Program-made: the position numbers and the translations under genes | DNA from: an uncultured candidatus Brocadiaceae bacterium | GTDB taxonomy: Bacteria > Planctomycetota > UBA1135 > UBA2386 | Direction of reading: 5' to 3' | DNA: 64,000 bases | Assembly (NCBI GenBank): GCA_964542765.1 | Contig: CAZIVO010000003.1 | Coordinates: 11,381-75,380, forward strand | The notes under the pieces: generated by a model | What the model was told of the DNA's origin: nothing | The model's input: the letters and a program-made list of their open reading frames with translations, nothing else | The model's database searches: none | In this document: positions 1 to 64,000 of the stretch, one piece after another | How the letters are laid out: every line of letters starts with the position of its first letter | Position numbering within the stretch: position 1 is the first letter of the stretch

Positions 1-848
1 GTGTAGGCGTACTGATCGCCGGTCAAACGCATGCCGGCTGCGCGGGCGGCGCGGAGCTTTGCGATCATCTTCTGGCTATCACCCCAGACATTCTTGCCGC
101 TGGCCTTGAGGTGCGAGAGGTGGACCGGCACCTTCGCTTCCCGGCCGATGGTCAGCGCCTCTTCGATGGCCTTCAAGACGGACTTCGATTCGTTGCGCAT
201 ATGGCTTGCATAGAGTCCATCGAACTCGCTGACGGCCTTGGTGAGTTCGATCAGTTCGTTGGTCTTCGCATAGGTTCCCGGGACGTAGATGAGACCGGTC
301 GACATGCCGACTGCACCTGCGCGCATGGCATCGCGAACGAGACTCTTCATGTTCTCGAGTTCCCGGTCATCCGGCGGGCGGTTCTCTCGGCCGAGAACCT
401 TGTTGCGAACAGTGCCGTGGCCGATCAGGGTGGCGTAGTTGAGGCTGATCCCGGTCTTGTCGAGTTGCGTGAAGTGCTTGGCGATATCGAGGTTGCTGCT
501 TCCGCAGTTGCCGCTGACGATGGTGGTCACTCCCATGGCCAGGAAGTTCTGCGCTTCGGGACGGCTGCCGATATTGTCCGCGTGGGCATGTGTGTCGATG
601 AAACCGGGGGCGATGACGAGGCCGGAAGCATCGATGACTCTCTCGCTCTTCGCCTTCGAGAGATCGCCGATCTCGCTGATCATGCCGCCACGTATTCCGA
701 TATCCCCCTGGAATGGTTTGGCCCCTGTGCCGTCGATGACGGTTCCGGATCTGAGCACCAGGTCGAGGGGGTCGTTCTGTGCCGCAAGACCGGAAAGTGT
801 CCAGCTGGCGATCAGGGTCATGAGGGGGGGCAGATGGGGGAGTCGCAT
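1..848 (-). CDS. Exported amidohydrolase-superfamily enzyme, D-aminoacylase (N-acyl-D-amino-acid deacylase)-like; C-terminus lies beyond the left edge
   Basis: Not in the ORF track because it is open at the edge. My translation of the minus strand from ATG 848-846 gives MRLPHLPPLMTLIASWTLSGLAAQNDPLDLVLRSGTVIDGTGAKPFQGDIGIRGGMISEIGDLSKAKSERVIDASGLVIAPGFIDTHAHAD. That is a signal peptide followed by the GTVIDGTG and DTHxH metal-binding N-terminus of this superfamily. The + ORF 111..926 is its antisense shadow. Confidence 0.75.
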   Translation of the reverse strand, partial: MRLPHLPPLMTLIASWTLSGLAAQNDPLDLVLRSGTVIDGTGAKPFQGDIGIRGGMISEIGDLSKAKSERVIDASGLVIAPGFIDTHAHADNIGSRPEAQNFLAMGVTTIVSGNCGSSNLDIAKHFTQLDKTGISLNYATLIGHGTVRNKVLGRENRPPDDRELENMKSLVRDAMRAGAVGMSTGLIYVPGTYAKTNELIELTKAVSEFDGLYASHMRNESKSVLKAIEEALTIGREAKVPVHLSHLKASGKNVWGDSQKMIAKLRAARAAGMRLTGDQYAY

Positions 849-1081
849 GGTTTTCCTATCATCGCCCTTTTTGCCCCGCCACAGAAGATGGGGAATCTTC
901 CTCGGTATGGACATTTCGGGGCGTGAGGGCGTGGGAAAAAAAGCAGGACTCGTGAAACTAGCCGAGTTTTCAGCCTAGAAGAGGGTGTTCCTGTCGTGGG
1001 CGGAGCCTTCGGCTGGAGCGCTTCAAGACGCAAGACTCTCCACTGAAGGAGTCACGGGCACGGTGCTCATGATTCCGGGGG

Positions 1082-1105
1082 CGAAGTGGGGAGTCTTCGT
1101 TTTTT
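1082..1105 (+). terminator. Terminator-like hairpin (cgaag-N8-cttcg followed by T6) in the leader upstream of the efflux operon
   Basis: Read directly: cgaag 1082-1086, loop 1087-1094, cttcg 1095-1099, tttttt 1100-1105. No + strand gene lies upstream. It sits about 140-160 nt before the TolC-like start. Confidence 0.3.
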
Positions 1106-1245
1106 AACGGGTTTTGGACATCTGAACCGGGGGCAGATCGGGGAGCATACAAGGGAGGATCTCCGGGGCTCTCAGCCCCGGGGAGCTCTGTATCCCCAAA
1201 AACACAAGCGTCTGTGTACGCTATACTTGGAGTTTCTGGCCGCCG

Positions 1246-2976
1246 TTGTTCATTCGCCCTGAAACGATGGAGAACATCCTGATCCAAGCCCCTGGACCGA
1301 TTCGGGGCCGTGAAGTCGTGCGCGAGCGTTTCGCCCGCTCTGACCGCGTGATCCTGCCCCTGCTCGTCTTGCTGGCCGGTTGTTCGGCATCCGGGTATGT
1401 CGAGGACGCCGACGAGCAGGTCTACCGGATTCTCGGGCAGGCCTCCAGCAGTGTGACCGGGCAGAGCAAGGTGTTCGAGGTGGGTCGCCCCGAGAGCAGC
1501 TTGCGTGAGCGGTTGTTGCGAGATGGCGGAAGCGTCCTCCTTGATCTGCCGGCATCTTTGGATGTGGCAGCGGAGAACAATCGCCAGTATGCGCGCGACA
1601 AGGAGCAGTTGTACACGGTTGCGCTCACCCTGACTCGCGAACAGCATGACTTCGCTCTGCGGTATGGAGGTGGCGGCTCGGCTGAGGCCAGTGGGACGGG
1701 TGATGAAACCTCCTCGTCGTACAGCGCCACTGCGTCTTTCAGCGAGGATCTTTCGGCCTCGGTGAACACTACTTCCGGGGCGCGCATCACCGCCAGCTTC
1801 GTCAATACCTTCTTGCGGGATCTTCTCACGAGTGATGACTGGGACGGCGGAGCGATTCTCAAGATCGGTCTCACTCAGCCCCTCTTGCGTGGGTTGGGCG
1901 AGAGGGTTGTCCGTGAACCCTTGACCCAGGCCGAGCGCAACGTGGTCTATCAGGTCAGATCCTTTGAGCGCGCGCGCAGCACTCTCGCCGTGCAGGTGGT
2001 GAGTGACTACTACGGCGTTCTCGAGCAGATCCAGAACCTGCGGAATGAGCGGGCCAATCTCGAGAGCGTGCAGCGCAACCGTGAGCGCAGCCAGGAACTG
2101 TTCGCTGCCGGCCGGATCGACATCAACAGCTTCGACCAGGCCCGGCAGAACGAGTTGAGTTCTCAAAATGGTGTGGTCACGGCAGAAAACAGGCTGATGG
2201 CCGCGCTGGACAGGTTCAAGCTGAACCGCCTGGGTTTACCCGTGGATGCGGATGTCCGGTTGCAGGTCTCCGATCTCGATCAACTCAGGGAGCTTGGTGT
2301 CAAGCGGCTGGAACTGGAAGAAGGCAAGGCCATCGGGCTGGCCTTGTCGCGCCGATACGACTATCGCAACGCCCTCGATGCCGTCGAGGACGCCGCCCGT
2401 GGCGTCCTCGTATCCGAGGACGCGCTCGCGAGCAGTCTCGACTTTGCATCGGCCATCGAGGTGCCAACGGAGGCTGGCAAGCCGCTCAAGTTCGACTGGT
2501 CCGAGGTCAAGTGGAGTGTGGGCTTCAATCTCGACCTGGCCCTGGACAAACTGTCCGAGCGCAACGCGTATCGTTCAGCTCTGATCAGTCTCGATGTTTC
2601 CATGCGTTCTCGGGAGCAACTCGAGGATTCGATCAAGTTTGAGATTCGTGATGCGCTGCGTAACATTCAGAGCACGATCGAAAGCTATCGGATCCAGGTC
2701 AATGCCAGGGTGCTTGCAGAGCGACGGGTGGATAGCACCCGGGATCTGTTCCAGGCCAATCGCGTTGAACAGCGTGATGTGAATGATGCTCAGGACTCCT
2801 TGTTGTCGGCTCAGATCAACGAAACCGGAGCCCTGATCGATTACGTTATCGCGAAGTTGCAACTCGTGAGGGATCTCGAAGGTCTCGTCCTGGAGTCCAA
2901 GGGATTGCGCTTTGACCCGGGGCTTCCTCTTCCCGAAGGCCCTTTTTCAGATGGGCCGAGGGGTGCCGACAATTGA
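1246..2976 (+). CDS. Outer-membrane efflux channel, TolC/OMF-family lipoprotein
   Basis: 576-aa ORF with an LLAGC lipobox near aa 42-46, so the true start may be internal (for example ATG 1267). It has two repeats of long Q/R/E/L-rich helices typical of outer-membrane efflux proteins. It is the first gene of a same-strand efflux operon and its stop abuts the next ORF. Confidence 0.8.
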   Translation: MFIRPETMENILIQAPGPIRGREVVRERFARSDRVILPLLVLLAGCSASGYVEDADEQVYRILGQASSSVTGQSKVFEVGRPESSLRERLLRDGGSVLLDLPASLDVAAENNRQYARDKEQLYTVALTLTREQHDFALRYGGGGSAEASGTGDETSSSYSATASFSEDLSASVNTTSGARITASFVNTFLRDLLTSDDWDGGAILKIGLTQPLLRGLGERVVREPLTQAERNVVYQVRSFERARSTLAVQVVSDYYGVLEQIQNLRNERANLESVQRNRERSQELFAAGRIDINSFDQARQNELSSQNGVVTAENRLMAALDRFKLNRLGLPVDADVRLQVSDLDQLRELGVKRLELEEGKAIGLALSRRYDYRNALDAVEDAARGVLVSEDALASSLDFASAIEVPTEAGKPLKFDWSEVKWSVGFNLDLALDKLSERNAYRSALISLDVSMRSREQLEDSIKFEIRDALRNIQSTIESYRIQVNARVLAERRVDSTRDLFQANRVEQRDVNDAQDSLLSAQINETGALIDYVIAKLQLVRDLEGLVLESKGLRFDPGLPLPEGPFSDGPRGADN

Positions 2977-3020
2977 ACCTTAACAGGACCACGACCTTCG
3001 GTGGCCGCGTGAACGAAACC

Positions 3021-5156
3021 ATGTCGAAGAACCATCTACGAAGCTTGCGACCACTCATTGCGGCGTCGCTCTCTGCTGGCTTGCTGTTCTGCCTGACTGC
3101 TTGCGAGAAGGCAGCGGCAACCGTGAGTTCCGGCCCCGATATCTACGAGGTTACTGACGGCAATTTGAGGATCACGATTTCCGAATCTGCTGAGATTCAG
3201 GCGGCGAGAGAGACGCGAGTGAAGTCTGAGGTCGAAGGTTCGGCGACTGTCATCTACCTGATCTCCGAGGGTTCGGTGGTCAAGAAGGGCGAAAAGTTGG
3301 TCGAGCTTGATGCCAGCAGCTTGGCGGATCGGAAGGCAACGCAAGAAATTAGCCTGGAGCGTGCGAAGGCCAGCCTTGTTCAGGCCGAGCAGAACATGGA
3401 GATCCAGAAGAAGGAGATCAAGGCCAGCGAGGAGACGGCCAAGAGCAAGCTCCTCATTGCGGAGATGGAGCAGGAGAAGTTCCTCGGGAAACTGGCTGCG
3501 GGCAGCGTCGTCGATGGCGGGGATTTCGGCGAGAGCTCGAATGGTCAGATGGTTCAGAAGCTCAAACAACTCGTGGCGAATGACCCTCACTATGACGACC
3601 TGCCGGCAGAGATCGTCGAGAAGCTCTTGTCCGGTGAGAATGATTTGCATCGTGACATGGGAGAAATGGCGAATCAGGTCCTGGCGCAGATTGACAAGAT
3701 CCGTCTCGCCGAGTCGGAACTCAAGGTGCGTGAGGACACTTTGGGCCATAGCGAGAATTTGGCGGAGAAGGGCTATGTCACCAAGAACGAGCTCGACAAG
3801 GATCGCCTTGCCTACAACAGCCAGCTGTCAAAGGTGACGTTGTCGAAGAATGATCTGGACTTGCTTATCAACTACACGCTTCGCAAGCAGCAGATTCAGC
3901 TGGCCAAGGATGTCGAAAATACAGATCTTGAACTTGACCGCGTCCGCGCAACCAACCTCGCCAGGCAGGCGCGAGAACTCGCCGAGCTGAAGAGCAAGCA
4001 GGCAGAGCATGAGCTTGCCAAGGAGCGCTTCGAGAACCTTGTCTATCAGATCGAGAATGCGGTCATCTATGCACCCAATCCGGGTCTGGTCGTGTATGCG
4101 ACGCAGGGCGATGGCCGGCGGGGCCGGGAGGTTGTTGAAGAAGGTTTGAGCGTGCGGGAGCGTCAGACGCTGATCATCTTGCCGGACGTGAGCGAGATGG
4201 TGTGTGATCTGAAGGTCAAGGAAGCGGACGTCGACAAGGTGGCTGTGGGCCAACGCGTTGCGATTCGCGTCGATGCCTTCCCGGATCAGCCATTCGTGGG
4301 CACGGTTTCGCGGGTGTCACCTCTTCCCGATTCGGGCTCTCGATGGAGCAATAACGACCTCAAGGTCTACAAGACGAGGGTGACGATCGAGGGTGTCAAT
4401 GAGCAGTTGCGTCCGGGTATGTCGTCGCGAGTTGAAATCGTCATCGGCGAGATCAAGGCGGCGACCTACGTTCCCATGCAGGCGGTCCGGCGACAGGGTT
4501 CGGTGCAATACATATGGAAGCGAACGCCGACCGGCCCGGTGGCGGAGAGGGTTGCTGTCGGGCAGAACAATCTGACGCATGTGCAGATTCTCAAGGGACT
4601 CGCTGCGGGTGAGAGTGTTTACCTCACACCTCCATCGGGAGTTGTCCTTCCCGAGTTCTCGCAGCCGCTCAAATCCGACACTGTGAAACCAAAGGCTGAC
4701 ACTGCGAAACCAAAGGCTGACACTGCGAAACCAAAGGCTGACACTGCGAAACCAAAGGCTGACACTGTGAAGCCAAAGGCCGATCCCGCCAAGCCGGCGT
4801 CTGCACCGCCGGGTGATCGCTCCGCTGGCCGCCCTCGTGGTGAAGGTGGTTTCCGTGAAGTCATGGAGGAGATGGGCTCCCTTCTGGCGAGTAAATACCC
4901 CCAATTTGCTGATGAGGTGAAGGGGGACCCGAGCGCTCTTTTCCGAAATGCCGAGATTCGCGAATTGATTCAGAACGATCCCGAACTCAAGGCCATGCAG
5001 GAGAAGATGCGCGGTTCGATGTCCGGTCGGCGTGGTGGCGAGGGACGAGGCCCTGGCGAGGGGCGTGGCACTGGCGAGGGACGCGGTACCGGCGAGGGGC
5101 ATGGCGGCGGTGCGGTTCCTTCAGGTCGTCGTGGTGATGGCAGGGGGGGGCGCTAG
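3021..5156 (+). CDS. HlyD/MacA-type membrane-fusion (periplasmic adaptor) lipoprotein, paralogue 1, with a non-canonical C-terminal tail
   Basis: The ORF track start is 2973. The likely start is ATG 3021 (MSKNHLRSLRPLIAASLSAGLLFCLTAC lipobox). It has a lipoyl-like motif GSVVKKGEKLVELD, a coiled-coil hairpin of about 250 aa, and a beta-barrel VAIRVDAFPDQPFVGTVSRVSP. After these come a KPKADTA x5 repeat, a conserved helical module and a GEGRG tail. Confidence 0.85.
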   Translation: MSKNHLRSLRPLIAASLSAGLLFCLTACEKAAATVSSGPDIYEVTDGNLRITISESAEIQAARETRVKSEVEGSATVIYLISEGSVVKKGEKLVELDASSLADRKATQEISLERAKASLVQAEQNMEIQKKEIKASEETAKSKLLIAEMEQEKFLGKLAAGSVVDGGDFGESSNGQMVQKLKQLVANDPHYDDLPAEIVEKLLSGENDLHRDMGEMANQVLAQIDKIRLAESELKVREDTLGHSENLAEKGYVTKNELDKDRLAYNSQLSKVTLSKNDLDLLINYTLRKQQIQLAKDVENTDLELDRVRATNLARQARELAELKSKQAEHELAKERFENLVYQIENAVIYAPNPGLVVYATQGDGRRGREVVEEGLSVRERQTLIILPDVSEMVCDLKVKEADVDKVAVGQRVAIRVDAFPDQPFVGTVSRVSPLPDSGSRWSNNDLKVYKTRVTIEGVNEQLRPGMSSRVEIVIGEIKAATYVPMQAVRRQGSVQYIWKRTPTGPVAERVAVGQNNLTHVQILKGLAAGESVYLTPPSGVVLPEFSQPLKSDTVKPKADTAKPKADTAKPKADTAKPKADTVKPKADPAKPASAPPGDRSAGRPRGEGGFREVMEEMGSLLASKYPQFADEVKGDPSALFRNAEIRELIQNDPELKAMQEKMRGSMSGRRGGEGRGPGEGRGTGEGRGTGEGHGGGAVPSGRRGDGRGGR
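4677..4799 (+). repeat. 21-bp in-frame tandem repeat (about 5.8 copies) encoding (D-T-A/V-K-P-K-A)n inside adaptor 1
   Basis: Units gacactg(t/c)gaaaccaaaggct at 4677, 4698, 4719, 4740 and 4761, plus a degenerate copy extending to 4799. The three central copies are identical. Confidence 0.95.
5036..5101 (+). repeat. 18-bp in-frame repeat encoding GEGRG(P/T) x3.5 at the C-terminus of adaptor 1
   Basis: ggcgagggacgaggccct / ggcgaggggcgtggcact / ggcgagggacgcggtacc / ggcgaggggcat, read directly. Confidence 0.9.
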
Positions 5157-5158
5157 AG

Positions 5159-7195
5159 ATGTTCAGTTCCATCAACAGGAGGGAGATCCTCTCGGCGGTT
5201 GGTTTGACGGCGATGTTGGTCGCTTGTAATGGCGAGAGGCAGGACCTTGCGAATCAAGAACCGGTGCTGGCAACTGCCTCACGGATTCCGATGAAGATTT
5301 GTGTGCGCGAGGCTGCCGAGTTGCAGGCAGCCACGGTGACTCGACTGAAGTGCGAAATTGAATCCCGGGGGTATGAAGGAACGACGCTGATCTACTTGAT
5401 TTCCGAGGGATCTGCTGTCAAGAAGGGTGATCGAGTTGCTGAACTCGATGTCAGTGAGCTGGTTGATAAGCGGGCGAGCCAGGAGATCGATCTGGAGCGG
5501 GCTCGCGCATCCTTGGTGGAGGCCGAGCAGAACATGAAGATCCAGCTCAAGGAGATCAAAGCTGCTGAAGAAAATGCTCGAAGCAAGTTGACCCTGGCAA
5601 CAATGGATCTCGAGAAGTTCCTCGGCAGGAAGATGCCCCGTGGTGGGGATGAGGTTTCGATCAAGGGGACCAATGCCGAGATGCTCGACAAGCTTTCTCG
5701 GCTCGTTGCGGGGACGCCGCGCGCATTACTCCTGTCCCAGGTGCGAAAGAAGCTCCTGCCCGAAGATTCACAGCTGATGCATGAGATGGGATCGATGGCC
5801 AATCAGGTCCTTGCGCAGATCGATGAGATCGAGCTGGCGTCTGCCGATCTGAAGGTGAAGGAGGAGGTGCTCTCTCAGAGTATCCAATTGCATGCGAAGA
5901 GCTATCTCACCAAGAACGAACTCGATCGGGACCGGCTAGCTCACGAGAGTCAGCTTTCGAAGCTGGCCCTGGCCTGGAACCAACTGGATTTGCTGATCAA
6001 TTACACGCTGATCGCAGGTGGGTCCAAGTCTCCAGGCCTGATCGATCTCCGCTTGAATGTCAGCAACGCAAAGCTCGAACTCGACAAGGTGAACGCTCAA
6101 AACCTTGCCCGCAAAGCGAAGGAAGAAGCCGATCTCAAGAGCAAGCAGGCAGGCTTCAACCTCGAGGAGGGGAGATTCAACAAGCTGGTGGAGCAGGTCG
6201 GTAAGTCCATTATCAGGGCGCCGCATGCCGGATTGGTGGTGTACGGAAGGCATGGTAGTAGCTACCGCCCCGAGACCGTGGAAGAAGGTGATCGTGTCCG
6301 TGAGCGGCAAACGATCGTTGCCTTGCCAGATATCTCGAGCATGATCGCCGAGGTCAAGATTCAAGAGTCCAATGTGCGGCAGGTTGCGGCTGGACAAAGA
6401 GTGAAGATCGTTGTCGATGCCTTCCCGGAGCGGTCATTCAGCGGAGTTGTCGATAGGGTTTCGATTCTTCCTGATTCTGCTGAGCGCTACACCAATGAGG
6501 ACTTGAAGATCTACAAGTCCTGGGTAGCGATCGAAGATGGTGATGAGGATATGCGACCGGGGATGTCGGCGACGGTCGAGATCAATATCGGAGACATCCC
6601 CGACGCCTTGGCGGTGCCCGTGGGTTGTGTGCAAATCCGAGGGAGCGTTCCTTATGTTTGGAAGGCGGCGGCGCAGGGTCCAGAGGCTGTCCGGGTCGAA
6701 CTTGGTCCGGCGGACGAGGACCATGTGCAGATCCTCTCAGGGCTCAAGGAAGGAGAGAAGGTTCATGTGTCTCCTCCCTTGGCTGTGGCCCTCCCGGTAT
6801 TCGAGCAACCGATGGAGGTGGCCCCAGCCTCTGCGGATCAGATCGTCAAGACCAAGCGTCCACCTGCTGGGGCGGATGGCGCTGGCCGGGGCGAAGGACG
6901 TCGCGATGCTGGCATGGGGGGTTCCTTTGGCAGTGAACTCACCAAGGCCATCGCCAAGAAATACCCACGGTTCGCGAAGGATCTGGAGGGGGGCGCGATG
7001 GCGATCTTCCGCAACTCCGAGATCCGAGAGCTTGTTCAGAATGACCCGGAGTTGAAGGCCTTGTCGGACAAGATGCGTGCCGAGATGCGTACGCAGTTTG
7101 GTGGACGTGGCGGTGGCGAACGCGGCGGCGAACGCGGCGGCGAACGCGGCGGCGGTCGATCGGCTGGCGCTGGCAGGGGCCGTGATGGTCGATAG
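5159..7195 (+). CDS. HlyD/MacA-type membrane-fusion lipoprotein, paralogue 2, with the same kind of C-terminal tail
   Basis: 678 aa with an MLVAC lipobox. It is colinear with paralogue 1: GSAVKKGDRVAELD, a long coiled coil, and VKIVVDAFPERSFSGVVDRVS. The tail contains FRNSEIRELVQNDPELKA and GGERGGERGGERGG. Confidence 0.85.
   Translation: MFSSINRREILSAVGLTAMLVACNGERQDLANQEPVLATASRIPMKICVREAAELQAATVTRLKCEIESRGYEGTTLIYLISEGSAVKKGDRVAELDVSELVDKRASQEIDLERARASLVEAEQNMKIQLKEIKAAEENARSKLTLATMDLEKFLGRKMPRGGDEVSIKGTNAEMLDKLSRLVAGTPRALLLSQVRKKLLPEDSQLMHEMGSMANQVLAQIDEIELASADLKVKEEVLSQSIQLHAKSYLTKNELDRDRLAHESQLSKLALAWNQLDLLINYTLIAGGSKSPGLIDLRLNVSNAKLELDKVNAQNLARKAKEEADLKSKQAGFNLEEGRFNKLVEQVGKSIIRAPHAGLVVYGRHGSSYRPETVEEGDRVRERQTIVALPDISSMIAEVKIQESNVRQVAAGQRVKIVVDAFPERSFSGVVDRVSILPDSAERYTNEDLKIYKSWVAIEDGDEDMRPGMSATVEINIGDIPDALAVPVGCVQIRGSVPYVWKAAAQGPEAVRVELGPADEDHVQILSGLKEGEKVHVSPPLAVALPVFEQPMEVAPASADQIVKTKRPPAGADGAGRGEGRRDAGMGGSFGSELTKAIAKKYPRFAKDLEGGAMAIFRNSEIRELVQNDPELKALSDKMRAEMRTQFGGRGGGERGGERGGERGGGRSAGAGRGRDGR
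7115..7150 (+). repeat. 12-bp in-frame repeat (ggcgaacgcggc x3) encoding GERG repeats at the C-terminus of adaptor 2
   Basis: Three exact copies at 7115, 7127 and 7139. Confidence 0.9.
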
Positions 7196-7907
7196 TCCTG
7201 GCACTCACAACGGGGATCGGGAGGTGATCGCCGAGTTCGTCGATGTCCAGCGCCACTATCAGATGGGCGAGAATATCGTCAAGGCGCTCGACGGTGTCTC
7301 CTTGAAGATCCATCGGGGTGACTATCTGGCGATCATGGGGCGAAGTGGTTCGGGCAAGAGTACCATGCTCAACCTGCTCGGATGCCTCGATCGCCCCACG
7401 GATGGTCGTTACTTGCTGGGCGACCGCAACGTCTCCGATCTGAATGACGGGCAACTCTCCGAGGTTCGCGGTAAGGAGATCGGTTTCATTTTCCAGTCCT
7501 TCAACCTGATTCCACAGTTGACAGCGCTGGAGAATCTGGAAGTTCCCCTGTTCTACCAGGGGCGAGTGGGGGCGGAGTCACGGCAGAAGGCGGAAGATCT
7601 GGCGATTCGGGTTGGTCTCGAGGGGAGGCTCTCTCACAAGCCCACCGAGCTATCCGGCGGACAGCAGCAACGCTTGGCCATCGCCCGGGCCTTGATGAAC
7701 GACCCTTTGTTCCTGCTCGCGGACGAGGCGACCGGCAATCTCGACAGCAAGACCGAGGATGAGATTCTCGATCTCCTGGAAGAGTTGCAGTCCGACGGCA
7801 TGACCGTCGTTGTCGTGACACACAATCCGAAGGTTTCGCGGCGTGCCGAGCGGGTGATCACCTTGCGCGATGGCTGCGTCGAGAAGGTTGAGGAGAACAA
7901 ACCTTGA
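7185..7907 (+). CDS. ABC transporter ATP-binding protein, MacB/LolD/FtsE type
   Basis: Walker A GRSGSGKST, signature LSGGQQQR, Walker B LLLADEATGNLD, H-loop VVTHN. The ORF track start 7077 lies inside adaptor 2. The in-frame ATG at 7185 (MVDSPG) leaves only an 11-nt overlap. Confidence 0.9.
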   Translation: MVDSPGTHNGDREVIAEFVDVQRHYQMGENIVKALDGVSLKIHRGDYLAIMGRSGSGKSTMLNLLGCLDRPTDGRYLLGDRNVSDLNDGQLSEVRGKEIGFIFQSFNLIPQLTALENLEVPLFYQGRVGAESRQKAEDLAIRVGLEGRLSHKPTELSGGQQQRLAIARALMNDPLFLLADEATGNLDSKTEDEILDLLEELQSDGMTVVVVTHNPKVSRRAERVITLRDGCVEKVEENKP

Positions 7908-9172
7908 TCCGCGAATCTCTGCAAACCTTCAAGCTCGGGGTCAAGAGCCTCGTCTTGCACAAGCTGCGTTCTTCGCTGACCACACTGGGCATTCTTTTCG
8001 GCGTGTCCTCGGTCATCGCGATGCTGGCCGTTGGCGAGGGTGCGAACTATGAAGCTCTCGAGCGGATCAAGGCTCTCGGTTCGACCAATATATTGATCAG
8101 GAGCAAGAGACCGCCCGATAACGAGCAGAGCAGTAGCGAGAGTTCGTTTTCTGCAATGGCATTTGGTCTGACATACGACGATGCCGAGAGGATTGCCGCC
8201 ACCCTCGATGGCGCCGATAGCGTGGTGCCGGTCAGGGAGATGGTCAAGGATCTTCGTCGTGGCCCCTACTGGTCCAGTGGCGTGGTGGTGGGGACCACAC
8301 CCGAGTTTATTGACGTCGCCAACATGGGGGTCTCCGAAGGTCGCTGGCTGACGAGCGTTGATCTTAAAAAGCACCGCAATGTGGCGGTCCTCGGGTCGAG
8401 CTTGGCGCGCATCTTGTTCCCTCTCTCTAACCCTTTGGGCCAGAGTGTGGCTGCCGGGAATCGTTTCACCGTGGTTGGCGTGCTCGGCTATCTGGGGCGT
8501 GCCAGTGGTTCGGCCAGCGGAGTTTCACTGGATAATTGCCTCTTCATTCCGCTGACGACATCGCGTAGCCGTTTCGGGGACGAGCAAACGATGCGCAGCG
8601 GTGGCAGCTTCAAGCGAGAGCGCGTCGAACTGCATGAGGTGAAGGTCAAGATGACATCCCCCGACCAGGTTGTTCCAGCGGCGGCGGTGCTGAGAACGAT
8701 GCTCGATGACCATCATGGGACTCAAGATGATGTTGACATCAAGGTGCCGCTGGAACTGCTCAAGGAGGCCGAAGCAACGGCGCAGATTTTCAATATTGTC
8801 CTGGGATCGATCGCCGTCATCTCCTTGCTGGTGGGTGGCATCGGCATCATGAATGTCATGCTGGCGACGGTGACGGAGCGGACGCGGGAGATCGGTATTC
8901 GAAGGGCGCTGGGTGCCAAGAAGAGGGACATCGTCTTCCAGTTTCTGGTCGAGACCGTTGTTCTCGCCGGTAGCGGAGGTGTTCTTGGCGTTGGTCTGGG
9001 TCTCGTGATCCCCTTCATGGTGACGAGTCTCGCAGGCCAGATCACCATCATCCGCCCGGAGCACGTGGCGATGGCGTTCGGAATTTCGGCCGTGGTGGGG
9101 GTCGCTGCGGGTATCTATCCTGCTTGGCGTGCCGCGAGCATGGACCCGGTAGAGGCTCTCCGGCACGAATAA
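7904..9172 (+). CDS. MacB-type ABC permease (N-terminal TM, periplasmic domain, C-terminal FtsX bundle)
   Basis: 422 aa with TM1 LRSSLTTLGILFGVSSVIAMLAV, a large central soluble domain, and GGIGIMNVMLATVTERTREIGIRRALGAKKRDI followed by two more TM segments. Its start overlaps the ATPase stop. Confidence 0.85.
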   Translation: MIRESLQTFKLGVKSLVLHKLRSSLTTLGILFGVSSVIAMLAVGEGANYEALERIKALGSTNILIRSKRPPDNEQSSSESSFSAMAFGLTYDDAERIAATLDGADSVVPVREMVKDLRRGPYWSSGVVVGTTPEFIDVANMGVSEGRWLTSVDLKKHRNVAVLGSSLARILFPLSNPLGQSVAAGNRFTVVGVLGYLGRASGSASGVSLDNCLFIPLTTSRSRFGDEQTMRSGGSFKRERVELHEVKVKMTSPDQVVPAAAVLRTMLDDHHGTQDDVDIKVPLELLKEAEATAQIFNIVLGSIAVISLLVGGIGIMNVMLATVTERTREIGIRRALGAKKRDIVFQFLVETVVLAGSGGVLGVGLGLVIPFMVTSLAGQITIIRPEHVAMAFGISAVVGVAAGIYPAWRAASMDPVEALRHE

Positions 9173-9283
9173 GGCTCTGCTGAAGGGGGCTGGGGCAGGA
9201 ATGCTGGAGAAAACCGTCTGGTCCACGGGCGTGCCGGGCCGCTAAGATGGCCATCTCAGGGGGGATCATTCCCAAGGGGGGGT

Positions 9284-9937
9284 ATGGCGGCGGTTCTGGT
9301 CACAGCGGGTCCTACCCGCGAGCACATCGATGACGTTCGGTTTCTGGCCAATGGCAGCACGGGACGCATGGGGTTTGCCATCGCGGCTGCAGCTCATGGT
9401 CGGGGCCATGAAGTCCAACTCGTAGCCGGCCCCACACATCTGGAGCCGCCTGCGGGTGTTCATGTTCATCGGGTGGTCTCGGCTCTGGAGATGCAGGCCG
9501 AGGCTGAACGTCTCTATCCGGCGACGGATCTTGTTTTTGGAGTCGCGGCGGTCTCGGACTATCGGCCGGCGCGGAGGATGGCGGGCAAGCCAGCGAAGAG
9601 CGAGGATTCGACGGTGCTCCATCTGACCGCGAACCCGGACATCATCGCAAGCATCGGGGCCAGGAAGGGCGATCGTGTAGTTGTGGGTTTTGCTCTGCAG
9701 GTCGTCGGAAAAGGTGGCATGGAAGGTGTGATGGAGCGAGCTCGCGAGAAACTTGTTGCCAAGGAACTCGATTTGATTGTTGTCAATCTGGCTGATGCCA
9801 TGGGGGCGGAGCAGAGCGAAGTTGTGTTGCTATGGGTGGATGGGACAGTCGAACATCTTCCTTGCCAGTCCAAGGAAGCGACGGCGGGCCACATCGTTGA
9901 TGCCGCCATCGGTTTGCTGAGAGGTGGAAGGAAATGA
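9284..9937 (+). CDS. coaB: Phosphopantothenate-cysteine ligase, stand-alone CoaB domain
   Basis: The N-terminus VLVTAGPTREHIDDVRFLANGSTGRMG and the later AAVSDYRP are typical of the Dfp C-terminal half. No CoaC half is present. The stop overlaps the ftsK start (ATGA). Confidence 0.8.
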   Translation: MAAVLVTAGPTREHIDDVRFLANGSTGRMGFAIAAAAHGRGHEVQLVAGPTHLEPPAGVHVHRVVSALEMQAEAERLYPATDLVFGVAAVSDYRPARRMAGKPAKSEDSTVLHLTANPDIIASIGARKGDRVVVGFALQVVGKGGMEGVMERAREKLVAKELDLIVVNLADAMGAEQSEVVLLWVDGTVEHLPCQSKEATAGHIVDAAIGLLRGGRK

Positions 9938-12381
9938 CAGCTACGACTGATGCGCCACGGGCGAGCGATCCACAGGCGAGGTTGCGCGAGGCTCTTTGCC
10001 TGGTCTTGGTAGGGTCTTGTCTATACCTCCTGCTGTCATTGGTGACGCTGTCATTGCCCATCGGTGAGAGTGCTTTGCCGCGAGGGGGGATGCAAAATCT
10101 GGGCGGTACCGTTGGGTATTACGTTGCTCACGGACTGAGTTTTGTCTTTGGGGGTGCGTCACACCTGCTGATCTTGTTCGCCCTCTTGTATGGGGTGTTA
10201 CGTTTCTTGGATCGGCCTGTTGAGCGCGTGGTGCTCAAGGCGCTCGGCGTGGTCGTGTTCGTGGCGATGATGTCACTGCTGCTGGCAGGTCCTGAAGGGA
10301 TTGCTGGTTACAGTGCGCGCTCCCCCTACGGAGCTGGCGGACGTTTCGGAGCGAATCTTTCGCCGAAGCTGCATCAGGCGTTCGGTGGTTCGGGGAGGAT
10401 TCTGGTGCTGATCTTCGGCAGCATCGTGTCCTTGATGCTGGCCACGGAGTGGATGTTCTCAACATTGCTCCGTCGTGGGGCAGATGGTCTGACCTCCGGT
10501 GTGGGGAAGATCAAGCGACGCGGATGGCGATCCGCGGATGGCCTTGAGGCCGAAGGAGAGGACGAGGAATACGAGGAGGAAGACGAGGAATACGAGGACG
10601 AAGAGGAGGAATACGAGGACGAAGAGGAGGAAGACGAGGACGAGGAGGACCAGGAGGAAGACGAGGAGGACGAGGAGGAAGACGAGGAGGAGCCGACTGT
10701 TGTGCCGGCGGGGGGCCGCAAGAGGCCCAGGGGACGTCGCCGTTCGGTGCCTCGCAGGCGCCCATCCCCGGTCAGGCCTCCTTCCCCGGATTTAGGAGGA
10801 ATCGAGCCTGCGCAAACGAGCCTTCCCTTCGATACGGCTTATGTTTTTCCTCCCACGGATCTATTCCGTGAACCGGAGTTGGCTAACGATGATGAGTCGG
10901 AGACTCTCATCAATCGCAATGCTGAGGCGATTGAGCGCCGTTTGCGCTCGTTCAAGCTCGATACCGAGGTCGTTGGGGTCTCCAAGGGCCCTGCCGTGAC
11001 CCAGTACGAGCTCCGCCTTGCCGAAGGCATCAAGGTGTCGAAGATCTCCAGCTATGAAGCTGATCTGGCGGCGGCCTTGCGTGCGGTTCAGGTGCGTGTC
11101 GTGGCGCCGATCCCCGGCAAGGACACGGTCGGCATTGAAGTGCCAAACAGTCAGCGGCGAGTGGTCTTCATGCGCGAGATGCTCGATCTTTATGGGCTCG
11201 CTGAAGAGTGGGCGATCCCGCTGTTCTTGGGCATGGATGTGGCAGGGGAACCAATCGTCGAGGATCTCGCCCGCATGCCGCATCTCCTGATTGCCGGCAC
11301 GACGGGGTCAGGCAAGTCGGTCTGTATCAACACGATCATTTTGTCGATCATCATGACGCGTACGCCGGCGCAGGTTCGGCTGATTCTGATCGACCCCAAG
11401 ATGGTCGAATTGCAGGCTTTCCGTGCCCTTCCTCACCTGAGTTGCGAAGTCGTTACCAATATGAAGAAGGCACCGGCGGTCCTGGGCTGGGCGGTCGAGG
11501 AGATGGACAAGCGCTATACGATGCTCGCGGCTGTGGGTGTGAGTAATATCAGCGGTTTCAACAAGCTTGGGCAGGCCGAGATCGAGGAGCGGTTGGGGCA
11601 TTCGGTTGATCCCGCCGACGCGAGCTTGCCCTATCAGGTTCTTGTCATCGACGAATTTGCCGATCTGATGGCCGTGGCGGCGAAGGATGTCGAGGAGTCC
11701 ATTCAGCGGCTCGCCCAGAAGTCTCGTGCCGTGGGCCTGCATGTGATTCTTGCAACTCAGCGGCCCAGCACCGATGTGATCACCGGGATCATCAAGGCGA
11801 ACTTGCCTTGCCAGGCCGCATTCCGGGTGAAATCGAGGATCGATTCTCGTGTCATTCTGGATAGCAACGGTGCCGAAAAGCTGCTCGGCCACGGTGACAT
11901 GCTTTTTGTCAGGCCGAGCGGGAATGGTGTTGTCAGGGCCCAGGGAGCCTTCGTCGCTGAAGAGGAAATCCAACGGGTGGTGGGGTTCCTCAAGGAAAAC
12001 GGGCCGACACCGTGTTTCTTGCCGGATCTGGTCCAGACCAAGACAGCTTCCGGGAAGAAACCGAGCGAACGAGACGAATACTACGAGCAAGCCGCCGAGG
12101 TGATTCTCGGGCAGCAACGGGGTTCGGCGACGCTCCTTCAGCGCTCCCTTGCGGTCGGCTATACCCGGGCTACGCGACTCCTGGAAATGATGGAGGATGA
12201 TGGGATTGTGGGGCCTTTCTGTGGGTCCAAGTCTCGCGAAGTCCTGCTGACCCTCGAGGAGTGGCAGGATCGTTGCCAAGCGGTTGGCGATGAGTTGGCT
12301 GACCAGGGTGAAGAGGAGCCGGGTGAGGGCTCACCTGACGAGTATGACTACGAGGATGAGGACGAGGCCGTCGAGGCCTGA
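9934..12381 (+). CDS. ftsK: DNA translocase FtsK/SpoIIIE (4-TM anchor, acidic and Pro/Arg linker, motor, gamma domain)
   Basis: Walker A GTTGSGKS and Walker B LVIDEFADL. The gamma winged helix is SATLLQRSLAVGYTRATRLLEMMEDDGIVGP. The N-terminal membrane domain contains GGTVGYYVAHGLSFVFG. Confidence 0.95.
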   Translation: MTATTDAPRASDPQARLREALCLVLVGSCLYLLLSLVTLSLPIGESALPRGGMQNLGGTVGYYVAHGLSFVFGGASHLLILFALLYGVLRFLDRPVERVVLKALGVVVFVAMMSLLLAGPEGIAGYSARSPYGAGGRFGANLSPKLHQAFGGSGRILVLIFGSIVSLMLATEWMFSTLLRRGADGLTSGVGKIKRRGWRSADGLEAEGEDEEYEEEDEEYEDEEEEYEDEEEEDEDEEDQEEDEEDEEEDEEEPTVVPAGGRKRPRGRRRSVPRRRPSPVRPPSPDLGGIEPAQTSLPFDTAYVFPPTDLFREPELANDDESETLINRNAEAIERRLRSFKLDTEVVGVSKGPAVTQYELRLAEGIKVSKISSYEADLAAALRAVQVRVVAPIPGKDTVGIEVPNSQRRVVFMREMLDLYGLAEEWAIPLFLGMDVAGEPIVEDLARMPHLLIAGTTGSGKSVCINTIILSIIMTRTPAQVRLILIDPKMVELQAFRALPHLSCEVVTNMKKAPAVLGWAVEEMDKRYTMLAAVGVSNISGFNKLGQAEIEERLGHSVDPADASLPYQVLVIDEFADLMAVAAKDVEESIQRLAQKSRAVGLHVILATQRPSTDVITGIIKANLPCQAAFRVKSRIDSRVILDSNGAEKLLGHGDMLFVRPSGNGVVRAQGAFVAEEEIQRVVGFLKENGPTPCFLPDLVQTKTASGKKPSERDEYYEQAAEVILGQQRGSATLLQRSLAVGYTRATRLLEMMEDDGIVGPFCGSKSREVLLTLEEWQDRCQAVGDELADQGEEEPGEGSPDEYDYEDEDEAVEA
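10552..10692 (+). repeat. GAG/GAC/GAA-rich low-complexity run encoding a linker of about 47 aa made of E/D/Y in FtsK
   Basis: Encodes EGEDEEYEEEDEEYEDEEEEYEDEEEEDEDEEDQEEDEEDEEEDEEE. It is in frame within ftsK. Confidence 0.9.
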
Positions 12382-12618
12382 TTCTTCGTCAGGCGGCGTG
12401 AGACAGTTTTTCTGTAGCGGTTGAAGGTCCACCGCCGTCGATATCCTGCGATCAGCCTCCGAGCCGCTGCTCAGGCCGCTTGGAACTCCTTGTCCGCTCC
12501 CAATCGGGTCGTTACATTAGCTGACATTCAGCTTGCCCGGCACGTGTGGAGGGGGCTCCAGTGGTGCGGTGCGGAGCTACGGTTAGGAGCGAGCCTTCGG
12601 TTCAGAGGGGGGGCGTCG

Positions 12619-13914
12619 ATGATCGATCAATCCTTGGTAGATGCTCAGCATCGCCAATCTCGGACCCTGCTGAGTTGGGCCATTTCTCTCATCCCGGTAG
12701 CCTTGTCGGTTTTTTGCCTCTCTGCTCTGGGCTACTACCACGTGATGGTCGAGAGCGCGCAGCCGACATCGGGACTGTTGCAGGGAGTGATCGCCGGACT
12801 CTATGGCTTCCTTGGCTTCGTCCCGGCCTTCATGTGCTGTCTGCTCGTTCTGGTCTGGTCATCGATCTGGTTCATCACGGGTGAATCTACGCGCCTTTGG
12901 TCAAAGCTCGGGCGTGTCGTTGTCTTGACCCTGAGCCTTGCCATTCTCATCAACCTCCAGTCTGAGGGCATGGTTCCCGGTGACGGGGGTGGAGATTTGG
13001 GAGCCTATCTCGCCACGCGGCTCCAGAGTCTGTTCGGCTATACCTTCGCAACGCTACTGATGTCACTCGTGGTGGTCGGGGCCTTGCTGATTGCGACAGA
13101 ATTTTTCTTCTACCGCTACTTTGCTGCCATGAGTGGAGCGGATGCTTCCTGTGATGAAGGGGGAGATCTGGGCGTGGAGAATGAGGCTGCTGCGGAGTTC
13201 AAGAACATCGTTGTGGGGCATGTGGCGAAGCCGGCAGCTCCGCGGTTCGCGATGGAGGAAGAGCCTGTATCCGATGTTGTTGCTGAAGAGGGACTACCGC
13301 AAGCAGGGGCACCATCCGGGGATGATCCCATGAGCGAGGAGAGTCCACGCGCACCCCGTAGCTTCTCCGAAGAAGAAGAGGAGGAATACGAGGAAGAGGA
13401 GGAGGGCGAGGAGGAATACGAGGAAGAGGAGGAGGGCGAGGAGGAATACGAGGAAGAGGAGGAGGGCGAGGAGGAAGAGGAGGAATACGAGGAGGAAGAG
13501 GAGGGCGAGGAGGAAGAGGAGGAAGAGGAAGAGGAAGAGGAGGAGGAAGAGGAGGAAGACGAGGAATACGAATACGAATACGAATATGAAGAGGTCGAGG
13601 TGGACGTCGAAGAGGGCGAAGAGCAGGATTCGCAGGCCGACCCTGTCGAGATTCCTTCTCCCGCTGATGACCTGGACTCGCGTCAGGGCCTTCTATTCGC
13701 AGGCGAGGGCCGCCCTTCCGTTGATGATGCCGCTGATCTGGTGATCCGTTCGAACAGGGCGAGTGTCATGTTCTTGCAGCGGAGGCTCCGGGTCTCGCCC
13801 GAAGAGGCATCTGGATTACTCGACGCGCTTCGGGAGAGGGGTGTCGTGGATGGCCAGCCCGGTGAAGATTACGGCCGCATCATCATGGACCTCGCGTCTT
13901 GGGAAGGTCGCTGA
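12619..13914 (+). CDS. Motor-less FtsK paralogue: FtsK-type 4-TM domain, poly-acidic linker and FtsK-gamma-like winged helix, with no ATPase
   Basis: The ORF track start is TTG 12421. ATG 12619 is preceded by gagggggggcgtcg (SD-like). The TM domain carries GDLGAYLATRLQSLFGYTF, compare FtsK GGTVGYYVAHGLSFVFG. The C-terminus ADLVIRSNRASVMFLQRRLRVSPEEASGLLDALRERGVVDG matches the gamma-domain pattern. No Walker motifs are present. Confidence 0.7.
   Translation: MIDQSLVDAQHRQSRTLLSWAISLIPVALSVFCLSALGYYHVMVESAQPTSGLLQGVIAGLYGFLGFVPAFMCCLLVLVWSSIWFITGESTRLWSKLGRVVVLTLSLAILINLQSEGMVPGDGGGDLGAYLATRLQSLFGYTFATLLMSLVVVGALLIATEFFFYRYFAAMSGADASCDEGGDLGVENEAAAEFKNIVVGHVAKPAAPRFAMEEEPVSDVVAEEGLPQAGAPSGDDPMSEESPRAPRSFSEEEEEEYEEEEEGEEEYEEEEEGEEEYEEEEEGEEEEEEYEEEEEGEEEEEEEEEEEEEEEEEDEEYEYEYEYEEVEVDVEEGEEQDSQADPVEIPSPADDLDSRQGLLFAGEGRPSVDDAADLVIRSNRASVMFLQRRLRVSPEEASGLLDALRERGVVDGQPGEDYGRIIMDLASWEGR
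13369..13629 (+). repeat. Poly-acidic coding repeat; three exact 30-bp copies (13381-13470) encoding EEYEEEEEGE, then degenerate E/Y runs
   Basis: gaggaatacgaggaagaggaggagggcgag is repeated exactly at 13381, 13411 and 13441. The region continues to EEYEYEYEYEEVEVDVEEGEEQD. Confidence 0.95.
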
Positions 13915-14191
13915 CCGGCTCCGGATGACTTCGTTGGCAGATCATTGTTTGGCGGTCTCATGCTGTGTCAGGCTGAGGCTTTTTTAAAATCCTTGTGAGA
14001 CTTGGAGAAAAACAACAGGCAGCCAGGGAGCCTCGGTGGAGTGACGCATGCGTTTTGCACAGAGTTACGAAGAGATAACTCACCGTTGTCCACCATGCGA
14101 CATCTTGCCTGCTGCTCTCACGAGATTACTTATAGGGTTTCCGTGGTAGCCGAAGCCGATTCGATGCCGGGCACCGCGAAGAGGGGGATAG

Positions 14192-15628
14192 ATGGTTGAC
14201 TTTGGCGCTCCTGGTGATGGGGGGGCAAAACATGTTAGACAAGATGGTTCGCAGTCCGGCTTTCGCGGTGTGAGGGCTTCTTCGAAGGCCCCGCTCGGTG
14301 AGACGAAAACGGTTCCGCACAATCTGGAGGCCGAGCGTTCAGTTCTCGGGGCCTTGCTTCTCTATGCGGACGCGGTTGCCGATGTGAGCGATCTCCTCAA
14401 GCCGGAGGATTTTTATCTCCCCGCGCACGCGCTGATCTTTGAAGCGATCGTATCATCCTATACGGATGCGACGGCGACGGATCCCGTGGTCGTTGCCGAG
14501 GCCCTTTCGCGTAAGGGGCATCTCGATGAGGTGGGAGGTCATGATCGCCTCCTGGATTTGGCGACAGCGACAACTTCAGCTGCGGCGATCGGTTATCACG
14601 CTGAGATTGTCCGGGACAAATCGATCACGCGTAAGCTTCTGGATGCTTGTCACGATATTGCCCGGCAAGCTTATGACAATGCTGGGTCTGCCCGTGACTT
14701 GCTCGATGAAGCGGAGCGCGGCATTTTCGAGATCGCACGTATAGGGAGAAGCGGTGAATCGAAGTCGATCACGGATCTTCTGCAGCAGACTTTCAAGAGG
14801 ATTGACAGTCTTCGTGATCGGTCAGGTCGCCTCCTCGGTTTGGGCACGGGTTTCCAGGACTTGGATGACCTGACCGCGGGTCTCCAGGAAGGTGAGTTGA
14901 TCATTGTCGCTGCGCGACCATCGATGGGAAAAACTTCACTGGCCCTCAACCTTGTTGAGCGCATTGCCTCGGAAGGCAAGGCGGTGGCTTTTTTCAGCCT
15001 GGAAATGTCGAGTCAGCAGATCATTCAAAACATGCTTTGTTGTCGGTCTCAGATCGATGGGCAGGCGATGCGGAAAGGGAGGATCACCGATGCGCAGTAT
15101 CGCAAGCTCACGGAGGAGGCATCGCTCCTCTACGAGGCCCCGCTTTTTGTCGATGATTCGCCAGGCCTTACCCCAACAGCTCTTCGGGCCAAGTGTCGTC
15201 GACTGAAGCAGAAGCATGACATCCAGCTGGTTGTTGTCGATTACTTGCAGCTGATGACGGCCGCTGGCAGGAACGAGAGTCGTCAGCAGGAAATTGCGAC
15301 GATCTCCCGCACGCTCAAGGCGATTGCGAGGGAGTTGAAGGTGCCTGTGGTGGCTCTGTCACAGCTCAATCGCGATGTCGAGAACCGGGATAGTCATCGC
15401 CCTCGGATGAGCGATTTGAGGGAGTCTGGCGCAATTGAACAGGATGCTGATGTTGTCATCCTCTTGCACCGTGAGGAATATTTCAAACCCACCGAAGACA
15501 ATCGCGGCCTTGCGCAGATCATCATTGCCAAGCAGCGCAATGGCCCCACGGGGGAGATCACTCTCCGGTTTTTCCGGCAATACATGCGCTTTGAGGCCTT
15601 CCAGCGTCAGGCAGAACCAATCCACTGA
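14192..15628 (+). CDS. dnaB: Replicative DNA helicase DnaB
   Basis: NLEAERSVLGALLL N-domain, Walker A ARPSMGKTSLALN, Walker B VVVDYLQLM, and the VVALSQLNR motif. 478 aa with no intein. Confidence 0.95.
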   Translation: MVDFGAPGDGGAKHVRQDGSQSGFRGVRASSKAPLGETKTVPHNLEAERSVLGALLLYADAVADVSDLLKPEDFYLPAHALIFEAIVSSYTDATATDPVVVAEALSRKGHLDEVGGHDRLLDLATATTSAAAIGYHAEIVRDKSITRKLLDACHDIARQAYDNAGSARDLLDEAERGIFEIARIGRSGESKSITDLLQQTFKRIDSLRDRSGRLLGLGTGFQDLDDLTAGLQEGELIIVAARPSMGKTSLALNLVERIASEGKAVAFFSLEMSSQQIIQNMLCCRSQIDGQAMRKGRITDAQYRKLTEEASLLYEAPLFVDDSPGLTPTALRAKCRRLKQKHDIQLVVVDYLQLMTAAGRNESRQQEIATISRTLKAIARELKVPVVALSQLNRDVENRDSHRPRMSDLRESGAIEQDADVVILLHREEYFKPTEDNRGLAQIIIAKQRNGPTGEITLRFFRQYMRFEAFQRQAEPIH

Positions 15629-15662
15629 CTGTCGAGTCGTTTTGCTGTAGAGCGTTGCCGAG

Positions 15663-18173
15663 TTGGTGGGCATATTGAGCGTTGTGCGTCCCCCTTTTCT
15701 CGTCGCCCGGCTGTTGATTCTTGCGATCCTTACTTTGCAAGGTGAGCGCCTGTGTGCGCAGATAGGGAAGGATGATGAGGGCAAAGAGATCGCCGCTATT
15801 GTCATCGAGGGCGCTGGTGATGATGAAGCGATTCGTCGGCAACTGAAGACCAAGGCAGGCGATGCTCTCAAGGGGACTGATGTTCGCGATGATATTGTCG
15901 CGCTCTGGGAACGGATCAAGGTAAGGGCTCTCGTTTGGGTCGAGGATACTGACGATGGGCGTGTGCGATTGGTGTTCAGTGTCCAGGAACCGATGGCATA
16001 TGACCGAGTCGAGTTCCGAGGCGTCGATCATTACGACGACGGGGAGGTTCGATCGCTCTTGGGAATGGGCGTGGTCCAAAGAGTGACTGATCGCGAGGCT
16101 ATTCAGCACAAGCGCATGCTGATGGCTCGCTACCGCAGAGATGGTTACTACTTCGTTGAGATCGCAATTGACAAGGACAACGAGGAAGGGCTTCTCAGCT
16201 TCGTGGTCGATGAAGGCCCGAAGGTAACGGTTCGAGAGGTGCGCTTCCGAGGCAACACATCCTTTCCAGGCTCAGCTCCCCTGGGATTGTGGCAGAATCT
16301 CGTTGGCAGTTCCGGGATCGAGAGCAAGCCGGGAGTCCTGTTTTCCGGAGCCCCTTACAGTGAAGTTGCTGTCGAGGAAGATCTAGACAAGATTCGAGGT
16401 TTCTATCGTCGCATCGGTTTCAGGGACGCCAAGGCGGAACTGGCACGCCGCTCGTTCGCTGAGGGTATGGAGGAGGTTGATCTGGACTTCCGCATCGTAG
16501 AAGGGCGACGCTACCGGATTTCGGGCTTGGAACTGAGATTTGTCGACGAACGCGGAGAGACGGTTGCGGAATCTCTCTATGGCGAGGAGCGAGTTCTGGA
16601 AGAAGTCAGGGTCAAGCCGGGCGATTTCTATGACCGTGATGAGGTTGCTCGTGACAAGAGGGCTATTCAACGCTTTTACGGCGTTCGGGGGCACCCGAGC
16701 ACTGGCCGTTTCGGGAATACTCCGATCCCGAGCGCCTTCCGGATGGGTGACCCCCGAGAGCTTTTCGATGTAGAAAAAGCAACGATCGGTATCACCTTCG
16801 AGATCTTTGAGGGCACGCCGAAGAAGTTGCGGGATGTGCTCGTCGTGGGGAATACCGCGACCAAGGATCATGTCATCCGGCGCAAGGTATTCCTGTATCC
16901 CGGCGACACCATTGATACCACCGTGGTGGAGAAGTCGCTGAGGACTTTGGATGCGTTGCGCTATTTCCAGAGCATGCGAGATATGACGGGAGCGCGCTTC
17001 GAACTTGAGCCAGTCGAAGGGAGTTCGGAGGAGCTTGATCTACGGGTTCGTGTCAAGGAAGGCGACACCGGCGCACTGGTGTGGGGTGCTGGTGTCAGCT
17101 CGGGCCTTGGCATGGTCGGGCGCTTGCAATTTACCAAGCGGAACTTCGATCTGTTTCAGTTGCCGTCATCGCTCAATCCGGCCACCGTGGTTGGTGAGAT
17201 CATGGAGAACAAAGCTTTCCATGGCGCTGGGCAGGAACTGGAAATGTTCCTGGCGCCTGGCACGGAGATCAGCATGTTCCGGATGGATTTGAGTAATCCG
17301 GATCTTTTTGGCGAGCACATCGACACGATCGGCGGGCGGATTCAGGGCTTTGAGCAGATGCGAATTATGGATTCCTTCAATACGGATTCGCTGGGACTTG
17401 TGCTTGGAATGCAGCGTAACTTCAGTGAGGAACTCCAGGCGGGGATCTTCATCCGCCAAGAGACAGTCGATGTAGATGATCTTGAATCGGATGCTCCTGG
17501 CCTGGTCAAGGATGCTGAGGGCCAGACCGAACTCCGTGGTATGGGATTCAATTTCCGGTGGCGAGATTTCGATCATTTCATGCGGCCGACCGAAGGTTTC
17601 GAGGTGAAGGCTCGCGGAGAGGTTCTTGGTGGATCGTTCGGTGCGGATGAAAGCTTCTGGAAGATCGGTCTCAGCTACCGCTACTACCATCCGTTGTTCG
17701 TCGATTCGCGGGATCGTGCTCATGTACTGCATTTCCGCCAGAACTTTGATTTCGGGCGGGCGTTTGGCGGGTCTGATGACCTGTTCCTCACGGAGCGGTA
17801 CTACATGGGTGGCAGCAATCTGCGAGGCTTTGACCAGAGGCAGGCAGGCCCGGTTGAGAATGGTCATCCACTTGGAGGAGAGGCGAGGTTTCTGACAACG
17901 CTGGAGTATCAGTTTCCTCTGGTCTCTACTCGGCTCGAATCACAATTGGGTGAGACGGAGCTATTACGGGGCGTGATCTTCATGGATACCGGACAATTGG
18001 GAATGGGGATCGATGATTCATCTTTCAGCGATCTCAGGGTCAGTGTGGGCTTTGGAGTTAGGATCATTGTTCCTTACTTCACTTTCCCGATAGCGCTCGA
18101 CCTTGGTTTCCCTGTCATGAGCGAAGAAACGGATGATCGCAAGGTGTTCTACTTTACTCTGGGCAAGTTCTGA
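15663..18173 (+). CDS. bamA: Outer-membrane protein assembly factor BamA (POTRA repeats plus Omp85 barrel)
   Basis: Signal peptide, then repeated POTRA-like units (I..I.IEG......I). The C-terminal barrel contains YYMGGSNLRGF and ends in ...FYFTLGKF (terminal Phe). Confidence 0.9.
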   Translation: MVGILSVVRPPFLVARLLILAILTLQGERLCAQIGKDDEGKEIAAIVIEGAGDDEAIRRQLKTKAGDALKGTDVRDDIVALWERIKVRALVWVEDTDDGRVRLVFSVQEPMAYDRVEFRGVDHYDDGEVRSLLGMGVVQRVTDREAIQHKRMLMARYRRDGYYFVEIAIDKDNEEGLLSFVVDEGPKVTVREVRFRGNTSFPGSAPLGLWQNLVGSSGIESKPGVLFSGAPYSEVAVEEDLDKIRGFYRRIGFRDAKAELARRSFAEGMEEVDLDFRIVEGRRYRISGLELRFVDERGETVAESLYGEERVLEEVRVKPGDFYDRDEVARDKRAIQRFYGVRGHPSTGRFGNTPIPSAFRMGDPRELFDVEKATIGITFEIFEGTPKKLRDVLVVGNTATKDHVIRRKVFLYPGDTIDTTVVEKSLRTLDALRYFQSMRDMTGARFELEPVEGSSEELDLRVRVKEGDTGALVWGAGVSSGLGMVGRLQFTKRNFDLFQLPSSLNPATVVGEIMENKAFHGAGQELEMFLAPGTEISMFRMDLSNPDLFGEHIDTIGGRIQGFEQMRIMDSFNTDSLGLVLGMQRNFSEELQAGIFIRQETVDVDDLESDAPGLVKDAEGQTELRGMGFNFRWRDFDHFMRPTEGFEVKARGEVLGGSFGADESFWKIGLSYRYYHPLFVDSRDRAHVLHFRQNFDFGRAFGGSDDLFLTERYYMGGSNLRGFDQRQAGPVENGHPLGGEARFLTTLEYQFPLVSTRLESQLGETELLRGVIFMDTGQLGMGIDDSSFSDLRVSVGFGVRIIVPYFTFPIALDLGFPVMSEETDDRKVFYFTLGKF

Positions 18174-18242
18174 TGGCCGCTGACGGGATCAGGGAGATAT
18201 CTCTCCCGGGTAAGATCGTTGTGGCGAATCACGAGGAGCAGC

Positions 18243-19772
18243 ATGTCAGAGATCTGTGTCGGCTCGCCTGATCTCAAGTTCGATGGCCTGGTAGGGCTGG
18301 CAGCCAGAGCCAGTCGGATCCTTGTTCCCGAGGGCCCGAGAGGAAGGATTCGCGAGTCTCGTCGGACGATTGATCAGGCATTGTCAGAGGGGAGAACGGT
18401 CTACGGTGTAAATACCGGTTTTGGCAAGCTCTCGGGTGTCTCGATACCCGAGGATCAACTCGCGGTCTTGCAGAAGAATCTCCTCCTGAGTCATGCCACC
18501 GGAGTTGGCGAACTCTTGTCGGAGGACATTTGTCGCCTTGCGTTCGGGTTGCGAATCCACAATCTGGCGCTGGGTTTCTCCGGGGTTCGCCTTGAGTTGA
18601 TCGAGCGTATGGAGGGGATGTTCAACGCATCCATGTCCCCCGTCATGCCGTCTCAGGGTTCAGTTGGTGCGTCCGGCGATCTTGCGCCCCTGGCACATAT
18701 GGCCTTGCCGCTGATCGGTCGTGGCGAAGTCTACCATGATGGCGAGGTCATCACGGGGCAGGCAGCGCTCGACCGGCTTGGGTGGGCACCGCTCGACCTG
18801 GCTGCCAAGGAAGGGCTAGCCCTGATCAACGGCACCCAGGTCATGACTGCGATCGGACTGATCGCTCTGGCTCGTGCTATCGATCTGAGCAAGGCCGCTG
18901 ATATTGCATGTGCAATGACCGTCGAGGCCTTGCGTGGATCGGATCAGCCATTTGCAGAGGCTGTGCATGCCGTCAGGCCTCACGAGGGTCAGCGACTCAC
19001 AGCAGCCAATCTCCGCACGTTGCTCGAGTCATCAGAGATCCTCTTGAGCCATCAAGAATGTGAGAAGGTACAAGACGCTTATTCGATCCGCTGCGCTCCT
19101 CAAGTGCATGGAGCGGTGAAGGGCGCGCTCCATCACGTGATGACAGTGCTCGTGAACGAGGGAAACTCTGTGACGGACAACCCGATTGTTTTTTCGAATG
19201 GTGATGTGATTTCAGCCGGAAACTTTCACGGACAGCCTGTGAGCCAGGCTCTCGACTTCTTGTCCATTGGCATCAGTACTCTTGCGAATATCAGTGAGCG
19301 ACGTACCGAGAATCTTGTCAACCCGGACATCTCTGGCTTGCCCCCATTTCTTGCTGCGACCCCGGGTATTGAAAGCGGCTTCATGATCCCTCAGGTCGTG
19401 GCAGCTTCGTTGGCTTCGGAGAACAAGACACTGGCGCATCCTGCCAGTGTCGACACGATTCCTACATCGGCGAACCGAGAGGACCATGTTTCCATGGGGG
19501 TGACTGCCGCCCGGCATGCCATGCAGATTGTGGTGAACACTACCAATGTGATCGCCATCGAGTGCCTGTGCGGAGCTCAGGGATTGGATTGTGGTGAGAG
19601 CCTTCGCCCCGGTAAAGGGGTGGCGCAAGCATACGAGGTGATTCGTGAGCGGGTCGCATCGTTGGACAGCGACCGCTATCTGGCGCCGGATGTGAAGGCC
19701 ATAGGGGATTTGCTGGCGTCGGGAGATCTGGTGCGCAGGGTTGAGGAGGCGGTCGGTGAGCTTCATTCTTAG
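18243..19772 (+). CDS. hutH: Histidine ammonia-lyase
   Basis: MIO-forming motif SVGASGDLAPLAH and the overall HAL/PAL pattern. ATG 18243 is preceded by gaggag. The ORF track start is TTG 18219. Confidence 0.95.
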   Translation: MSEICVGSPDLKFDGLVGLAARASRILVPEGPRGRIRESRRTIDQALSEGRTVYGVNTGFGKLSGVSIPEDQLAVLQKNLLLSHATGVGELLSEDICRLAFGLRIHNLALGFSGVRLELIERMEGMFNASMSPVMPSQGSVGASGDLAPLAHMALPLIGRGEVYHDGEVITGQAALDRLGWAPLDLAAKEGLALINGTQVMTAIGLIALARAIDLSKAADIACAMTVEALRGSDQPFAEAVHAVRPHEGQRLTAANLRTLLESSEILLSHQECEKVQDAYSIRCAPQVHGAVKGALHHVMTVLVNEGNSVTDNPIVFSNGDVISAGNFHGQPVSQALDFLSIGISTLANISERRTENLVNPDISGLPPFLAATPGIESGFMIPQVVAASLASENKTLAHPASVDTIPTSANREDHVSMGVTAARHAMQIVVNTTNVIAIECLCGAQGLDCGESLRPGKGVAQAYEVIRERVASLDSDRYLAPDVKAIGDLLASGDLVRRVEEAVGELHS

Positions 19773-19817
19773 AGGTTCTTTCTTGCCTGCGAGTATTTGA
19801 TGGAATGAGGAGAGAAG

Positions 19818-21464
19818 ATGGTCATGCCTGAAACGCGCCGAGCCCCGCGAGGCACGCAACTCACCTGCGCCAACTGGCAGATAGAAGCTCCTTACCGGAT
19901 GATCCAGAACAATCTGGACCCTGAGGTTGCCGAGGACCCTGCGAATCTCATCGTTTACGGGGGCTCGGGTCAGGCGGCTCGGAGCAAGGAAGCGTTGGAA
20001 GGGATCTTGTCGGCGCTACGCCGCCTCCAGCCGGAAGAGACCATGCTGGTGCAGTCTGGAAAGTGTGTGGGTGTGTTTCGCACCCATGAGGACGCGCCGC
20101 GGGTGCTCATCGCGAACAGTAACTTGGTGGGTGACTGGGCAAATTGGGATGAATTTCGACGGCTGCAGGAGGCCGGGTTGATCATGTACGGCCAGATGAC
20201 AGCTGGCTCGTGGATCTACATCGGTAGCCAAGGGATTGTCCAGGGAACGCACGAGACCTTCATTGCAGCCGGTCGCCGCCATTTTGGCGGAGACCTTTCG
20301 GGGAGGTTGGTTGTGACAGCTGGGCTCGGAGGGATGGGAGGAGCGCAACCGCTCGCCGTCACCTTGGCCGGAGGGGTTTGTCTGGCTGCGGATGTTGATC
20401 CTGTCCGGATCACCAAGCGCCTCGAAACCCGGTATCTCGATCGATTTGCAGGTGACATCGATGAAGCGATCTCTCTCGCTGAAGAGATGGCAACCAAGCG
20501 CCGAGCTTGCTCTATCGGGGTTGAGTGCAATGCCACTGAGTTACTGGAGGCTCTCTTATCTCGATCTTTGGTGCCGGATCTGTTGACGGATCAGACCAGT
20601 GCCCACGACATGCTCAATGGATACGTGCCGGATGGCCGATCCTTGGCGGAGTCTTTGGAACTCCGACGCAGCGATCCGCAAGCCTATCTGGCGGCTTCTC
20701 GGGAGACCGTGGCTCGACATGTCCAGTTGATGCGAAAGCTTCAAGACCTCGGGGCGATCACGTTCGACTACGGCAACAATATACGGACCGAAGCACGCGA
20801 TGCGGGAGTTGCAGATGCATTCGAGATCCCAGGATTCGTGCCGGAATATATCCGGCCATTGTTTTGCGAGGGACGTGGCCCATTTCGTTGGGTGGCGCTG
20901 AGCGGGGTGCCCGAGGATATCTACCGAACCGATGACCTCATTCTCGAGATGTTTCCCGAGAAGGAGGATCTGGTCCGGTGGATCCGGTGCGCGCGGGAGA
21001 GGATTGCCTTTCAGGGGCTGCCGGCGCGTATATGCTGGCTCGGTTACGGAGAGCGAGAGCGCTTTGCCCTGGCAGTGAATGATCTCGTCGCATCTGGAGA
21101 GATCAGCGCGCCCGTGGTTTTCGGGCGCGACCACTTGGATTGCGGTTCCGTCGCCTCTCCCTATCGGGAGACCGAGGGAATGAAGGACGGCTCGGATGCT
21201 ATCGCAGATTGGCCGTTGCTGAATGCGATGCTGAACGTTGCGTGTGGAGCGACCTGGGTCTCCATTCACCATGGCGGTGGTGTGGGAATAGGTAGGTCGA
21301 TCCACGCTGGTCAGGTAACGGTTGCGGATGGGTCCCCAGAAGCTGCTCAGAGACTGTCACGGGTCATGACTTGTGATCCGGGCATCGGTGTGGCCCGGCA
21401 TGCCGATGCTGGTTACGGGGCTGCTCATGAGACCGCTGTGGCCCATGGAATCGATCTCGGCTGA
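19818..21464 (+). CDS. hutU: Urocanate hydratase
   Basis: 548 aa with [14 protein letters not shown] (NAD site), [22 protein letters not shown] and [14 protein letters not shown]. Confidence 0.95.
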
Positions 21465-21710
21465 CGGCTTTTTACGGATTTGTGTGGGCGGGGCTATCGA
21501 TGCAGTTGCCCCGGCTTCCCCCCCTCTAACCGGCCCTGCTAGCGTCTGTAAGGCTGCAGATGACTTTCTGCTCTGGAAATCGATCCTCGATACCGTATCC
21601 ATGATCCCTGACCATGGGAGTGGCGCCTCGGCATCGACTCAGGAATGCTTGAGATGTGGTGTCCTGGCGACCGATGGACCTCATACAACTGCAACTGCTG
21701 GGTTTTGAAT

Positions 21711-22466
21711 ATGTTCCGAACGCGTAAACCAGAAAAGGATGATCTTGCTAGCGATGACATGGTCGTCATCGTTGAGCAGGCGGTGAATCCCTTCCTCGTC
21801 GTGTTCCATGAACCATCGGGATTCCGCGCAGAGCAGATCAGGGCGCTGCGGAACAGACTCATCGCCATGAATCCGGATAGCGCTGCCAAAACATTGGTTG
21901 TCACCTCTGCGATCAGAGGTGAAGGAAAATCGGTGACGGCCGCCAATTTGGCCATGGCATTTGCGCAACTCGATCACTGTCCGGTCCTTCTCTTGGACGG
22001 CGACTTGCGGTCGCCATCGTTGGAATCCTATCTCAGTCTTGGCACGCAGCCGGGTATTGCGGATGTGCTCATGGGCCGTGTCAGCCTGGATGAAGCGATT
22101 CGAGAGACGGGAATCAACAATCTGTGGATGATGGGAGCAGGGATGGATAGTGCTGAGGGGCCCTCCGAGATCATCACGTCACCCAAGGTGGGTGAGCTGT
22201 TTGCACGATTGAAGCAGCAATTCCATTACGTGATTGTTGATACCTCGGCATGTGTGCCCGCCACGGACGCTAGCGTTTTTTCGGCGCGGGCAGATGGAAC
22301 GTTGGTTGTGGTAAGACTCGAGCATTCATCGAAGACCTTGACACAAGAAGCGATCAAGAATCTCCAGGATCTGGGGGGCAATATTCTCGGCACCTTCGTG
22401 ACCGAGGTGCGTGGAGCTGATCCGGAAGCGGACCCTCGCCTACGAGGCACTAGCAGAGGGAGGTAG
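21711..22466 (+). CDS. CpsD/CapB (BY-kinase)-like P-loop ATPase without a C-terminal Tyr cluster or a Wzz-type activator
   Basis: EPSGFRAEQIRALRNRL lead-in, Walker A SAIRGEGKS, Walker A' LLLDGDLRSP, Walker B YVIVDTSA. The C-terminus RGADPEADPRLRGTSRGR contains no Tyr. The likely start is ATG 21711; the ORF track gives 21645. Confidence 0.7.
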   Translation: MFRTRKPEKDDLASDDMVVIVEQAVNPFLVVFHEPSGFRAEQIRALRNRLIAMNPDSAAKTLVVTSAIRGEGKSVTAANLAMAFAQLDHCPVLLLDGDLRSPSLESYLSLGTQPGIADVLMGRVSLDEAIRETGINNLWMMGAGMDSAEGPSEIITSPKVGELFARLKQQFHYVIVDTSACVPATDASVFSARADGTLVVVRLEHSSKTLTQEAIKNLQDLGGNILGTFVTEVRGADPEADPRLRGTSRGR

Positions 22467-22468
22467 CC

Positions 22469-23260
22469 TTGGGGAATCTCGGCAGGGGTTTGAAGGATGC
22501 TCTTCGCAAGCTGGCGCATCGGACCTCGGTTGATCAGCTGATCGAGAGCGGTGTCACCCAGGTCAATGTTGTTGGCATGGATCGGATCGCTCAGCTCGTT
22601 GAGGAGGCGGTATACCGCAGCTTGAAGGATAAATTCCTCAGCGGGGAGCGTGCCGAGGTTGCAGAATCGACGCGCGAGGAGTTCGTGAACCTCATGCGGA
22701 GTAATGAGAGCCTGGAGCAGTCTCGCAATGAGGCGGTAGAGGCAAGGGAGCGCGCCGAGGAGTCCGTGGATGAGCTGCGTCGCGAACTCGAGGATCACAA
22801 GCGCTCTTTACGTGAGAAACTCGCCAGCGCTGAGGCCATCGAGCGCCCTCTCCAAGAGAGCGAGAATGCGGCCATCCTCGCTCGGGTAGAGGAGTTCTTT
22901 GATGATGTTGCAAGCGACTCGCCAGAGGCCTTGCTCCAGTTCAAGGGGCGGATGGCTGAGCTTGTGATGAGCTTGATTGTCAAGGAGCGAGAGGATGCGA
23001 TCCTGGCTAGGCAAGTGGCGAAGGATGCCGAGGCAGCTCGACTGGAGCGGCGCATCGAGAAGATCACAGGGATCTTGCGAGAGACCGAAGGGAAGTTAGC
23101 CTACGTGGCCAGCCTCAAGGATGTGGGTAGTGGCATCTCCTCTGTATTCCGTGAAGTACAGGGGCTCTCCGCGGAGGATATTTTTTTCGAGAAGAAGACC
23201 GCTCTGATGAGCAACCTCTTCGAAGCGAACATGGCATTGCAACAGGGCCTTGAGGATTAG
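22469..23260 (+). CDS. Acidic coiled-coil protein of unknown function
   Basis: 263 aa, E/R/A/L-rich with heptad-like stretches (EQSRNEAVEARERAEESVDELRRELEDHKRSLREKLASAEA). It has no signal peptide or TM segment. The TTG start lies 2 nt after the upstream stop. Confidence 0.6.
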   Translation: MGNLGRGLKDALRKLAHRTSVDQLIESGVTQVNVVGMDRIAQLVEEAVYRSLKDKFLSGERAEVAESTREEFVNLMRSNESLEQSRNEAVEARERAEESVDELRRELEDHKRSLREKLASAEAIERPLQESENAAILARVEEFFDDVASDSPEALLQFKGRMAELVMSLIVKEREDAILARQVAKDAEAARLERRIEKITGILRETEGKLAYVASLKDVGSGISSVFREVQGLSAEDIFFEKKTALMSNLFEANMALQQGLED

Positions 23261-23285
23261 ACGAGAAGCTTGAGAGGGATCGAAG

Positions 23286-24368
23286 ATGATGGCAGATGAA
23301 GGCACAGGCGTGAAGGAAACCACGCAATCCCAGGAAGCGCAGGGGCCACGCAAGGACCATGGCGTCCTCTATGTGGGGATGGACCTGGGGACCTCGCGCA
23401 CGTCGATTTCGGCTAGCAATGGTGTGCGAGAATCTGTCTTCTCCGTTGTCGGCTACCCCAAGGATGTGGTCAGTCGGAAACTGTTGCAGCGGGATGTCCT
23501 GTTTGGCAAGGAGGCGATGGACAAGAGACTGTCCTTGGATTTTTATCGCCCTCTTGAGAAGGGCGTCCTCAAGGATGATGAGAAGGATAAAGGGGCTGAT
23601 GCTGCCAAGGATCTGATCGGTGAGGCGATCCGGATCTCTCAACCGCGTTCCGACGAGTTGATCTATGCCGTGATCGGTGTTCCTGCTCAGGCCTCGATGA
23701 AGAACAAGGAGGCGATAGTCGAGGCGGCGCGCGAGCATGTTGATTCCGTGATGCTTTGCAGTGAGCCCTTTGCTGTGGCTTATGGGCTGGAGATGCTCGA
23801 AGACGTTTTGGTTGTCGACATCGGAGCCGGGACCATGGATATGTGCCGTATGCACGGCACGATGCCCGAAGAGGCGGATCAGATCACATCCGAAATCGCC
23901 GGAGATGCTGTCGATGCACGGTTATCGGAGTTGGTCGGTGAAGCCTGTGCAGGCGTTCAGTTCACGCCCCAGATGATCAAGGAACTCAAGGAGCGGCATG
24001 CTTACGTGGGGAATCCGGCCGGGCCTTGCCTCGTGCAGTTGCCAGTGAATGGCAAGCCGACGGAGTTCGATATCACGGCGCAGGTGAAGGAGGCTTGTGA
24101 GATCCTTGTGCCGGAGATCACCCAAGGAGTGACCTCCCTGATTTCCTCCTTCGACCCCGAATTCCAGGAGAGGTTGCGTGGCCGGGTCCTCATCGCCGGT
24201 GGCGGTTCCCTCGTGAAGGGGCTGGATCTGGCGGTCGAGGAATCTCTGAATAAAAATCTTGGAGGCGCCAAGGTGATCCGTATCGAGGAACCGATCTACG
24301 GCGGTGCCAACGGTGCCCTGAAAATCGCGCAAGACATGCCCGGGGAATACTGGGAGAGGCTGAAGTAG
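23286..24368 (+). CDS. MamK-like bacterial actin (ASHA/actin-fold ATPase)
   Basis: Actin-fold motifs VGMDLGTSRT (phosphate 1), VVDIGAGTMD (phosphate 2) and IAGGGS (adenosine). VVGYPKDVVSRKLL, VIGVPA, SEPFAVAYGL and the terminal ..EYWERL match my recollection of Magnetospirillum MamK better than MreB, ParM or FtsA. Confidence 0.75.
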   Translation: MMADEGTGVKETTQSQEAQGPRKDHGVLYVGMDLGTSRTSISASNGVRESVFSVVGYPKDVVSRKLLQRDVLFGKEAMDKRLSLDFYRPLEKGVLKDDEKDKGADAAKDLIGEAIRISQPRSDELIYAVIGVPAQASMKNKEAIVEAAREHVDSVMLCSEPFAVAYGLEMLEDVLVVDIGAGTMDMCRMHGTMPEEADQITSEIAGDAVDARLSELVGEACAGVQFTPQMIKELKERHAYVGNPAGPCLVQLPVNGKPTEFDITAQVKEACEILVPEITQGVTSLISSFDPEFQERLRGRVLIAGGGSLVKGLDLAVEESLNKNLGGAKVIRIEEPIYGGANGALKIAQDMPGEYWERLK

Positions 24369-24473
24369 CAGGCTGTCGCGGCCAGGCCGAAAAGTTTCTC
24401 GGTTGTTGACCTGAGTAAGGAGGCTTTGAGCCTTGTCAGGCGAGTTTGTGGCGCTGCTCTGTAGCGTGCAGAG

Positions 24474-25250
24474 TCAGTCGATCCCGAACTCGGATCGGAG
24501 GATCTCTTTGAGTTCGTAGAAGTCATGAATCTCGAAGTCGGGGTCGGTCACGCCTTCAGCTATTGCATGTCGCCCGGATCGCTTGATACGGGTTGCGATG
24601 AAGCCTTCTTGCTTGCAGGGATCGATGTCGTGAGTGGGGTTGTCACCGACATACATGACTCGTGATGCTTCCAGGTCGAGATCCGTGAGGACTCGCCGGT
24701 AGAGTTTCGGATTCGGCTTGCTGATGCCGATCTGGTCCGTGAGGAAGATGGCTGAGGGGGTGATGAAGTCGTGGATCTTCAGGCGGATGATCTTCTCGGC
24801 CTGCTTGACGGTCCATCCGGCGGAGATGATGCCGACGATGGGCACCTTGCCGGCGACCCATCGCAAGACATCGTAGGCATCGTCATGGACCTGGAATTCT
24901 CGCCATTTGGTCTCATGGTAGGCGACAACACCCGCGGCGACGAGAATGGCAGGATTCAGTCCCGCTGTTGCTTCTGCCGGCAACCGGAGCAAGAGTTTGT
25001 CGAAGTGGCGGTCGTAGTTGCTCGAGAACTCGCCGAGAACTTCTTCAAGTTCTCGGCGACATGACTCCCGTTCAGCGCGGAGGCCATGCTTGATCATGGC
25101 ATCGATGGCTGCTCGGCGCGCCTTGTCTGCGAACACCGATGTGGAGAAGAGCGTGTCGTCGATATCGAAGAAGATCGCGTCGAGACTGCGTGTTACTCCA
25201 GCGCGGCCGTGTCCCTTTTTTTGCTCAGAACCGGATTCGGCCTCGCCCAC
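24474..25250 (-). CDS. HAD-superfamily hydrolase/phosphatase
   Basis: Motif I FFDIDDTLF, motif II GIISAG, motif III/IV K...YVGDNPTHD. The start lies 4 nt downstream of the secretin-1 stop. Confidence 0.8.
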   Translation of the reverse strand: MGEAESGSEQKKGHGRAGVTRSLDAIFFDIDDTLFSTSVFADKARRAAIDAMIKHGLRAERESCRRELEEVLGEFSSNYDRHFDKLLLRLPAEATAGLNPAILVAAGVVAYHETKWREFQVHDDAYDVLRWVAGKVPIVGIISAGWTVKQAEKIIRLKIHDFITPSAIFLTDQIGISKPNPKLYRRVLTDLDLEASRVMYVGDNPTHDIDPCKQEGFIATRIKRSGRHAIAEGVTDPDFEIHDFYELKEILRSEFGID

Positions 25251-25254
25251 GGGC

Positions 25255-27846
25255 TTAGCGCCGATCTTCCATCAGGTCCTTTACATCCGTGATCGTGGCG
25301 CGGACCAAGACCATCAAACTCGAGTTCTCGTCGGAGACACCTTCCTGCTTGAACAGGAAGGAGAGGATGGGGATTTTAGACAGGATCGGGGTCTCGGCTT
25401 TTCGCTCGGTAGCCAGCACTTCACGGAGCCCACCCAGGAGGACCGAACCACCGTCTGGAACCTCTGCCGTGGTGGCGAATGACTTCACCCTCATGATCGG
25501 CAGTTGCAAGGTGACGGGCAGTGTTGAGCCTGCCAACGAGGTTGAGAATGTTGGGATTGGACGAACCAACTCCGCGATGGTGGGCTGCAAGCTCAAGGCT
25601 ACGCGCCTACGATCGTGGGTGATGGTCGGTCGAACGTCGAGGACAACCCCGTCCTGGATGACATCGACTTTCGGATCTGCGATGAACGATGCCTGCGCCA
25701 CTTCGATGTCGAAGTCACGGACGTAGGAGGTCTGGTTGATGACCGCCACGTTGGCTCGTTCGTTGTTGAGCACGGTGATGGTTTGGCTATTGACCACCTG
25801 GATGTCTTGGCGCTTTTCGACGGCTCTGATCAAGGCCTGCACCTGTAGATCGTCAAGAAGCGAGATGCTTGCCGTGGCACCGCCGGTGGTGCTCAGGGCG
25901 CGCCCGAGCCCTTGAGAGAAGAAGTTTTCGGTGCGTGCTCGCACGTCACCGTCACCTCCGTCGTTGAAGAAGGCGCCAGCACTCGGACGGCCAGCTTCTT
26001 CGCCTGTGCCTGCATTATCGAAGCCACGCGAGGCATTGTCATCGAGCATGTTTGTGATGTCATCGAGCGTCGAAACCGTTCCCTTGGCTCCCGATCCACC
26101 CAAACCACGGAAGTCCACGCCGATTTCCTGGATGAAGTTCTGGGTGACCGTGAGGAATTTCGATTCGATCGTGACGACGGTTGTCGCGAAGCGGCGCTGG
26201 TCGTTGAGGAGTTGAATCACTCGCTGCTGCATTTCAGGATTGGCAGTCACCAGCAGGTAGCCGCCTTCGACAGCTTCCATCATGCCCCCGCCTTCGGCGT
26301 CCCAGTAGGTATCGCCACCAGTCGCATCCTTGATGTTCGCGGCGAGGGTATCGAGTTCTATATAGGCGATTCTCTCATCTGCTTCGCCGCCGATTCGTGG
26401 GCCGCTCATGCCGGTATCGCCAGATGGCATGTCGCGAACGGTGGGAGGGAGGAACGTGGTGATGGGGAAGACCAGATCGCGGACATCGTGGCTGATCAGG
26501 GTGCTATTGCCACCGGCCAGGGCCCTTGTAGTGATCTCGACAACGCCGTTGCGCACGGTCCATGCGAGGCTCTCACTCTTGGCTACCATGTGGTCCAAGA
26601 AATTGGCAACGGAAATGGATGAGACGAGTTCCATCTCAAGTACCAGACTCTCATCGTCGATGGCTTCTTGTGCTTCTGGCGTGATGATGATGGGGATGCT
26701 GGTGATGGTCTGTACGAGTTTGCGGACTTCGTTGTAGTCACCAGTTTCTTCCGTGAAGGACAGCTTGCCGACGGCCTTGGTCTTGACCTGCTCCATGATG
26801 GCGGCGTCGTCTGCATCTACCGTCGTTGTCGGGAGGCTCTGCTTTTGGCGCTGGCTAGCGGTCTTCCATGTTTCGGGATTGGTTCGAAGGATGTCGGTCT
26901 GCGGAATCTTCAGGTCCTCGGCGGCCTCGAGCATCTTGGTGAACTCGCGCCGTTTCTCGGCGTAATAGGCATCGGTGCGGGATTCACGCCCAGCCTTGAT
27001 CGATGCATTGTGGAGGTTGCGCGCGACGTGATTCACGGGCTCAAGTTGCAGCGCTTGGAAAGCGAGTTCCTCAGCAATCCGGAATTTCCGATCCTCGAAG
27101 GCTCGGATAGCAGTCGTCAGGAAGCGGTCTACCTTGGCGTCATGGCGTGCGCGTTCGCGCTCCTCGACGAGGCGTAGCTGCTGTTGTGTCTCGCGTTCCA
27201 GGATGTCTTGCTTTTCGAGGAGAGCTGCGTCATGAGCCTTCTGAGCCTGTGCAAGAAGATCTTCGCTTCGCTGTTTGATGTTGCCCCACTCGATGTCCGA
27301 GCCGACTTCAATGTGTAGAAGGACTTGCTTGGCGTTCTGAATCGCCACCGCGTTATTGCCCTGCTCCATCGATTGATGGCCAGACTCAAGCAGGTCGATG
27401 GCGCGGGCCTTGGCACGCTCTTCACGGATCCTCCACAGCTGAGCCATCGCTTGCCCATAGGTCTGGATCGTTCCTGGATCATCCGGGTTGATCTCGCTCT
27501 TGATGGTCGCGATTCTCTGGTTGACTTCGTTGCTGCCCGGTGTGAGTTCCTGCGCACGCAGTAACAACGCCAGCGCTTGCTCAAGTTCTCCCTGCATTCG
27601 AAGGTCGCGAGCATCGGCCAGATACTTTGTCACGAGAAACTTGGCGCGCTGTGTGCCGATTTCACCTGTTCCCGGATCTTGCTGCGGTGTGAGCGGCCGA
27701 GTCAAGGTTGCATCATCGGCATAAGAGCTTCCAGAACTCGTGCCGGAGCACGATGGCAGAAAGCAGGTAAAGACGCAGAGTGCGGAAGAGGAGATTGCGA
27801 GGGCTAGTCGACGGTTCAGTTTGGGAATCATGTCGGCTTCGTTCAC
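25255..27846 (-). CDS. Secretin-family outer-membrane channel (paralogue 1) with an N-terminal TPR-like helical region
   Basis: C-terminal secretin domain: ...VVLDVRPTITHDRRRVALSLQP...VPDGGSVLLGGL...ETPILSKIPILSFLFKQ...LMVLVRATI. An N0/STN-like domain is also present (ISVANFLDHMVAKSESLAWTVRNGVVEITT). The Cys-containing signal peptide FLPSC fits if the start is ATG 27831; the ORF track start is GTG 27846. Confidence 0.85.
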   Translation of the reverse strand: MNEADMIPKLNRRLALAISSSALCVFTCFLPSCSGTSSGSSYADDATLTRPLTPQQDPGTGEIGTQRAKFLVTKYLADARDLRMQGELEQALALLLRAQELTPGSNEVNQRIATIKSEINPDDPGTIQTYGQAMAQLWRIREERAKARAIDLLESGHQSMEQGNNAVAIQNAKQVLLHIEVGSDIEWGNIKQRSEDLLAQAQKAHDAALLEKQDILERETQQQLRLVEERERARHDAKVDRFLTTAIRAFEDRKFRIAEELAFQALQLEPVNHVARNLHNASIKAGRESRTDAYYAEKRREFTKMLEAAEDLKIPQTDILRTNPETWKTASQRQKQSLPTTTVDADDAAIMEQVKTKAVGKLSFTEETGDYNEVRKLVQTITSIPIIITPEAQEAIDDESLVLEMELVSSISVANFLDHMVAKSESLAWTVRNGVVEITTRALAGGNSTLISHDVRDLVFPITTFLPPTVRDMPSGDTGMSGPRIGGEADERIAYIELDTLAANIKDATGGDTYWDAEGGGMMEAVEGGYLLVTANPEMQQRVIQLLNDQRRFATTVVTIESKFLTVTQNFIQEIGVDFRGLGGSGAKGTVSTLDDITNMLDDNASRGFDNAGTGEEAGRPSAGAFFNDGGDGDVRARTENFFSQGLGRALSTTGGATASISLLDDLQVQALIRAVEKRQDIQVVNSQTITVLNNERANVAVINQTSYVRDFDIEVAQASFIADPKVDVIQDGVVLDVRPTITHDRRRVALSLQPTIAELVRPIPTFSTSLAGSTLPVTLQLPIMRVKSFATTAEVPDGGSVLLGGLREVLATERKAETPILSKIPILSFLFKQEGVSDENSSLMVLVRATITDVKDLMEDRR

Positions 27847-28403
27847 TCAGGGGTGTCGTGACCCGGAATTTGTGCAGATGTACAGACCATTAGCTCAACA
27901 AAAGGCGGCATCGGGGCCGCAGGTGATATGAGAGAGGGTCGGGCCAGCATCATACGTGCGAGGTAGAGCCCAAGCCGCAGGGCGCGCGGCCTGGATGGTC
28001 TCAGAGGCTATAAAAAGTATTCCCCTTGGCGGTGACGTGCCACCCCCAAATGGGGGTCTTTTGGTCCTTCTTTGGTTTGGCGGCATGACGTAATCACTAG
28101 ATTTCACAATGGTTAGCCTATGAATCAGCCCCGTCGCCGCGGCGGCGGGTGCCCTGGCCTCGGGCCATGCCCACAGAGATCCCCTTACCATGGGTTTCGC
28201 GAGGCCCGCCGCTGTTTTGATGTGATCGGGGGGAGGGCGCAGCCCGGATCACTCCGTTCGGGCCGGGCCAAGAGTGCACACTTGCGTTTGCCACCACTGG
28301 GGGATGTCAGGGCTTCAATTGGCCCGGGGGGTGGTGCGTGCGCGTGCCGGATCCGGGGGTGGCCGCCGAGATAGGGGCGATGGGGATGCCGCCGCCGCCG
28401 GGG

Positions 28404-28973
28404 CTATCGGCTTCGCATCTCGCGCCGCTTGTTGGCTTCCGCGCTTCCCCTCGCACCCATGCCCCCGCCAAAGTTGACATCGGTGAAGCCTGCGTTTGTC
28501 ACGGCATCGACCGTGAGTGCAACGTCGCCGTATGTGGTCTCTTCGGTGGGCTCCACCACGACTCCCATCAGCTTGGGTTCGCCGGTCTTTGGGTCAGTCT
28601 GCATCTTGGATTTATCCTTGGCGATGCGCTTGAGCTCTTCGAGCAACTTGTCGATCTCGCGGAGTTTCTTGGGACCGACTTCCCAGTGGATCTGGTGACC
28701 TTCGAGTCTGTAACTCCCTTCCGGGCGCTTCTTGTAGCGAGGAGACTCGGTCCCCCAGTTCGTGCAGACAATCTTGATTTCCAGCTTCTCTTGTGGCTCG
28801 ACATCGGTGGAGTGTGCACCGACGTCCTTGGGCAGATAGGCCGGCAGCTTTGCCTCGAGGACTTTGAAGTCGATACAGAGAAAGAAAATGATCAGCAGGA
28901 AGACGACGTCGATCATCGGCGTCATGTCCATCTCGAACTCTTCATCGACTTGTTCGCGAATGAGGTCTCTCAT
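28404..28973 (-). CDS. exbD: ExbD/TolR-family biopolymer transport protein (paralogue 2, elongated)
   Basis: EFEMDMTPMIDVVFLLIIFFL is the canonical ExbD N-terminus and TM segment. The C-terminal YGDVALTVDAVTNAGFTDVNF is ExbD-like. At 189 aa it is longer than the roughly 135 aa typical of the family. Confidence 0.85.
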   Translation of the reverse strand: MRDLIREQVDEEFEMDMTPMIDVVFLLIIFFLCIDFKVLEAKLPAYLPKDVGAHSTDVEPQEKLEIKIVCTNWGTESPRYKKRPEGSYRLEGHQIHWEVGPKKLREIDKLLEELKRIAKDKSKMQTDPKTGEPKLMGVVVEPTEETTYGDVALTVDAVTNAGFTDVNFGGGMGARGSAEANKRREMRSR

Positions 28974-28988
28974 GAGTCTTTCCCTGCT

Positions 28989-29513
28989 CTATTTCTGGAG
29001 CTTGGCTTCCTTGTCCTCTTCACTCATGGCGAGCTCGAGCTTCCAGAAGGCGGCATCTTTTTGCGTGCAAGCCGTCATGAACTTGCCGACATAGTGCCAC
29101 TCGGTCCATTTGTCAGCGCGAATCAGCACAGGGTCATCGACGACCGTCATCGTCATTCCGCCGCCGACCGTCTCTTTCTTGATATTCTCTTTCTTGCAGA
29201 CATTGTCGCGCCAGTAGACCAAGAGCTTGTGGATGTCTTCGGTGTACTGCTTGTCCGCAACCTTGGGATCTGCCCACTGGTTCTTCTTGTAGATGATGTT
29301 CCCGGACTGAGCGATATTGACGATCGGGCGGACATCGGCAGGTTGGTCATCTGGGACGGCGTACAGGGCCTTCGGCAGGATCAGATCCTCGAGATCTTGC
29401 TGGCTAAGGTCGATGACGAGCACGAAGAAGATCATCAGGAGGAAGACGCAATCGATCATGGGCGTCATGTCCATCTCCAGTTCCTCCTGGGCGTGTTTTG
29501 TTGCCTTGCTCAT
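28989..29513 (-). CDS. exbD: ExbD/TolR-family biopolymer transport protein (paralogue 1, divergent periplasmic domain)
   Basis: ELEMDMTPMIDCVFLLMIFFVLV. The likely start is ATG 29513, preceded by aaggag. The ORF track start is 29585. Confidence 0.8.
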   Translation of the reverse strand: MSKATKHAQEELEMDMTPMIDCVFLLMIFFVLVIDLSQQDLEDLILPKALYAVPDDQPADVRPIVNIAQSGNIIYKKNQWADPKVADKQYTEDIHKLLVYWRDNVCKKENIKKETVGGGMTMTVVDDPVLIRADKWTEWHYVGKFMTACTQKDAAFWKLELAMSEEDKEAKLQK

Positions 29514-29592
29514 GCCAGCGCTCCTTGTTCGATGGTTGCCCGATGCCGAGTCATCGGCGGCGGGTTGTTTGCGGTCATTCCGCACATTGGCA

Positions 29593-30318
29593 TTATCCCT
29601 TGGACCCGGCGCGGAAACGCTCGAACAGGTCTTCGGCCAAGGCGTTCACCTCGATGGTCGTCCGCACAACCTTGTTGCGGAAGGTGAAGAAGAACGCGCC
29701 AACGGGGATGGCCACGATCAGCCCGAAGATGGTGGTGGTGAGCGCCAGCTTGATACCTCCGGCGAGTTGCGCCGGACTGACAGATCCGCCAGCACTGGCG
29801 ATTTCACCGAAGGTGACGAACATACCGGTCACGGTCCCGAGCAGGCCCATCATCGGCGCCGTCGCACTGATCAAGGAGAGCCAGCCCACTTTCTGGAACA
29901 GCTTGACCGCTTCTTCGTCTTGCATCTCACGCATTGCCGTTTGAATGGTGTCAAAGGGATGCCCGAGTTTGCCAAGCCCGGAGGCGATGATGTTGGTGAA
30001 GTAAGTCCGCTCGTTCTCGCAGAGTTCGAGAGCATCCTGGAAGGTTTCTTCATCGAACATGGCCTCCATCTCGTCGATCAGATCTGGTGGGGCGAGCTTG
30101 TCGCGCTTGATCGTCATGAAGTTCTCGATGATCAGCGCCAGAGACACGATTGAGATGAGGACGATCACCCAGCCGATGATGCCCGCATGTGCGAACATGT
30201 CAGAGACTGCGTTTCTCTGTTCGGTTGTTTCCTGCGCGGCCGCGGGTGCAGCGAGAAAGAGAGGGGCGAACGCGGGCAGAGTTGCGGTCAACTTGTGAAA
30301 TGATTCAGGCAGTTTCAT
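29593..30318 (-). CDS. exbB: MotA/TolQ/ExbB proton-channel protein
   Basis: Three TM segments with GIIGWVIVLISIVSLALIIE and LISATAPMMGLLGTVTGMFVTF (the conserved ExbB/TolQ TM2-3 region). It has an N-terminal signal-like segment. The likely start is ATG 30318; the ORF track gives TTG 30372. Confidence 0.9.
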   Translation of the reverse strand: MKLPESFHKLTATLPAFAPLFLAAPAAAQETTEQRNAVSDMFAHAGIIGWVIVLISIVSLALIIENFMTIKRDKLAPPDLIDEMEAMFDEETFQDALELCENERTYFTNIIASGLGKLGHPFDTIQTAMREMQDEEAVKLFQKVGWLSLISATAPMMGLLGTVTGMFVTFGEIASAGGSVSPAQLAGGIKLALTTTIFGLIVAIPVGAFFFTFRNKVVRTTIEVNALAEDLFERFRAGSKG

Positions 30319-30341
30319 GAAACCGTCTCGATTCGATTGCT

Positions 30342-30372
30342 GAAAAAACACTTGGGGCGAGGGCCACCCCAA
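30342..30372 (-). terminator. Terminator-like hairpin (ttgggg-N9-ccccaa, then gtgtttttt) between the TPR-like gene and exbB
   Basis: Read on the minus strand. The stem covers 30372-30367 and 30357-30352, and the T-run covers 30348-30343. It lies about 24 nt upstream of the exbB ATG. Confidence 0.35.
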
Positions 30373-30493
30373 TAAGTCTGAAAGGTGTTTCTAGGGGTCC
30401 TCTTGTCGGAGGGATAGGTAGAGTTTGCGTGTGAAGTCCGTTCGGGGGAAGCCCCGGTTACCGGTTCATGTAAGAATTTCCCCTGGATAGGAT

Positions 30494-31627
30494 TCACCGG
30501 GAAAGTTCCTCGCGGGCTAGAGATGCCCATGGTGTCGAAGCGTAAAAACGGGTCACGGCATTGAAGTAGGCAGCGGCACGAGCCTTCTTGTCCTTTTCTT
30601 TGTCGGAGGAGATGGCGAGCAAGACCTTGCCAGTGAAGTAGAGGGCCTTGGCCGTTGTGCTTCCATCTCCGATGTCGAGAAGATTGGCCATTGCGAGTGC
30701 TACTTGGGCGTCCCGGAGTGCTTTGTGATCTTGGCTCGTAGAGCCTTTCATGAAAAGGGCCTGGCCCTTTCCTGCGTAGGCAGCGGCCTGCACCGAGGTT
30801 GGTTGGTTGGACGACGTGGGGTTCTCAAACTTTTGGAAATAGATCAGGGCTTGGTCGTATTGCCCTTCAGCAATGAAGGTTTCGCCCTCGCCGACGACCG
30901 ATTGGGACTTGAGTTTATGAAGTTGTGGATCGGTGTCGCCCGAATTGAGAGCGGCATCGACGGCAGAAATCACGCCGCGGTAGGTGGAGCGTGCCTCAGC
31001 GTGTTTGTTCAGGGCAACTTGGGCGAGGGCTTTCTCGAATTTGGCTCGCGCATCCCAGATGAGTCCCCAGCTGTTTTGGATCGCCAGATTCTCGTATTCC
31101 GTCAGCTTTGTTTCTGCTTCGGCGGCCTCGCCCTGCAGTCGCACTGCCCGTGCGATCGCCAGACGAGCTGCCGGGATCCTCAGCCCGTCAGGGGCGCTGC
31201 TCACGTAGTCTTCCATGGAGGACTGTGCCCCGGCGGCCTTGTCCACATCATCTCCGGCTGCTCGTAACAGTGCGTCTGCTGCCTGAAACTTCAGCTCAGC
31301 TTGGAAGACAGGTCTGCTCGTGCCTGTCTCGGCCTCCTTGTAGAAGTTGGCAGCTTTTTCGAAGTTGCCCTTGGCCATGGCTACTTGGGCGATGAGGTAG
31401 CTTTCCGGCGGTTCATGCCAGTCGATGGTTTGGATCTTGCTGGCGGATAGCTTCGACTCTTTCGACCCACGCTTGTAGGTGATGGAGTCGGTGGTCATGG
31501 AGGTTACTTCGACACCTCGTACTCGTGCTCCGTCGGTTTGGATGATCGTGTCCTTGATCTTTTGAGCGCCGACAGGGGCGGTGACCAAGAGGGCCGTGCC
31601 ACATGCGATAGCCGTGATGAGTTTCAT
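30494..31627 (-). CDS. Exported TPR-like helical-repeat protein with a small N-terminal beta domain
   Basis: The signal peptide MKLITAIACGTALLVTAPVGAQ fits a start at ATG 31627 (the ORF track start 31690 would overlap the upstream gene by 4 nt). Helical repeats include GNFEKAANFYKEA and GQYDQALIYFQKF. It has no recognisable catalytic motif. Confidence 0.6.
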   Translation of the reverse strand: MKLITAIACGTALLVTAPVGAQKIKDTIIQTDGARVRGVEVTSMTTDSITYKRGSKESKLSASKIQTIDWHEPPESYLIAQVAMAKGNFEKAANFYKEAETGTSRPVFQAELKFQAADALLRAAGDDVDKAAGAQSSMEDYVSSAPDGLRIPAARLAIARAVRLQGEAAEAETKLTEYENLAIQNSWGLIWDARAKFEKALAQVALNKHAEARSTYRGVISAVDAALNSGDTDPQLHKLKSQSVVGEGETFIAEGQYDQALIYFQKFENPTSSNQPTSVQAAAYAGKGQALFMKGSTSQDHKALRDAQVALAMANLLDIGDGSTTAKALYFTGKVLLAISSDKEKDKKARAAAYFNAVTRFYASTPWASLAREELSR

Positions 31628-31686
31628 TGAACCTGTCCCCGAGCCGATTCTCGTTCTGATTACTGTTTGTCGAGTCACCGATATCC

Positions 31687-34587
31687 TCATCGTGGTGGTG
31701 GGTTCGCCTGGAACAACTGATACAGCTCGTAGGCTTGGCTGTCCGTGCTCCCCATCTCGCTGAGCTTGGCGAATTCGTCCGTTGCCCGGGCCTTGCTATA
31801 GAGGGTGTTCGCGTAGCGCCGGTAATTGGTGTCGTCTTTCCCGGCCTGCACGGCGTAGTAGTAGCACTCCCAGTGGAAGAGGTACCACGGCGTCGAATAG
31901 TCGGTCACTCCCCGCAGGCTGTTCAGTGCGTAGCTCTTGTATTCGCGCCACATCTTGTCGTAGGCCTTTTTCGGGTCACCGAGGCCCTGGTAGGTCTTGA
32001 TGGTTCCGCGATCATCTATCTCTTTCCAGCCTCCCAGGCTCATGGCGATGAGCCGTTTGAGCGGGTAATTCTTTGGGCTGGCCTTCTCGGTAGCGCTCAG
32101 GAGGTCATGGGCTTGCCGGTACTTGTGTTGTTTGAGCACCGCTTGCCCGACGATCAGCTTCACAAATCTCTGGACACGATCCTTGGACTTGGAGTCTTCG
32201 CCGAAGAGTTCGATGATGTTGGCCCCCAGCGACTCGACCAGTTGCCAGTCTTTCAGGGCTTCAGCCTGGAGAAGCGTGATGTATGCAATGCCATACTGCG
32301 GCTTGTCTGATCCCTTGAGGTAGTCTCTTCCCAAGGCGAGCAGTTGTCGTCGCAGCGACTCCAGCTTCTGGGTCTCAGCCAACAGCTGGCTTTTATTGGT
32401 CCGGACCTCGTCGCTGCTGACCGTGAGTTCCATTGCCTTGACCTGATCATTGAAGGCCGTGAAGACGGCAGCAGCCAGGTTGGCGACGATCACATCCCTC
32501 GGAGCAACTTTTTGTAGTTTGCGATACTGCTCCTCGGCTTTGTTCAAGGCTCCGGTCACCACGTGGGATTTGCCAATCACGTAGAGAACTCTTGGAAGCA
32601 GGCTTGGCGATATCTGGCTGTGGCGGCCTTCCCAGTCGCTCAGCGCTGCGATTGCTTTGGGATAAAGTGTCAGGTTCTTTTTTCCGCCACGGCCTTCGGC
32701 TTCCACAAAGAGCATGTAGCCATCGTAGAAGTCGATTTCTGATTGGGCGAGTGCGCGGGTTTGGCGCAGATCGCTCCGGTCATCGGCCAGGATAGCCTCT
32801 TTCGATTCGAGCCATTGCCGATATGCCGCGACGGTTTTGCGAGCAGCGGCGTGATCGCCGAGGCGTTGGTTGGCAGAGACGATGCGTGCTTGGGCCCATT
32901 CGTAATAGATGGAGTCAGGCGTGATTTTTGTGTAGTGGCCAATTGCGTCTGCATACTTGCCTTCGCGTATGGCACCGATGCCCTTGTTCCAGTACTGCTT
33001 TGAAGCGCTGGCGGTGGACCCGAAGCGAGCGGTGAGAGCCGTGATCTCGTCGTTCAGTTGGTCGAAGTAGGAGTCAGATTTGCTGAGAGCGCGTACCTGT
33101 CGCATGGTTCGCTCGATCAGGTCGGAGGCTTTCTCCACGGTGGCCTTGTCGGGGCAACTCGACCCGTATTTGTCGAGGCCGGATTTCAGTGCAAGCGTTG
33201 CTTCGACCGCACGATTTTGCAGGATGAAGCACTGAGCCAGCGAGTAGTAGGCTTCTACAGCGGAGGTAGCTTTCTCCTCATTGCTCATGGCGGCGAGGGC
33301 ACGCTTGAAACCGTGAATCGCGATCTCGTAGTTCTTTGCCTGGTAGTCGCCCTTGGCGACTTCCAGGAGAAGTTGCGCGCTGACCAGCATGCTCTGTGCG
33401 GCGAGGATGTCCTTGATGACCGTCTTGGCCTGGAGCCCGATGGCATCGTTGGGGTGTTTTTGATTGTAGTATTTGGCCTGCTCGAGCGAGCGAGCGACGA
33501 GTTCAGGCTTGCCGGACTCCGCCATGGCCCGAGCTTCGATGATGTAGAGAGCGTGCCCGAACCGAAAGTCTTCCTTGCCGTCGATGAACTTTCCGCTCTC
33601 GTACTTTGTGACGGGGACGTTGAGCGATTCCAGGTGCTTGCGGTAATCGGCGACGAGGGTGAGTACGTCATCGCTTTTGCCGAGCTGGAACAAGGCCTGC
33701 CCTCGCCGGTTGTAGGCCTCCTCCATGAGGATGACCATCAGTTCGCGGATATCCCCGGACAGGTCGAGACGCTCGTCCTTGAGGGCCATGTCTGCGGCAT
33801 CGATCACATCCTGGAAAGCGGTTTCGGCCGCATCCAGATCTCCCATCACTTCGTCACACGTGGCCATCTCAAGCAGGCCTTTCAGGCCGAGCGCTGTCTC
33901 TTCGCCGACATCGAAGATCAACTCTTCGAGTTCTTCACGGGCCCTATCGACCAGATGGTCGCGGTCTTTGCGGACGGCACGGCCGTGTTCGCGCAGAAGG
34001 ATCCCTTTGCGCAACCAGCTCAGGTGGTAGCGGAGGCTGTCTGTGGCGTTGGCATCCTTGAGTCGTTCAAGTCCACTCATGGCCTTATTGGCTGCCGTGA
34101 CACCACCCCGGAATACGCTTGCCGCTTCTTCTTCCAAGGTCTGAACCTTGTCCGGCTCCTCCGACCGTGCGATGCTGATTTCTTCGACGAGGTTTCGGCC
34201 ATACTCGATCGATGCATCCGACATCGTGATGCGAGATTGCATTGCGACGGGGTCGTTGGGGTAGCGCGAGATCAGGTCTTCCATGCGCTTGAGGGCGTCT
34301 TTGAACAGGGTGCGCCGCGTTTCACGGTTGGGGTGTAGCTTGGCTCCGATCACCGAAATGTCGATGCCGAGCTGTGCAACGGACTTGAAGTCGTTGCTAT
34401 CCTGATACTCTTTCTTGAGTCGGTCGGCTTCTGACTGCGCCAGGGAGATGAAGCGTAGCTTTTCGGCGAGTGCGCGCACGAAGGACACATCGCGCTCTAC
34501 CTTGCTCGACTGGGCGGAGAGAGAGGGGAGAAGGACGAGAACCGCAAGTGCGACTGGGGCCAGCCTCGATATCATAGGAGACGACAT
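31687..34587 (-). CDS. Large exported all-TPR/helical-repeat protein (966 aa)
   Basis: Signal peptide LAVLVLLPSLSAQ. After it come more than 15 TPR-like A/Y/L-patterned repeats, for example GDYQAKNYEIAIHGFKRALA and GKYADAIGHYTKI. Confidence 0.7.
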   Translation of the reverse strand: MSSPMISRLAPVALAVLVLLPSLSAQSSKVERDVSFVRALAEKLRFISLAQSEADRLKKEYQDSNDFKSVAQLGIDISVIGAKLHPNRETRRTLFKDALKRMEDLISRYPNDPVAMQSRITMSDASIEYGRNLVEEISIARSEEPDKVQTLEEEAASVFRGGVTAANKAMSGLERLKDANATDSLRYHLSWLRKGILLREHGRAVRKDRDHLVDRAREELEELIFDVGEETALGLKGLLEMATCDEVMGDLDAAETAFQDVIDAADMALKDERLDLSGDIRELMVILMEEAYNRRGQALFQLGKSDDVLTLVADYRKHLESLNVPVTKYESGKFIDGKEDFRFGHALYIIEARAMAESGKPELVARSLEQAKYYNQKHPNDAIGLQAKTVIKDILAAQSMLVSAQLLLEVAKGDYQAKNYEIAIHGFKRALAAMSNEEKATSAVEAYYSLAQCFILQNRAVEATLALKSGLDKYGSSCPDKATVEKASDLIERTMRQVRALSKSDSYFDQLNDEITALTARFGSTASASKQYWNKGIGAIREGKYADAIGHYTKITPDSIYYEWAQARIVSANQRLGDHAAARKTVAAYRQWLESKEAILADDRSDLRQTRALAQSEIDFYDGYMLFVEAEGRGGKKNLTLYPKAIAALSDWEGRHSQISPSLLPRVLYVIGKSHVVTGALNKAEEQYRKLQKVAPRDVIVANLAAAVFTAFNDQVKAMELTVSSDEVRTNKSQLLAETQKLESLRRQLLALGRDYLKGSDKPQYGIAYITLLQAEALKDWQLVESLGANIIELFGEDSKSKDRVQRFVKLIVGQAVLKQHKYRQAHDLLSATEKASPKNYPLKRLIAMSLGGWKEIDDRGTIKTYQGLGDPKKAYDKMWREYKSYALNSLRGVTDYSTPWYLFHWECYYYAVQAGKDDTNYRRYANTLYSKARATDEFAKLSEMGSTDSQAYELYQLFQANPPPR

Positions 34588-34625
34588 TCCTGGTTAGGGT
34601 CTGATTCCAGGTGGGTTAGAACTAG

Positions 34626-34649
34626 TCAGGAAGGAGGGGTTCTTCCTGA
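34626..34649 (-). promoter_or_regulatory. Perfect 8-bp stem hairpin (tcaggaag-N8-cttcctga) in the leader of the 966-aa TPR gene
   Basis: Read directly. It lies about 40 nt upstream of the start codon at 34587 and has no U-tract. Confidence 0.3.
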
Positions 34650-34775
34650 TTCGCGGTTGCTGATTGCAGATATGCAAGCGCAGCTAAGGCGATGGAACGG
34701 CGGAGTATAGCGCCCGGTTCATCCTGCGCACCGGAAAAGCTTCGGATGCACCGACAGGCGTGCCCACATGCCGGA

Positions 34776-37442
34776 TTACCTGCCCCGCAGGAGAAGTTCC
34801 GAATACTGATCGGGGACGATTTTTGGCTCGGTTTCCTGGCCGATGATGATCGTCGCGCGGATCAGGATGAGGATCTTCATGTTCTGCACGTAGTTCCCCT
34901 TGCGGCTGAACAGGAAAGAGAGCCCTGGAAGATCGCCCAGAATGGGGATCTTGGAGTTCATCTGCTGCTTTTCTGCCAGTTTCATGCCACCGAGCATCAA
35001 GGTGCCGCCATCGGGCATGGTGACGGTTGTTCGGACCCGTTGCAGGGTTACTCGAGGAAGCTGGATCTGAACCGGCTGTCCGACGCCAAGCGTCGTGACG
35101 AAGTTCGGGATGGGCTTCTCAAGGGTCATGACCGTCGGTCGCAACTCCATGGTGATGAACTTGCGGTCAGCCGAGACCACGGGTCGCACATCCAGAACAA
35201 CGCCGTCACGGACGACATCGACCACCGGGTTTGCAACCGATGCGGCTTGGGCGATCTCGACCTCGAAATCGCGGATGTAGGAGGTGTGCTGCAACACCGA
35301 CATATTGGCGCGGGTGTTGTTGTAGACGATCAGCCGTGGCGCAGTGATCTCCTGGCGACGCTCTTGTTTTGAGACGGCGCGCAAGATGACTTCGAGTTCG
35401 GTGTCGTCCAAGAAGGTGTACTGAAGTGCCAGCCCGCCACTGTTCTGCAGGCGCCCTTCGCCGCCCAAGGTGCGGTCGAAGAGGTTCTCGGTGCGGGCCA
35501 TGATGTCGCCATCACCTCCGTCATCGAAGAATATGCCGGGCTCCGTGCCGGTGCCGGGTGCGCCGGGTGTTGCGGGATTGATCAGCTCGCGGCGACCGAA
35601 ATCGTCAAAGCCAGCGTTCTGGCGATTGTTCCTCTCGAGTCCGCGTCCGGGTGTGCCTTCCGGCGCTTGATTGCCCAGTCCCCGGAAGTCGACGCCGACA
35701 TCTTCGAGGAAGCTGTCTTCAACCTTCAGGAAGCGGGTTTCAATATCGACCTGGATACCGACGGCCTGACGAAGGTCGCTGAGCAGGTCGCTGATCTTGC
35801 CGTGGACTGTCTTGTTATGGCGGATCAGGAGCACGCCACGTTGCTCCGTGAGATTGGCTTCGCCAGCATCCCACGAGTCAGGGTCGATGTTGGCGCGGAT
35901 GATATCTGTCAACTTGCTGGCATCCACGACGGTGGGCCTGGGCTCCTCGTCCTCCTCCTCGAAATACTCTTCTTCATCGCCAGGGGCCTTCAGTTTGAGT
36001 TCGCGCCCTGGCTTGTCGGAGACGCCTTGCACGAGATCCCGGACCTCATACTGGACCAGATACATTTTGCCGCCGGCGTTTTCGGGGGTGACCAGATGGA
36101 CCACGCCATTTCCGATCTTCCAGCGGATGCCGGTCAAGTTGCCGATCACGTCGAGTGCGCGTTCCACTGACATGGGCGGCAGGTTGAAGTCGGTGAGGGT
36201 CGTGGTATCCGTGTCGAGTTCCTTGACTTCGGCGGAGACGATGAAGTTGACCTCGGTAACCTTGGCGTAGTGCTGTGCCCAGTCTTCCACCGCTGCTTCC
36301 GCGACGCGGTGCTCCAGCGATGTGGCGCGTAGTTTCCCGACGATGGCCTTTTCTTCAGGCGACTCGAGTTCGTCATCCGGGGTGAACTGCAGAGGTTTGC
36401 GCTCGCGCACGATGGCCCATCGTTCGAGGTCATACTGGATGACGTCGATCTGGGTGACGTCACCGGAGTTCAGATCGTCGAAGGTCTTGGTCCACTCGGC
36501 CTTCCAATCCTGGCGGAGGACGTCGAGATTGGTCTCGTGACGCGCTCGCTCGGCGAGTTTGCGTAGAGCCTTGGCATGGGTGTTGGCGGAGTCGAAGGCG
36601 AGGGCCTCATCGATCAGATTGATGGATTTTGCGTAGTTGCCGATCTGGAAGTCGAAGTTCGCCTGCTCCAGCAAGAGTTTTGCCTTTTGGTCCCGAGCGA
36701 TGCGCATCGCCCTTTCCTTCTCGGCGAGTTCGGCTTGTGAGGCAGCGATACGAGCCTTCTCGGCATAGGCATCGGCCTTGACCTTGCCCATCTCGGCCGA
36801 GCGCATGGTGGCTTCGATCTGTCCCTCGAGATCCGTCCCTGGTTGGTAGAAGGGTGAGTAGCGCAGGATGAGAAGAGAGCGCCGGAGAGCTTCGATAGCG
36901 TCTCCAAAACGTCCGGCTTCGATGTGGGCATTACCGACAGCGAGTTCCCTGCGGGCACGGAAGCGCGTCTGCTGGCTGGCGACCTGGGATTCCTGGACCT
37001 TGTCGGAGAAGGTTTTCTCAACGCTCGGCTTTTCGAGTCCGAGAGCATCGCGGGCGGTCAACAGGATGTTGCGTGCATCCTTGTTGGTCGAGTCGATCTC
37101 CAGCACTTCGGAGGCGATGCGGGCGGCGTCTGACCAGAGTCGCAACTCCATCGATTTGCGCGCCTCTTCGATCGAGCGACGGATGATGAAGCCTCTCTGC
37201 TGTCGGCCGACGGTCGGTCCGGGGTCTTGGGCTGTGCTCGATGGCTCGGCTGCTTCTTTTTCGCTCGTAGCTACGGGCGTGGCACCGGAGTCATCGGGCG
37301 TGGCACCGGAGTCATCGGGCGTGGTGACTACGTCATCGGGCGCGGCAGCTGCGTCATCGGCCGGTGGTGTACCGGAGCACGAGTTGAGGCTGAGCCATGC
37401 GAGTGCAAGAACGCCTGAGCGAAACAAGAGGGCAAACTTCAT
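34776..37442 (-). CDS. Secretin-family outer-membrane channel (paralogue 2) with an N-terminal TPR-like helical region
   Basis: Signal peptide with Cys (WLSLNSC). An acidic PDDxxxT repeat follows, then a helical region and an N0-like domain (MSVERALDVIGNLTGIRWKIGNGVVHLVT). The secretin domain reads VVLDVRPVVSADRKFITMELRP...MPDGGTLMLGGM...SKIPILGDLPGLSFLFS...ILILIRATI. Confidence 0.85.
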   Translation of the reverse strand: MKFALLFRSGVLALAWLSLNSCSGTPPADDAAAAPDDVVTTPDDSGATPDDSGATPVATSEKEAAEPSSTAQDPGPTVGRQQRGFIIRRSIEEARKSMELRLWSDAARIASEVLEIDSTNKDARNILLTARDALGLEKPSVEKTFSDKVQESQVASQQTRFRARRELAVGNAHIEAGRFGDAIEALRRSLLILRYSPFYQPGTDLEGQIEATMRSAEMGKVKADAYAEKARIAASQAELAEKERAMRIARDQKAKLLLEQANFDFQIGNYAKSINLIDEALAFDSANTHAKALRKLAERARHETNLDVLRQDWKAEWTKTFDDLNSGDVTQIDVIQYDLERWAIVRERKPLQFTPDDELESPEEKAIVGKLRATSLEHRVAEAAVEDWAQHYAKVTEVNFIVSAEVKELDTDTTTLTDFNLPPMSVERALDVIGNLTGIRWKIGNGVVHLVTPENAGGKMYLVQYEVRDLVQGVSDKPGRELKLKAPGDEEEYFEEEDEEPRPTVVDASKLTDIIRANIDPDSWDAGEANLTEQRGVLLIRHNKTVHGKISDLLSDLRQAVGIQVDIETRFLKVEDSFLEDVGVDFRGLGNQAPEGTPGRGLERNNRQNAGFDDFGRRELINPATPGAPGTGTEPGIFFDDGGDGDIMARTENLFDRTLGGEGRLQNSGGLALQYTFLDDTELEVILRAVSKQERRQEITAPRLIVYNNTRANMSVLQHTSYIRDFEVEIAQAASVANPVVDVVRDGVVLDVRPVVSADRKFITMELRPTVMTLEKPIPNFVTTLGVGQPVQIQLPRVTLQRVRTTVTMPDGGTLMLGGMKLAEKQQMNSKIPILGDLPGLSFLFSRKGNYVQNMKILILIRATIIIGQETEPKIVPDQYSELLLRGR
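37275..37358 (-). repeat. 21-bp in-frame tandem repeat x4 (two exact copies) encoding PDD(S/V/A)xxT units after the secretin-2 signal peptide
   Basis: gggcgtggcaccggagtcatc at 37275 and 37296 (exact), with degenerate copies at 37317 and 37338. Confidence 0.9.
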
Positions 37443-37599
37443 GCTGCTTTCCTGAAAGATGGGGTCAGGAGCGGAAATCTTAGGGCGAGCGTCTGTATAT
37501 GAGAGGGGTCTTTGCCGGGACGATGAGCCGCAGCCCGGATCCCGGAAAAGGGCCTACAAAAGTTACTGGCCATGCGACGATCGGTCAAGGGAGCCTGCC

Positions 37600-38379
37600 C
37601 TAAGGTCTTTTTCTGACCGGGATTTCCGGCAAGCCGAGTCGTCGGTTGACCCGTTTGATGTCCTCCCAGGTATCAGCCTTCGCGGAGGGCTGCCGGAGCA
37701 GATAAGCCGGATGCCAGGTCGCGACCACGGTAATCCCGTTGATTTCGAGGTCTTGGCCACGCAGGCGGCGCATCGGCAGGGTCGTGGAAAGGAGGTTTTG
37801 TGCCGCCACCCGGCCCAGCGTGACGATGACTTCTGGCTCGATGATCTCGATTTGCCGGCGCAGGAAGGGCAGGCAAGCGCCCACCTCATCGGGCTGTGGG
37901 TCACGATTGCCCGGAGGCCGGCACTTGTTGACGTTGGCGATGAAGACTTCGGGGCGTGAAAGGCCCATGGCATTTTCGATGATTTTGTCCAGGAGTTGGC
38001 CCGCAGGCCCCACGAAAGGGCGTCCCTGCCGGTCTTCCTGCTGGCCAGGAGCTTCGCCGATGAACATGACCCGGGCATTTGCCGAGCCTTCACCGAAAAC
38101 CAGTTGCTGGCGGTTTTCGTGCAATCGGCACCGGATACAAGGGCCGATTTCCTCCCGGAGGGCATCGAGAGCCTCCTGTCGTGAAGAGGCCGGGTCGAGC
38201 ACTGGGTTCACCGCTTCCGTCTTGCCGGGCACGCCGAGGGGAAAGTCACCCCCGTAACAGGCGGCGGCATGGCGGAGGTGCAAGATGAGGGATGTGCACG
38301 TGTCGGGCATGGCGGCTTGAGTATGACGTGAGAGGGCATCAGATTCAGGTCCGAACAGATTTATGATCCGCGTCTCCAT
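37600..38379 (-). CDS. Uracil-DNA glycosylase, family 4 (Fe-S type)
   Basis: CIRCRL...GEGSANARVMFIGEAPGQQEDRQGRPFVGPAGQLL...NVNKCRPPGNRDP. The likely start is ATG 38379 (METRIINLF). The longer ORF extending to 38550 would collide with the divergent gene. Confidence 0.85.
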   Translation of the reverse strand: METRIINLFGPESDALSRHTQAAMPDTCTSLILHLRHAAACYGGDFPLGVPGKTEAVNPVLDPASSRQEALDALREEIGPCIRCRLHENRQQLVFGEGSANARVMFIGEAPGQQEDRQGRPFVGPAGQLLDKIIENAMGLSRPEVFIANVNKCRPPGNRDPQPDEVGACLPFLRRQIEIIEPEVIVTLGRVAAQNLLSTTLPMRRLRGQDLEINGITVVATWHPAYLLRQPSAKADTWEDIKRVNRRLGLPEIPVRKRP

Positions 38380-38497
38380 GGGCGAGTTTCGTGGCCGGGC
38401 GGTCCCTTCGCGGGACTCATGGGTGGGTGATGGAATTCGTCCACGAAGACGCTTGCCGTAGCGGTGGGCTGTCGGCGTTATCATCCTTTGCGTCCGA

Positions 38498-41368
38498 ATG
38501 AAGCAGACACAGAGATTGTTGGTGGGGTGGAGATCGTTGCTGGCGCTCACCGTGCTGGCGGCTCTGGTCTACCATGGTGTCACCGGGGCGAGTTTTCTCA
38601 ACCAGGACGACGTTCTGTTCTTCGGACCCGAGAACCCGCAAATGCGGGCGGCGATGGGTGGAGATCTCGGCGCCCTGCTCGATCCGCGCCGGACGATCGC
38701 CAATGCCTACCTTCCGGTCAGCCATCTGAGCCTGCTGGCGGATGTCTGGCTGATCGGTGACGGTGGCGCTGCGGTCTGGCCCCACCTCCACTCGCTTTTC
38801 CTGCATCTCGCGGCCGCTTTCATCTTGGCGCGGTTGCTCGGGCAGCTTGGCTTGACCCGTGCCAGCAGCACCGCGGCGGCGGCATTGTTCCTCGTGCACC
38901 CGGCCCTGGTGGAGTCGGTGGCCTGGATCGCCAGCCGTAAGGATCTGCTGTCGGGCCTGTTTTCTTTCCTGTGTCTTTCGGCCGTTGCAAGGCATGCGCT
39001 GGTGCCGCGCCACCGAACCGTTGCCATGGCCATGATCTGGGCCGTCCTAGCCCTTTACTCGAAGGGCACGGCGGTTGTGCTCGCCCTGTTGGCACCGGTG
39101 GTGGTCTCCCTGGTGGCCGGCAGTCTCCGAGGGCGGTGGCGATTGTCGGCGTCGATCGCTTCGCTGGCTTTCCTCGCCGGCCTGCATCATTCCTGGGTCG
39201 CGGCCGGAGAGGGCACGCTGCAGACACTCGACTTCGCCACCCGCACCCTGCAGATCCCGGGTGCCTTCGCCCATTATCTGGGCACGATCGTCTGGCCGAC
39301 CGGGCTGAACATCCACTATCCCGAGGTCAAGACGCTCTCGATCTTCGTTGCCAACTGGCTGCTCGGCCTCGCCAGCTTCGGTCTACCGCTGCTCGGTCTC
39401 ATGCTTTGGCATCGTGGTCATCGGCAAGCCGGCGCAGGCATCATCATGGCTTGCCTGGCGCTTTTGCCCTTCAACACGGCCTACCCTGCTTCGGCGATTG
39501 CCGCCGCTGACCGTTATCTCTACCTCGTCGTGCCCTGGTTCGCGTTCGCGTTCGTGAGCATGTTCGGGTCGAGGAGTCGGATGGGGCTTTCGCTGGTCGT
39601 CATCGCGGTGCTGCCCATGGGCTGGTTGGCTCATTCCCGGGTGGCCGAGTTTCGTGACAGCCGTACCTTGTGGGCGAGCAGTCTTGCCACCGAACCGGAG
39701 AACGCGGTTGCTTGCTTGAACCTCGCCGAGGCGCTGCAACATACCGCCCCCGACCGCGCCTTCGAACTGGCCGCATCGGCGGTCAAGCACGCTCGCTATA
39801 TCGAGCACCGGCTTCGATCGGAACTCACCGTGAGCCGACTTGCACGGGCGAGGGGCAGTCTTGCAGAGGCAGCGGTGCATGCGGAGGTCGCTTGCACCGT
39901 GGCCGATGAGATTTTGGCACCCGAACCTCGCCGCGAAGCTTTCGTCCGGGCGGCGGTACACGCTGCGAATGTTGCGATCGCTGACGAAAAACCAGAGCCA
40001 GCGCAGGAGTATCTCGAGAAGGCTCTCGCACGCTACCCCGAGCACCCCCTGGTCCGTTCGCAACAGGCCCTGATGCTCTTGCGAGGGAGCATTCGGAAGG
40101 GGCTGGACCCAGAGGGCCACGTTGCTGATGACGCTGTGGCGGCGCGGGCGGAAGAGCTCTTGGAAGCAGCTCTCGGCGAGGACCCTGGCCATTTCTGGGC
40201 CCTGATCGTCAAGGCGCATTGGCAGGCAGCCCGCGGCCATTACCTGACGGCTCACAGGACCTTCAAGAAGGCGGCCGCGGCTGATCCACGCCGTCCGGAG
40301 CCCTGGGTTTCCCTGGCTGATTTGCTGCTGGCCACGGGTGAGCCGGCAGATGCCGAACAAGTGGTTCGCCAAGCGCTGGCAGGGGGTTTCAGCAAGGAAC
40401 CGGACTTGCAGGTCAGGCTCGCCTACGCTTTGCACGCCCAGGGTCGCCTCGATGATGCCCGCCGCTATTTCGAGGACTATCTGCGGCTGCGCCCCCAGGA
40501 TCTGGCGATCAAGAGAGTGCTGGCCGGAGTGCTCGTGGCCGACGCGACGCGAAGGCTGAATCAGCTGGCTCCCACTGAACTTGCGGAGCGCGTGCAGCGC
40601 GTCAGGGAACTGGACCCGCAAGATCCCAAGGGTGATCTTCTCGAGGGAGTCCTCGAGCGGCACCGGCGTCGCATGGACAGGGCTCTGGTGTTGCTGGAGA
40701 AGGCTTTCGCGGCCTTGCCCGAGGACAGGGACGCCCGCCGCTACCTCGCCGAGACCTGCCGCGACCGCGGTTACCAGCTGCTTTCCGCCGATGGGGTTCG
40801 CGAATCGGCGCTCGATCATTTTCGACGATTTGTCGATATCGCGCCGCCAGCGGTGCCCATAGCAGCAGCGGAGGGCATCTTGCGGACCCACTGGAAGAGG
40901 TGGAACGATCGGGGTATCGCGGCATTCAACATGGCGAAAGAGGTTTCTCGGAAGGCTCTGGGAGCCGGGATCTCTCCCGAGCGAGTGTCCTTGCAGCGTC
41001 GGGCGACCGAGCATCTCGGCGAGGCCGAAGCGGCGTTTCGGCGGTGCTTGTTCCTCTTGCCCACCGAGCCGGAGGCCGCGCGCCAGCTGGCGGTGGTTCT
41101 CATCGAAGGGGGAGGTAAGGATCGTCTGGAAGAGGCGCTGAGACATCTGGAGGCCGCTGAATCGGTCAATCGCAGGCTCGGGATGGATGTGGCCTCTTGC
41201 GTGCTCTATCAGGTGTGGGCACTGCGCGGGCTCGAGCGGGACCAAGAGGCTCTCAAGCGAGGTCGCCGCTATTTCGAATCCCCTCCGCCGGCTCCGGCAT
41301 CGGCCAAAGTTCTCGAGCGGCTGCGAGCACAACTCGCCGAGATTGAAGGCGGTCGCTCTAAACGATAA
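38498..41368 (+). CDS. TMTC/PMT_2-like polytopic membrane glycosyltransferase with a C-terminal TPR array
   Basis: About 10 TM segments. The DUF1736-like loop is LFLVHPALVESVAWIASRKDLLSGLF. A soluble half of about 550 aa carries repeated TPR-like units. Confidence 0.65.
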   Translation: MKQTQRLLVGWRSLLALTVLAALVYHGVTGASFLNQDDVLFFGPENPQMRAAMGGDLGALLDPRRTIANAYLPVSHLSLLADVWLIGDGGAAVWPHLHSLFLHLAAAFILARLLGQLGLTRASSTAAAALFLVHPALVESVAWIASRKDLLSGLFSFLCLSAVARHALVPRHRTVAMAMIWAVLALYSKGTAVVLALLAPVVVSLVAGSLRGRWRLSASIASLAFLAGLHHSWVAAGEGTLQTLDFATRTLQIPGAFAHYLGTIVWPTGLNIHYPEVKTLSIFVANWLLGLASFGLPLLGLMLWHRGHRQAGAGIIMACLALLPFNTAYPASAIAAADRYLYLVVPWFAFAFVSMFGSRSRMGLSLVVIAVLPMGWLAHSRVAEFRDSRTLWASSLATEPENAVACLNLAEALQHTAPDRAFELAASAVKHARYIEHRLRSELTVSRLARARGSLAEAAVHAEVACTVADEILAPEPRREAFVRAAVHAANVAIADEKPEPAQEYLEKALARYPEHPLVRSQQALMLLRGSIRKGLDPEGHVADDAVAARAEELLEAALGEDPGHFWALIVKAHWQAARGHYLTAHRTFKKAAAADPRRPEPWVSLADLLLATGEPADAEQVVRQALAGGFSKEPDLQVRLAYALHAQGRLDDARRYFEDYLRLRPQDLAIKRVLAGVLVADATRRLNQLAPTELAERVQRVRELDPQDPKGDLLEGVLERHRRRMDRALVLLEKAFAALPEDRDARRYLAETCRDRGYQLLSADGVRESALDHFRRFVDIAPPAVPIAAAEGILRTHWKRWNDRGIAAFNMAKEVSRKALGAGISPERVSLQRRATEHLGEAEAAFRRCLFLLPTEPEAARQLAVVLIEGGGKDRLEEALRHLEAAESVNRRLGMDVASCVLYQVWALRGLERDQEALKRGRRYFESPPPAPASAKVLERLRAQLAEIEGGRSKR

Positions 41369-41476
41369 GGTAAGACCCGAAATGCCGAAGCGGTCAGCAT
41401 CGGCGAGTTCAGGCGGTGGGTTACAACAGAGAATATGAGCCGCACCAGATCATGGTGTCGAGCTGGGAGGGATCGG

Positions 41477-42271
41477 ATGGCGAAGAAAGGTAAGGACCTC
41501 TTCGAGTTGCTTCGGGCACGGCAGGGTCGATCGGTGGGACGGAGCCCGCGACCAGCACCTCGGCAAAAAGCGCCTCCCAGCCCCCTCAGTCAGATTGCTG
41601 AGACGATGCGGAGCTGGGGATGGCGGGCGCTGGAGGCCATGAAACTCACCAAGAAGGCCGGTGGCAAGGTGGCTCGTTCCCGTCCGACCGGCAAGAGTCA
41701 AACAGGTAAGAATCGTCAAGCAGGCAAGGACCGTAAGGGTGTGCGAGAGGTGTCCGCATCCCCGGTGGTTTCGGGTCTTCAGCTCACGAGGATGGGCCTC
41801 GCAGCTCTCGTGCTGGTCTGTCTGGGCGCTGGATTCCTCGCCGGAAGTTGGCTTGCGCCAACCGAGGCGGCTGGTTCTGGAGAGGGCCTCATGGTCCGCC
41901 GGCCCTCCCTGGGCAGCTGGGTGCTGACGCCCGAGGAGCGGCAGGAAGAGGTAAAAACCCTCTCGAAGTATTTCTTTGTCCTGCTACAGTTCCCCGGCTC
42001 CGAACGGGACCGAGCCAGCAGATTGGCGCGTTTCCTGAGGAACCAAGGCATTGAGACCGCGCGGATCCACAACTTCACGGTGGAGAAAACGCGACAGTCG
42101 CGATGGGTGGTACTCGTTTACGTTCCGCAGCAGACCAAAGATAGCGCGGAACGCGAGGCACCTGCCGTGCTCGAAAAGCTCAAGGCCGTGTCACTGCCTA
42201 CGTTTGAACCTGGTTTTGCGAAGAGGCTCGCCGAGCTGTCGGCGGGCAACGATTTGATGCAACTACGCTGA
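41477..42271 (+). CDS. Bitopic membrane protein with a basic cytoplasmic tail and a possible SPOR-like periplasmic domain (FtsN-like architecture)
   Basis: ATG 41477 is preceded by gggagg. It has a K/R-rich N-terminus and one TM segment (LAALVLVCLGAGFLAGSWLA). The C-terminal stretch YFFVLLQFPGSERDRASRLARFLRNQGIETARIH...WVVLVYV resembles a SPOR fold pattern. The domain call is weak. Confidence 0.45.
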   Translation: MAKKGKDLFELLRARQGRSVGRSPRPAPRQKAPPSPLSQIAETMRSWGWRALEAMKLTKKAGGKVARSRPTGKSQTGKNRQAGKDRKGVREVSASPVVSGLQLTRMGLAALVLVCLGAGFLAGSWLAPTEAAGSGEGLMVRRPSLGSWVLTPEERQEEVKTLSKYFFVLLQFPGSERDRASRLARFLRNQGIETARIHNFTVEKTRQSRWVVLVYVPQQTKDSAEREAPAVLEKLKAVSLPTFEPGFAKRLAELSAGNDLMQLR

Positions 42272-42313
42272 CGCAATTACGCCGAGGCAATTGAACTACT
42301 GGACTGATCTGGA

Positions 42314-42577
42314 ATGTCGATTCATTCGAGCTTGAGGATTGCCGGCGCACTCAAAGGCCAGCGCAATGTCTGGACACGTGCGGAGAGGATTGCGGCTTTG
42401 CGGAACAATGGGCTCTGGGCCGATGGCGATTCCGTTCTCGGCTTGCCGAAGGTGCGCACGAGCTTCAAGGTGAAGACGAAGAAGCAGATGAAGGCCGCTG
42501 CTGCCGATGGTCCCTCCGCAGAGGCGGGTGAAGGCGGCGAGGCTCCTGTGGAAGCCGAGGGCACCCCCGGTTCATAG
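42314..42577 (+). CDS. Small basic protein (resembles the TIGR04137-type small basic protein family)
   Basis: 87 aa: MSIHSSLRIAGALKGQRNVWTRAERIAALRNNGLWADGDSVLGLPKVRT. The pattern HSSLK..G.L...RNV..R.ERI..L...G.W..GDS..GLPKV matches my recollection of that family, but I could not verify this. Confidence 0.5.
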   Translation: MSIHSSLRIAGALKGQRNVWTRAERIAALRNNGLWADGDSVLGLPKVRTSFKVKTKKQMKAAAADGPSAEAGEGGEAPVEAEGTPGS

Positions 42578-42734
42578 GGTCCGCAGCGGTGCTGGCGGCC
42601 GCATCTTGAACCTTCTGCTCACATGGTGAACTGCCAGGGTGCTGCTTGTGCTGTCGGCGTGTATCCGGGCCATTTCGGCGGTTTGAGCCTCCTGACCATC
42701 GGTCGGGTATCGTCCCCGGTGAGGATCTGCTACC

Positions 42735-43865
42735 TTGAAATCCATGCGGTCAGACCTCGCCAAACGAATGGAGTCCATCCGGCCCAGCGGCATCCGGAGG
42801 ATCTTCGAACTCATCGAGAGCATGGAGGACCCGATCAATCTTTCGATCGGTCAAGCGCATTTCCGGACTCCAGAACCTCTGGTGGAGGCTGCGTGCAAGG
42901 CTCTGCGTGATGGCCATAGCCGCTACACGACGACCCAGGGTTTGCCGGGGCTGAACGAGCGGATTCTGGGCAATATCGAGGAGCGCTATGGTTGCCGGCC
43001 CGAATCGACTTTGGTGACTTCGGGTGTCTCGGGCGGGATCATGATGGCGTTCCTCGCCTTGCTGGACCCGGGCGATGAAGTGTTGCTGCCGGACCCTAAC
43101 TTCATGATGTACCAGCGGCTGGCGGCGATCTGCGGCGCAGAGATTCGCTATTACGACATGTATCCCAGTTGGGGTGTCGATCTTGCCGAGGTCGAAGAGG
43201 CTGTGACCGAGAAGACCAAGATCGTTTTCCTGAACAGCCCGAGCAATCCAACCGGCGGTGTGCTGGATCGCGAGCAGATAGCAGGCCTTGTCGCGGCTGC
43301 GGAGAAGGTGGGGGCCTTCATCGTCTCGGACGAGATTTACGATTCCTTCGTCTACGACCAGGAGCATGTTTCGCCCCTGTCCATGAGCGACCGCGTGATC
43401 CATCTCGGTGGCTACAGCAAGACCTACTTCGTGCCCGGCTGGCGGATGGGCTATGCCACCGGGCCGGCGGCGGTTATCGATGCGATGCAGACGCTACAGC
43501 AGTTCAGTTATGTTTGCGCGCCAGCACCGTTTCAGCATGCGATCCTGGAAGCTGCTTTCGATCTGGATGTGGGTGATTACGTCGATGCTTACCGCAGCAA
43601 TCGGGACTTCGTTGTCGAAAATCTGCATCCGTCCTTTCAGGTCGTGCGGCCCGGGGGGTCCTTCTATGCCTTTCCGTCCTATCCCCCGGGCATCGCCGAA
43701 CCGGTGTTCATGGAGGCTGCTCTCGGTCGCGGCATCCTGACCGTCCCCGGGAGCGCCTTCTCGCGTCGGGACACGAACTTCCGGATTTCTTTCGCGGTCG
43801 ATGATGTGATGCTCAAGCGGGGAATTTCGGGACTCAACGAATTGGCAGAGCAGTTCAAGGAATGA
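42735..43865 (+). CDS. Class I/II PLP-dependent aminotransferase (AspC-like)
   Basis: SGIRRIFEL, NLSIGQAHF, the GLPGL motif, and the PLP-lysine context GGYSKTYFVPGWRMGY. Confidence 0.85.
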   Translation: MKSMRSDLAKRMESIRPSGIRRIFELIESMEDPINLSIGQAHFRTPEPLVEAACKALRDGHSRYTTTQGLPGLNERILGNIEERYGCRPESTLVTSGVSGGIMMAFLALLDPGDEVLLPDPNFMMYQRLAAICGAEIRYYDMYPSWGVDLAEVEEAVTEKTKIVFLNSPSNPTGGVLDREQIAGLVAAAEKVGAFIVSDEIYDSFVYDQEHVSPLSMSDRVIHLGGYSKTYFVPGWRMGYATGPAAVIDAMQTLQQFSYVCAPAPFQHAILEAAFDLDVGDYVDAYRSNRDFVVENLHPSFQVVRPGGSFYAFPSYPPGIAEPVFMEAALGRGILTVPGSAFSRRDTNFRISFAVDDVMLKRGISGLNELAEQFKE

Positions 43866-43963
43866 CATCGGGCTCCTGCGCGCCTCTGGTCGAGATCTTT
43901 GCTTCGATCCAGGGGGATGGCTGGCGAAGCGTTTACCGCGGCGTGGCCCTTTTTGTGAAGCGC

Positions 43964-45121
43964 ATGAGCCTTCGATTCCTCTCGTTGATTCTGTGTGCGA
44001 TCGGATCTGTGGTTGCCCAGGACGAGTCCGTAGCATCACCGGTTGCTTGCCGCTACTGCAAGAGCGAGGGTGAACGCGTGTGCAAGAAGCACGGTCGGTT
44101 TCTGGAGTCCGATCGCGCGGTTCTCCAGTGCAGCGTGGCGGCGGCATGCCGCACTTGCGCCGGTGCGCTGGCAGTGGATTGCAAGATCTGCAAGAACGAG
44201 GTTGTCGAGAGAACCGCGGCGGAACGCCGTGAGCAGGCCCGGATCTGGCTCGCCGGTCGGCGAAAGGCGGTCGATGCCATCGCCAAGAACTCGGACCTCT
44301 TGCACGTGAAGACCGCTCACCTGGATCTGGCCTTCTCGATCCGCCCTCAACTCGTCGGGCGTCGCAAGCTGGACACGCACCAGTTGATGCATCTCTACGC
44401 CGACAGGATCGAGGCTCTGCGCAGTGACTTCATCCTTTCGTTCAAACTCCGCAAGGATGAGTTACCTGCTCGATTGCAGGTCTACATGTTCGGGGACCGA
44501 CGAGACCATCGGCTCGTCTCGCCGCGAGTTGCCGGCGGTGGCGGCGGCGGTTCCGGGATGAAGTTGATGGGTGTCGATGCCGTTTATTGCATGTATCAGG
44601 AGCCGCTGACGATGTCCGGTGATGAGGCGTTGCACCGAAACATCGTGCATAGTGTCGCGCATCTGCTCATCTCCAACTTGCGACCCGAAGTTTGGCTCGG
44701 CAATCTCGGGCATGGCTGGATCGATGCCGGGGTTGCCCACTGGTTCGAGGACCGGATCACCGGCGGCTGTTCGAATTATTGCTACGAGGAGGTCGGCGCG
44801 AAGAAGGGGTCCTACAAGGGTGGCCACTGGCGTGTGCCGGTTCGTCGAGCAATAGAGTCTGGCAAACACGAGAGCTTCGTTGTTGTTTCGAAGCTCAACA
44901 CGGATCAGCTGACCTGGCCGCAGCATGCGCTGGCCTTCGCCTACGTCGATTTCCTGGTCGCGTCCTTCTCGGGCCGTGCCTTCGCTGATTTTGTATCGGC
45001 GATCAAGAGGGGCGACGCCGTCCGCGATGCTCTGGTTGCGACTTTCGAGATGAAGATCCTGGAGTTTGATGACGTCTTCACTGCGTGGGTGAAGAAGAAC
45101 TATCCGTTGGAGGGGCGATGA
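43964..45121 (+). CDS. Exported protein: Cys-rich zinc-ribbon-like N-domain plus a DUF1570/peptidase-MA-like domain
   Basis: The signal peptide MSLRFLSLILCAIGSVVAQ begins at ATG 43964; the ORF track start is 43862. There are four CxxC pairs (CRYC..VCKKH..CRTC..CKIC). These are followed by IVHSVAHLLISN...HGWIDAGVAHWFED. The family call rests on recollection. Confidence 0.5.
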   Translation: MSLRFLSLILCAIGSVVAQDESVASPVACRYCKSEGERVCKKHGRFLESDRAVLQCSVAAACRTCAGALAVDCKICKNEVVERTAAERREQARIWLAGRRKAVDAIAKNSDLLHVKTAHLDLAFSIRPQLVGRRKLDTHQLMHLYADRIEALRSDFILSFKLRKDELPARLQVYMFGDRRDHRLVSPRVAGGGGGGSGMKLMGVDAVYCMYQEPLTMSGDEALHRNIVHSVAHLLISNLRPEVWLGNLGHGWIDAGVAHWFEDRITGGCSNYCYEEVGAKKGSYKGGHWRVPVRRAIESGKHESFVVVSKLNTDQLTWPQHALAFAYVDFLVASFSGRAFADFVSAIKRGDAVRDALVATFEMKILEFDDVFTAWVKKNYPLEGR

Positions 45122-46581
45122 TCATGATTCGTGTCTTGGCCGGGGTTCTCCTTGCGGGGCTCGTCAGTGCGCAGCCGCTGCTGCGCGAAAGGCGGACCCA
45201 TGCGCGGGTTCTAGAACTCCGTCATCAACTGCTCTGCGAACTCGAGGGTGCGAGCGCGGATCTTCTCGCAGGTGTGGCCGCGGATCTTCTCTCCGATGCG
45301 GAGGGATCAGCCTTTCTGCCCCTGGCTCGTGCGCTGGCTCGTGTGCGATCGGTGAAGGCTGATGCAGCTTTCGTTTTTCGACATGGGGTGCAAGTCTTTG
45401 CGATGCCCGAAATTATCGATGGCGATCGGTACAAGGAGGCTGCGGTGACCGTGCACTTGCCGTTCCGCCCCGAGCCAGTGGGGCGATTGACTTTTCGGGT
45501 GGTCGTGCGCGATGGGGGGGGGAAGACGGTCTGGAATTCTGCCATCGAAGAGCGGACATCGATGGATGATCTTCTCCGCTTCACTTGCGGAACGAAGATC
45601 CCGATCAAAGACCTTCCCGATGGTCGCTACGCGGTCGATGTCGAGACTCTCATCGAAGGGGTATCACCGCGCCCGGCCGATCCTCGCTCCACCACCTGCT
45701 TCCATGTGCAGCGCGATCTGGCCGAGCGGGTCAACCGACTGGCCGAGGGCTACAAGGCCCTGGAATCGAGCGAGAAGAGTGGCCCACATCAGGTGGCGAT
45801 GCTGGTCGGGATGCTGGCGCGGATCCAGCGCGTGATCGAGGGTGAGCCGCCTTCCGGCAAGAGTCTTGGCGGCAAGGATCTGGACGATGCTTTGCGTCTG
45901 CTGGAGAACATCGAAAAGGGGGTCCCCCCTCTCGCCGGTCTGCGTGGCTGGGTGACGATCGGGGTGGTGGTCGGCGAGGATGAACCCGCGATGGTTCGCC
46001 TTCGCTTGCCGGTGGCGGGGGAGGCTCCACGGCCCCTGGTTCTTTTCGTGCCGGGTTCGCCGGCTTATTCGTCGACTTGGTGGCGACCGACTTCTCCGAG
46101 GTCGGTGGCGCCGGGTTGGTTAGCCGATGAACTCGATATCGTCGGCTTCGATTCCGATGCTCGCTGGCACCTTGCCGTGATGGAGTCGCCCGGGCGTTAC
46201 CAGGGGAGTGCTCGGGTGGTGCGAGGAGTGATCGACGGATTACGCAAGATGTTACCGGTGGGAGAAGTTGTTCTCGTGGGTGAGCGCGAGGGGGCTCTCG
46301 CCGCGGTGCAGACTGTCGTCGAAACAACCGACCTTGCTGTCGGGGTTGTTCTGATCGCTGGGGGATCGCTGGGTCCTGCGGATGCTGACACTCTCGCAGG
46401 CCAGGTGCGAATGCTGTGCATTCCGGCAACGGGGTACCCCGGCAACCACAATCTGCGTCGGTTGGCCGACCTGCTCGAAAAGGGTGTCGAGATGCTCGAT
46501 GCCGGGGGGCGACCCTGGCCGATGGCCCTGGGGATATCGGCCCGAGAGATCGAGGGTTTCGTGACCGAACTCGGCAGGTGA
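45118..46581 (+). CDS. Exported hypothetical protein with a C-terminal alpha/beta-hydrolase-like region lacking an obvious nucleophile
   Basis: ATG 45118 gives MIMIRVLAGVLLAGLVSAQ (signal peptide) and an ATGA overlap with the upstream gene. LVLFVPGSP...VVLVGEREGAL shows G-E-R-E-G where a GxSxG motif would be expected. Confidence 0.5.
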   Translation: MIMIRVLAGVLLAGLVSAQPLLRERRTHARVLELRHQLLCELEGASADLLAGVAADLLSDAEGSAFLPLARALARVRSVKADAAFVFRHGVQVFAMPEIIDGDRYKEAAVTVHLPFRPEPVGRLTFRVVVRDGGGKTVWNSAIEERTSMDDLLRFTCGTKIPIKDLPDGRYAVDVETLIEGVSPRPADPRSTTCFHVQRDLAERVNRLAEGYKALESSEKSGPHQVAMLVGMLARIQRVIEGEPPSGKSLGGKDLDDALRLLENIEKGVPPLAGLRGWVTIGVVVGEDEPAMVRLRLPVAGEAPRPLVLFVPGSPAYSSTWWRPTSPRSVAPGWLADELDIVGFDSDARWHLAVMESPGRYQGSARVVRGVIDGLRKMLPVGEVVLVGEREGALAAVQTVVETTDLAVGVVLIAGGSLGPADADTLAGQVRMLCIPATGYPGNHNLRRLADLLEKGVEMLDAGGRPWPMALGISAREIEGFVTELGR

Positions 46582-46584
46582 CGA

Positions 46585-47211
46585 TCAGTTCTTTGGTGCG
46601 GTGGCGAGCACCAACCACTGTTCGCTGACAAGGCGGCGTAGAGGTGCAACGGCGATTGGTTCCATCCCCGCCTCCCTCAGTTCCGTGGCGAATCGTCGCC
46701 AGGAGATGGCGTTCCTGTTGCTGCGTTTTTTGCCCAGGCGGCGAGCGATGCAGCGACGAAGATGCTGAAGGCTCCAGAAATGGAAGTATGACACGATGAC
46801 ATTCTTGCGCGAGACCCTGGCCAGTTCCCGGAGAATGGCGACGCGCTCCGTCGGTGTCGCGATGTGGTGAAGAAGGCGCATGCAAAGAACCCCGTCGAAG
46901 GCATCGTCGGCGAAGGGCAAGGCCAGCGCTGATGCCTGGACCCGTGGCCATTTATCTCCGCAAGCTTCCAACATTTTAGGATCGCGGTCGGATCGCACCA
47001 CATTTCCCGGAAGAAGCTCGCTGAGGCGCCCGGCACCACTGGGGAGGTCGAGCCAGAGACCGTCGTCGGCGCCTGCTCGGTCGAGCAGACCCCCGATCGC
47101 ACGGGATTCACGGCGATGAGTGCCGGGGCCTGTGCCCGAGGTGAAGCGTTGATCCCGGTAACGGACGGCGTATCCGGGTTCGCGCAGGTAAGGGCTTTCC
47201 TTGGGTGTCAC
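46585..47211 (-). CDS. Class I SAM-dependent methyltransferase
   Basis: The motif I region is WLDLPSGAGRLSELL. FDGVLCMRLLHHI is typical of Methyltransf_11-like proteins. Confidence 0.7.
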   Translation of the reverse strand: MTPKESPYLREPGYAVRYRDQRFTSGTGPGTHRRESRAIGGLLDRAGADDGLWLDLPSGAGRLSELLPGNVVRSDRDPKMLEACGDKWPRVQASALALPFADDAFDGVLCMRLLHHIATPTERVAILRELARVSRKNVIVSYFHFWSLQHLRRCIARRLGKKRSNRNAISWRRFATELREAGMEPIAVAPLRRLVSEQWLVLATAPKN

Positions 47212-47279
47212 AGAAATATGCTATGCCCGCTGACACGGGTCGGATCAAGCCCTGAGCGCCTGGATGCCGATGAGAATGG

Positions 47280-47564
47280 ATGGCGCAGGAGGCCAGTATG
47301 GATAGTCGAAACAATCAGGTTGATCAGAAGGAACGCAGGATATCGGATCGCAACTCGATGACGCAGTCTGTTGAGGTCAGGTTCCCCGAGGAACCGGTGA
47401 CCGGGCCGGGGCAGAATCTTTCCGAGGATGGAGTGCTCTTCGTCACGCAAGAGTCGTTGCGTGTGCGGGTCCGTATCGGAGATGAGCAGTGGGTCGACGG
47501 TGAACTCATCCGTGTGCAGAACATGGGCGAGGGGCGTATTGGTGTGGCTGTGAAGTTCGTCTGA
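47280..47564 (+). CDS. Stand-alone PilZ-domain (c-di-GMP receptor) protein
   Basis: RRISDR matches RRxxxR, and 25 residues later NLSEDG matches (D/N)xSxxG. At 94 aa it is a single-domain protein. Confidence 0.7.
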   Translation: MAQEASMDSRNNQVDQKERRISDRNSMTQSVEVRFPEEPVTGPGQNLSEDGVLFVTQESLRVRVRIGDEQWVDGELIRVQNMGEGRIGVAVKFV

Positions 47565-48141
47565 CCGACGACCTGTCGAGAAGCCAGTCAGATCCTCACC
47601 GATGAGTACCGGTCTGCGGTGAGAGCATGGGATCGCAGGGACCCAGATTTTCGTTTGCGACATTCCATGGCGAGGCTCGGAAGGCTTGCCGAGTGGATCC
47701 GGATCGGGGAGTCGGTTTCGCCGCCCCCTGGAACCGGTATCTGGTTGCGCGGGTTTGGATCGAGCGACCCGATGAGGCAGGTGGGATGGAGATGTGATGG
47801 TATGGCTGTAGTCGCCATCGCGCGGGCCTGTTGGCATCCCTGCAAAAAATCAGTCCGGGCCGGTTGGCGGACGGTGAGTCAGGGGGTAATATTCCTTACT
47901 GGCCCGAATTAGGGCGTTTTCAGAGGAACACGATCAGTCCTTTGTTTCGTCCGTGGGTCGACTCCCGTCCGCTCTGTTCATCCAGCTACGCTGGGTAGGC
48001 AGGGTTTTCTTCCTCCTAGATGATCCCTATCCGACGTTTCTCTACCCCTGTTTGTCCCGAGTGTTGGGCCCAAATCAACCGGTTATCGGGGCAGCGTTGT
48101 TTCGGGGTTGGAGACCACATCTCTGCCACAAGGAATTTTCG

Positions 48142-49326
48142 ATGAAGCTTCACATGTACACCTCAGCTCTCTTGGTTGCTGCAGGCGCAGTCGCTCAAGG
48201 TGCGGATCAGAATCGCCTGGAAATCAATAACCGTCCGTGGCTTGTTATTTCCGCCACGCTGCACCCCACTACCACAAAGAACTACAACTGGGCCTCTGCG
48301 GTTCCTGCGAGCTACTGGAACGCTGGTCCTGGCGTCGCCAAGGGTCACGTCAGCTCTTTCTGGATTCCGCGCGAAGTCCAGACGGTTCGTGAGGATCGTA
48401 AGGTTGGCGGTACCTATATCGGTATTCGCCCTTCAGCTGCTACCGCGGCGTTCCCCTACAGCGGCTACGTCCCCGAGACTTCGGTCACTCCGACCAAGAG
48501 CCTGGCAGGCTCTGGCGGATGGTTCAATGGCGAAGATCGCACTGCGGATCTCGCGGCGAAGGCCTTTGTTACGATCCCTCAGCGGCCCCATACATTTGCG
48601 TCACATGGCAACTTCGTCGTTGCGACGACGCTCTCGACACCGGCGACGATTCCCGCCGGAAAGAACAGCGAAGATATCGCCTTTGCCTGGAAGTGGAACG
48701 GTGGCGAGCAGCGCGATCTCGCGGCCACGGCCGCGAAGCCGTCGCAGTCGATGTTCTCGACCTTCTCTTGCGGTATCCACACCCCAACCGTGTGTGATGA
48801 GCATGCTTCCGCGACAGCGGTGGTGGCGCGGTCCGTTGACTTTGCGACCACCTGGGGTGGCATGAGTCTGGCCGACCAAGTCGTCCTGCATCAGGTCGCT
48901 CGTGTTGGCTATCGGCGTGACGTGCGTCTCGAGCCAAGGGTTGTTTCGACCTCGGTTGGCGTTGGCCAGAACGACCTCGCTGCCGCTGCTGACACCTTCG
49001 GCTGGGAGATCAAGGCCGGAGCAAAGCGCGCCAACAACAATGCTGGCCTGCTGTTCAACTTTGGCCCCGTGTTCCCGGCCAAGTTCAATCTGATGGGTCT
49101 GACTCTGGAGCTCAATCCGGCAGATGCCACTCTCGGTAGCTTGAATGCTCTGAACGGCACGGTGGATGCGCAAGGCCTCTTTTCCACTGCGCTGATTCCC
49201 TTCCCGGTCCTTGGGCCGACGGCGCTCAAGGCCACCTTCGGTGTTGAGGGTGTTTGCATGAACCTCGGTGGTGGTCCTGTCAAGCTCACTTCAACGGGTT
49301 CGGTTTGGAGTAAGGTGAGCCGCTAA
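48142..49326 (+). CDS. Exported hypothetical protein (394 aa, A/T/S/G/V-rich), probable surface or outer-membrane protein
   Basis: ATG 48142 is preceded by aaggaattttcg (SD). The signal peptide is MKLHMYTSALLVAAGAVAQG. I recognise no motif. A very strong terminator follows immediately. Confidence 0.6.
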   Translation: MKLHMYTSALLVAAGAVAQGADQNRLEINNRPWLVISATLHPTTTKNYNWASAVPASYWNAGPGVAKGHVSSFWIPREVQTVREDRKVGGTYIGIRPSAATAAFPYSGYVPETSVTPTKSLAGSGGWFNGEDRTADLAAKAFVTIPQRPHTFASHGNFVVATTLSTPATIPAGKNSEDIAFAWKWNGGEQRDLAATAAKPSQSMFSTFSCGIHTPTVCDEHASATAVVARSVDFATTWGGMSLADQVVLHQVARVGYRRDVRLEPRVVSTSVGVGQNDLAAAADTFGWEIKAGAKRANNNAGLLFNFGPVFPAKFNLMGLTLELNPADATLGSLNALNGTVDAQGLFSTALIPFPVLGPTALKATFGVEGVCMNLGGGPVKLTSTGSVWSKVSR

Positions 49327-49352
49327 TATCGCGCGCATCGCCCGAGCAAAAG

Positions 49353-49382
49353 GCCTCCGGACCGCGGTCCGGAGGCTTTTTT
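49353..49382 (+). terminator. Strong rho-independent terminator (11-bp GC-rich stem gcctccggacc/ggtccggaggc, then T6); the flanking A-run makes it potentially bidirectional
   Basis: Read directly: aaaaggcctccggaccgcggtccggaggctttttt. Confidence 0.85.
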
Positions 49383-49464
49383 CGTGGAGTTTCCCCGCCT
49401 TGGTCGGCGGACCTTGGGGGTGGAGCGAGATGATTCGATGCGGCTGTAGAACTGGGATATACTC

Positions 49465-50040
49465 GTGACCATGAAGCCAATGGTGGTGGTGATTCTTGCC
49501 GTGTTGGGGGCGCTAGCAGTCGGCGTTCTATGGGCGGGTGGGCTCTTCGGTGATCGCATTGACCCTGAACCTGCTGCCGGGATATCCGGTTCCGGTGGTT
49601 CCGATCGCCCCGACAGCTTTGGTTCCGCCGAGGTCGAGGCCGCGGCGAGCAAGGCAAACTTGCCCGCGATCGCCTTCAAGAAGTTGTTACCGAATTCTCG
49701 GGTTCTGATGAATATTCCGTTCAACAAGGTTGGCGGTATCCCTGTGGGAAATGGCACCTACCTGCCGCTGCTGAACGGTGTTCCATCGGCCCCGGTCATC
49801 AGCCGTGAGGAGTCTGCTGGCCCGGTTCCGCCGGTCATTGCGAAGATTGTCGATCACGAAGGCACTGAATTCTGGGAGCATTCCGATGGGTCGACGACGA
49901 CCTCACGCTGGGTCGATACCTGGAATAATGGAGTCAAGCTGCGCCAGGTTCTCACTGACCATGCCGCCAGATTGCCCGACAAGAACGCTATCCAGCGGGG
50001 CGGCTCGCCGGGAGCCTCTTCGGGGAATGCCGGTAAGTAA
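49465..50040 (+). CDS. N-terminally membrane-anchored hypothetical protein
   Basis: The TM segment is PMVVVILAVLGALAVGVLWAGG. A Gly/Ser linker and a soluble domain of about 120 aa follow. I recognise no motifs. Confidence 0.5.
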   Translation: MTMKPMVVVILAVLGALAVGVLWAGGLFGDRIDPEPAAGISGSGGSDRPDSFGSAEVEAAASKANLPAIAFKKLLPNSRVLMNIPFNKVGGIPVGNGTYLPLLNGVPSAPVISREESAGPVPPVIAKIVDHEGTEFWEHSDGSTTTSRWVDTWNNGVKLRQVLTDHAARLPDKNAIQRGGSPGASSGNAGK

Positions 50041-50047
50041 GCCTGTG

Positions 50048-50068
50048 GTGCCATCCGGCACGCTTTTA
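50048..50068 (+). terminator. Terminator-like hairpin gtgcc-atcc-ggcac followed by gctttta
   Basis: Read directly, 8 nt after the stop at 50040. The stem is short. Confidence 0.4.
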
Positions 50069-50108
50069 CAGATCCCGGACTCTCCTGGCACCGGCGGAGA
50101 GATGCGTC

Positions 50109-50753
50109 TTACTGGAAGCAGGCCGGTGGGCGGCGAAGCCGATCGAGGTGGGGCTCCATCGCCTGGAACAGGCGCTGGCGCGCTCGCATGATCCGGATGG
50201 CAACCGTGCCGGAAGGCAGGCTGAGCATCCGACTCGCCACCGCGTAAGGGATTTCTTCGCAAACACACATCTGGAAGATCTGGCGGTAGTGCTCGGGGAG
50301 AGCTTCGACGGCTTTTCTGAAGACTTCTGCTAACTCACGCTCCTCGGCATCGCGGCCGTGGCCGTTCGAACGAAGGATCTCCAAGACCGTGTGTCCATCG
50401 TCACTGGTGGTGGAGAGAGAGCTTACGGGCCGCGGTTGTCGGGCATGGCTGCGGAGATCTGACAAGGCTTGATTGCGAGCTATCTCGAGCAACCAGGCGG
50501 AAAAGTTCGTCCCTTGCCGGTAGAGATGGCTCTTGAGGAAGACCTTCATGAAGACTTCCTGGGCGATGTCTTGCGAGAGGTGAGCATCCTTCACCAGATG
50601 GCGGACTCGCCGAAGGACCTTGCCCATGTAGCGGGTTTGCAGTTCCGCTAATCCGGCTTCGGCGTCCCCGGCATTGATGAGCGTGACGAGTTCGTCGTCG
50701 GTCATCGTGGACGGATGGTGTGGCGAGGAGCATCCTTGGGCAGTTGTATTCAT
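50109..50753 (-). CDS. ECF-type RNA polymerase sigma-70 family factor
   Basis: Region 2 is DAHLSQDIAQEVFMKVF...FSAWLLEIARN. The region 4 HTH is EIPYAVASRMLSLPSGTVAIRIMRARQRL. The start may be an internal Met (MTDDELV). Confidence 0.85.
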   Translation of the reverse strand: MNTTAQGCSSPHHPSTMTDDELVTLINAGDAEAGLAELQTRYMGKVLRRVRHLVKDAHLSQDIAQEVFMKVFLKSHLYRQGTNFSAWLLEIARNQALSDLRSHARQPRPVSSLSTTSDDGHTVLEILRSNGHGRDAEERELAEVFRKAVEALPEHYRQIFQMCVCEEIPYAVASRMLSLPSGTVAIRIMRARQRLFQAMEPHLDRLRRPPACFQ

Positions 50754-50972
50754 GGTTTGTCTCTCGCAAGGGAGACATCAACTGGCGTGCCACGCGACAA
50801 AAAAATCCCTCCCCCTAGAAACCCTTGTGAAAGGGGGTCCCAGAGGTCTTTCCTGAGAAGGCTGTGGGCAGGTGCTGCCGCGAGTAGGCACCTTCTGCCA
50901 GCTTGATAAGGCAGCTCGCTCAACCCGTGGGTTGAGCTTCGTACCGCATTTGAGCATCGACCGATGTGGTCG

Positions 50973-51974
50973 TCACACCACGAAGAGTTCATTGCCGCCG
51001 GCCAGGGCAGCATCGAGGAGGGCGATGTTCGACGGAGCCTTATCGTCTTCGCTGCCATGGACGAGGTGTCCGAATCTCAGACGTCTGAGGGCGAGATAGA
51101 CCAGTGCTGCTCGCAGCCCCCATTCCATCCGGACCCGCTCCGAACCGATTCGTGCACCGAAGTAACGCTGTAGCAAGGAGTGCTTCCAGTCGGGCGATCG
51201 TGTGCTGTGGATCCAGAACCATGCAAAATCATGGTCCTCATTGCCGATTCCGATTCGTTCAAAGTCGAGGAGGAATGGCTGCCCCTCCTCGTTGACAAGG
51301 AGGTTTTCCTCGGTGAAGTCTCCGTGCACGACGACTTGTTCCCGTGACTCGATCCAGCGAAGCGCTTCCTTGTAGAAATCCTGGCAGCGTGACCAGCGTT
51401 GCTCACCGATCGCCAGGATGAGGACCTCATACATCAACCGAACGCGCTCGAGATAGCTGATCGGATCCCATCGATTGAGCGGGAAGTGGCGCCGCCCGAT
51501 CAGGGATTCCGGGGAAATCTGTCGGAGTTTGGTGAGCAGTTCGAAGACGTGATCCTGCCCCAGGATTTCTTCAGCTGGCCCGACCGCTCCGATGACTCTC
51601 TCCAGCAGGATCCAATGCGGCGGGTCTTCGATATCGATCAGGACCGTCTTCGGCGCCGGGATGTCCTTGCGATCGGGGTCTGTGGTATCCAGGAAGCGAT
51701 AAAAGGCGGCTTCCCGTCGCGGATATTCATCGAGCCGAACGCCAGCCGGATAAAATGTCCCATCCTCGGGCACGACGAAAAACTTCAGCAAGAAGGGTTC
51801 GGCAGCCGCCCCCGAACAAGGAAGCAGCAGGGAAGAGTGGCGGTCTGATCTGTAGCGGACGGACGGATCGTCATGCAGTTGCAACCCGAGTTCCTCGATA
51901 ACCGCAACTGCGGCCTCCCAATTCCGGTCAGCCGCAGCCTTGTCAGCGGGGAGATTCTCAGGAGTGTGGGACAA
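50973..51974 (-). CDS. Aminoglycoside-phosphotransferase (APH)/protein-kinase-like fold enzyme
   Basis: The catalytic loop is VVHGDFTEENLLV, followed by LLDFERIGIGNEDHDFAWF (DFE/D motif). Confidence 0.7.
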   Translation of the reverse strand: MSHTPENLPADKAAADRNWEAAVAVIEELGLQLHDDPSVRYRSDRHSSLLLPCSGAAAEPFLLKFFVVPEDGTFYPAGVRLDEYPRREAAFYRFLDTTDPDRKDIPAPKTVLIDIEDPPHWILLERVIGAVGPAEEILGQDHVFELLTKLRQISPESLIGRRHFPLNRWDPISYLERVRLMYEVLILAIGEQRWSRCQDFYKEALRWIESREQVVVHGDFTEENLLVNEEGQPFLLDFERIGIGNEDHDFAWFWIHSTRSPDWKHSLLQRYFGARIGSERVRMEWGLRAALVYLALRRLRFGHLVHGSEDDKAPSNIALLDAALAGGNELFVV

Positions 51975-51992
51975 ATCCGTGCAGCTTCCTGC

Positions 51993-53030
51993 TCACAGGA
52001 TGATGTTCGTGTGTTCGGTGGAATGGACCCGGACCCAGTGCTTCTCTTCGCCTTTTTCTTCCTCGAAGAACTGCTCGACAACGATCTTCAGAGCAGCGGC
52101 GGTCGGGGCAGCTGGGAAGCGGAACTCACGGGTTTCGAAGATCTGCAGGTAGTTTTCGCCGGTGATCTCGGCCTCGCCTTTACCGACTTCCTTGTCTGAG
52201 CCGTCGAGTTGCTGAGCCGTGAAGACAAATTTTCGGAGCGTCAGACCGGGTACGCGGTGGGCTGCCTTGTTCTCGACTTCGAGGACGATCTCTGCCCCAT
52301 CCTTGCGGCCCTCGAAACTGAAAGCAGTTGCGCAGAACTCTGCGTCATCGGGGCCGAGCATTCCGTGACGGCGGTTTTTGCGCTTGGGGCCGACGGGTTT
52401 CTTGGTCTCGGGGTCGATGGCCAGGTGCCGTTCAACCTCCGGCATGTGACATTCCACGCAGGACTTCTTTTCCTTGCCCTTGGGCCATTCCGCTCGGGTG
52501 TAGTCCCTGCCGACGGGCAACACCGGCCCGATCTTCGTCGAATGGCAGGATGCGCAAAGCCCGTTGCTACCTTCGGGGGTGAAGTGGGGAGACTTCTTGC
52601 TCGTGTGGGCTTCGGTTTCGGCTCCGAACGGGCCATGGATCTCGTCCTCGCCTAGCTTGTGGCAAGAGACGCATGTGACGCCCTCTTCGAGGATGTCGTC
52701 GCGGGTTTTCGGTTTGCGTCCGATGCGTTCGAGAACCTGATCAGGGATGTGGCAGGCGTGGCAGGATTGTGGCCGCTTCTTGTCCTTGATCGCATTCTGA
52801 TACACCGGATTTGTCCAGGCGTGGCTGTGCGCCTTGCCTTTCCATTCGTTGAACACCGCGACATGGCACTTCCCACAGCTGGCGGCGGAATCCGAGTCAG
52901 CTGCTTTGCGTGCGCAGGTGTCATGGATCGGCCGAGCTTCCCCGGGCAGCCATCCTTCATCGGGTGGCAGGAATGACAGGAGGATGACGATGCCGATGGC
53001 GGAACATGAGCTGGTGATCAGTGAGTTCAT
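51993..53030 (-). CDS. Exported penta-haem c-type cytochrome with a C-terminal non-haem domain
   Basis: Five CxxCH motifs are present: CGKCH, CHACH, CVSCH, CASCH and CVECH. There is an N-terminal signal/anchor. The last ~120 aa lack haem motifs. Confidence 0.85.
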   Translation of the reverse strand: MNSLITSSCSAIGIVILLSFLPPDEGWLPGEARPIHDTCARKAADSDSAASCGKCHVAVFNEWKGKAHSHAWTNPVYQNAIKDKKRPQSCHACHIPDQVLERIGRKPKTRDDILEEGVTCVSCHKLGEDEIHGPFGAETEAHTSKKSPHFTPEGSNGLCASCHSTKIGPVLPVGRDYTRAEWPKGKEKKSCVECHMPEVERHLAIDPETKKPVGPKRKNRRHGMLGPDDAEFCATAFSFEGRKDGAEIVLEVENKAAHRVPGLTLRKFVFTAQQLDGSDKEVGKGEAEITGENYLQIFETREFRFPAAPTAAALKIVVEQFFEEEKGEEKHWVRVHSTEHTNIIL

Positions 53031-53308
53031 GGATCATCAGGATAGCCGGTGTGCCAGATGTATCCATTGGTGCGGGGGATCGATTTCGGTCTTTGCTGCC
53101 TCGCATCACCAGTCCGGATCACGCCCCCTTCAAGAAGAGATGCCGACCGGTCGAAGACCGAGTAGACGAAGCGATGAAGCAACTTGACCACGCCATCGGG
53201 TTCTCCCGAGGATTTGCTGGCCCGTATCGAGCGCATGGTAGGGGCCGCGAAGGCATCGAAATTGGGGGGAGAGGCGCTGCGGGGTGAGATGATCCGGTGA
53301 CGTCGAGG

Positions 53309-54610
53309 TCAGTCTCGGCGTTCGAAGCTGCCTACCCACAGATCCTTGAGATAGGGGAGTTCGGCCGAAAAGCTTGTGGGGTAGAAGCCCGAGGTCGCGA
53401 GCCATTTGCAGAGCTTGCTGGCGGTGATGGCGTGGCGTGTTCGGGGGCGGCGCGTGAGAGATTGGGTCAGTCTTCGCTGGAAGCCATGGGTCGAGATCGG
53501 GTGGAAGAAGGAAACTACCAGGAAGCGCCCGGCTACACGGCAGGCCTCGGCGAGGACATCGCGGGCATCCGCCGGTGGCAGGTGATGGAGGAAGCGGAAG
53601 AGGACAACGCCATCGACACCGCGATCTCCGATGGGAAGACGGGTCATGTCCGCTAGCAGCAGCGGGTCTTTTGAGGGAAGTCCGGCACGGAGCATGCTCA
53701 CCGAACGATCGAGCCCGATGCGACGGACCTTCAGGTCATCGAGTGTCGGCCCGAGGCGGCCGGTGCCGCACGGCGCGTCGAGGACCATCTCGCCGGGTTC
53801 TCCGGGCCACACCCTGCGTAGACAGGCCAGTTCGCGTGCCGTGCGCCCAGGATTGCGCGATCGATACGATGTGCTCTTGCCGGGTGCGTCGTAGCGCGTA
53901 TGCGTGTCGAGTGGGGGCAGGCGGGAGAGGAGCTTGCGAGTTCGGGTCTGGAATCCTGCAGCCTTGCACAGGCGTGCGGCAAAGCCCATCGCCTGCCGCG
54001 GTGTGATGGGGTGACTCCTCAGGCTGCGACGGAAATGCTTGAGGATGCGGGTGAGATCGCGATTGCGAGGTTTTCGCAGGCTGCCGTTGTGCAGGTCGAG
54101 GATGGCAAGCTTTGTCCCACCCGCCTGGATGTAGACGTGGTCAGCCGAGGAGTCCGGGAGGATGAGGCCATCGAACAGGGCTTTCCCGACGAAGCGAGCG
54201 ATCTCGTGGGCGGTCTGTCGTCCGCAGCGGCCGGCTTCGATGGCTTCGCGCATGGTTTCGCCGGGGAGTTCGGCGCACAGGTAGAAGGAAGAGGCTCGGC
54301 GCTGGCCGATCGCGACAGGTCGAGCGGTCTCGATCCCGTGTCGTAGCAAGGCCTCGGCCATCTTGCATTCTCGTTGCCCATCGAGATTGCTGTGCGGTGC
54401 GGTGAGCCGGGACCGAAGACGGTTCTTGAACTGGGTCCGGTGAAAAATTTTCAGGTACCAGTTCCTCGATCCCCGGGTGATTTTGCGAACCTCGCGGAAT
54501 CGATTAGGTGGGGCGGCGAGGTCGGAAGCCATCGCCAGGGTTGCCTCGAGTCCGGGAAAGAGCTCGCGCTCCTGCTCGTCTGCTTGCAGTAGGTTCCAGA
54601 ACTCACTCAT
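53309..54610 (-). CDS. Fusion protein: N-terminal Kdo/WaaP-type lipopolysaccharide-kinase-like domain plus C-terminal class I SAM methyltransferase
   Basis: The N-half WYLKIFHRTQFKNRLRSRL...AILDLHNGSL is like the InaA/Kdo-kinase family. The C-half reads VLDAPCGTGRLGPTL...VDGVVLFRFLHHL. Confidence 0.6.
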   Translation of the reverse strand: MSEFWNLLQADEQERELFPGLEATLAMASDLAAPPNRFREVRKITRGSRNWYLKIFHRTQFKNRLRSRLTAPHSNLDGQRECKMAEALLRHGIETARPVAIGQRRASSFYLCAELPGETMREAIEAGRCGRQTAHEIARFVGKALFDGLILPDSSADHVYIQAGGTKLAILDLHNGSLRKPRNRDLTRILKHFRRSLRSHPITPRQAMGFAARLCKAAGFQTRTRKLLSRLPPLDTHTRYDAPGKSTSYRSRNPGRTARELACLRRVWPGEPGEMVLDAPCGTGRLGPTLDDLKVRRIGLDRSVSMLRAGLPSKDPLLLADMTRLPIGDRGVDGVVLFRFLHHLPPADARDVLAEACRVAGRFLVVSFFHPISTHGFQRRLTQSLTRRPRTRHAITASKLCKWLATSGFYPTSFSAELPYLKDLWVGSFERRD

Positions 54611-54654
54611 GCTAGGTCTTTTATCCGAGGGCTCGGCCGGGGATCATCCCATTG

Positions 54655-55908
54655 ATGTCTGCGAAGATGCCAAAGCCCTCCACGGACCGTAACCTGATCG
54701 CAAAGTTGCCGAAGGCGGATCTGCATCTCCATCTCGATGGCAGCATGCGCCTGTCTTCGTTGATCGAACTCGCGGCCGAGCGCAAGGTCAAACTCCCGAG
54801 TTCGACACCCGAAGGCCTCCTCCGGACGGTGTTCAAGAGAGCCTACAAGAACTTGCCGGAGTATCTGAAGGGTTTCGAGTTCACGGTGGCCTGCTTGCAA
54901 GATGCGGAGTCTCTCGAGCGCGCCGCTTATGAGCTCTGTCAGGATTGCCGCGACGAGAATGTGTTCTACGTCGAGATCCGATTTGCACCGCAGCTTCACT
55001 GTCGTGGTGATTTTGATGTTCGCGCGGTCTTGAAGGCTGTTTCCAAGGGGATGCGCCGTGCACAGCGGGAGATCAATCGGCCGGCAGCGGTCCGCGATGG
55101 TCGGGTGCCCCGGTTCGAGTGTGGGATCATCGTCTGTGCTCTGCGTTACTTCGAACCCTTCTTCTCCGAGCATTACAGGGCTTACTTCGAAGTCTTGCGA
55201 GCAACCCCGCGGGAAGGCATCTACGGTCTGGCGTCCCTGGAACTTGCACGGGCAGCGGTCCAAGCGGTCGAAGAAGATGGCCTGCCGATCGTCGGGCTGG
55301 ACCTCGCAGGTCAGGAGAGGGGCTTCCCGGCGAAGGACCACCAGGAGGCTTATCAACTGGCTCATGACCATTTCCTTGGGAAGACGGTTCACGCCGGTGA
55401 GGACTACGGGCCGGAATCGATCTTTCAGGCGATCACGGATTGCCATGCGGATCGGATCGGTCATGGCACCTGGCTGTTCTCGGCGCGCCACATCCATGAC
55501 CGTTCGATTCGAGACCGTCGCCACTACGTCGAACAACTCATCCGCTACGTCGCGGACCGGCGGATCACCCTCGAGGTTTGCTTGACGAGCAACCAGCAGA
55601 CGATCCCCGAGTTCCGAAAAGATCTCTCGCGGCATCCCTTCCGGCTCATGCGCAAAGCTCGCCTCAGCGTGGCCCTTTGCACGGACAATCGACTGGTGTC
55701 GCGAACGACCATGACCGATGAGGTCGTCAAGGCCGTGGATACCTTCAAGCTGAGTCCGAAGGAGTTGAAGAACATCCTGATCTACGGTTTCAAGCGGTCC
55801 TTCTACCCAGGCTCTTATCGAGAGAAGCGGGAATACATCCGTTCCGTGCTCGATTACATGGAAGCGGAGATGGCCGAGCACGGCTTCGATCTCCGTGGAG
55901 GCGGGTAG
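54655..55908 (+). CDS. add: Adenosine/adenine deaminase-family metallohydrolase
   Basis: Motifs found: LPKADLHLHLDGS, GLDLAGQE, HAGE, RIGHG, EVCLTSN and LCTDN. Confidence 0.9.
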   Translation: MSAKMPKPSTDRNLIAKLPKADLHLHLDGSMRLSSLIELAAERKVKLPSSTPEGLLRTVFKRAYKNLPEYLKGFEFTVACLQDAESLERAAYELCQDCRDENVFYVEIRFAPQLHCRGDFDVRAVLKAVSKGMRRAQREINRPAAVRDGRVPRFECGIIVCALRYFEPFFSEHYRAYFEVLRATPREGIYGLASLELARAAVQAVEEDGLPIVGLDLAGQERGFPAKDHQEAYQLAHDHFLGKTVHAGEDYGPESIFQAITDCHADRIGHGTWLFSARHIHDRSIRDRRHYVEQLIRYVADRRITLEVCLTSNQQTIPEFRKDLSRHPFRLMRKARLSVALCTDNRLVSRTTMTDEVVKAVDTFKLSPKELKNILIYGFKRSFYPGSYREKREYIRSVLDYMEAEMAEHGFDLRGGG

Positions 55909-55950
55909 GCTCGGAGCTTCCGAGGGAAGGAGATCGGCAAGGCTTGCCCG

Positions 55951-57438
55951 CTACCCGAGGATGGCGGCCGCGGCCAGGGCTCCAGGGCCGCAGGTGATGC
56001 CGCCGCCGGGATGACTGCCGCTGCCACCGAGCCAGAGCCCTTTCACCGGCGTTGCGAAGCGGGCACAGGAGGCCAGCGGTCGCAGCCACCACATCTGGTC
56101 GAGGGCGTGTTCGCCGTGATGGAGGTGCCCACCGGTCAGGCCGTATCGCTGCGAGAGGTCGTTCGGAGTGAGTAACTCATGGCCGACGATGCGATCGCGA
56201 AGGCTGGGCGCGAATTCCGCGAGCCGTTCGATGATGGCCTTGGTCAAGGTTGCCCGCGCGGTTTCGTCCCAGCCGCCTTCGCGTTCTTGCGGCACGAACT
56301 GTGCCAGGATCGAGACGGTGGGTTTGTCGGTTTCGCCGTGGACCCGGATGTCGAGGTAAGGATGGTCGGAGAAGTTCCGGTACTTGATGGCATCGAAGGC
56401 TCGTTCGAGGCTGTCGAGATCCTCGCCGATCCGGATCTTCGAGAAGGATGCGCCAGGGCGTGAGGCGAACTCGAGAGGACCATCGAGGGCGAGATGCAGC
56501 TTCGCGGCGGTGCCGCGACAGCGCCAGTGGGCGATGTCCTGGCCGATACCCGGGGGAAGGTCCGTCGGACGGATCAAGCACGAGAAGGTGCTGCGAGGAT
56601 CGGTTGTGGCCACCAACTGTGTCGCGGTGAGGCGTTCGCCGGTCCCGAGTTCGACGCCGACTTGCTCGCCGCGTTCCACCAGAATGCGTTGCACGGTAGC
56701 GCTGGTGCGGATCTCCACTCCCGAAGCCTGGCAGGCTGCGAGCAGGGCGCGGATGAGCGCCGGTGAGCCACCTGCGACCTCGGCGCCCTCCGAGCATGCA
56801 TGCATCAGCAAGAGGGCGGCGGTGCCTGCCGAGCGCGGCCCGCACCAGGTGGAGGCCAGGGCTGGTGCGGCCAGGGTTGCCTTGAGGTGCTGGTCATCGA
56901 AATGCTCGTCGAGCCAGTCCGCGACCGACATCGGTGCGATCCGGAGCAGTTCGTGCATGGTTTTCGGCCCGAGCCTGCGCAGGCCCCAAGCCTTCCTGGC
57001 GAGTGCCCAGGTTTGACGGAAACCCTGCGGGGCGATGTGCGGTGGGGGTTCCCGCAGAAGGCGGCTGACGAAGGGTTTGACCTCGCCGATGAAGCGGTCG
57101 AACCGGGCGAACTGTTCGGCATCGGTGCCGGCGAGTTCCGAGAGCAGCAAACCCGGTCCTTCACGGGTGGGAGCGAAGACGGGCGCGGGGTCCGCGTATT
57201 CCAGTCCGTGACGAGTCAGCCCGAGTTTGTCGATGACGTTTTTGTGGATGTGACTCGTGTCATGAAGGATGCCGGGCGTGTGGTAACCGGGATGGAACTC
57301 CGTCGAGGTCGCGAGCCCGCCGCACCGATCAAGATGTTCGAGCACCAGCACCTTGCGCCCCTGCCGGGCCAGCAGGGCAGCGCAGGTGAGGCCGTTGTGG
57401 CCGCCGCCGATGATGATGGTGTCGTGGTTGTGTGCCAT
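55951..57438 (-). CDS. CrtI/phytoene-desaturase-family NAD(P)/FAD-dependent oxidoreductase (paralogue B)
   Basis: The dinucleotide fold is IIIGGGHNGLTCAALLARQGRKVLVLE. The C-terminal motif is LWLGGSGSHPGGGITCGPG. Confidence 0.8.
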   Translation of the reverse strand: MAHNHDTIIIGGGHNGLTCAALLARQGRKVLVLEHLDRCGGLATSTEFHPGYHTPGILHDTSHIHKNVIDKLGLTRHGLEYADPAPVFAPTREGPGLLLSELAGTDAEQFARFDRFIGEVKPFVSRLLREPPPHIAPQGFRQTWALARKAWGLRRLGPKTMHELLRIAPMSVADWLDEHFDDQHLKATLAAPALASTWCGPRSAGTAALLLMHACSEGAEVAGGSPALIRALLAACQASGVEIRTSATVQRILVERGEQVGVELGTGERLTATQLVATTDPRSTFSCLIRPTDLPPGIGQDIAHWRCRGTAAKLHLALDGPLEFASRPGASFSKIRIGEDLDSLERAFDAIKYRNFSDHPYLDIRVHGETDKPTVSILAQFVPQEREGGWDETARATLTKAIIERLAEFAPSLRDRIVGHELLTPNDLSQRYGLTGGHLHHGEHALDQMWWLRPLASCARFATPVKGLWLGGSGSHPGGGITCGPGALAAAAILG

Positions 57439-57444
57439 CTCCGG

Positions 57445-59025
57445 TCAGCCCTTCTCCAGGATGGCGCGAGCTGCGTTTGCGCCGGGCGCGCCCATGATGC
57501 CGCCACCGGGGTGGGAGCCCGAGGCGGCGAGCCAGAGATTCGAGATGGGGGTGCTGTGTCGTGCCCACCGCGGCGCCGGGCGCAGGAAGAATAGTTGTTC
57601 GAGACTCAGTTCACCGTGGAAGATATTGCCCTGCGTCAGCCCATACTCACGATCCAGGTCCCAGGGGGTCAGGACCTGTCGGTGCAGGATCGATTCCTTC
57701 AAGGTGGGGCAATACTCGGCGAGAGTGTCGATGACAGCATCGCCAAATTCTTCACGCCGAGCGGGCCAGGTCTCGGCACCTTCCTTGAGGGCGAAGGGTG
57801 CGTATTGCACGAAGATGGACATGACATGCTTGCCGGGCGGAGCGACGCTCGGGTCGCTGAGCGATGGGATCACGACATTGAGGTAGGGCCGCTTGCTGAA
57901 GTCGCCGTATTTGGCTTCGTCGTAGGCGCGCTCGAGGTAGTCGATGGACGGGGCGATCGCGATATCGCCGCGAAGGTGCGGACCATTTCCCGGTCGGCAG
58001 GTAAATTCCGGCAACCGGTCCAGGGCGAGGTTCACCTTGCCCGAACTGCCGCGCATCTTGAACCGGGTGATGTGCTCGGCGAACTCGGGATCGAGATGCT
58101 CCTCGCCGACCAGTCCCAGGAATGTTCGGTGAGGGTCGACGCCCGACACCACGTGCTTGGCGCGAATCTCTTCACCATGTTCGAGGACGACGCCGACGGC
58201 GCGGCCACCTTCGACGAGCACTTTTTCTACAGGTGATTCGGTGAGGATCTTTGCGCCGTGACGCTGGGCGGCGCTGGCGATGGCCATCGAGATCTGGCCG
58301 GTGCCTCCTCGGCAGAATCCCCATGAGCGGAAAGAGCCGTCGATTTCGCCCATGTAGTGGTGCAAGAGGACGTAGGCCGTGCCCGGTGAGCGGACTCCCA
58401 GGAAGGTTCCGATGATGCCGCTGACGCTCATGGTCGCCTTCAGGGTTTCGGATTCGAACCACTGATCGAGGAAGTCCACGGCACTCATCGTGAACATCTT
58501 CAGCTTGAGCACGCGGTCGGCCTCGGTGAACCGATCGAAGACCTTGAGAAGGCTCAGGTTCTCCAGCAAACGGCCTGGATGCCATGAAGACGGGTCGGGT
58601 GGCACCATTTCGATGATCGGCTTGATCAGGCGACTCACCTTTCCCATGGCCTTGCCAAACTCGCGATATGCTTCCGCGTCGCGCTTGCTGAAGCGGGAGA
58701 TCTCCCGCCGGGTCCGCTCTGCGTCGCCCCAGCGTGCGAGGGAGTCGCCGTTCGGCAAGGGTGTGAAGGAGCAGTCCAGCGGCAGGATTTCGAGGCCGTG
58801 CTTGGCCAGTTCGAGATCGCGGATGATGTGGGGGCGCAGCAGGCTGACCACGTAACTGCAGGCCGAGTATTTGAAGCCGGGGAGGTGTTCCTCGGTTACC
58901 GCGGCCCCACCCAACAGGTGCCGGCTCTCGAGCACCGTCACTCGCAGTCCGGCCTTGGCGAGGTAGGCCGCGCAGGTGAGGCCGTTGTGGCCGCCACCGA
59001 TCACCACGACATCCGCGGTCGTCAT
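57445..59025 (-). CDS. CrtI/phytoene-desaturase-family NAD(P)/FAD-dependent oxidoreductase (paralogue A)
   Basis: ATG 59025 (MTTADVVVIGGGHNGLTCAAYLAKAGLRVTVLE) overlaps the upstream stop as ATGA. The C-terminal motif is LWLAASGSHPGGGIMGAPG. The ORF track extension to 59466 lies inside the upstream gene. Confidence 0.8.
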   Translation of the reverse strand: MTTADVVVIGGGHNGLTCAAYLAKAGLRVTVLESRHLLGGAAVTEEHLPGFKYSACSYVVSLLRPHIIRDLELAKHGLEILPLDCSFTPLPNGDSLARWGDAERTRREISRFSKRDAEAYREFGKAMGKVSRLIKPIIEMVPPDPSSWHPGRLLENLSLLKVFDRFTEADRVLKLKMFTMSAVDFLDQWFESETLKATMSVSGIIGTFLGVRSPGTAYVLLHHYMGEIDGSFRSWGFCRGGTGQISMAIASAAQRHGAKILTESPVEKVLVEGGRAVGVVLEHGEEIRAKHVVSGVDPHRTFLGLVGEEHLDPEFAEHITRFKMRGSSGKVNLALDRLPEFTCRPGNGPHLRGDIAIAPSIDYLERAYDEAKYGDFSKRPYLNVVIPSLSDPSVAPPGKHVMSIFVQYAPFALKEGAETWPARREEFGDAVIDTLAEYCPTLKESILHRQVLTPWDLDREYGLTQGNIFHGELSLEQLFFLRPAPRWARHSTPISNLWLAASGSHPGGGIMGAPGANAARAILEKG

Positions 59026-60203
59026 GCCTTCTTCCTTTCGGGGTCGAAGAAGGGGCGCTCGACAACGGTCGCGCTGACAGCACGGCGCTCGAACTCGACG
59101 GTGTGCTCGATCTTGATCATGGTTTCGAGCGAACTGAACTCGGGCTGTACGCTGGCCAGGGCCAGATATTTCTTCAGGATCGGAGACCAGGTAGTGCTGG
59201 TGGCCTGACCGACCTGCCGCTGCCCGAAATAGATGGGCAGTGCTTGGCGGCAGGCATCGGCGGGTAGAGCCGGTGGAAGCTCGTATTCGGCGTAGAGTTG
59301 CTCCAGATCTTCCCAGTCCACATCCAGCCCGACGAGATTCCAGCTGTTGCCACGAGCTTTCGCCGCTGCGAGAGCCTGTTGCCCGAGGAAAGGTCCGCGG
59401 TCGAGTTCGACGGTCCAGCCGAGCCCGAGTTCGAAGGGCGTCGATTTGCGCGATTCTACCGCGCATTGTGGCGCGCTGAAGTAGTCGACACCCTGGAGGA
59501 CGAAGCCCGCTTCGATGCGCGTGATGTCGAGTGCGTCGAGGCCGCAGGGAGAGAGTCCGAGGGGTTCGCCGGCAGCGATGAGGGCATTCCAGATATCGAC
59601 CGCGGCGGCGGTCGGGAGCCAGATCTCGTATCCGAGGTCGCCGGTGTAACCGGTACGGGAGACGTCGACACCTTCGATTCGCGTGCTGGTGACGCCGAAG
59701 TAGGGCAGATGTTCGAGGTCATCGCCGAGGGCATTGACGATGATGTGGCGTGACTGCGGCCCCTGGATGGCGAGCGCGGCCAGAGATTCCGAGACATCGG
59801 TGACGGTTGCATCGAAACTCCGCGTGTGTCGATCGAGCCATCTGAACATCGGGCTTGCCGAGGTCAGGCGAAATCTGTTTTCGTCCAGGCAGGCGATCGT
59901 ACCATCATCGATGACCATGCCGGCTTCGTCGCACATGCAACTGTAGGTGACCCGGCCCGGTTTCAAGTGGGCGATGTCGCGGGTTGCGATGTAGGAGAGG
60001 AAGTCGCGGGCATCGGCCCCGACGACCTCGTACTTGAACAGGGGCGAGATATCGAGCAGCCCGGCCGCGCTGCGCAAGGCGTGGTACTCGGGCTCTGCCG
60101 AGGTGCCGTAGCGGCATACCGCCAGGAAGCCTGCCCACTCCTTCCACTGGTGGCTTTCGCACAACGGCGCGGTGCACGCGTGGAAGGGACTGGGGACGGG
60201 CAT
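59022..60203 (-). CDS. GcvT-family folate-binding aminomethyltransferase-like protein
   Basis: EYHALRSAAGLLDISPLFKYEVVGADARDFLSYIATRDI...GRVTYSCMCDEAGMVIDDG...TGYTGDLGYEIW is the canonical GcvT/DmdA-family pattern. Confidence 0.8.
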   Translation of the reverse strand: MPVPSPFHACTAPLCESHQWKEWAGFLAVCRYGTSAEPEYHALRSAAGLLDISPLFKYEVVGADARDFLSYIATRDIAHLKPGRVTYSCMCDEAGMVIDDGTIACLDENRFRLTSASPMFRWLDRHTRSFDATVTDVSESLAALAIQGPQSRHIIVNALGDDLEHLPYFGVTSTRIEGVDVSRTGYTGDLGYEIWLPTAAAVDIWNALIAAGEPLGLSPCGLDALDITRIEAGFVLQGVDYFSAPQCAVESRKSTPFELGLGWTVELDRGPFLGQQALAAAKARGNSWNLVGLDVDWEDLEQLYAEYELPPALPADACRQALPIYFGQRQVGQATSTTWSPILKKYLALASVQPEFSSLETMIKIEHTVEFERRAVSATVVERPFFDPERKKA

Positions 60204-60264
60204 GGGCGCCGAAGGTTAGCGATCCGCCAGTCGCCTGACAAATGAGAGCTTGGCTCCCACCGGT

Positions 60265-63200
60265 CTATCGGTCCGACTTCGAGGAACGCTTGCGCAGCAG
60301 CTTCGCGACCCGCGGGCGATCGCGCTGCATGCGCTCCAGGTCGAGCGAGCGTCCGATTGCGTTGCCGAGGAAACCGTAGAAATCCGCCAGGCCTTTGTTC
60401 CATGGCCCTGACACCACGTCCACGGGCGTCTGGCCATCGTCGTTGCGCGCGCTGAGAGAAGCTCCGTGCTCCAGGAGCTGGTCGATCACCTCGTGGCGAC
60501 AGAGGAACGCTGCGCTGTGCAGTGGCGTGTTACCGTCGCGGTTCGTGCCCGAGACCTTGGCCCCCTTCTCGATCAAGAAGGCCGTGATCTCGCTGTAGCC
60601 GTAGATAGCCGCCGTACTGAGTGGGAGTGTTCCATCCTCGGGATGCCGGCCGTTGATGTTGGCCCCCGCCGAGAGCCGCCGCTTGACGCGACCCAGATTC
60701 CCGGACGCGACCACGTCCCTGAGCGAGTCCCCGCGCGGCGCGCGCTCGCGCGCAAGGCGCCTGGAAAGAGCCTTGGCCGCGGCGTTGTCCTCGACGACGT
60801 GGAAGATGAAGTCGTTGCTGAAGCGACCGCCCGGGTTCTGCACTTGCAACAGGTGCATCCCGACCGATGGCAATGTCGCCAGTTCGATCTCGACCGTCTC
60901 ATCCTCGCCAAGGTTCACGGTGCCGGATACTCGCCTTCCGTCGACGATGACCCTGGCTCCCTCGCGAATGTGTCGGCCGCTGATCGTCATCCGGCGTTTC
61001 CCGTCATGGAGGAAAGGGAACTCCTGGTGCCCTCTTTGCTTCTCGATCGGTCCCAGGGTCCAGAGCGCTGGCTGCGGATGGTCGATATCCGCCTCGGCGC
61101 CGTGCCGGGCAGTGAAGGTGCCGACGAAGCGGCCGCCCGATGCGAGCGAAACCAGCTCGGCCCGGGTGTAGGGTTTGCCACCTCCTGCGGAGTAGGTTCC
61201 GCCCGGGGATTCGGCGTCGAACTCCAGTTTCACCGTCGTGGATCTCGCACCTTTGATGAACACTCCTTCGGCCTGAAGTGTGATGCCGCCCTCGCTGGCG
61301 GACAGTTCCAGGGCATCCAGCAAGTCGCTGGTGAAGGGGTCGCTTGCGGATCTCTTGTTGAGGGTCGCTTGCCGGGCGAAGGATCCGGAGAAGCCCGTGC
61401 TGCTCTCCAGCACCATGTTCCAGACAGGGTCGAAGCGGCGGCGGCCACCCCACGAGAATCGCCAGATGCTTCGTTCGGGCTGCCCACGTTCGGCGACTCG
61501 GCGGTAGAAATCGAAGCCGATGATGTTCAGTCGCCCCTGTGGCAAGATCAGAAACCGGTCGTAGGCACCTCGCCAGGTGGGCGCGTCCATGCCGGAGCCA
61601 GGCGTGTTGGTGCTGACCAGAAACGGCATGCGGTGACAGTCTCCGCAGACATTCGGCCTGCGTTTTTTGGGATCGAGGTCACCGTCGATGTGGAACAGCT
61701 TGAATCCTTGCTTCGCGACGTTCGAAACGGCATTGGTGTAGGCGCGCTTGGGTGCCGGCGGATAAGGCACGCCGAGCAGGAACTTGGCGAGGTCATCGCG
61801 TTCGGCTGCCGTCAATGCGCCAGGTTTTCCTTCGTCGTTTTCCGGGACCATGTCCACCTGGCTCATGGTCGTCGCGAGAGCGCCGTCCACCAGATGTCGC
61901 GTGCTGCTTTCCGGAATATCAGGATTGCTGTTTGGGGGTATTTTTCGACGGATATTGGCGCTGTTGTTGCCGCCATATGGGTCCCCGGGGATGCCATCCC
62001 AGTGAAATGGAGCCGTGTCCCGCAAGCCGCGAACCGGCATGGTTGAGCGAGGCATGATCTGTTTGCCTCGGGTCACGATCGGGGTTTTCAGCACCCAGAG
62101 CAACTGGTCCGTGTGTCCATCGGGGTGGCAACTTGCACAGGAGAAGGTTTCGGTTGTGGATGCGGTTGCCTTGTTGAAGGCGATGCGTCCGCGCTTGAAT
62201 GCCGGATGGGTCGGGTCTTCCAGGGCGATGGTATGGATGACCTTTGGACGGGCGGGGTTGGAAACCTTGACCAGGGACACCGTGTTGGCGACCGCATTGA
62301 GCACCCAGGCTCGTGACGGCTTGCCACCGGAGGTCGACTCGAGGGCTATACCGCGAGGTACCGCGCCCACACCCACGCGCCCCAGCACCTTTCCGCTACC
62401 AGTATCCACCGTGAAGAGTTTGTCCGACCCGGCAGCGGACACCACCAGCACCGAGTCGTCGGCGCTGATCTCGATCGCGAACGGCGTTGCCAGGGCCTGA
62501 CCCCTCGTCGGCTGTTTCGGTGGCAAGGGCTCGAGATCGATGAACTTCGGAGTGTTGGCAGAATTGCCTTTGAAGCCGATGCTCGTGATCTGGTTCAAGA
62601 AGGCGCGGTTCTCCAGTTCTGCCAGGCCATGTTTCTCGGTGCCGGCGCGGCCGTTGACCTCGTTGCGTGCGTCGGTCTGAGCGATGAAAACACGCCCCTT
62701 GGAGTCGACAGTGAGGCCGTAGAGCAGGGTGCCAAGACTGTCGACCACTTCGACGAGCTTGTCGGTCCTGGTGTCGAAAATATACAGATCATGATCGGGA
62801 ACCCGAGGATGCTTGACGATGTCCGTGACGTGGCCGAGCGACAGGACATTGTTATTGGCGATGGAGTGCTCGTGGGCGTTGAAGGTGACCAGCTTGCCGT
62901 CCACCTTGTAACCGCCGGACAGCTGGGTCTTGTTGTTGGACTCGAAGGGGATCACGTAGAGCCGATCACCGCGGACGACGATGGCTCGAGGTTCCTGAGC
63001 CGTGATGGTGAGCCTCTTGTCCACCTTGCGTGTGGCCACGTTGATCACGGCGATCCGGTTTTCTGAAGACAGTGCGACATAGGCCTTGTCGTTACCGGCA
63101 AAGGCAATGCCCACCGGTTCGTCAAATCGGGTTGCCTTGGTTTTGGGGTCGAAGTCCTGCACCGTCGCGACGATTTGCAGGTAGGTCGGACTCGTGGAAT

Positions 63201-63516
63201 CGTTATCGATGATGCTCACCGAATCGGAGACATGATTTGCGACCCAGACTTCCTTGCCATCCGGACGTACTGCGATGCTGACCGGGTCGATGCCGACGTT
63301 GATGCGTGCGACGATGGCGCGATGACCGGTGTCGATGACATCGACCGTGTCGGCCGGCGTGTTCACCACGAAGACGTGGCCGTCGTTCACGGCGATCGGC
63401 GATGCGTGCGGACTCAGGAATGTGGGGTGGCCGATGTCGGCCGGCCCTGGCCGATCCTGAGCGGAGCCGTGGCAAGGAAGGGTGATGAGAGCCAACGCGA
63501 TCAACACTCGTGTCAT
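60265..63516 (-). CDS. Exported multidomain protein: YVTN-type beta-propeller repeats, di-haem cytochrome-c-peroxidase/MauG-like module, IPT/TIG-like domain and C-terminal ankyrin repeats
   Basis: ATG 63516 gives MTRVLIALALITLPCHGSAQ. The propeller repeats include VNTPADTVDVIDTGHRAIVARINVGIDPVSIAVRPDGKEVWVAN. The haem sites are FSCASCHPDGH and NVCGDCH, with GLRDTAPFHWDG between them. The ANK repeats include DGTLPLSTAAIYGYSEITAFLIEKGAKV and NRDGNTPLHSAAFLCRHEVIDQLLEHGASL. Confidence 0.8.
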   Translation of the reverse strand: MTRVLIALALITLPCHGSAQDRPGPADIGHPTFLSPHASPIAVNDGHVFVVNTPADTVDVIDTGHRAIVARINVGIDPVSIAVRPDGKEVWVANHVSDSVSIIDNDSTSPTYLQIVATVQDFDPKTKATRFDEPVGIAFAGNDKAYVALSSENRIAVINVATRKVDKRLTITAQEPRAIVVRGDRLYVIPFESNNKTQLSGGYKVDGKLVTFNAHEHSIANNNVLSLGHVTDIVKHPRVPDHDLYIFDTRTDKLVEVVDSLGTLLYGLTVDSKGRVFIAQTDARNEVNGRAGTEKHGLAELENRAFLNQITSIGFKGNSANTPKFIDLEPLPPKQPTRGQALATPFAIEISADDSVLVVSAAGSDKLFTVDTGSGKVLGRVGVGAVPRGIALESTSGGKPSRAWVLNAVANTVSLVKVSNPARPKVIHTIALEDPTHPAFKRGRIAFNKATASTTETFSCASCHPDGHTDQLLWVLKTPIVTRGKQIMPRSTMPVRGLRDTAPFHWDGIPGDPYGGNNSANIRRKIPPNSNPDIPESSTRHLVDGALATTMSQVDMVPENDEGKPGALTAAERDDLAKFLLGVPYPPAPKRAYTNAVSNVAKQGFKLFHIDGDLDPKKRRPNVCGDCHRMPFLVSTNTPGSGMDAPTWRGAYDRFLILPQGRLNIIGFDFYRRVAERGQPERSIWRFSWGGRRRFDPVWNMVLESSTGFSGSFARQATLNKRSASDPFTSDLLDALELSASEGGITLQAEGVFIKGARSTTVKLEFDAESPGGTYSAGGGKPYTRAELVSLASGGRFVGTFTARHGAEADIDHPQPALWTLGPIEKQRGHQEFPFLHDGKRRMTISGRHIREGARVIVDGRRVSGTVNLGEDETVEIELATLPSVGMHLLQVQNPGGRFSNDFIFHVVEDNAAAKALSRRLARERAPRGDSLRDVVASGNLGRVKRRLSAGANINGRHPEDGTLPLSTAAIYGYSEITAFLIEKGAKVSGTNRDGNTPLHSAAFLCRHEVIDQLLEHGASLSARNDDGQTPVDVVSGPWNKGLADFYGFLGNAIGRSLDLERMQRDRPRVAKLLRKRSSKSDR

Positions 63517-63740
63517 TGCTGCCTTCCTGACGTGAGCAAAACGATGGGCTATCCGAACCCGGCGAGATCCATACCGCGGCACCGAGATATGGAAGTATGG
63601 GTTCGAACAGAAGCCCAGATTCGCTTGTTGGTGCAGCAGGCGCAAGGGTGTCAGACCCCGGACCTGTCTCAGATCTGTATTCGCGGTGTCGGGCTACAGG
63701 CCGGTTGGGGGGGAGCAAAAATTTGCGGTGGCAAGTTGTA

Positions 63741-63782
63741 AATGAGAACGAGTCTCATTAGCCTCCCCTCTAATGAGACTCG
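63741..63782. promoter_or_regulatory. Three-arm inverted-repeat element (aatgaga / tctcatt / aatgaga; 12-bp perfect arms 63749-63760 and 63771-63782) between divergent genes
   Basis: Read directly: aatgagaacgagtctcattagcctcccctctaatgagactcg. The 3' arm contains the ATG (63773) of the rightmost + gene. The middle arm contains, on the minus strand, an ATG (63758) opening a 29-codon ORF. Confidence 0.5.
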
Positions 63783-64000
63783 CTCGCAATAAGGGTCATC
63801 TGATAGCGGCAGAGATATCACCCTTTTGGGCTGGGTTAGCGCGGCTGTTTGCTGCTGGTCTCGCAATCTGTTGCTGCGCCGGGATCGGGGCGCAGGAGGA
63901 GAACTCCCGGATTCAGGATCTGGAACGAAGGCTGGCCGAGCAGACGCACAAGGTCGATGCCCTGGTCGAGCAGATCGGTGAACCGGGAATGGGAGGAATG
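63773..64000 (+). CDS. Exported protein with an N-terminal coiled coil (partial, continues beyond the right edge)
   Basis: My translation is MRLARNKGHLIAAEISPFWAGLARLFAAGLAICCCAGIGAQEENSRIQDLERRLAEQTHKVDALVEQIGEPGMGGM. That is a signal peptide followed by a coiled coil, as seen at the N-terminus of some porins. The start is uncertain. Confidence 0.45.
   Translation, partial: MRLARNKGHLIAAEISPFWAGLARLFAAGLAICCCAGIGAQEENSRIQDLERRLAEQTHKVDALVEQIGEPGMGGM

Follow-up and report, generated by a model that had tools for sequence, protein, structure and literature searches.

The window, that is, the whole stretch of 64,000 nucleotides analyzed here, contains a full-length ftsK gene and, directly downstream on the same strand, a second gene of the FtsK type that lacks the motor (Table 1). 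In Pfam, the upstream protein scores 64.9 bits for FtsK_4TM, 104.1 bits for FtsK_alpha, 191.6 bits for FtsK_SpoIIIE, and 78.7 bits for FtsK_gamma, and its gene is the parent of the motor-less paralog. The open reading frame of the paralog extends from 12421 to 13914 (+), and its protein starts at the ATG at 12619, a choice that agrees with the N termini of homologs and places a G-rich, RBS-like stretch 5′ of the start. A scan for promoters and terminators between the two genes revealed nothing convincing, and no Rfam family or tRNA was found in the flanking intergenic DNA. In public annotation, proteins of this family are either "hypothetical" or mislabeled "DNA translocase FtsK".

Table 1. 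Features of the ftsK locus in the window
Feature	Coordinates	Strand	Basis or remark
DFP (CoaB-type) gene, overlapping the start of ftsK	9284..9937	+	Position 5′ of ftsK kept in both syntenic contexts
ftsK, full length, 815 aa (4TM, acidic linker, alpha, beta motor, gamma)	9934..12381	+	Pfam, Walker A
Linker motif QTSLPF of FtsK, immediately before the alpha domain	10813..10830	+	Counterpart of RQGLLF in the paralog
Motor-less FtsK paralog, CDS	12619..13914	+	431 aa plus stop; ORF, Pfam, BLASTP, hhalign, N termini of homologs
FtsK-type four-helix membrane domain	12667..13134	+	Hydropathy, AlphaFold2, Pfam FtsK_4TM, hhalign
Juxtamembrane helix	13171..13212	+	Conserved pattern and AlphaFold2 helix, low confidence
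Polyanionic disordered linker	13213..13653	+	pLDDT below 50
30-nt tandem-repeat array encoding the Glu/Tyr tract	13378-13571	+	Tandem Repeats Finder: 6.5 copies, 86% matches
Linear motif RQGLLF, at a fixed distance before gamma	13681..13698	+	Family consensus R-Q-[QG]-x-L-F
Winged helix derived from gamma (aa 366-431), with MDLASWEGR as its C-terminal helix	13714..13911	+	Pfam, phmmer, Foldseek, AlphaFold2
dnaB, downstream neighbor of the paralog	14192..15628	+	Conserved in the main clade only
bamA, after dnaB	15663-18173		Gene order

RESULTS

Domain architecture of the paralog

A sequence-only reading had described the gene as a motor-less FtsK-type gene directly after ftsK, and Pfam, hhalign, and Foldseek confirm the arrangement of a 4TM domain, a linker, and a gamma domain. 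Both Pfam domains lie above their gathering cutoffs, FtsK_gamma (PF09397) at 37.5 bits (cutoff, 30.6; aa 366 to 417) and FtsK_4TM (PF13491), marginally, at 24.9 bits (cutoff, 23.1; aa 61 to 165). Despite this marginal score, the assignment of the membrane domain holds because the family profile aligns with the N-domains of FtsKs from the same clade at 99.3% in hhalign (E value of 4e-20, 157 columns) and because BLASTP pairs it with the upstream FtsK (27% over 134 aa, E value of 5e-6). The latter match is the first of two that are collinear between the proteins, the second joining their C termini (29% over 91 aa, E value of 3e-5). In the AlphaFold2 model, the four membrane helices are long (aa 17 to 46, 53 to 87, 93 to 112, and 126 to 172), and the winged helix reaches pLDDT 90 to 95; WS(S)IWF and (A/S)T(D/E)FFF are the family-invariant motifs of this domain. 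The halves of the 4TM domain resemble one another. While the 4TM call itself was sound, the alignment first quoted for it was off register: it paired aa 125 to 159 of the paralog with aa 57 to 87 of FtsK, whereas BLAST and hhalign pair them with aa 134 to 175, the region of the loop and helix 4. At the C terminus, structure prediction bears out the gamma assignment, as the best 13 PDB matches of the winged helix in Foldseek are all FtsK gamma domains (2J5P, 2VE8, and 2VE9; TM-score of 0.73 to 0.84, normalized by target length). The best PDB matches by sequence are FtsK gamma as well (phmmer E value of 5.7e-4 for 2VE8).

Absence of the motor

Searches of the paralog with Pfam returned no match to the RecA-type beta ATPase domain (FtsK_SpoIIIE, PF01580) or to the alpha domain (PF17854), the latter at 104.1 bits in the neighboring FtsK, and NCBIfam gave no meaningful match. 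The Walker A pattern, GTTGSGKS at aa 455 of the neighboring FtsK, does not occur in the paralog. A tblastn search of 20 paralog genes in all frames with the FtsK alpha and beta domains, at E values up to 100, found no motor remnants (best E value of 1.1, scattered noise), and the FtsK profile matches family members at N-domain/linker or gamma positions only. Pattern, Pfam, and tblastn searches thus all uphold the earlier observation that Walker motifs and an alpha/beta motor are missing. The paralog has neither the alpha nor the RecA-type beta motor domain and therefore does not translocate DNA; of the features that define FtsK/SpoIIIE translocases, namely, the beta ATPase, the alpha domain, and a sequence-reading gamma domain, it has none.

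A gene of this kind might be a decaying piece of a duplicated ftsK, or an assembly artifact. One of the 19 complete loci (L023) does have a frame break before gamma, and the repeat-rich linker could be misassembled. However, both the N- and C-domains lie within one intact ORF in the other 18 complete loci, across about 35 to 55% protein divergence, and the absence of motor remnants in any frame, the conserved motifs that the family has of its own and that FtsK does not share, the 139 clusters with an E value of ≤1e-10, and purifying selection on the domains all argue against decay. The dN/dS values are 0.06 to 0.40 for the N-domain, the most constrained part of the protein (0.06 in the closest pair), and 0.17 to 0.38 for gamma; the domains are under purifying selection. 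We consider this explanation refuted and its residual probability negligible, and the same 20 genes speak against a recent pseudogene fragment.

Distribution and linkage to ftsK

The survey of the distribution that the sequence-only reading had called for uncovered a family of at least 139 clusters at 50% identity, all in Planctomycetota-type metagenome-assembled genomes (MAGs), from which the family evidence is wholly drawn. In phmmer, 160 clusters match the paralog at an E value of ≤1e-3, of which 139 do so at ≤1e-10. Among 23 species-level loci, 17 have ftsK in the upstream flank of the paralog; counting against the linkage, 5 of the 23 have no ftsK in the 6 kb upstream. In the distant members L031 and L032, there are 17 nt between ftsK and the paralog, or the two overlap, and the genes downstream differ from those in the main clade, so that the paralog is found directly 3′ of ftsK in two different genomic contexts. 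This adjacency supports the view that the paralog is functional and functionally linked to ftsK. The adjacency to dnaB, considered as a clue to function, was downgraded, being a property of the main clade that is missing in L031 and L032.

The constraint on the N-domain and its linkage to ftsK bear on an explanation centered on the membrane domain, in which the paralog is a modulator of the FtsK ring or a divisome scaffold that coassembles or competes with FtsK N-domains through its 4TM domain, the C-terminal domain being secondary. Its effect could be fewer or timed motors per ring, or the supply of an FtsK-N-type division function. Besides the low dN/dS of the closest pair, the invariant WS-IW and T(D/E)FFF motifs fit such a role, and the tight adjacency suggests coexpression with ftsK. 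FtsK-N of Escherichia coli is described as hexamerizing (PMC3870252), and in Planctopirus limnophila, no dcw gene other than ftsK is essential, and in FtsZ-less Chlamydia, FtsK organizes the divisome (PMC12283558). Yet, the N-domain has diverged far from those of FtsK, as the best 150 of 160 phmmer matches in the whole-library search are all family members, with no full-length FtsK among those 150; this divergence argues for assemblies of its own and against mixed rings. Moreover, strong conservation extends to the C-terminal domain and to the RQxxLF motif, which are thus hardly secondary. We regard such a role as unlikely, and mixed oligomers of the paralog with FtsK are pure conjecture.

Linker and conserved short motifs

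The extreme poly-Glu/Tyr linker noted at the outset is borne out by the count of residues, as 64 glutamates and 8 tyrosines occupy the 83 residues from 249 to 331. Across the family, linkers measure 91 to 520 aa and carry a net charge of −0.10 to −0.51 per residue, and outside two short motifs they are unconserved. The first of these motifs lies next to the membrane, where the window protein reads GVENEAAAEFKNIV and the family consensus is [ED]xGVEx[AE][VA]T[DE]HL[RK]GL; G-[VA]-E followed by the conserved juxtamembrane pattern occurs in 89 of 117 family members, and AlphaFold2 predicts, at low confidence, a helix at aa 186 to 198. The second motif, Q-x-x-L-F, occurs in 88 of the 107 representatives of the family, compared to 0.46 of 107 expected after shuffling of the same 60-aa segments. 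Arginine precedes it in 68 of the 88, and in 82 of them it lies 25 to 26 aa ahead of the RAS anchor. Of 113 FtsK orthologs of the clade, at least 102 have [QH]-x-x-L-P-[FWY] just before the alpha domain. The R-Q-x-x-L-F motif of the paralog is evidently inherited from the pre-alpha Q-x-x-L-P-F of FtsK. The QTSLPF region of FtsK is predicted to be disordered (pLDDT below 50). Folding of Q-x-x-L-(P)-F onto the alpha domain or gamma was considered and dropped, as both AlphaFold2 models leave the motif disordered and thereby give no support to a structural role within the monomer.

The consensus Q-L-x-L-F of clamp-binding motifs (PMC4549789) invites another explanation, in which R-Q-x-x-L-F and the Q-x-x-L-P-F of FtsK bind the beta sliding clamp and link clamps on new DNA to FtsK and the membrane. 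The agreement at consensus positions 1, 4, and 5, the location in a disordered region, as is usual for such motifs, and the conservation far above chance expectation would all suit a clamp tether, as would the position of the main-clade gene directly upstream of dnaB. However, position 2 is Q or G instead of a hydrophobic residue, the distant members do not share the dnaB adjacency, a literature search found no report of FtsK-clamp binding, and the fixed spacing between motif and gamma could mean that the two act jointly. We consider clamp binding quite improbable.

Residues lost and kept in the gamma-derived winged helix

In E. coli FtsK, the R1300A/E1303A/E1306A mutant is blind to KOPS but still activates XerCD (PMC2680272). 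The XerD-contacting residues of gamma are Q1288, R1289, R1292, I1293, G1294, and N1296 (PMC5052618, Table 1). R1289 is the critical contact, and a 9-mer of residues 1289 to 1297 by itself stimulates recombination; KOPS reading and XerD activation use one surface and are mutually exclusive (PMC5052618). We compared these positions, in E. coli numbering, between 29 paralogs and 18 FtsKs of the clade. The equivalents of R1297, R1300, E1303, and E1306 are conserved in all 18 FtsKs and nearly all gone in the paralogs, which keep R1297 in none of the 29 (E or D in 18), R1300 in 1, E1303 in 3, and E1306 in 1. Positions 1297 and 1300 are mostly acidic, and in the window protein, the positions of R1300, E1303, and E1306 are taken by G, D, and R. 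The proposal that the domain reads KOPS-like motifs or anchors the terminus does not hold up against these losses. On the XerD side, R1289 is kept in all 29 paralogs and R1292 in 23, and position 1288 is Q in 20 and R or K in 9. The interface is kept only in part because G1294 is unconserved (5 of 29) and N1296, which forms a hydrogen bond to E119 of XerD in E. coli, is D, E, or Q in most paralogs; position 1293 is V, I, or L. Since the KOPS-reading residues are lost and the XerD-contacting R1289 and R1292 are kept, the winged helix is most likely a protein-binding module and not a sequence reader.

These residues also bear on the reading first given to the gene, a membrane-to-DNA tether. In this view, the winged helix would still bind DNA, without specificity or through a new motif, and would fasten the nucleoid or the terminus to the membrane or to the site of division. 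In its favor, the domain has the same fold as FtsK gamma, a winged helix that binds DNA, and arginines that contact the DNA backbone are retained: the R1281 equivalent and R1289 in 29 of 29 paralogs each and the wing arginine in about two-thirds, shifted by one position within a longer loop in 18 of 29. An apparent loss of the wing arginine, first suggested by alignment, was withdrawn, as the residue is displaced by one position. Net charge was likewise given up as a sign of lost DNA binding, as that of the winged helix does not differ from that of clade FtsK gamma. These retained arginines, which touch the DNA backbone in FtsK gamma, and the equal net charge count against a purely adaptor role, and the domain may bind DNA nonspecifically. 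On the other hand, the recognition helix starts with two acidic residues in place of the T/N-R of FtsK (D or E in 19 of 29 at 1296; E or D in 18 of 29 at 1297), and the positions of R1300, E1303, and E1306 are unconserved within the family, so that a common DNA motif is unlikely. Furthermore, the strongly polyanionic linker should repel DNA. A DNA tether is thus a doubtful explanation. From the original proposal of a membrane-tethered DNA tether or regulator, the DNA-reading part does not stand, and a regulatory or partner role with FtsK is a plausible inference.

The FtsKs of the clade show the opposite pattern to that of the paralogs, with all DNA-reading residues kept and the XerD-contacting R1292 gone: all 120 orthologs have A, S, or G at position 1292, where the FtsKs examined from E. 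coli, Pseudomonas aeruginosa, Sumerlaeota, and gammaproteobacteria have R or K. This outgroup sample is small, as the FtsK homolog search gave same-clade orthologs only. We speculate, with little confidence, that the tandem genes divide the two tasks of FtsK gamma between them, the paralog serving as a dedicated membrane-tethered Xer activator beside a pure translocase. If true, nature would here have produced its own separation-of-function form of FtsK.

DISCUSSION

FtsK couples chromosome segregation, dimer resolution, and cell division. The explanation that we favor, although we give it somewhat less than an even chance, is that the motor-deleted paralog is a membrane-tethered protein adaptor beside FtsK, with a mechanism that we infer from its parts. 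The gene probably goes back to a tandem duplication of ftsK in an uncultured lineage of Planctomycetota, after which one copy lost the alpha and beta motor domains in frame, and it appears to be old and stably maintained. The FtsK-type 4TM domain, which in E. coli FtsK forms hexamers and directs the protein to the division site, would place the paralog in the inner membrane, from where the juxtamembrane helix would lead into a polyanionic disordered tether of 90 to 520 aa, whose end would present two interaction elements, the R-Q-x-x-L-F motif and the gamma-derived winged helix. In rings of its own or in mixed 4TM rings, the paralog could act as a nonmotor subunit or adaptor next to FtsK and keep a partner at the membrane or at the site of division. 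A Xer recombinase is the leading candidate for this partner, with the FtsK motor itself as the alternative. Should the paralog activate Xer or dock on FtsK, it would show that the mutually exclusive activities of gamma can be uncoupled. The gene also draws attention to its linker motifs, so far unstudied.

Compared to FtsK translocases (E. coli, P. aeruginosa, and the upstream gene), the paralog has the same order of 4TM domain, long linker, and C-terminal gamma and is clearly paralogous; with the FtsKs of its clade, it also shares the pre-alpha motif and the helix after the wing. It differs from FtsK in the absence of the alpha and beta motor domains and of R1297, R1300, E1303, and E1306, and in its own juxtamembrane helix motif. 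SftA of Bacillus subtilis, likewise a second FtsK-family paralog that works alongside the full-length translocase, has also shed one ancestral module. It is the converse case: SftA is without the membrane domain and has retained the motor and gamma, whereas in the present paralog it is the motor that is missing, with the membrane domain and gamma retained.

For activation of XerD by contact, the best candidate activity of the paralog, a precedent is offered by the Xer activation factor (XafT) of satellite phage TLC-phi, for which XerD activation by protein contact without a DNA motor is described (PMC6744903, PMC9226527). XafT is an unrelated small phage protein and, unlike the paralog, neither membrane anchored nor gamma derived. 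A phage small terminase reported to carry an FtsK gamma domain (PMC8190038) similarly reuses the gamma winged helix outside a translocase; as presented there, it serves DNA packaging, has no membrane anchor, and its gamma is presumed to bind DNA, in contrast to the paralog. Our literature searches found neither a motor-less FtsK nor a gamma-only membrane protein. Laboratory counterparts are the N-terminal domain constructs of E. coli FtsK (FtsK-N, ftsK[deltaLC]), which, like the paralog, are membrane-anchored forms of FtsK without a motor. The N-domain alone is described as supporting division and as hexamerizing at midcell (PMC3870252; PMC12283558; PMC2680272). In FtsZ-less PVC bacteria, ftsK is the one gene of the division cluster for which an essential role (P. 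limnophila) or a divisome-organizing role (Chlamydia) has been shown (PMC12283558). However, FtsK-N constructs are truncations of a single ftsK, whereas the paralog is a natural second gene beside an intact ftsK and has a gamma-derived domain. As a second natural FtsK without a motor, widespread in its lineage, it amounts to a separation-of-function allele made by evolution, one that joins the membrane domain to the motifs of the linker and to a gamma domain whose usual surface is kept only in part.

RESULTS

We show that the 431-residue protein encoded directly after full-length ftsK, here called the paralogue, is an FtsK-derived membrane protein without a motor, conserved, selected, and genetically tied to ftsK. 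Both FtsK domains that the sequence-only reading had assigned to it were recovered with Pfam, FtsK_gamma at 37.5 bits (aa 366-417; curated cutoff, 30.6) and FtsK_4TM at 24.9 bits (aa 61-165; curated cutoff, 23.1). The latter match is marginal but is secured by the agreement of BLASTP against the neighboring FtsK (27% over 134 aa; E = 5e-6) with a profile-profile comparison of the paralogue family and the clade's FtsKs, that is, the full-length FtsKs of the uncultured planctomycete lineage hosting it (99.3%; E = 4e-20; 157 columns). A second, collinear BLASTP match covers the C terminus (29% over 91 aa; E = 3e-5). The transmembrane alignment originally quoted requires correction: it sets the helix-4 region of the paralogue against the helix-2 region of FtsK, and in BLAST and hhalign the counterpart of that helix-4 region is FtsK aa 134-175. 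An AlphaFold2 model built from a 13-sequence alignment contains four long membrane helices and a C-terminal winged helix (pLDDT, 90-95), with the region between them below 50. The gamma fold proposed for this C terminus is borne out by Foldseek, where the first 13 ranks against the PDB are FtsK gamma chains (2J5P, 2VE8, and 2VE9; target-normalized TM-score, 0.73-0.84), proteins also returned by a sequence search of the PDB. As the same reading had stated, the paralogue contains no Walker A motif, and Pfam finds no motor domain in it. By domain content, the paralogue belongs to the Pfam FtsK_4TM and FtsK_gamma families. Functionally it falls outside the FtsK/SpoIIIE translocases, of which it lacks three defining features: the ATPase, the alpha domain, and a sequence-reading gamma.

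The Glu/Tyr linker described earlier comprises 64 Glu and 8 Tyr within aa 249-331, encoded by a 30-nt tandem-repeat array. Every family member has an acidic linker, 91-520 aa long, with a net charge per residue of -0.10 to -0.51. In ftsK as in the paralogue, the acidic linker is encoded by tandem repeats of 9-60 nt, among them a 30-nt unit with 86% identity over 6.5 copies. These repeats imply that the linkers expanded recently by slippage and probably differ in length between strains.

Features of the window
Feature	Coordinates	Strand	Remark
DFP (CoaB-type) gene	9284-9937	+	stand-alone; overlaps ftsK start by 4 nt
ftsK, full length	9934-12381	+	815 aa
Linker repeats, ftsK	10554-10692	+	
Q-x-x-L-P-F, FtsK	10813-10830	+	predicted disordered
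gamma domain, FtsK	12034-12270	+	
Post-wing helix and acidic tail, FtsK	12271-12378	+	helix LTLEEWQDR
Paralogue gene	12619-13914	+	431 aa
Linker repeats, paralogue	13368-13590	+	
Post-wing helix, paralogue	13885-13911	+	MDLASWEGR
dnaB	14192-15628	+	
bamA	15663-18173	+	
ParA/MinD-like ATPase	21645-22466	+	first of three adjacent genes, ~8 kb downstream of ftsK
ORF	22469-23260	+	no Pfam match
Divergent actin-fold protein	23286-24368	+	MreB_Mbl, 57.6 bits; Salactin, 55.5 bits
Secretin-domain gene, large	25255-27846	-	one of two (863 and 888 aa)
Secretin-domain gene, large	34776-37442	-	~7 kb from the other
UDG-family gene	37600-38550	-	

The contig matches the Planctomycetota MAG GCA_030748075.1. 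The longest ORF of the paralogue gene begins at a TTG (12421), but the ATG at 12619 is preferable as the start because it follows a G-rich, ribosome-binding-like stretch and agrees with the N termini of all homologues. DFP-ftsK-paralogue-dnaB-bamA is the recurrent gene order of the main clade; of 23 species-level loci, 17 have ftsK in the upstream flank, and 16 have dnaB as the immediate downstream neighbor. Two distant members (L031 and L032) have other genes downstream (radical-SAM/TRAM-domain of methylthiotransferase type, CDP-alcohol phosphatidyltransferase of pgsA type, pgpA, SpoIIE-type phosphatase, and priA), yet there, too, the paralogue begins 17 nt after ftsK or overlaps the ftsK stop. 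The linkage is therefore old and conserved, and it fits tandem duplication and shared function. The DFP gene holds its place upstream of ftsK in both contexts, preceded in L032 by a separate Flavoprotein (CoaC-type) gene. Elsewhere in the window, the three-gene set starting with the ParA/MinD-like ATPase might function in partition or as a cytoskeletal module of a lineage whose division is atypical; in another locus, L004, a ParA-like gene likewise comes after hutH-hutU. TPR-repeat proteins are encoded near the pair of secretin-domain genes.

A word-indexed search returned 18 relatives, and exhaustive phmmer with the paralogue N-domain returned 160 clusters at 50% identity (139 with E ≤ 1e-10); full-length members span 400-750 aa. 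The named sources are all uncultured, being Planctomycetota or Planctomycetes MAGs or else unclassified bacteria. Database labels read "hypothetical" or "DNA translocase FtsK," and the searchable literature yielded no account of such an architecture. The idea that these genes are artefacts or decaying ftsK fragments was rejected and has a negligible probability: besides the 139 clusters, N- and C-domains share one intact ORF in 18 of the 19 loci, out of the 23, that no contig end interrupts, the FtsK profile matches members at N-domain/linker or gamma positions only, and tblastn with alpha and beta against 20 paralogue genes in all frames gave noise (best E, 1.1), so that the motor remnants envisaged as a sign of pseudogenes did not appear. 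The sole exception, L023 (5848-7500), has a stop or frame change just before gamma, the rest running on in another frame, which is either an assembly error or lineage-specific decay. Both domains are under purifying selection: by the Nei-Gojobori method, dN/dS is 0.06 (N-domain) and 0.20 (gamma) for the closest pair, L009/L016, at unsaturated pS, and 0.06-0.40 and 0.17-0.38 across pairs with estimable dS, pS being saturated in some of these. The linker is far less constrained.

This otherwise unconserved linker contains two conspicuous short elements, a juxtamembrane helix, [ED]xGVEx[AE][VA]T[DE]HL[RK]GL (89 of 117 members), and Q-x-x-L-F (88 of 107), the latter preceded by R in 68 of the 88 and placed 25-26 residues ahead of gamma's RAS anchor in 82; shuffling the same segments yields it in 0.46 of 107. 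In the clade's FtsKs, a basic proline-rich stretch leads into Q-x-x-L-P-F directly before alpha; this motif of the FtsK linker, as yet unstudied, occurs in at least 102 of 113 orthologues. The paralogue has (I)P(R)P...R-Q-x-x-L-F directly before gamma. A clade-specific helix after the wing is also common to both. From these shared elements, the paralogue looks like an FtsK of this very lineage that has lost alpha and beta by an in-frame deletion. Beyond the post-wing helix, FtsK runs on into an acidic tail that includes DEYDYEDEDE; in the gamma domains examined from E. coli and P. aeruginosa, the chain stops soon after the wing. Where the clade's FtsKs have Q-x-x-L-P-F, Sumerlaeota FtsKs (L028 and L029) carry Q-[IM]-D-M-F.

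In two AlphaFold2 models, Q-x-x-L-F and its FtsK counterpart are both disordered, as a docking motif would be expected to appear. The motif agrees with positions 1, 4, and 5 of the beta-clamp consensus Q-L-x-L-F (PMC4549789), so that the paralogue might tether the clamp; position 2, however, is unmatched, and our literature search found no report of clamp binding by FtsK, making this role very doubtful.

DNA-reading and XerD-contacting residues were compared in an alignment (E. coli numbering throughout) that combined 29 paralogue domains with the gamma domains of 18 FtsKs encoded in those genomes and with the sequences of E. coli and P. aeruginosa, these last two being confirmed against PDB entries. 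The E. coli allele R1300A/E1303A/E1306A is blind to KOPS and retains XerCD activation (PMC2680272). R1297, R1300, E1303, and E1306 are kept in 18/18 of the clade's FtsKs. In the paralogues, position 1297 is E/D in 18/29 and never R, 1300 is R in one and acidic in 13, E remains at 1303 in three and at 1306 in one, and 1296 is D/E in 19/29; two acidic residues thus open the recognition helix. Since its DNA-facing positions vary even within the family, a shared DNA motif is argued against. Net charge of the winged helix does not separate paralogues from the clade's FtsKs, and the wing arginine is retained in most paralogues, displaced by one residue, so this domain (gamma') may contact DNA nonspecifically. 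That the paralogue acts as a DNA tether draws on this possible contact, but, given the acidic helix start and the variable positions, we consider it unlikely.

FtsK gamma contacts XerD through Q1288, R1289 (critical), R1292, I1293, G1294, and N1296; peptide 1289-1297 by itself stimulates recombination, and the XerD and KOPS surfaces overlap and are mutually exclusive (PMC5052618). The paralogues keep R1289 (29/29), R1292 (23/29), and Q/R/K at 1288; G1294 and N1296 are not retained. As a counterpart to this pattern, the clade's FtsKs have A/S/G at 1292 in 120/120 orthologues, with all KOPS-reading residues kept; the few outgroup FtsKs examined have R or K. The paralogue winged helix has therefore lost the KOPS-reading residues and kept the R1289/R1292 face.

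Two sister MAGs, L005 and L011, lack dnaB downstream of the paralogue, and their paralogues read LLRRHLGC instead of LQRRLRV, making R1292 a G; in L011, ftsK lies 5 kb upstream rather than adjacent. In this sub-lineage, context and putative contact face have changed together.

DISCUSSION

The interpretation first proposed, a DNA-tethering or regulatory role, is thus partly supported: the genetic tie to ftsK is kept in the distant members, and KOPS-type reading is not supported. Tentatively, we favor a reading of the residue patterns in which the paralogue would assemble, by means of its 4TM domain, where FtsK does—the E. coli 4TM domain is reported to hexamerize at midcell (PMC3870252)—and the tethered gamma' and linear motifs would hold a protein partner, for which a Xer recombinase is the best candidate and the FtsK motor itself the alternative. 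The paralogue could instead work through its membrane domain, as a ring modulator or divisome scaffold, which we regard as rather improbable. The paralogue is of interest for work on chromosome segregation and on FtsZ-less division in PVC bacteria: ftsK alone among the division-cluster genes is essential in Planctopirus, and FtsK organizes the divisome in Chlamydia (PMC12283558).

Among known systems, the paralogue resembles a natural version of the E. coli FtsK N-terminal constructs, with a repurposed gamma in addition. If the Xer idea holds, it would also be comparable to XafT, a motor-independent Xer activator.

Follow-up and report, generated by a model that had tools for sequence, protein, structure and literature searches.

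Our results suggest that three adjacent genes in the window (the whole 64-kb stretch of DNA that was analysed) encode an actin that forms filaments, an adaptor that docks on it and a nucleotide-dependent regulator that can be swapped, and that together they make up a cytoskeletal operon on the chromosome of a Saltatorellus-related lineage of Planctomycetota. We would put the probability of this reading at about 60%. The family identities of the proteins, the conservation of their motifs, the gene order, the co-occurrence of the genes across genomes and the swap of one domain for another are directly established. What is new is not the actin but its company: a coiled-coil partner that is always present, and two alternative inputs. 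A literature search found no paper describing the combination of actin, coiled-coil protein and ATPase, as the earlier note on this DNA had supposed.

Table 1. Features of the operon, with positions counted from the first letter of the window
Feature	Coordinates	Strand	Basis
ATPase gene, soluble BY-kinase-type, 251 aa	21711..22466	+	NCBIfam TIGR01007, Pfam AAA_31, motifs
Coiled-coil partner gene, 263 aa, TTG start	22469..23260	+	Position 5' of actin, profile family
Partner N-terminal domain, residues 1-85	22469..22723	+	Conserved in 65 main-clade sequences
Partner C-terminal module, residues 192-263	23042..23257	+	Family-defining; columns common to three architectures
MamK-family actin-like ATPase, saltatorellin orthologue, 360 aa	23286..24368	+	NCBIfam NF040964, PDB, Foldseek
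Intergenic region hutU / ATPase gene, 246 nt, presumed promoter	21465..21710		Position only

The compact arrangement described in the earlier note, with gaps of 2 nt and 25 nt on the plus strand, is reproduced in the list of open reading frames (Table 1). The ATPase reading frame has two possible starts, 21645 and 21711; the latter (MFRTRKP...) agrees with the MFRRKKP N-terminus conserved in 66 orthologues. The TTG start of the partner is likewise backed by aligned orthologues that start at the same residue. The partner was said to lack a membrane segment, which holds for the ATPase and the actin as well (the maximum 19-residue Kyte-Doolittle mean over all three is 1.31). It was also said to be acidic. 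With a pI of 4.9 it is, but this does not set it apart, as the actin has a pI of 4.8 and the ATPase one of 5.3. Since all three proteins are acidic, the analogy to MamJ that the note drew from acidity is weak. A scan of positions 21300-24600 for promoters and terminators found no promoter-like or sigma-70-like site, and terminator-like matches at background level. We presume that the promoter of the operon lies in the intergenic region following hutU.

The actin is MamK-like, and not MreB, ParM or FtsA, as its motifs (VVGYPKDV, VIGVPA, SEPFAVAYGL, VVDIGAGTMD, GGGS and EYWERL, all present in the translation as quoted in the note) had already indicated. It passes the NCBIfam model for MamK (NF040964) with 409.8 bits at a cut-off of 400, whereas its scores on the models for BeeR (201.5 bits, cut-off 530) and MreB (59.5 bits, cut-off 293) stay below threshold. 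Among solved structures, MamK scores 263 bits (E 2.6e-77), BeeR 131 and MreB 40 bits. Foldseek returns the same order, MamK first (E 3e-28), then BeeR, then MreB, for a query model with a mean pLDDT of just 68.5. Identity to MamK is 39% on trimmed alignment columns; the match to the ParM models of Pfam is weak (E 0.04). No variation is seen across 20 relatives of the actin in DLGTSRT, DIGAGT, GGGS or the Glu of SEPF, while the first 25 residues or so form a variable tail. The NCBI annotation of such proteins already reads "MamK family actin-like protein".

The earlier note missed that this actin already has a name. It is 65% identical, over 354 of its 360 residues, to a protein of Saltatorellus ferox Poly30 whose termini fit primers published by Wiegand et al. 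in a 2019 preprint (bioRxiv 10.1101/817700). In a neighbour-joining tree of 82 members, with MamK of strain AMB-1 as the single outgroup, S. ferox and the window fall into one ingroup. By these sequence comparisons the window actin is orthologous to saltatorellin, as that preprint named the protein of cultured S. ferox. Saltatorellin fused to mCherry formed filaments in E. coli and M. gryphiswaldense, and it was put forward, with no genetic evidence, as the driver of shape changes in Saltatorellus (10.1101/817700). With 65% identity to a named, filament-forming protein, the actin itself must count as known. By analogy to its S. ferox orthologue, it would be expected to form filaments in an ATP-dependent manner.

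The coiled-coil partner, on the other hand, belongs to an uncharacterised and previously undescribed family without a Pfam model. It matches no family in Pfam or NCBIfam above threshold, and no DNA-binding family among them. Its AlphaFold2 model (mean pLDDT 81) is all helical, and residues 61-146 and 152-222 form its two long helices. Foldseek found no significant match for this model in the PDB (best E 0.84), so the structure gives no pointer to a known fold. Word-indexed searches returned 10 and 74 hits. These searches sampled the fast-evolving partner too sparsely, and an exhaustive profile search was needed; it yielded 887 cluster representatives at E<=1e-10.

What unites the family is its C-terminal module, the only part with invariant or near-invariant columns common to the partner forms of about 260, 340 and 170 aa. 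In the window the module consists of a helix (LERRIxKL), the motif G222-I-S-S-V-F-R-E-V-Q-G-L-S and a terminal helix (KKxxLMxxLFEANxxL); the family form of the motif is G-[IV]-[AS]-S-x-Y-R-x-V-Q-G-L, again followed by a helix. In the monomer model the motif region (residues 220-233) has a pLDDT below 50, which would be in keeping with a motif that becomes folded when it binds its target. The terminal helix was also considered as an amphipathic membrane anchor and rejected, its hydrophobic moment being only 0.1-0.3. The N-terminal domain, in contrast, is variable in kind. In the 65 main-clade sequences it is helical, with the consensus LKDAVRxLAxRTSVDxLKKxGVxQVNVxGxDRI...RSLK. Clades that have no ATPase lack this domain, and a GGDEF domain or a low-complexity tail stands in its place. 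Pfam recognises the GGDEF domain in 58 of the 147 top partner representatives, with scores of up to 70 bits. None of the 134 long members has a GG[DE]EF active site (it mostly reads xxDDR), and the domain thus appears to be degenerate and, as predicted from its sequence, catalytically dead.

The trio occurs in the same order in 65 other species-level genomes, so its layout is not due to chance. The linkage of the three genes proposed in the earlier note is hence conserved in the lineage of the window. As a unit, however, the trio stands only in part: it is intact in these 65 species, but the universal core is the pair of coiled-coil protein and actin. The genes that flank the trio vary, with hutU upstream of it in 35/52 loci. 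In 79/79 species loci with upstream DNA, the gene directly upstream of the actin is a partner homologue. Three look-ups that began from partner proteins found an actin gene adjacent each time, one of them 50% identical to the window actin. The ATPase gene occurs in 65 species loci, in every one of them immediately before the coiled-coil gene, and its stop and the partner's start are a median of 2 nt apart. Loci of this type are monophyletic in the actin tree, and the type of partner tracks the tree. The ATPase and the 85-residue N-terminal domain of the partner strictly co-occur; sister lineages have no ATPase and a partner with either the degenerate GGDEF domain or a short tail. Altogether, relatives of the actin were found in 411 species genomes. 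The operon is therefore conserved in many Planctomycetota, and the ATPase is confined to one clade, where it probably regulates the pair of actin and partner. Some of the linkage could be inherited gene order, because all loci come from one phylum and the neighbourhood is largely syntenic.

The ATPase is of the CapB/Wzc type. It passes NCBIfam TIGR01007 (117.8 bits, cut-off 108.05), is assigned to AAA_31 in Pfam, and has CapB, VpsO, BceF, Etk and Wzc as its best solved relatives. Walker A (SAIRGEGKS), Walker A'/DxD (LLLDGDLRSP) and Walker B (YVIVDTSA, quoted in the note as VIVDTSA) are all found in the translation, as is an ExxRxxR motif (AEQIRALRNRL; motif defined in PMC2422856). GEGKS, DGD, VIVDT and ExxRxxR are conserved across 67 ATPase sequences, and EQIRALR aligns with EKFRGIR of CapB, the ring-interface motif on helix alpha-2. 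Judging by its residues, the protein retains all catalytic motifs and the ring-interface motif. The signature lysine of ParA and MinD (KGGxGK[ST]) is not found in its P-loop, which reads IRGEGKS, and MinD models give about 50 bits against cut-offs above 200. As the earlier note observed, the window protein lacks the tyrosine cluster: its tail (...DPRLRGTSRGR) contains no tyrosine at all. Of 67 family members, the window counted, 63 carry tyrosine within their final 22 residues, mostly just one, in the context RLAYE. The note was also right that a transmembrane activator is missing, as the 251-aa protein has no hydrophobic segment and is encoded between hutU and the coiled-coil gene.

How could these parts work together? 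Every physical contact in what follows is inferred, and so are the way in which regulation runs and the function in the cell. The filament would be a saltatorellin-type actin polymer. The adaptor would be a coiled-coil protein dedicated to this actin, probably oligomerising through its long helices, with the invariant C-terminal module, made up of the disordered motif and the helix, probably serving to dock it on the actin. Its 85-residue N-terminal domain probably binds the ATPase encoded 2 nt upstream and may act as its soluble activator, which fits the precedent of the soluble activators of PtkA in B. subtilis (PMC5035731 and PMC4205851). Acting as a nucleotide-dependent switch or as a tyrosine kinase, the ATPase would control the time and place at which adaptor and filament engage. 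The regulator's position would be taken in sister lineages by the catalytically dead GGDEF domain, to which the adaptor is fused there.

One could also argue that the ATPase is a true tyrosine kinase with the actin or the partner as its substrate, and that phosphorylation rather than binding controls polymerisation or docking. We consider this possible but rather doubtful. The ATPase passes TIGR01007 with its catalytic motifs conserved, most orthologues keep one tail tyrosine, and the tyrosine in the partner's C-terminal motif is near-invariant. Moreover, BY-kinases act on other proteins even without a tyrosine cluster, as CapB lacking its cluster still phosphorylates a substrate (PMC2422856). 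However, the 11 loci that have no ATPase conserve the motif tyrosine just as well, and in the window and two other loci it is replaced by Phe, which weakens it as a candidate target. Together with the loss of the tail tyrosine from the window ATPase, this disfavours a simple relation of kinase and substrate at those sites. The operon also contains no gene for an LMW-PTP or PHP-type phosphatase. A HAD gene, adjacent to the trio in 41 of 47 loci (displaced in 4, absent in 2), was considered as the cognate phosphatase and rejected. It lies on the opposite strand, 4 nt downstream of a secretin gene, and belongs to the secretin operon; where insertions part it from the actin it stays with the secretin gene, and the HAD protein of S. 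ferox is not orthologous (36% identity over 61 aa).

Another explanation is that the ATPase serves polysaccharide or envelope export and is a mere passenger beside the actin pair. Its nearest characterised relatives are indeed capsule and EPS kinases, and a secretin/ExbBD/TPR envelope cluster adjoins the trio in 45 of the 47 loci that could be assessed. In loci of the Saltatorellus-type clade, the pair is preceded by genes for a flippase, a UbiA enzyme and a GT-C glycosyltransferase. Yet the secretin cluster is encoded on the other strand, convergent with the trio, and the ATPase lies about 2 nt from the partner gene in 65 species, tied strictly to one partner N-terminal domain. A Pfam scan of the larger reading frames of the 64-kb window (about 50 proteins) contained no Wzz/PCP, Wza/OPX, Wzx, Wzy or sugar-transferase, in line with what the earlier note had stated about polysaccharide genes. 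An export role therefore seems improbable.

Segregation of DNA is more improbable still. Here the actin would be the motor, the coiled-coil protein a centromere-binding adaptor and the ATPase an accessory, and by analogy the layout of an actin with a small adjacent adaptor does resemble type II partition loci such as ParMRC. Unlike in ParMRC, a repeat search in and around the operon found no centromere-like array, only short scattered repeats that all lie inside coding sequence. Against segregation also stand the partner's lack of a DNA-binding family match and its predicted all-helical coiled coil, the weak ParM scores of the actin and the housekeeping location on the chromosome, between hutHU and an envelope operon. 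No cargo gene was found to be consistently linked across loci.

That the actin is a MamK of the magnetosome kind, with its magnetosome island located in another part of the genome, can practically be discounted. It passes the MamK model, and magnetosome genes are reported from some Planctomycetota genomes (PMC5955933 and PMC7602337), but there is no magnetosome-type domain among the Pfam-scanned reading frames of the window (which bears out the note), and the S. ferox orthologue was linked to shape change and given no magnetosome role in the preprint. Relatives occur in those 411 species genomes, and the conserved partner that belongs to this actin is not one of the mam genes.

Returning to the reading of filament, docking adaptor and swappable regulator, a bolder version can be put forward, although we regard it as tentative and rather improbable. 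The Saltatorellus group of Planctomycetota may possess a modular, signal-regulated actin system, in which a universal C-terminal docking module recruits or nucleates saltatorellin filaments and the nucleotide-sensing inputs, a ring-forming BY-kinase-type ATPase in one lineage and a degenerate GGDEF domain in others, are interchangeable. If true, bacteria would have their own counterpart to regulated actin-assembly factors, one that could power shape change or division without FtsZ. To our knowledge, Planctomycetota have no FtsZ. The result would also carry BY-kinase-type ATPases beyond polysaccharide export and into cytoskeletal control. An always-present partner with a short invariant motif and two alternative inputs offers testable handles on saltatorellin, and a large protein family has been defined along the way.

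The closest known system is that of S. ferox Poly30 itself. Its actin has the same C-terminal YWE(R/Q)LK as that of the window, and the gene directly upstream (Poly30_26750) encodes a partner that shares the C-terminal module. In contrast to the window, there is no BY-kinase-like ATPase at the locus, the upstream partner is a short form of 178 aa, and a second partner gene, of the GGDEF type, follows about 5 kb downstream. The main text of the preprint (10.1101/817700) does not contain "operon", "coiled-coil" or "tyrosine kinase", and these neighbours are not discussed there.

MamK with MamJ and MamY in Magnetospirillum, and MamK/Mad28 with the coiled-coil proteins Mad20/23/25/26 in Desulfovibrio magneticus RS-1 (PMC12748827), are like the window in combining a MamK-family actin of the same fold with dedicated adaptors, which are mostly acidic or coiled-coil proteins encoded nearby. 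They differ in that the window has no magnetosome genes and its partner shows no similarity in Pfam or NCBIfam. We know of no mention of a P-loop ATPase or GGDEF regulator in the abstracts of the MamK papers. BeeR of Verrucomicrobiota is a MamK relative from a non-magnetotactic bacterium of the PVC group and has a disordered N-terminal tail, as the window actin does (PMC11929497). It forms a three-stranded tube. For the window actin, both the BeeR model and the BeeR structure score well below their MamK counterparts.

For the ATPase, the nearest comparisons are CapA/CapB of S. aureus (PMC2422856) and PtkA of B. subtilis with TkmA, SalA or MinD (PMC5035731 and PMC4205851). Like the window protein, kinases of this type have a catalytic domain that is soluble and carries Walker A, DxD, Walker B and the ExxRxxR ring interface; their activators are separate proteins, and the soluble ones are a precedent for the partner's N-terminal domain. 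The window ATPase differs in having no tyrosine cluster (most orthologues have a single tyrosine), and neither a transmembrane activator nor polysaccharide genes accompany it. It is linked to an actin instead.

Our results show that the genes for a BY-kinase-type ATPase, a coiled-coil partner and a MamK-family actin form a conserved unit. As the earlier note read them, they are three consecutive plus-strand genes separated by 2 and 25 nt, and all the motifs it quoted are present in the three translations. On its proposed check of co-occurrence, the linkage is conserved, with ATPase, partner and actin found together in 65 of 80 species loci. Four loci could not be judged (three contigs end inside the partner gene, and the fetched locus L071 starts at the actin itself); in the remaining 11 the ATPase is missing, and the partner is of the GGDEF type or the short type instead. 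The partner start follows the ATPase stop at a median of 2 nt. The trio stays intact while its flanks differ: of the 52 loci that can be assessed for hutU, 35 have it upstream; for the convergent HAD gene, 41 of 47 have it next to the trio, four have it displaced and two lack it.

Coordinates of the trio, neighbouring features and features in relatives' loci (window positions unless a locus is named)
Feature	Position	Strand	Remarks
ATPase	21711-22466	+	251 aa; ORF listing
ATPase N-terminal extension	21711-21790	+	residues 1-27
Partner	22469-23260	+	263 aa, TTG start; ORF listing
Actin-fold protein	23286-24368	+	360 aa; ORF listing
Envelope cluster	24474-37442	-	ExbB, two ExbD, 398-aa protein without assignment, 966-aa TPR protein, TPR-secretin
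Secretin	25255-27846	-	part of envelope cluster; HAD hydrolase follows after 4 nt
FtsK, full length	9934-12381
FtsK paralogue	12421-13914		497 aa
Multihaem cytochrome	51993-53030	-	MtrC/c554 type
Propeller-ankyrin protein	60265-63645	-	1,126 aa
Saltatorellus-type block	L076 (S. ferox Poly30) 35-8285; whole of L083 and L084		partner-actin pair inside co-directional block
Short partner, Poly30_26750	L076 5239-5772		directly upstream of saltatorellin
Degenerate GGDEF partner	L076 12059-13060		about 5 kb downstream of saltatorellin; runs off fetched locus
Actin beside GGDEF-type partner	L082 7126-8158		relative's locus, 284-kb contig

The actin is of a kind already known. It scores 409.8 bits against the NCBIfam model for MamK (NF040964, cut-off 400), compared with 201.5 bits for BeeR (cut-off 530) and about 60 for MreB. 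Among solved structures MamK again comes first (263 bits, E 2.6e-77), before BeeR (131) and MreB (40), and Foldseek returns the same order for an AF2 model whose quality is modest (pLDDT 68.5). The proposal that the protein resembles MamK rather than MreB is therefore well founded. Over 3,000 relatives came up in a word-indexed search, and the annotation of those with about 70% identity is 'MamK family actin-like protein [Planctomycetota]'. With each species represented by one genome, a scan detected relatives in 411 genomes, including that of Saltatorellus ferox Poly30 (a complete chromosome). The S. ferox actin begins with MTDITTD and ends with YWEQLK, in agreement with the cloning primers of the study that named 'saltatorellin' and showed its mCherry fusion to assemble into filaments in E. 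coli as well as in a Magnetospirillum mamK mutant (bioRxiv 10.1101/817700). Over 354 residues, our actin shares 65% identity with saltatorellin. Given this orthology and the MamK-family score, the actin is a new member of a named and partly characterised family.

The partner matched no Pfam or NCBIfam model, and Foldseek with its predicted structure did not find a related fold. It belongs to a large family: an exhaustive profile search gave 1,150 cluster representatives at E<=1e-3, of which 887 also pass E<=1e-10. After ORFs were called in each locus and searched with the window proteins, a partner homologue was found directly upstream of the actin in all 79 species loci that have upstream DNA (L071 being left out). 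Three look-ups begun from partner-family proteins each led to a gene directly upstream of an actin gene, in one case an actin only 50% identical to ours. Orthologues of the partner start at the corresponding alignment position, GTG and TTG being frequent start codons. The earlier note described the partner as acidic and free of membrane segments. The second point holds for all three proteins. The first is correct (pI 4.9) but does not set the partner apart, since the ATPase (pI 5.3) and the actin (pI 4.8) are acidic too; hence, acidity is no marker of the partner.

Family-wide invariant or near-invariant columns occur only in the last ~70 residues of the partner, a module consisting of an LERRIxKL helix, the motif G-[IV]-[AS]-S-x-Y-R-x-V-Q-G-L and a terminal helix KKxxLMxxIFEANLxL. 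The AF2 model (mean pLDDT 81) consists entirely of helices, the long ones spanning residues 61-146 and 152-222, and pLDDT falls below 50 at motif residues 220-233, a pattern expected of a linear motif that would fold on a binding partner. The N-terminus comes in three architectures: a conserved 85-residue domain in the main, ATPase-bearing clade (~260 aa in total), a Pfam GGDEF domain (~340-385 aa) and a low-complexity stretch (~160-190 aa, for example S. ferox Poly30_26750). S. ferox has two partner-family genes near saltatorellin, one short and one of the degenerate GGDEF form. The GGDEF domain was detected in 58 of the top 147 representatives. Its GG[DE]EF site is kept in none of 134 long members, where it usually reads xxDDR, so these domains are catalytically degenerate. 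When the actins were placed in a neighbour-joining tree with MamK as root, the ATPase-type and the GGDEF-type loci each grouped in a clade of their own, with the short type branching outside both. Locus types and tree together show that the 85-residue domain occurs only where the ATPase does. This co-occurrence is our main argument for an interaction between ATPase and partner. The actin beside the GGDEF-type partner in L082 appears frameshifted near its N-terminus, giving tblastn matches in two frames, probably through an assembly error.

The best-supported model is a filament with a dedicated docking adaptor and an exchangeable nucleotide-dependent regulator. The saltatorellin-type actin would be the filament, the coiled-coil partner its adaptor, and the ATPase or, in sister lineages, the degenerate GGDEF domain the regulator. 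We observed directly the family identities, the conservation of motifs, the gene order and the swap of domains; the contacts among the three products, the direction of control and the cellular role are inferred.

The ATPase scores above the cut-off of the tyrosine autokinase model TIGR01007 (117.8 against 108.05 bits), and among solved structures it is closest to CapB, VpsO, BceF, Etk and Wzc. Across 67 sequences, Walker A (GEGKS), the DxD motif (DGD), Walker B (VIVDT) and the alpha-2 ExxRxxR (EQIRALR) are kept; these features, including the ExxRxxR ring interface, are as defined for BY-kinases in PMC2422856. The signature lysine of ParA/MinD is missing. An ATG at 21645 is a possible alternative start, and 21711 is favoured because the MFRRKKP N-terminus of 66 orthologues matches there. 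The N-terminus extends ~18 residues past the CapB core and contains a conserved strand-like segment, DDMVV[IV]V[DE]Q, which by analogy might stand in for the activator strand that CapA gives CapB. The earlier note was also right that a C-terminal tyrosine cluster is lacking: the window tail has no tyrosine, and most orthologues carry just one, within RLAYE. Neither a transmembrane activator nor polysaccharide-export genes appear among the scanned window ORFs, again as it had claimed.

The ATPase may act either as a kinase or as a binding switch. In favour of a kinase, CapB can phosphorylate a substrate even when it lacks the tyrosine cluster (PMC2422856), and PtkA works with soluble activators (PMC5035731, PMC4205851). 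A simple kinase-substrate relationship at the obvious sites is harder to reconcile with the partner's motif tyrosine, which is conserved even where the ATPase is absent and is Phe in the window. Readings of the trio as an EPS co-polymerase, a ParMRC-like or a magnetosome system are each contradicted by a tested feature. Scanned window ORFs include no EPS export genes and, in line with the earlier note, no magnetosome-type domains; a repeat search found no centromere-like repeats.

Elsewhere in the window, the genes serve housekeeping and the envelope. Those upstream of the trio encode an OEP/HlyD/MacB efflux set, CoaBC, FtsK, DnaB, BamA and HutHU. Full-length FtsK is directly followed by a paralogue with the 4TM region and gamma domain only; it lacks the motor domain and has no NCBIfam match. 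Downstream and convergent are HAD, a secretin, two ExbD, ExbB, TPR proteins and a second secretin. Secretins paired with a Ton/Tol-like ExbBD motor are unusual. Of the 47 main-clade loci that could be assessed, 45 have this envelope cluster in synteny with the trio; the other clades lack it. Farther downstream lie UDG, an aminotransferase, an ECF sigma factor, a multihaem cytochrome, amine oxidases and GcvT. The cytochrome is unrelated to the actin finding, as is a beta-propeller protein with C-terminal ankyrin repeats. The Saltatorellus-type block runs flippase (Polysacc_synt/MatE), HAD (not orthologous to the window HAD), UbiA prenyltransferase, PMT_2 (GT-C glycosyltransferase), partner, actin and DUF3810. 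Such a gene set may make up a pathway for lipid-linked glycans, and it might point to a role connected with the envelope.

The earlier note was not aware of any description of the combination, and indeed the partner family, the pairing with a BY-kinase-type ATPase and the GGDEF variant go unmentioned in the literature searched. The same literature already describes both saltatorellin and MamK with coiled-coil Mad proteins. An actin with an adaptor and a regulator is a known kind of arrangement, here built around a known actin.

Follow-up and report, generated by a model that had tools for sequence, protein, structure and literature searches.

What reaction would join a GcvT-like tetrahydrofolate (THF)-binding protein to two flavoproteins of the CrtI type? 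This question is raised by three genes on the minus strand of the analysed window, a stretch of 64,000 nucleotides of DNA from a marine bacterium. The gene T (59022-60203) encodes a stand-alone GcvT-like THF-binding protein of 393 amino acids (AA) with a stop-free translation, the gene A (57445-59025) encodes the principal flavoprotein of 526 AA, presumed to be the catalytic subunit, and the gene B (55951-57438) encodes a second, faster-evolving flavoprotein of 495 AA that is paralogous to A. All three are separate, unfused open reading frames. The TGA stop codon of T and the ATG start codon of A overlap as ATGA (59022-59025), which suggests translational coupling, and overlaps of 1-4 nt are also found in related loci (L005, L007 and L008). 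Between the stop codon of A and the start codon of B lies a spacer of 6 nt (CCGGAG, 57439-57444) containing the ribosome-binding-like word GGAG. Both flavoproteins carry the motif GGGHNGLTCA close to the N-terminus and a second one, SGSHPGGGI, close to the C-terminus. An earlier note on this DNA had reported the coordinates, the strand, the overlap, the 6-nt gap and both motifs, all of which hold on re-reading. It had proposed a split oxidative demethylase with CrtI-like flavoproteins, and had named the conservation of the trio, the placement of T among GcvT proteins, the presence of another gcvT and a possible lipid or carotenoid role of the flavoproteins as points for checking.

The identity of T was addressed with domain models and a phylogenetic tree. 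T contains PF01571 GCV_T (E 1.9e-65, residues 19-264) and PF08669 GCV_T_C (E 9.6e-12), and shares with GcvT the two-domain fold, the DD motif and, as a prediction, THF binding. However, it scored 182.4 bits against the curated GcvT model TIGR00528 (cut-off 235.85) and 239.8 bits against PRK00389 (cut-off 300) and is therefore below both cut-offs; the other copy in the genome (L001) reached 361 and 407 bits. In a quick IQ-TREE tree of the GcvT family (LG+G4, 72 rows), T forms its own clade (support 99), which is sister to the THF domain of the TMAO demethylase Tdm (support 95) and distinct from the folate domains of SoxA and DMGDH, with the GcvT clade apart. A canonical gcvT-gcvH-lipoate ligase locus, separate from the trio, is located on another contig of the same genome. 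Due to the sub-cut-off scores, the separate clade, the missing linkage to gcvH or gcvP and the genome's own gcvT elsewhere, an assignment of T as the glycine-cleavage GcvT was rejected. T is most likely a THF-dependent one-carbon acceptor.

Among characterised proteins, the THF domain of Tdm (PDB 9q5a; PMC13619132) is the closest to T, with 33-34% identity and a PDB E-value of 1.4e-48. Both the best NCBIfam and the best PDB matches correspond to the C-terminal half of this enzyme, and the alignment of T to the Tdm model (763 positions) is confined to positions 388-760. In Tdm, THF is contacted by R480, F582, F672 and K782, and the domain captures channelled formaldehyde (PMC13619132). These contacts are kept in T, where they align to R75, F169, W263 and R390, which are invariant or nearly so across the T clade. 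The DD motif (D99, D100) is invariant as well, and clade-specific inserts are present at residues 242-250 and 301-316. The formaldehyde in Tdm stems from a fused, flavin-free, Zn-dependent N-terminal domain, resulting in a total length of about 760-800 AA, whereas T lacks the Zn-dependent domain and has flavoprotein partners instead.

Two other roles for T have to be weighed against this background. With a catalytic DD motif like that of GcvT and a complete two-domain architecture, T could also be a true aminomethyltransferase that releases ammonia and methylene-THF after A and B have oxidised a non-methyl carbon such as that of an aminomethyl or a glycine-like group, and the fold of A is common to amine oxidases that attack non-methyl alpha-carbons. 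Nevertheless, no GCV_H gene for a lipoyl carrier was found near the trio in the window or linked among the neighbours of the related loci, and the closest characterised relative of T captures formaldehyde from demethylation, so that this role is considered quite unlikely. Alternatively, T could be a DmdA- or LigM-like methyltransferase to THF, or the reaction an S- or O-demethylation, with the flavoproteins oxidising the demethylated product and no iminium being formed. DmdA, LigM and DesA are examples of stand-alone members of the GcvT family that work as methyltransferases and do not need a flavoprotein, T weakly matches all three (120, 64 and 75 bits, respectively), and DMSP is abundant in the marine habitat of the host. 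These scores are far under the model cut-offs, though, T is not placed near the DmdA-like branch but beside a formaldehyde-capturing domain, and the accessory genes found elsewhere (GbcA-like Rieske oxygenases, omega-aminotransferases and polyamine-type transporters) suggest amines. Demethylation at sulfur or oxygen is thus regarded as unlikely.

The earlier note's assignment of A and B to the CrtI-type family agrees with their matches to PF01593 Amino_oxidase (E 1.4e-20 and 2e-17, respectively) and to the CrtI and CrtO models, the latter below the cut-offs. Against crtI_fam TIGR02734 (cut-off 238.1), A and B scored 136.2 and 98.9 bits, and against CrtO NF045689 (cut-off 1000) 336.6 and 188.3 bits. 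The CrtO model is the best NCBIfam match of A and covers its full length. Matches to DAO are mostly limited to the N-terminal dinucleotide fold, whereas those to Amino_oxidase and CrtI span the full length. The predicted model of A (pLDDT 85.4) is closest to the solved carotenoid desaturases 4rep and 4dgk, followed by NicA2 and MAO, and its predicted fold is common to CrtI, CrtD and flavin amine oxidases including NicA2, MAO and putrescine oxidase. A is assigned to a CrtO-like, and putatively PYROXD2-like, part of the CrtI/amine-oxidase superfamily and not to the DAO/MSOX lineage. Characterised CrtO, CrtI and CrtD act on carotenoid C-C bonds rather than on C-N bonds, which counts against a demethylase function.

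A and B share 36% identity in an alignment of 522 residues and form separate orthogroups that are divided by one branch with a support of 100, which places their origin, at the sequence level, in one old duplication. The order of the two orthogroups relative to T is fixed, and A is the flavoprotein nearest to T in 76 of the 76 sampled loci that have one. Orthologues of A share 60-73% identity across phyla with a mean column identity of 72%, compared to 48% in the B family. B lacks 60 of the 174 near-invariant columns of A, including S57-I67 and S202-G236, and retains the dinucleotide-binding motif. Judged from these alignments, A is under very strong constraint, B keeps the predicted FAD scaffold but has lost the signature loops of A, and the two are unequal partners.

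Relatives of T were found in at least 596 species genomes from many phyla. Among the 54 T loci whose flanks reach 3.5 kb or more on each side, both flavoproteins are present in 44, and the trio occurs in all three of the distant contigs inspected first, with different flanks in each. This recurrence across many phyla indicates that the arrangement is not due to chance. Within the phylum of the host, T was detected in 24 of 301 genomes, and orthologues of A (identity of at least 64%) occur in exactly those 24. The conservation of the trio, left by the note as a check, could therefore be confirmed. Together with the translational coupling, this co-occurrence suggests a possible physical association of T and A. 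The distribution is patchy, as only 8% of the species in the phylum carry T. More distant A-like proteins (43-49% identity) had no T, B or Rieske gene nearby in the four loci checked, which shows that a folate partner is not a constant requirement of the flavoprotein family.

The genomic context also bears on the possibility that A and B are CrtO/CrtI-like enzymes that desaturate or ketolate carotenoids, isoprenoids or lipids, with T being adjacent but not part of the same reaction. The full-length CrtO match and the closest solved folds speak for this, yet the scores are far under the cut-offs, and no carotenoid or isoprenoid genes (crtB, crtE, crtY) were found in the window or among the recurrent neighbours of 83 related loci. 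The same holds for lipid genes alongside the trio, here or in the related loci, which answers the question that the note had raised about such substrates. The SQS_PSY pair of the genome, located on another contig (C117), adjoins its own amine-oxidase-family gene, and this group is read as hpnC/D with hpnE. In addition, T and A are linked across many phyla and co-occur perfectly in the phylum sample, and for PYROXD2, which is reported to resemble CrtO more than any other vertebrate protein does, cell assays revealed no carotenoid activity (10.1101/2024.11.26.625526). A desaturase or ketolase function is therefore considered highly improbable.

In the source genome, the trio stands alone, and the window offers neither a transporter or regulator nor a downstream catabolic gene that would back a catabolic role. 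The related loci are richer in accessory genes. About a third of them (26 of 83) include a GbcA-like Rieske oxygenase, and 13 of 83 include APC permeases. Cultured Alphaproteobacteria have a related A'-B'-T' unit, which is found beside a TetR regulator and a class III aminotransferase, as well as a polyamine-type ABC transporter and Rieske oxygenases. This context suggests amine catabolism, and a GbcA-like Rieske neighbour would fit a step before that of the trio, in which a quaternary amine loses its first methyl group. The source genome, which is 86% complete, yielded no Rieske partner. The reverse direction, in which T would supply methylene-THF and a flavin enzyme would use it for the methylation or aminomethylation of a substrate, has precedents in the established chemistry of ThyX, TrmFO and MnmEG, and the lack of catabolic accessory genes in the window is consistent with it. 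However, the kinship of A and B to ThyX, TrmFO and MnmG is limited to the dinucleotide-binding fold, the TetR regulators, uptake transporters, aminotransferases and demethylating Rieske oxygenases of the related loci are features of inducible catabolism, and the patchy spread fits an accessory catabolic trait. A biosynthetic role is very unlikely for these reasons.

Taken as a whole, the trio is probably a split, folate-coupled oxidative demethylase, acting most likely on a secondary or tertiary amine, from which it would remove an N-methyl group. The proposal of the earlier note is thereby supported, as the sequence evidence is favourable to it on each of the points that were named for checking. 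Three aspects go beyond the note, namely the closeness of T to the THF domain of Tdm, the inequality of A and B, and the putative CrtO/PYROXD2-like affiliation of A. The literature search found no description of the module and no biochemical datum on any member; the chemistry, physical complex, reaction direction and substrate given here are those that we infer. The FAD of A would oxidise the N-CH3 bond to an iminium, and the one-carbon unit, either as the iminium or as freed formaldehyde, would then be passed to the THF held by T, yielding 5,10-methylene-THF and the demethylated amine. The reduced FAD would be reoxidised by O2 or another acceptor. B may be a non-equivalent partner subunit of A in which the FAD-binding scaffold is kept, an option that is slightly favoured, or the enzyme of a second, successive demethylation.

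Dimethylglycine oxidase, sarcosine oxidase and the TMAO demethylase follow the same logic of oxidation or release followed by trapping on THF. Like the trio, DMGO/DMGDH, SARDH and SoxABDG combine a GcvT-like THF module with an FAD enzyme, and in these systems N-CH3 oxidation precedes the trapping of the carbon on THF, as is presumed for the trio. SoxABDG also shares the separate encoding of its subunits. In contrast to DMGO/DMGDH, SARDH and SoxABDG, the flavoprotein of the trio belongs to the CrtI/CrtO/amine-oxidase lineage instead of the DAO/MSOX lineage, two paralogous flavoproteins are present, and T is free-standing. CrtO, CrtI and CrtD share with A and B the fold and the FAD-binding motifs and include the best NCBIfam and PDB matches of both, while A and B differ from them by their sub-cut-off scores, their context free of carotenoid genes and their linkage to a folate protein. 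The source genome additionally has a gene for a DAO-GCV_T fusion that belongs to the dimethylglycine/sarcosine dehydrogenase type, so that the substrates of these enzymes do not require the trio.

A further connection concerns human PYROXD2, an orphan mitochondrial flavoprotein. The Atlas clusters that lie closest to A in features and in shape (TM 0.92-0.97), among them a Streptophyta cluster with a TM of 0.95, carry automatic PYROXD2-type names. These cluster names, the similar shape and the closeness to CrtO that is common to A, as its best named match, and human PYROXD2 indirectly suggest a possible kinship between the two. PYROXD2 variants are associated with N-methylated amines, namely TMA and DMA, N-methylpipecolate and N6,N6-dimethyllysine. 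Unlike A, human PYROXD2 has no known folate partner. It is a tentative idea, and one that we hold with less confidence than the demethylase function of the trio, that A is the bacterial counterpart of PYROXD2 and that the family performs flavin-dependent oxidative N-demethylation of methylated amines. Candidate substrates of the family may then include methyl-lysines, N-methylpipecolate and compounds of the di- or trimethylamine type.

If true, the trio would represent a third architecture of folate-coupled demethylases, beside the DAO-type enzymes and Tdm. The obligate pairing of A with a folate protein that captures formaldehyde would reveal the chemistry of the PYROXD2 family and give PYROXD2 itself a testable function. 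It would possibly also do so for enzyme activities described long ago for which no gene is known, N6-methyl-lysine oxidase being one example.

The locus comprises three open frames on the minus strand: T (59022-60203, 393 aa), which encodes a stand-alone GcvT-like tetrahydrofolate (THF)-binding protein, and the paralogous CrtO/PYROXD2-like flavoprotein genes A (57445-59025, 526 aa) and B (55951-57438, 495 aa). The coordinates and junctions assigned to them in the earlier note were borne out by the sequence, in which the stop of T and the start of A share an ATGA overlap and 6 nt separate the stop of A from the start of B; the latter is preceded by a GGAG word. The motifs quoted there, GGGHNGLTCA and SGSHPGGGI, are present in both flavoproteins. 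T contains both aminomethyltransferase domains of Pfam (GCV_T, E 1.9e-65; GCV_T_C, E 9.6e-12), while A and B both match the Pfam model Amino_oxidase and are 36% identical over their full length.

Beyond B, with which the trio ends, the first genuine gene is a plus-strand one of the adenosine deaminase family, convergent with B (54652-55908; PF00962, E 8.6e-64). A minus-strand ORF at 54607-55881 was rejected as a gene since it has no Pfam match and overlaps this plus-strand gene; it is probably a shadow ORF. On the same strand as the trio and 61 nt upstream of T lies a gene for a 1126-aa protein (60265-63645) with an N-terminal beta-propeller (YNCE/cytochrome D1-like) and C-terminal ankyrin repeats. 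Near the trio, the window contains no gene for an H or P protein and none for a transporter, a carotenoid enzyme or a regulator of these three genes, and a promoter and terminator scan of 54400-60600 returned nothing exceeding the shuffled expectation. Three further minus-strand genes form a run at 50973-54610. One (50973-51974) encodes a phosphotransferase of the APH type, the next (51993-53030) a multihaem cytochrome c of 345 aa whose motifs resemble those of MtrC/NrfB, and the third (53309-54610) a 433-aa protein in which a Kdo/WaaP-like kinase domain is fused to a SAM methyltransferase domain. Of the words sampled from the window, 17 DNA runs of seawater or marine metagenomes contain 37-95%. 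RNA libraries, namely two oligo-dT runs belonging to a single study and a further run that is doubtful, yielded short contigs (97-99% identity) that partly cover T, A and B and span the T/A junction, which gives only a weak hint of transcription since DNA carry-over into such libraries is possible.

The trio is a conserved unit, as the earlier note had proposed to check. A search of 5.8 billion proteins with T returned thousands of matches. Each of the best 120, which belong to Planctomycetota, Acidobacteriota and others, has a length of about 395 aa and shares 54-63% identity with T, except for one near-copy at 98%. On all of three distant contigs, T is followed by two flavoprotein genes with overlaps of 1-4 nt and unrelated flanks. 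Relatives of T are encoded in at least 596 stretches with one genome per species, and 80 sampled loci belong to Planctomycetota, Acidobacteriota, Gemmatimonadota, Chloroflexota, Bacteroidota, Zixibacteria, Krumholzibacteria, Eisenbacteria, Latescibacteria, Elusimicrobiota, Chlamydiota, Marinimicrobia, Binatia, Thermodesulfobacteriota and Burkholderiales. Among the 54 loci in which T is flanked by 3.5 kb or more on either side, 44 have a flavoprotein gene at most 400 nt from T and two flavoprotein genes within 2.6 kb, arranged as T>A>B or B<A< >T. The distribution of T within the phylum of the window is patchy (24 of 301 sampled genomes, 22 of 238 genera), and orthologues of A with 64-73% identity occur in exactly these 24 genomes, nearly always adjoining T. 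This coincidence is complete in the 301-genome sample and is given without a P-value, since related genomes are not independent.

The two flavoproteins do not appear to be interchangeable. In a tree of 137 flavoproteins, a single branch with a support of 100 separates the 76 copies nearest to T from the 61 distal ones, which points to one old duplication with a gene order that is fixed in the sample. Orthologues of A are 60-73% identical across phyla, with a mean column identity of 72% and 174 columns at 95% identity or more. The mean column identity of B orthologues is 48%. No conclusion is drawn from the C-terminal columns of the B alignment, which were clipped by sequence retrieval; the window's own B has the SGSHPGGGI motif of this region. 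B retains the residues that bind the dinucleotide, together with many of the structural glycines and prolines of A, but has lost 60 of A's near-invariant columns, which cluster at S57-I67, S202-G236 (including HHYMGEIDG), S327-G329 and N467/F469. By this pattern B is no redundant copy and would be either a partner subunit or an enzyme of other specificity.

The genome (3.6 Mb in 179 contigs, 86% complete) contains four genes of the GCV_T family. One of them, on contig C76, clears the GcvT models with 361 and 407 bits and is followed by gcvH and a gene for lipoate-protein ligase. T itself scores under the cut-offs of the GcvT models. Its top curated match in NCBIfam is the C-terminal half of trimethylamine N-oxide (TMAO) demethylase (Tdm; 274.6 bits), and its top solved relative is likewise Tdm (9q5a, E 1.4e-48). 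A tree of 72 GCV_T modules was built from relatives of T, NCBIfam-confirmed GcvT, Tdm, SoxA-like and DAO-fused proteins, one DmdA-like protein and stand-alone proteins adjoining tdm. Here, the T clade is monophyletic (SH-aLRT 99) and lies outside the GcvT clade, which includes the gcvT product of C76. By this placement, also proposed as a check in the earlier note, T is distinct from the glycine-cleavage T protein of this genome. The T clade is sister to the folate domain of Tdm with a support of 95, a relation that is only moderately established since it stems from a quick IQ-TREE search (LG+G4) rooted on one long YgfZ-like row. An S- or O-demethylation with T as the methyltransferase is unlikely beside this kinship, T lying away from the DmdA-like branch of the tree. 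The same tree contains a tight separate clade of stand-alone GcvT-like proteins of about 380-410 aa from two proteobacterial genomes (L127 and L135 of G053 and G161), of which the G053 gene lies about 11 kb from tdm; these proteins may be DmmD, the folate-binding protein of dimethylamine monooxygenase.

The residues of T are consistent with folate binding. Its DD motif (D99, D100) is invariant in the T clade and aligns with the DD of Tdm and of T. maritima GcvT; the aligned aspartate is the catalytic one in GcvT. A cryo-EM study of 2026 described the C-terminal domain of Tdm with bound THF (Kd about 149 nM), to which formaldehyde arrives via a tunnel, and named R480, F582, F672 and K782 as the THF contacts (PMC13619132). 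In a HMMER alignment, these correspond to R75, F169, W263 and R390 of T, which are invariant or nearly so in 23 proteins of the T clade. Two inserts at residues 242-250 and 301-316 are specific to the T clade, being missing from the GcvT, Tdm, SoxA-like and DAO-fused modules; several positions there (W297, E301, Y304, L309, P310, L313) are invariant. The inserts may form an interface with the flavoproteins. The prediction of a complex of A and T reached a score of 0.24, below the mark of 0.32, and weighs neither for nor against an association.

The predicted model of A (pLDDT 85.4, pTM 0.86) has gamma-carotenoid desaturase 4rep (TM 0.77) and CrtI as its closest solved folds, followed by the flavin amine oxidases and dehydrogenases NicA2, MAO-B and putrescine oxidase at a TM of about 0.6; all of them are only 15-20% identical and none is close. 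The top curated match of A is CrtO. These resemblances would suit a pair of carotenoid or lipid enzymes beside an unrelated neighbour T, a reading that is very improbable for two genes, T and A, found in the same genomes throughout the phylum sample. By language-model features and shape, the nearest ESM Atlas clusters carry automatic names of the PYROXD2 type and match A over the full length with a TM of 0.92-0.97; one cluster (TM 0.95) is 95% eukaryotic, from Streptophyta. Together with the CrtO match, this indirectly suggests that A belongs to the same little-understood branch as human PYROXD2. Elsewhere in the genome, two tandem SQS_PSY genes on contig C117 (8944-10891) are followed by an amine-oxidase-family gene cut at the contig end, the rest of which may lie at the start of contig C1 (104-946); these genes (L142, L143, L148, L149) look like an hpnC-hpnD-hpnE squalene cluster divided by the assembly.

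PYROXD2 is a mitochondrial disease gene, and its variants control how much of several N-methylated amines is present in blood and urine. A preprint describes it as the most CrtO-like vertebrate protein, at about 35% identity, and detected no carotenoid activity for it (10.1101/2024.11.26.625526). Genetic data tie it to urinary trimethylamine and plasma dimethylamine, both in negative correlation with its expression (PMC3169529), and also to N-methylpipecolate (PMC5780481), N6,N6-dimethyllysine (PMC7878905) and N2-acetyl-N6,N6-dimethyllysine (PMC13352909). It has been described as of unknown biochemical function (PMC8777681), and our literature search found no paper giving it an enzymatic activity. 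Oxidation at an aminomethyl carbon other than a methyl group, as the amine oxidases among the folds similar to A might suggest, is improbable given that Tdm, the closest characterised relative of T, captures formaldehyde from a demethylation and that no H-protein gene is linked to the trio. Ten other genomes of the phylum encode A-like proteins with 43-49% identity, and in four inspected loci (L154-L157, 43-47%) neither T nor B nor a Rieske gene lies within about 9 kb. These proteins seem to form a solo branch of their own. Some members of the flavoprotein family thus do without a folate partner, which restricts the extension of the gene-context argument to PYROXD2.

The neighbourhoods of related loci give indications of the substrate class. 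As crude ORF clustering of GC-rich sequence called some shadow ORFs in the 83 loci compared, only recurrent, Pfam-confirmed neighbours were kept. These are only a Rieske oxygenase (26 loci), an APC-family amino-acid/amine permease (13 loci) and scattered amidohydrolases, PLP decarboxylases and peptidases. The top curated match of the oxygenase is the glycine-betaine monooxygenase GbcA, with about 229 bits against a cut-off of 670. In Gemmatimonadota and related bacteria, the order T, A, B, Rieske oxygenase (L044, L045, L047, L051, L052, L054, L061, L073, L081) is a lineage-specific extension of the trio, and at least in L044 a PLP-dependent decarboxylase gene directly follows. A distant plasmid-borne version in cultured Alphaproteobacteria (Rhizobium sp. 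SL42, IM739_RS21775-21785; Parasedimentitalea marina W43, EBB79_RS23545-23555; Fuscovulum ytuae YMD61, QF092_RS19765-19775; Shinella zoogloeoides ATCC 19623, K8M09_RS20830-20840) has the order A'-B'-T', with A' 48-50% and T' 34-38% identical to their counterparts. Its neighbours are a TetR regulator, a class III aminotransferase, a polyamine-type ABC transporter and one or two Rieske oxygenases; two of the loci also encode a large DgcA/TMADH-like flavoprotein. This context points to a methylated amine that is catabolised by way of demethylation to a primary amine, without naming the compound. A biosynthetic flavin/methylene-THF transferase could also draw on a folate protein beside flavoproteins; in view of such catabolic surroundings it is quite improbable. 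Neither a protein query nor PF00848 detected a Rieske partner in the genome studied here, although at 86% completeness its absence is not proven. The substrate of the trio in this bacterium would thus be a secondary or tertiary amine and not a quaternary one.

The best-supported reading, which we consider reasonably probable, is that the trio is a split folate-coupled oxidative N-demethylase, in line with the earlier proposal of a folate module combined with CrtI-like flavoproteins. In this enzyme, A would oxidise the N-methyl group, T would trap the carbon on THF, and B would be a non-equivalent partner or act in a second step. The probability left over from the readings considered falls to something we have not thought of. 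Its logic corresponds to that of folate-coupled demethylases already known. For the lineage of its flavoproteins, their pairing as paralogues and the Tdm-like folate protein that stands free, our literature search found no description, and it found no paper on a GcvT-like protein together with CrtI-like flavoproteins.

Methylated amines such as betaines, methylamines and methylated amino acids serve as major currencies of carbon and nitrogen both in sea water and in soil, and to our knowledge the known demethylases do not cover all of their potential users. Hundreds of species from many phyla, most of them uncultured, carry the trio, to which no function is assigned. Should it prove to be a demethylase, it would add a widespread path by which N-methyl groups enter the one-carbon pool of folate. 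Since A probably shares a branch with PYROXD2, the bacterial context also suggests concrete substrates and an assay for the human protein.
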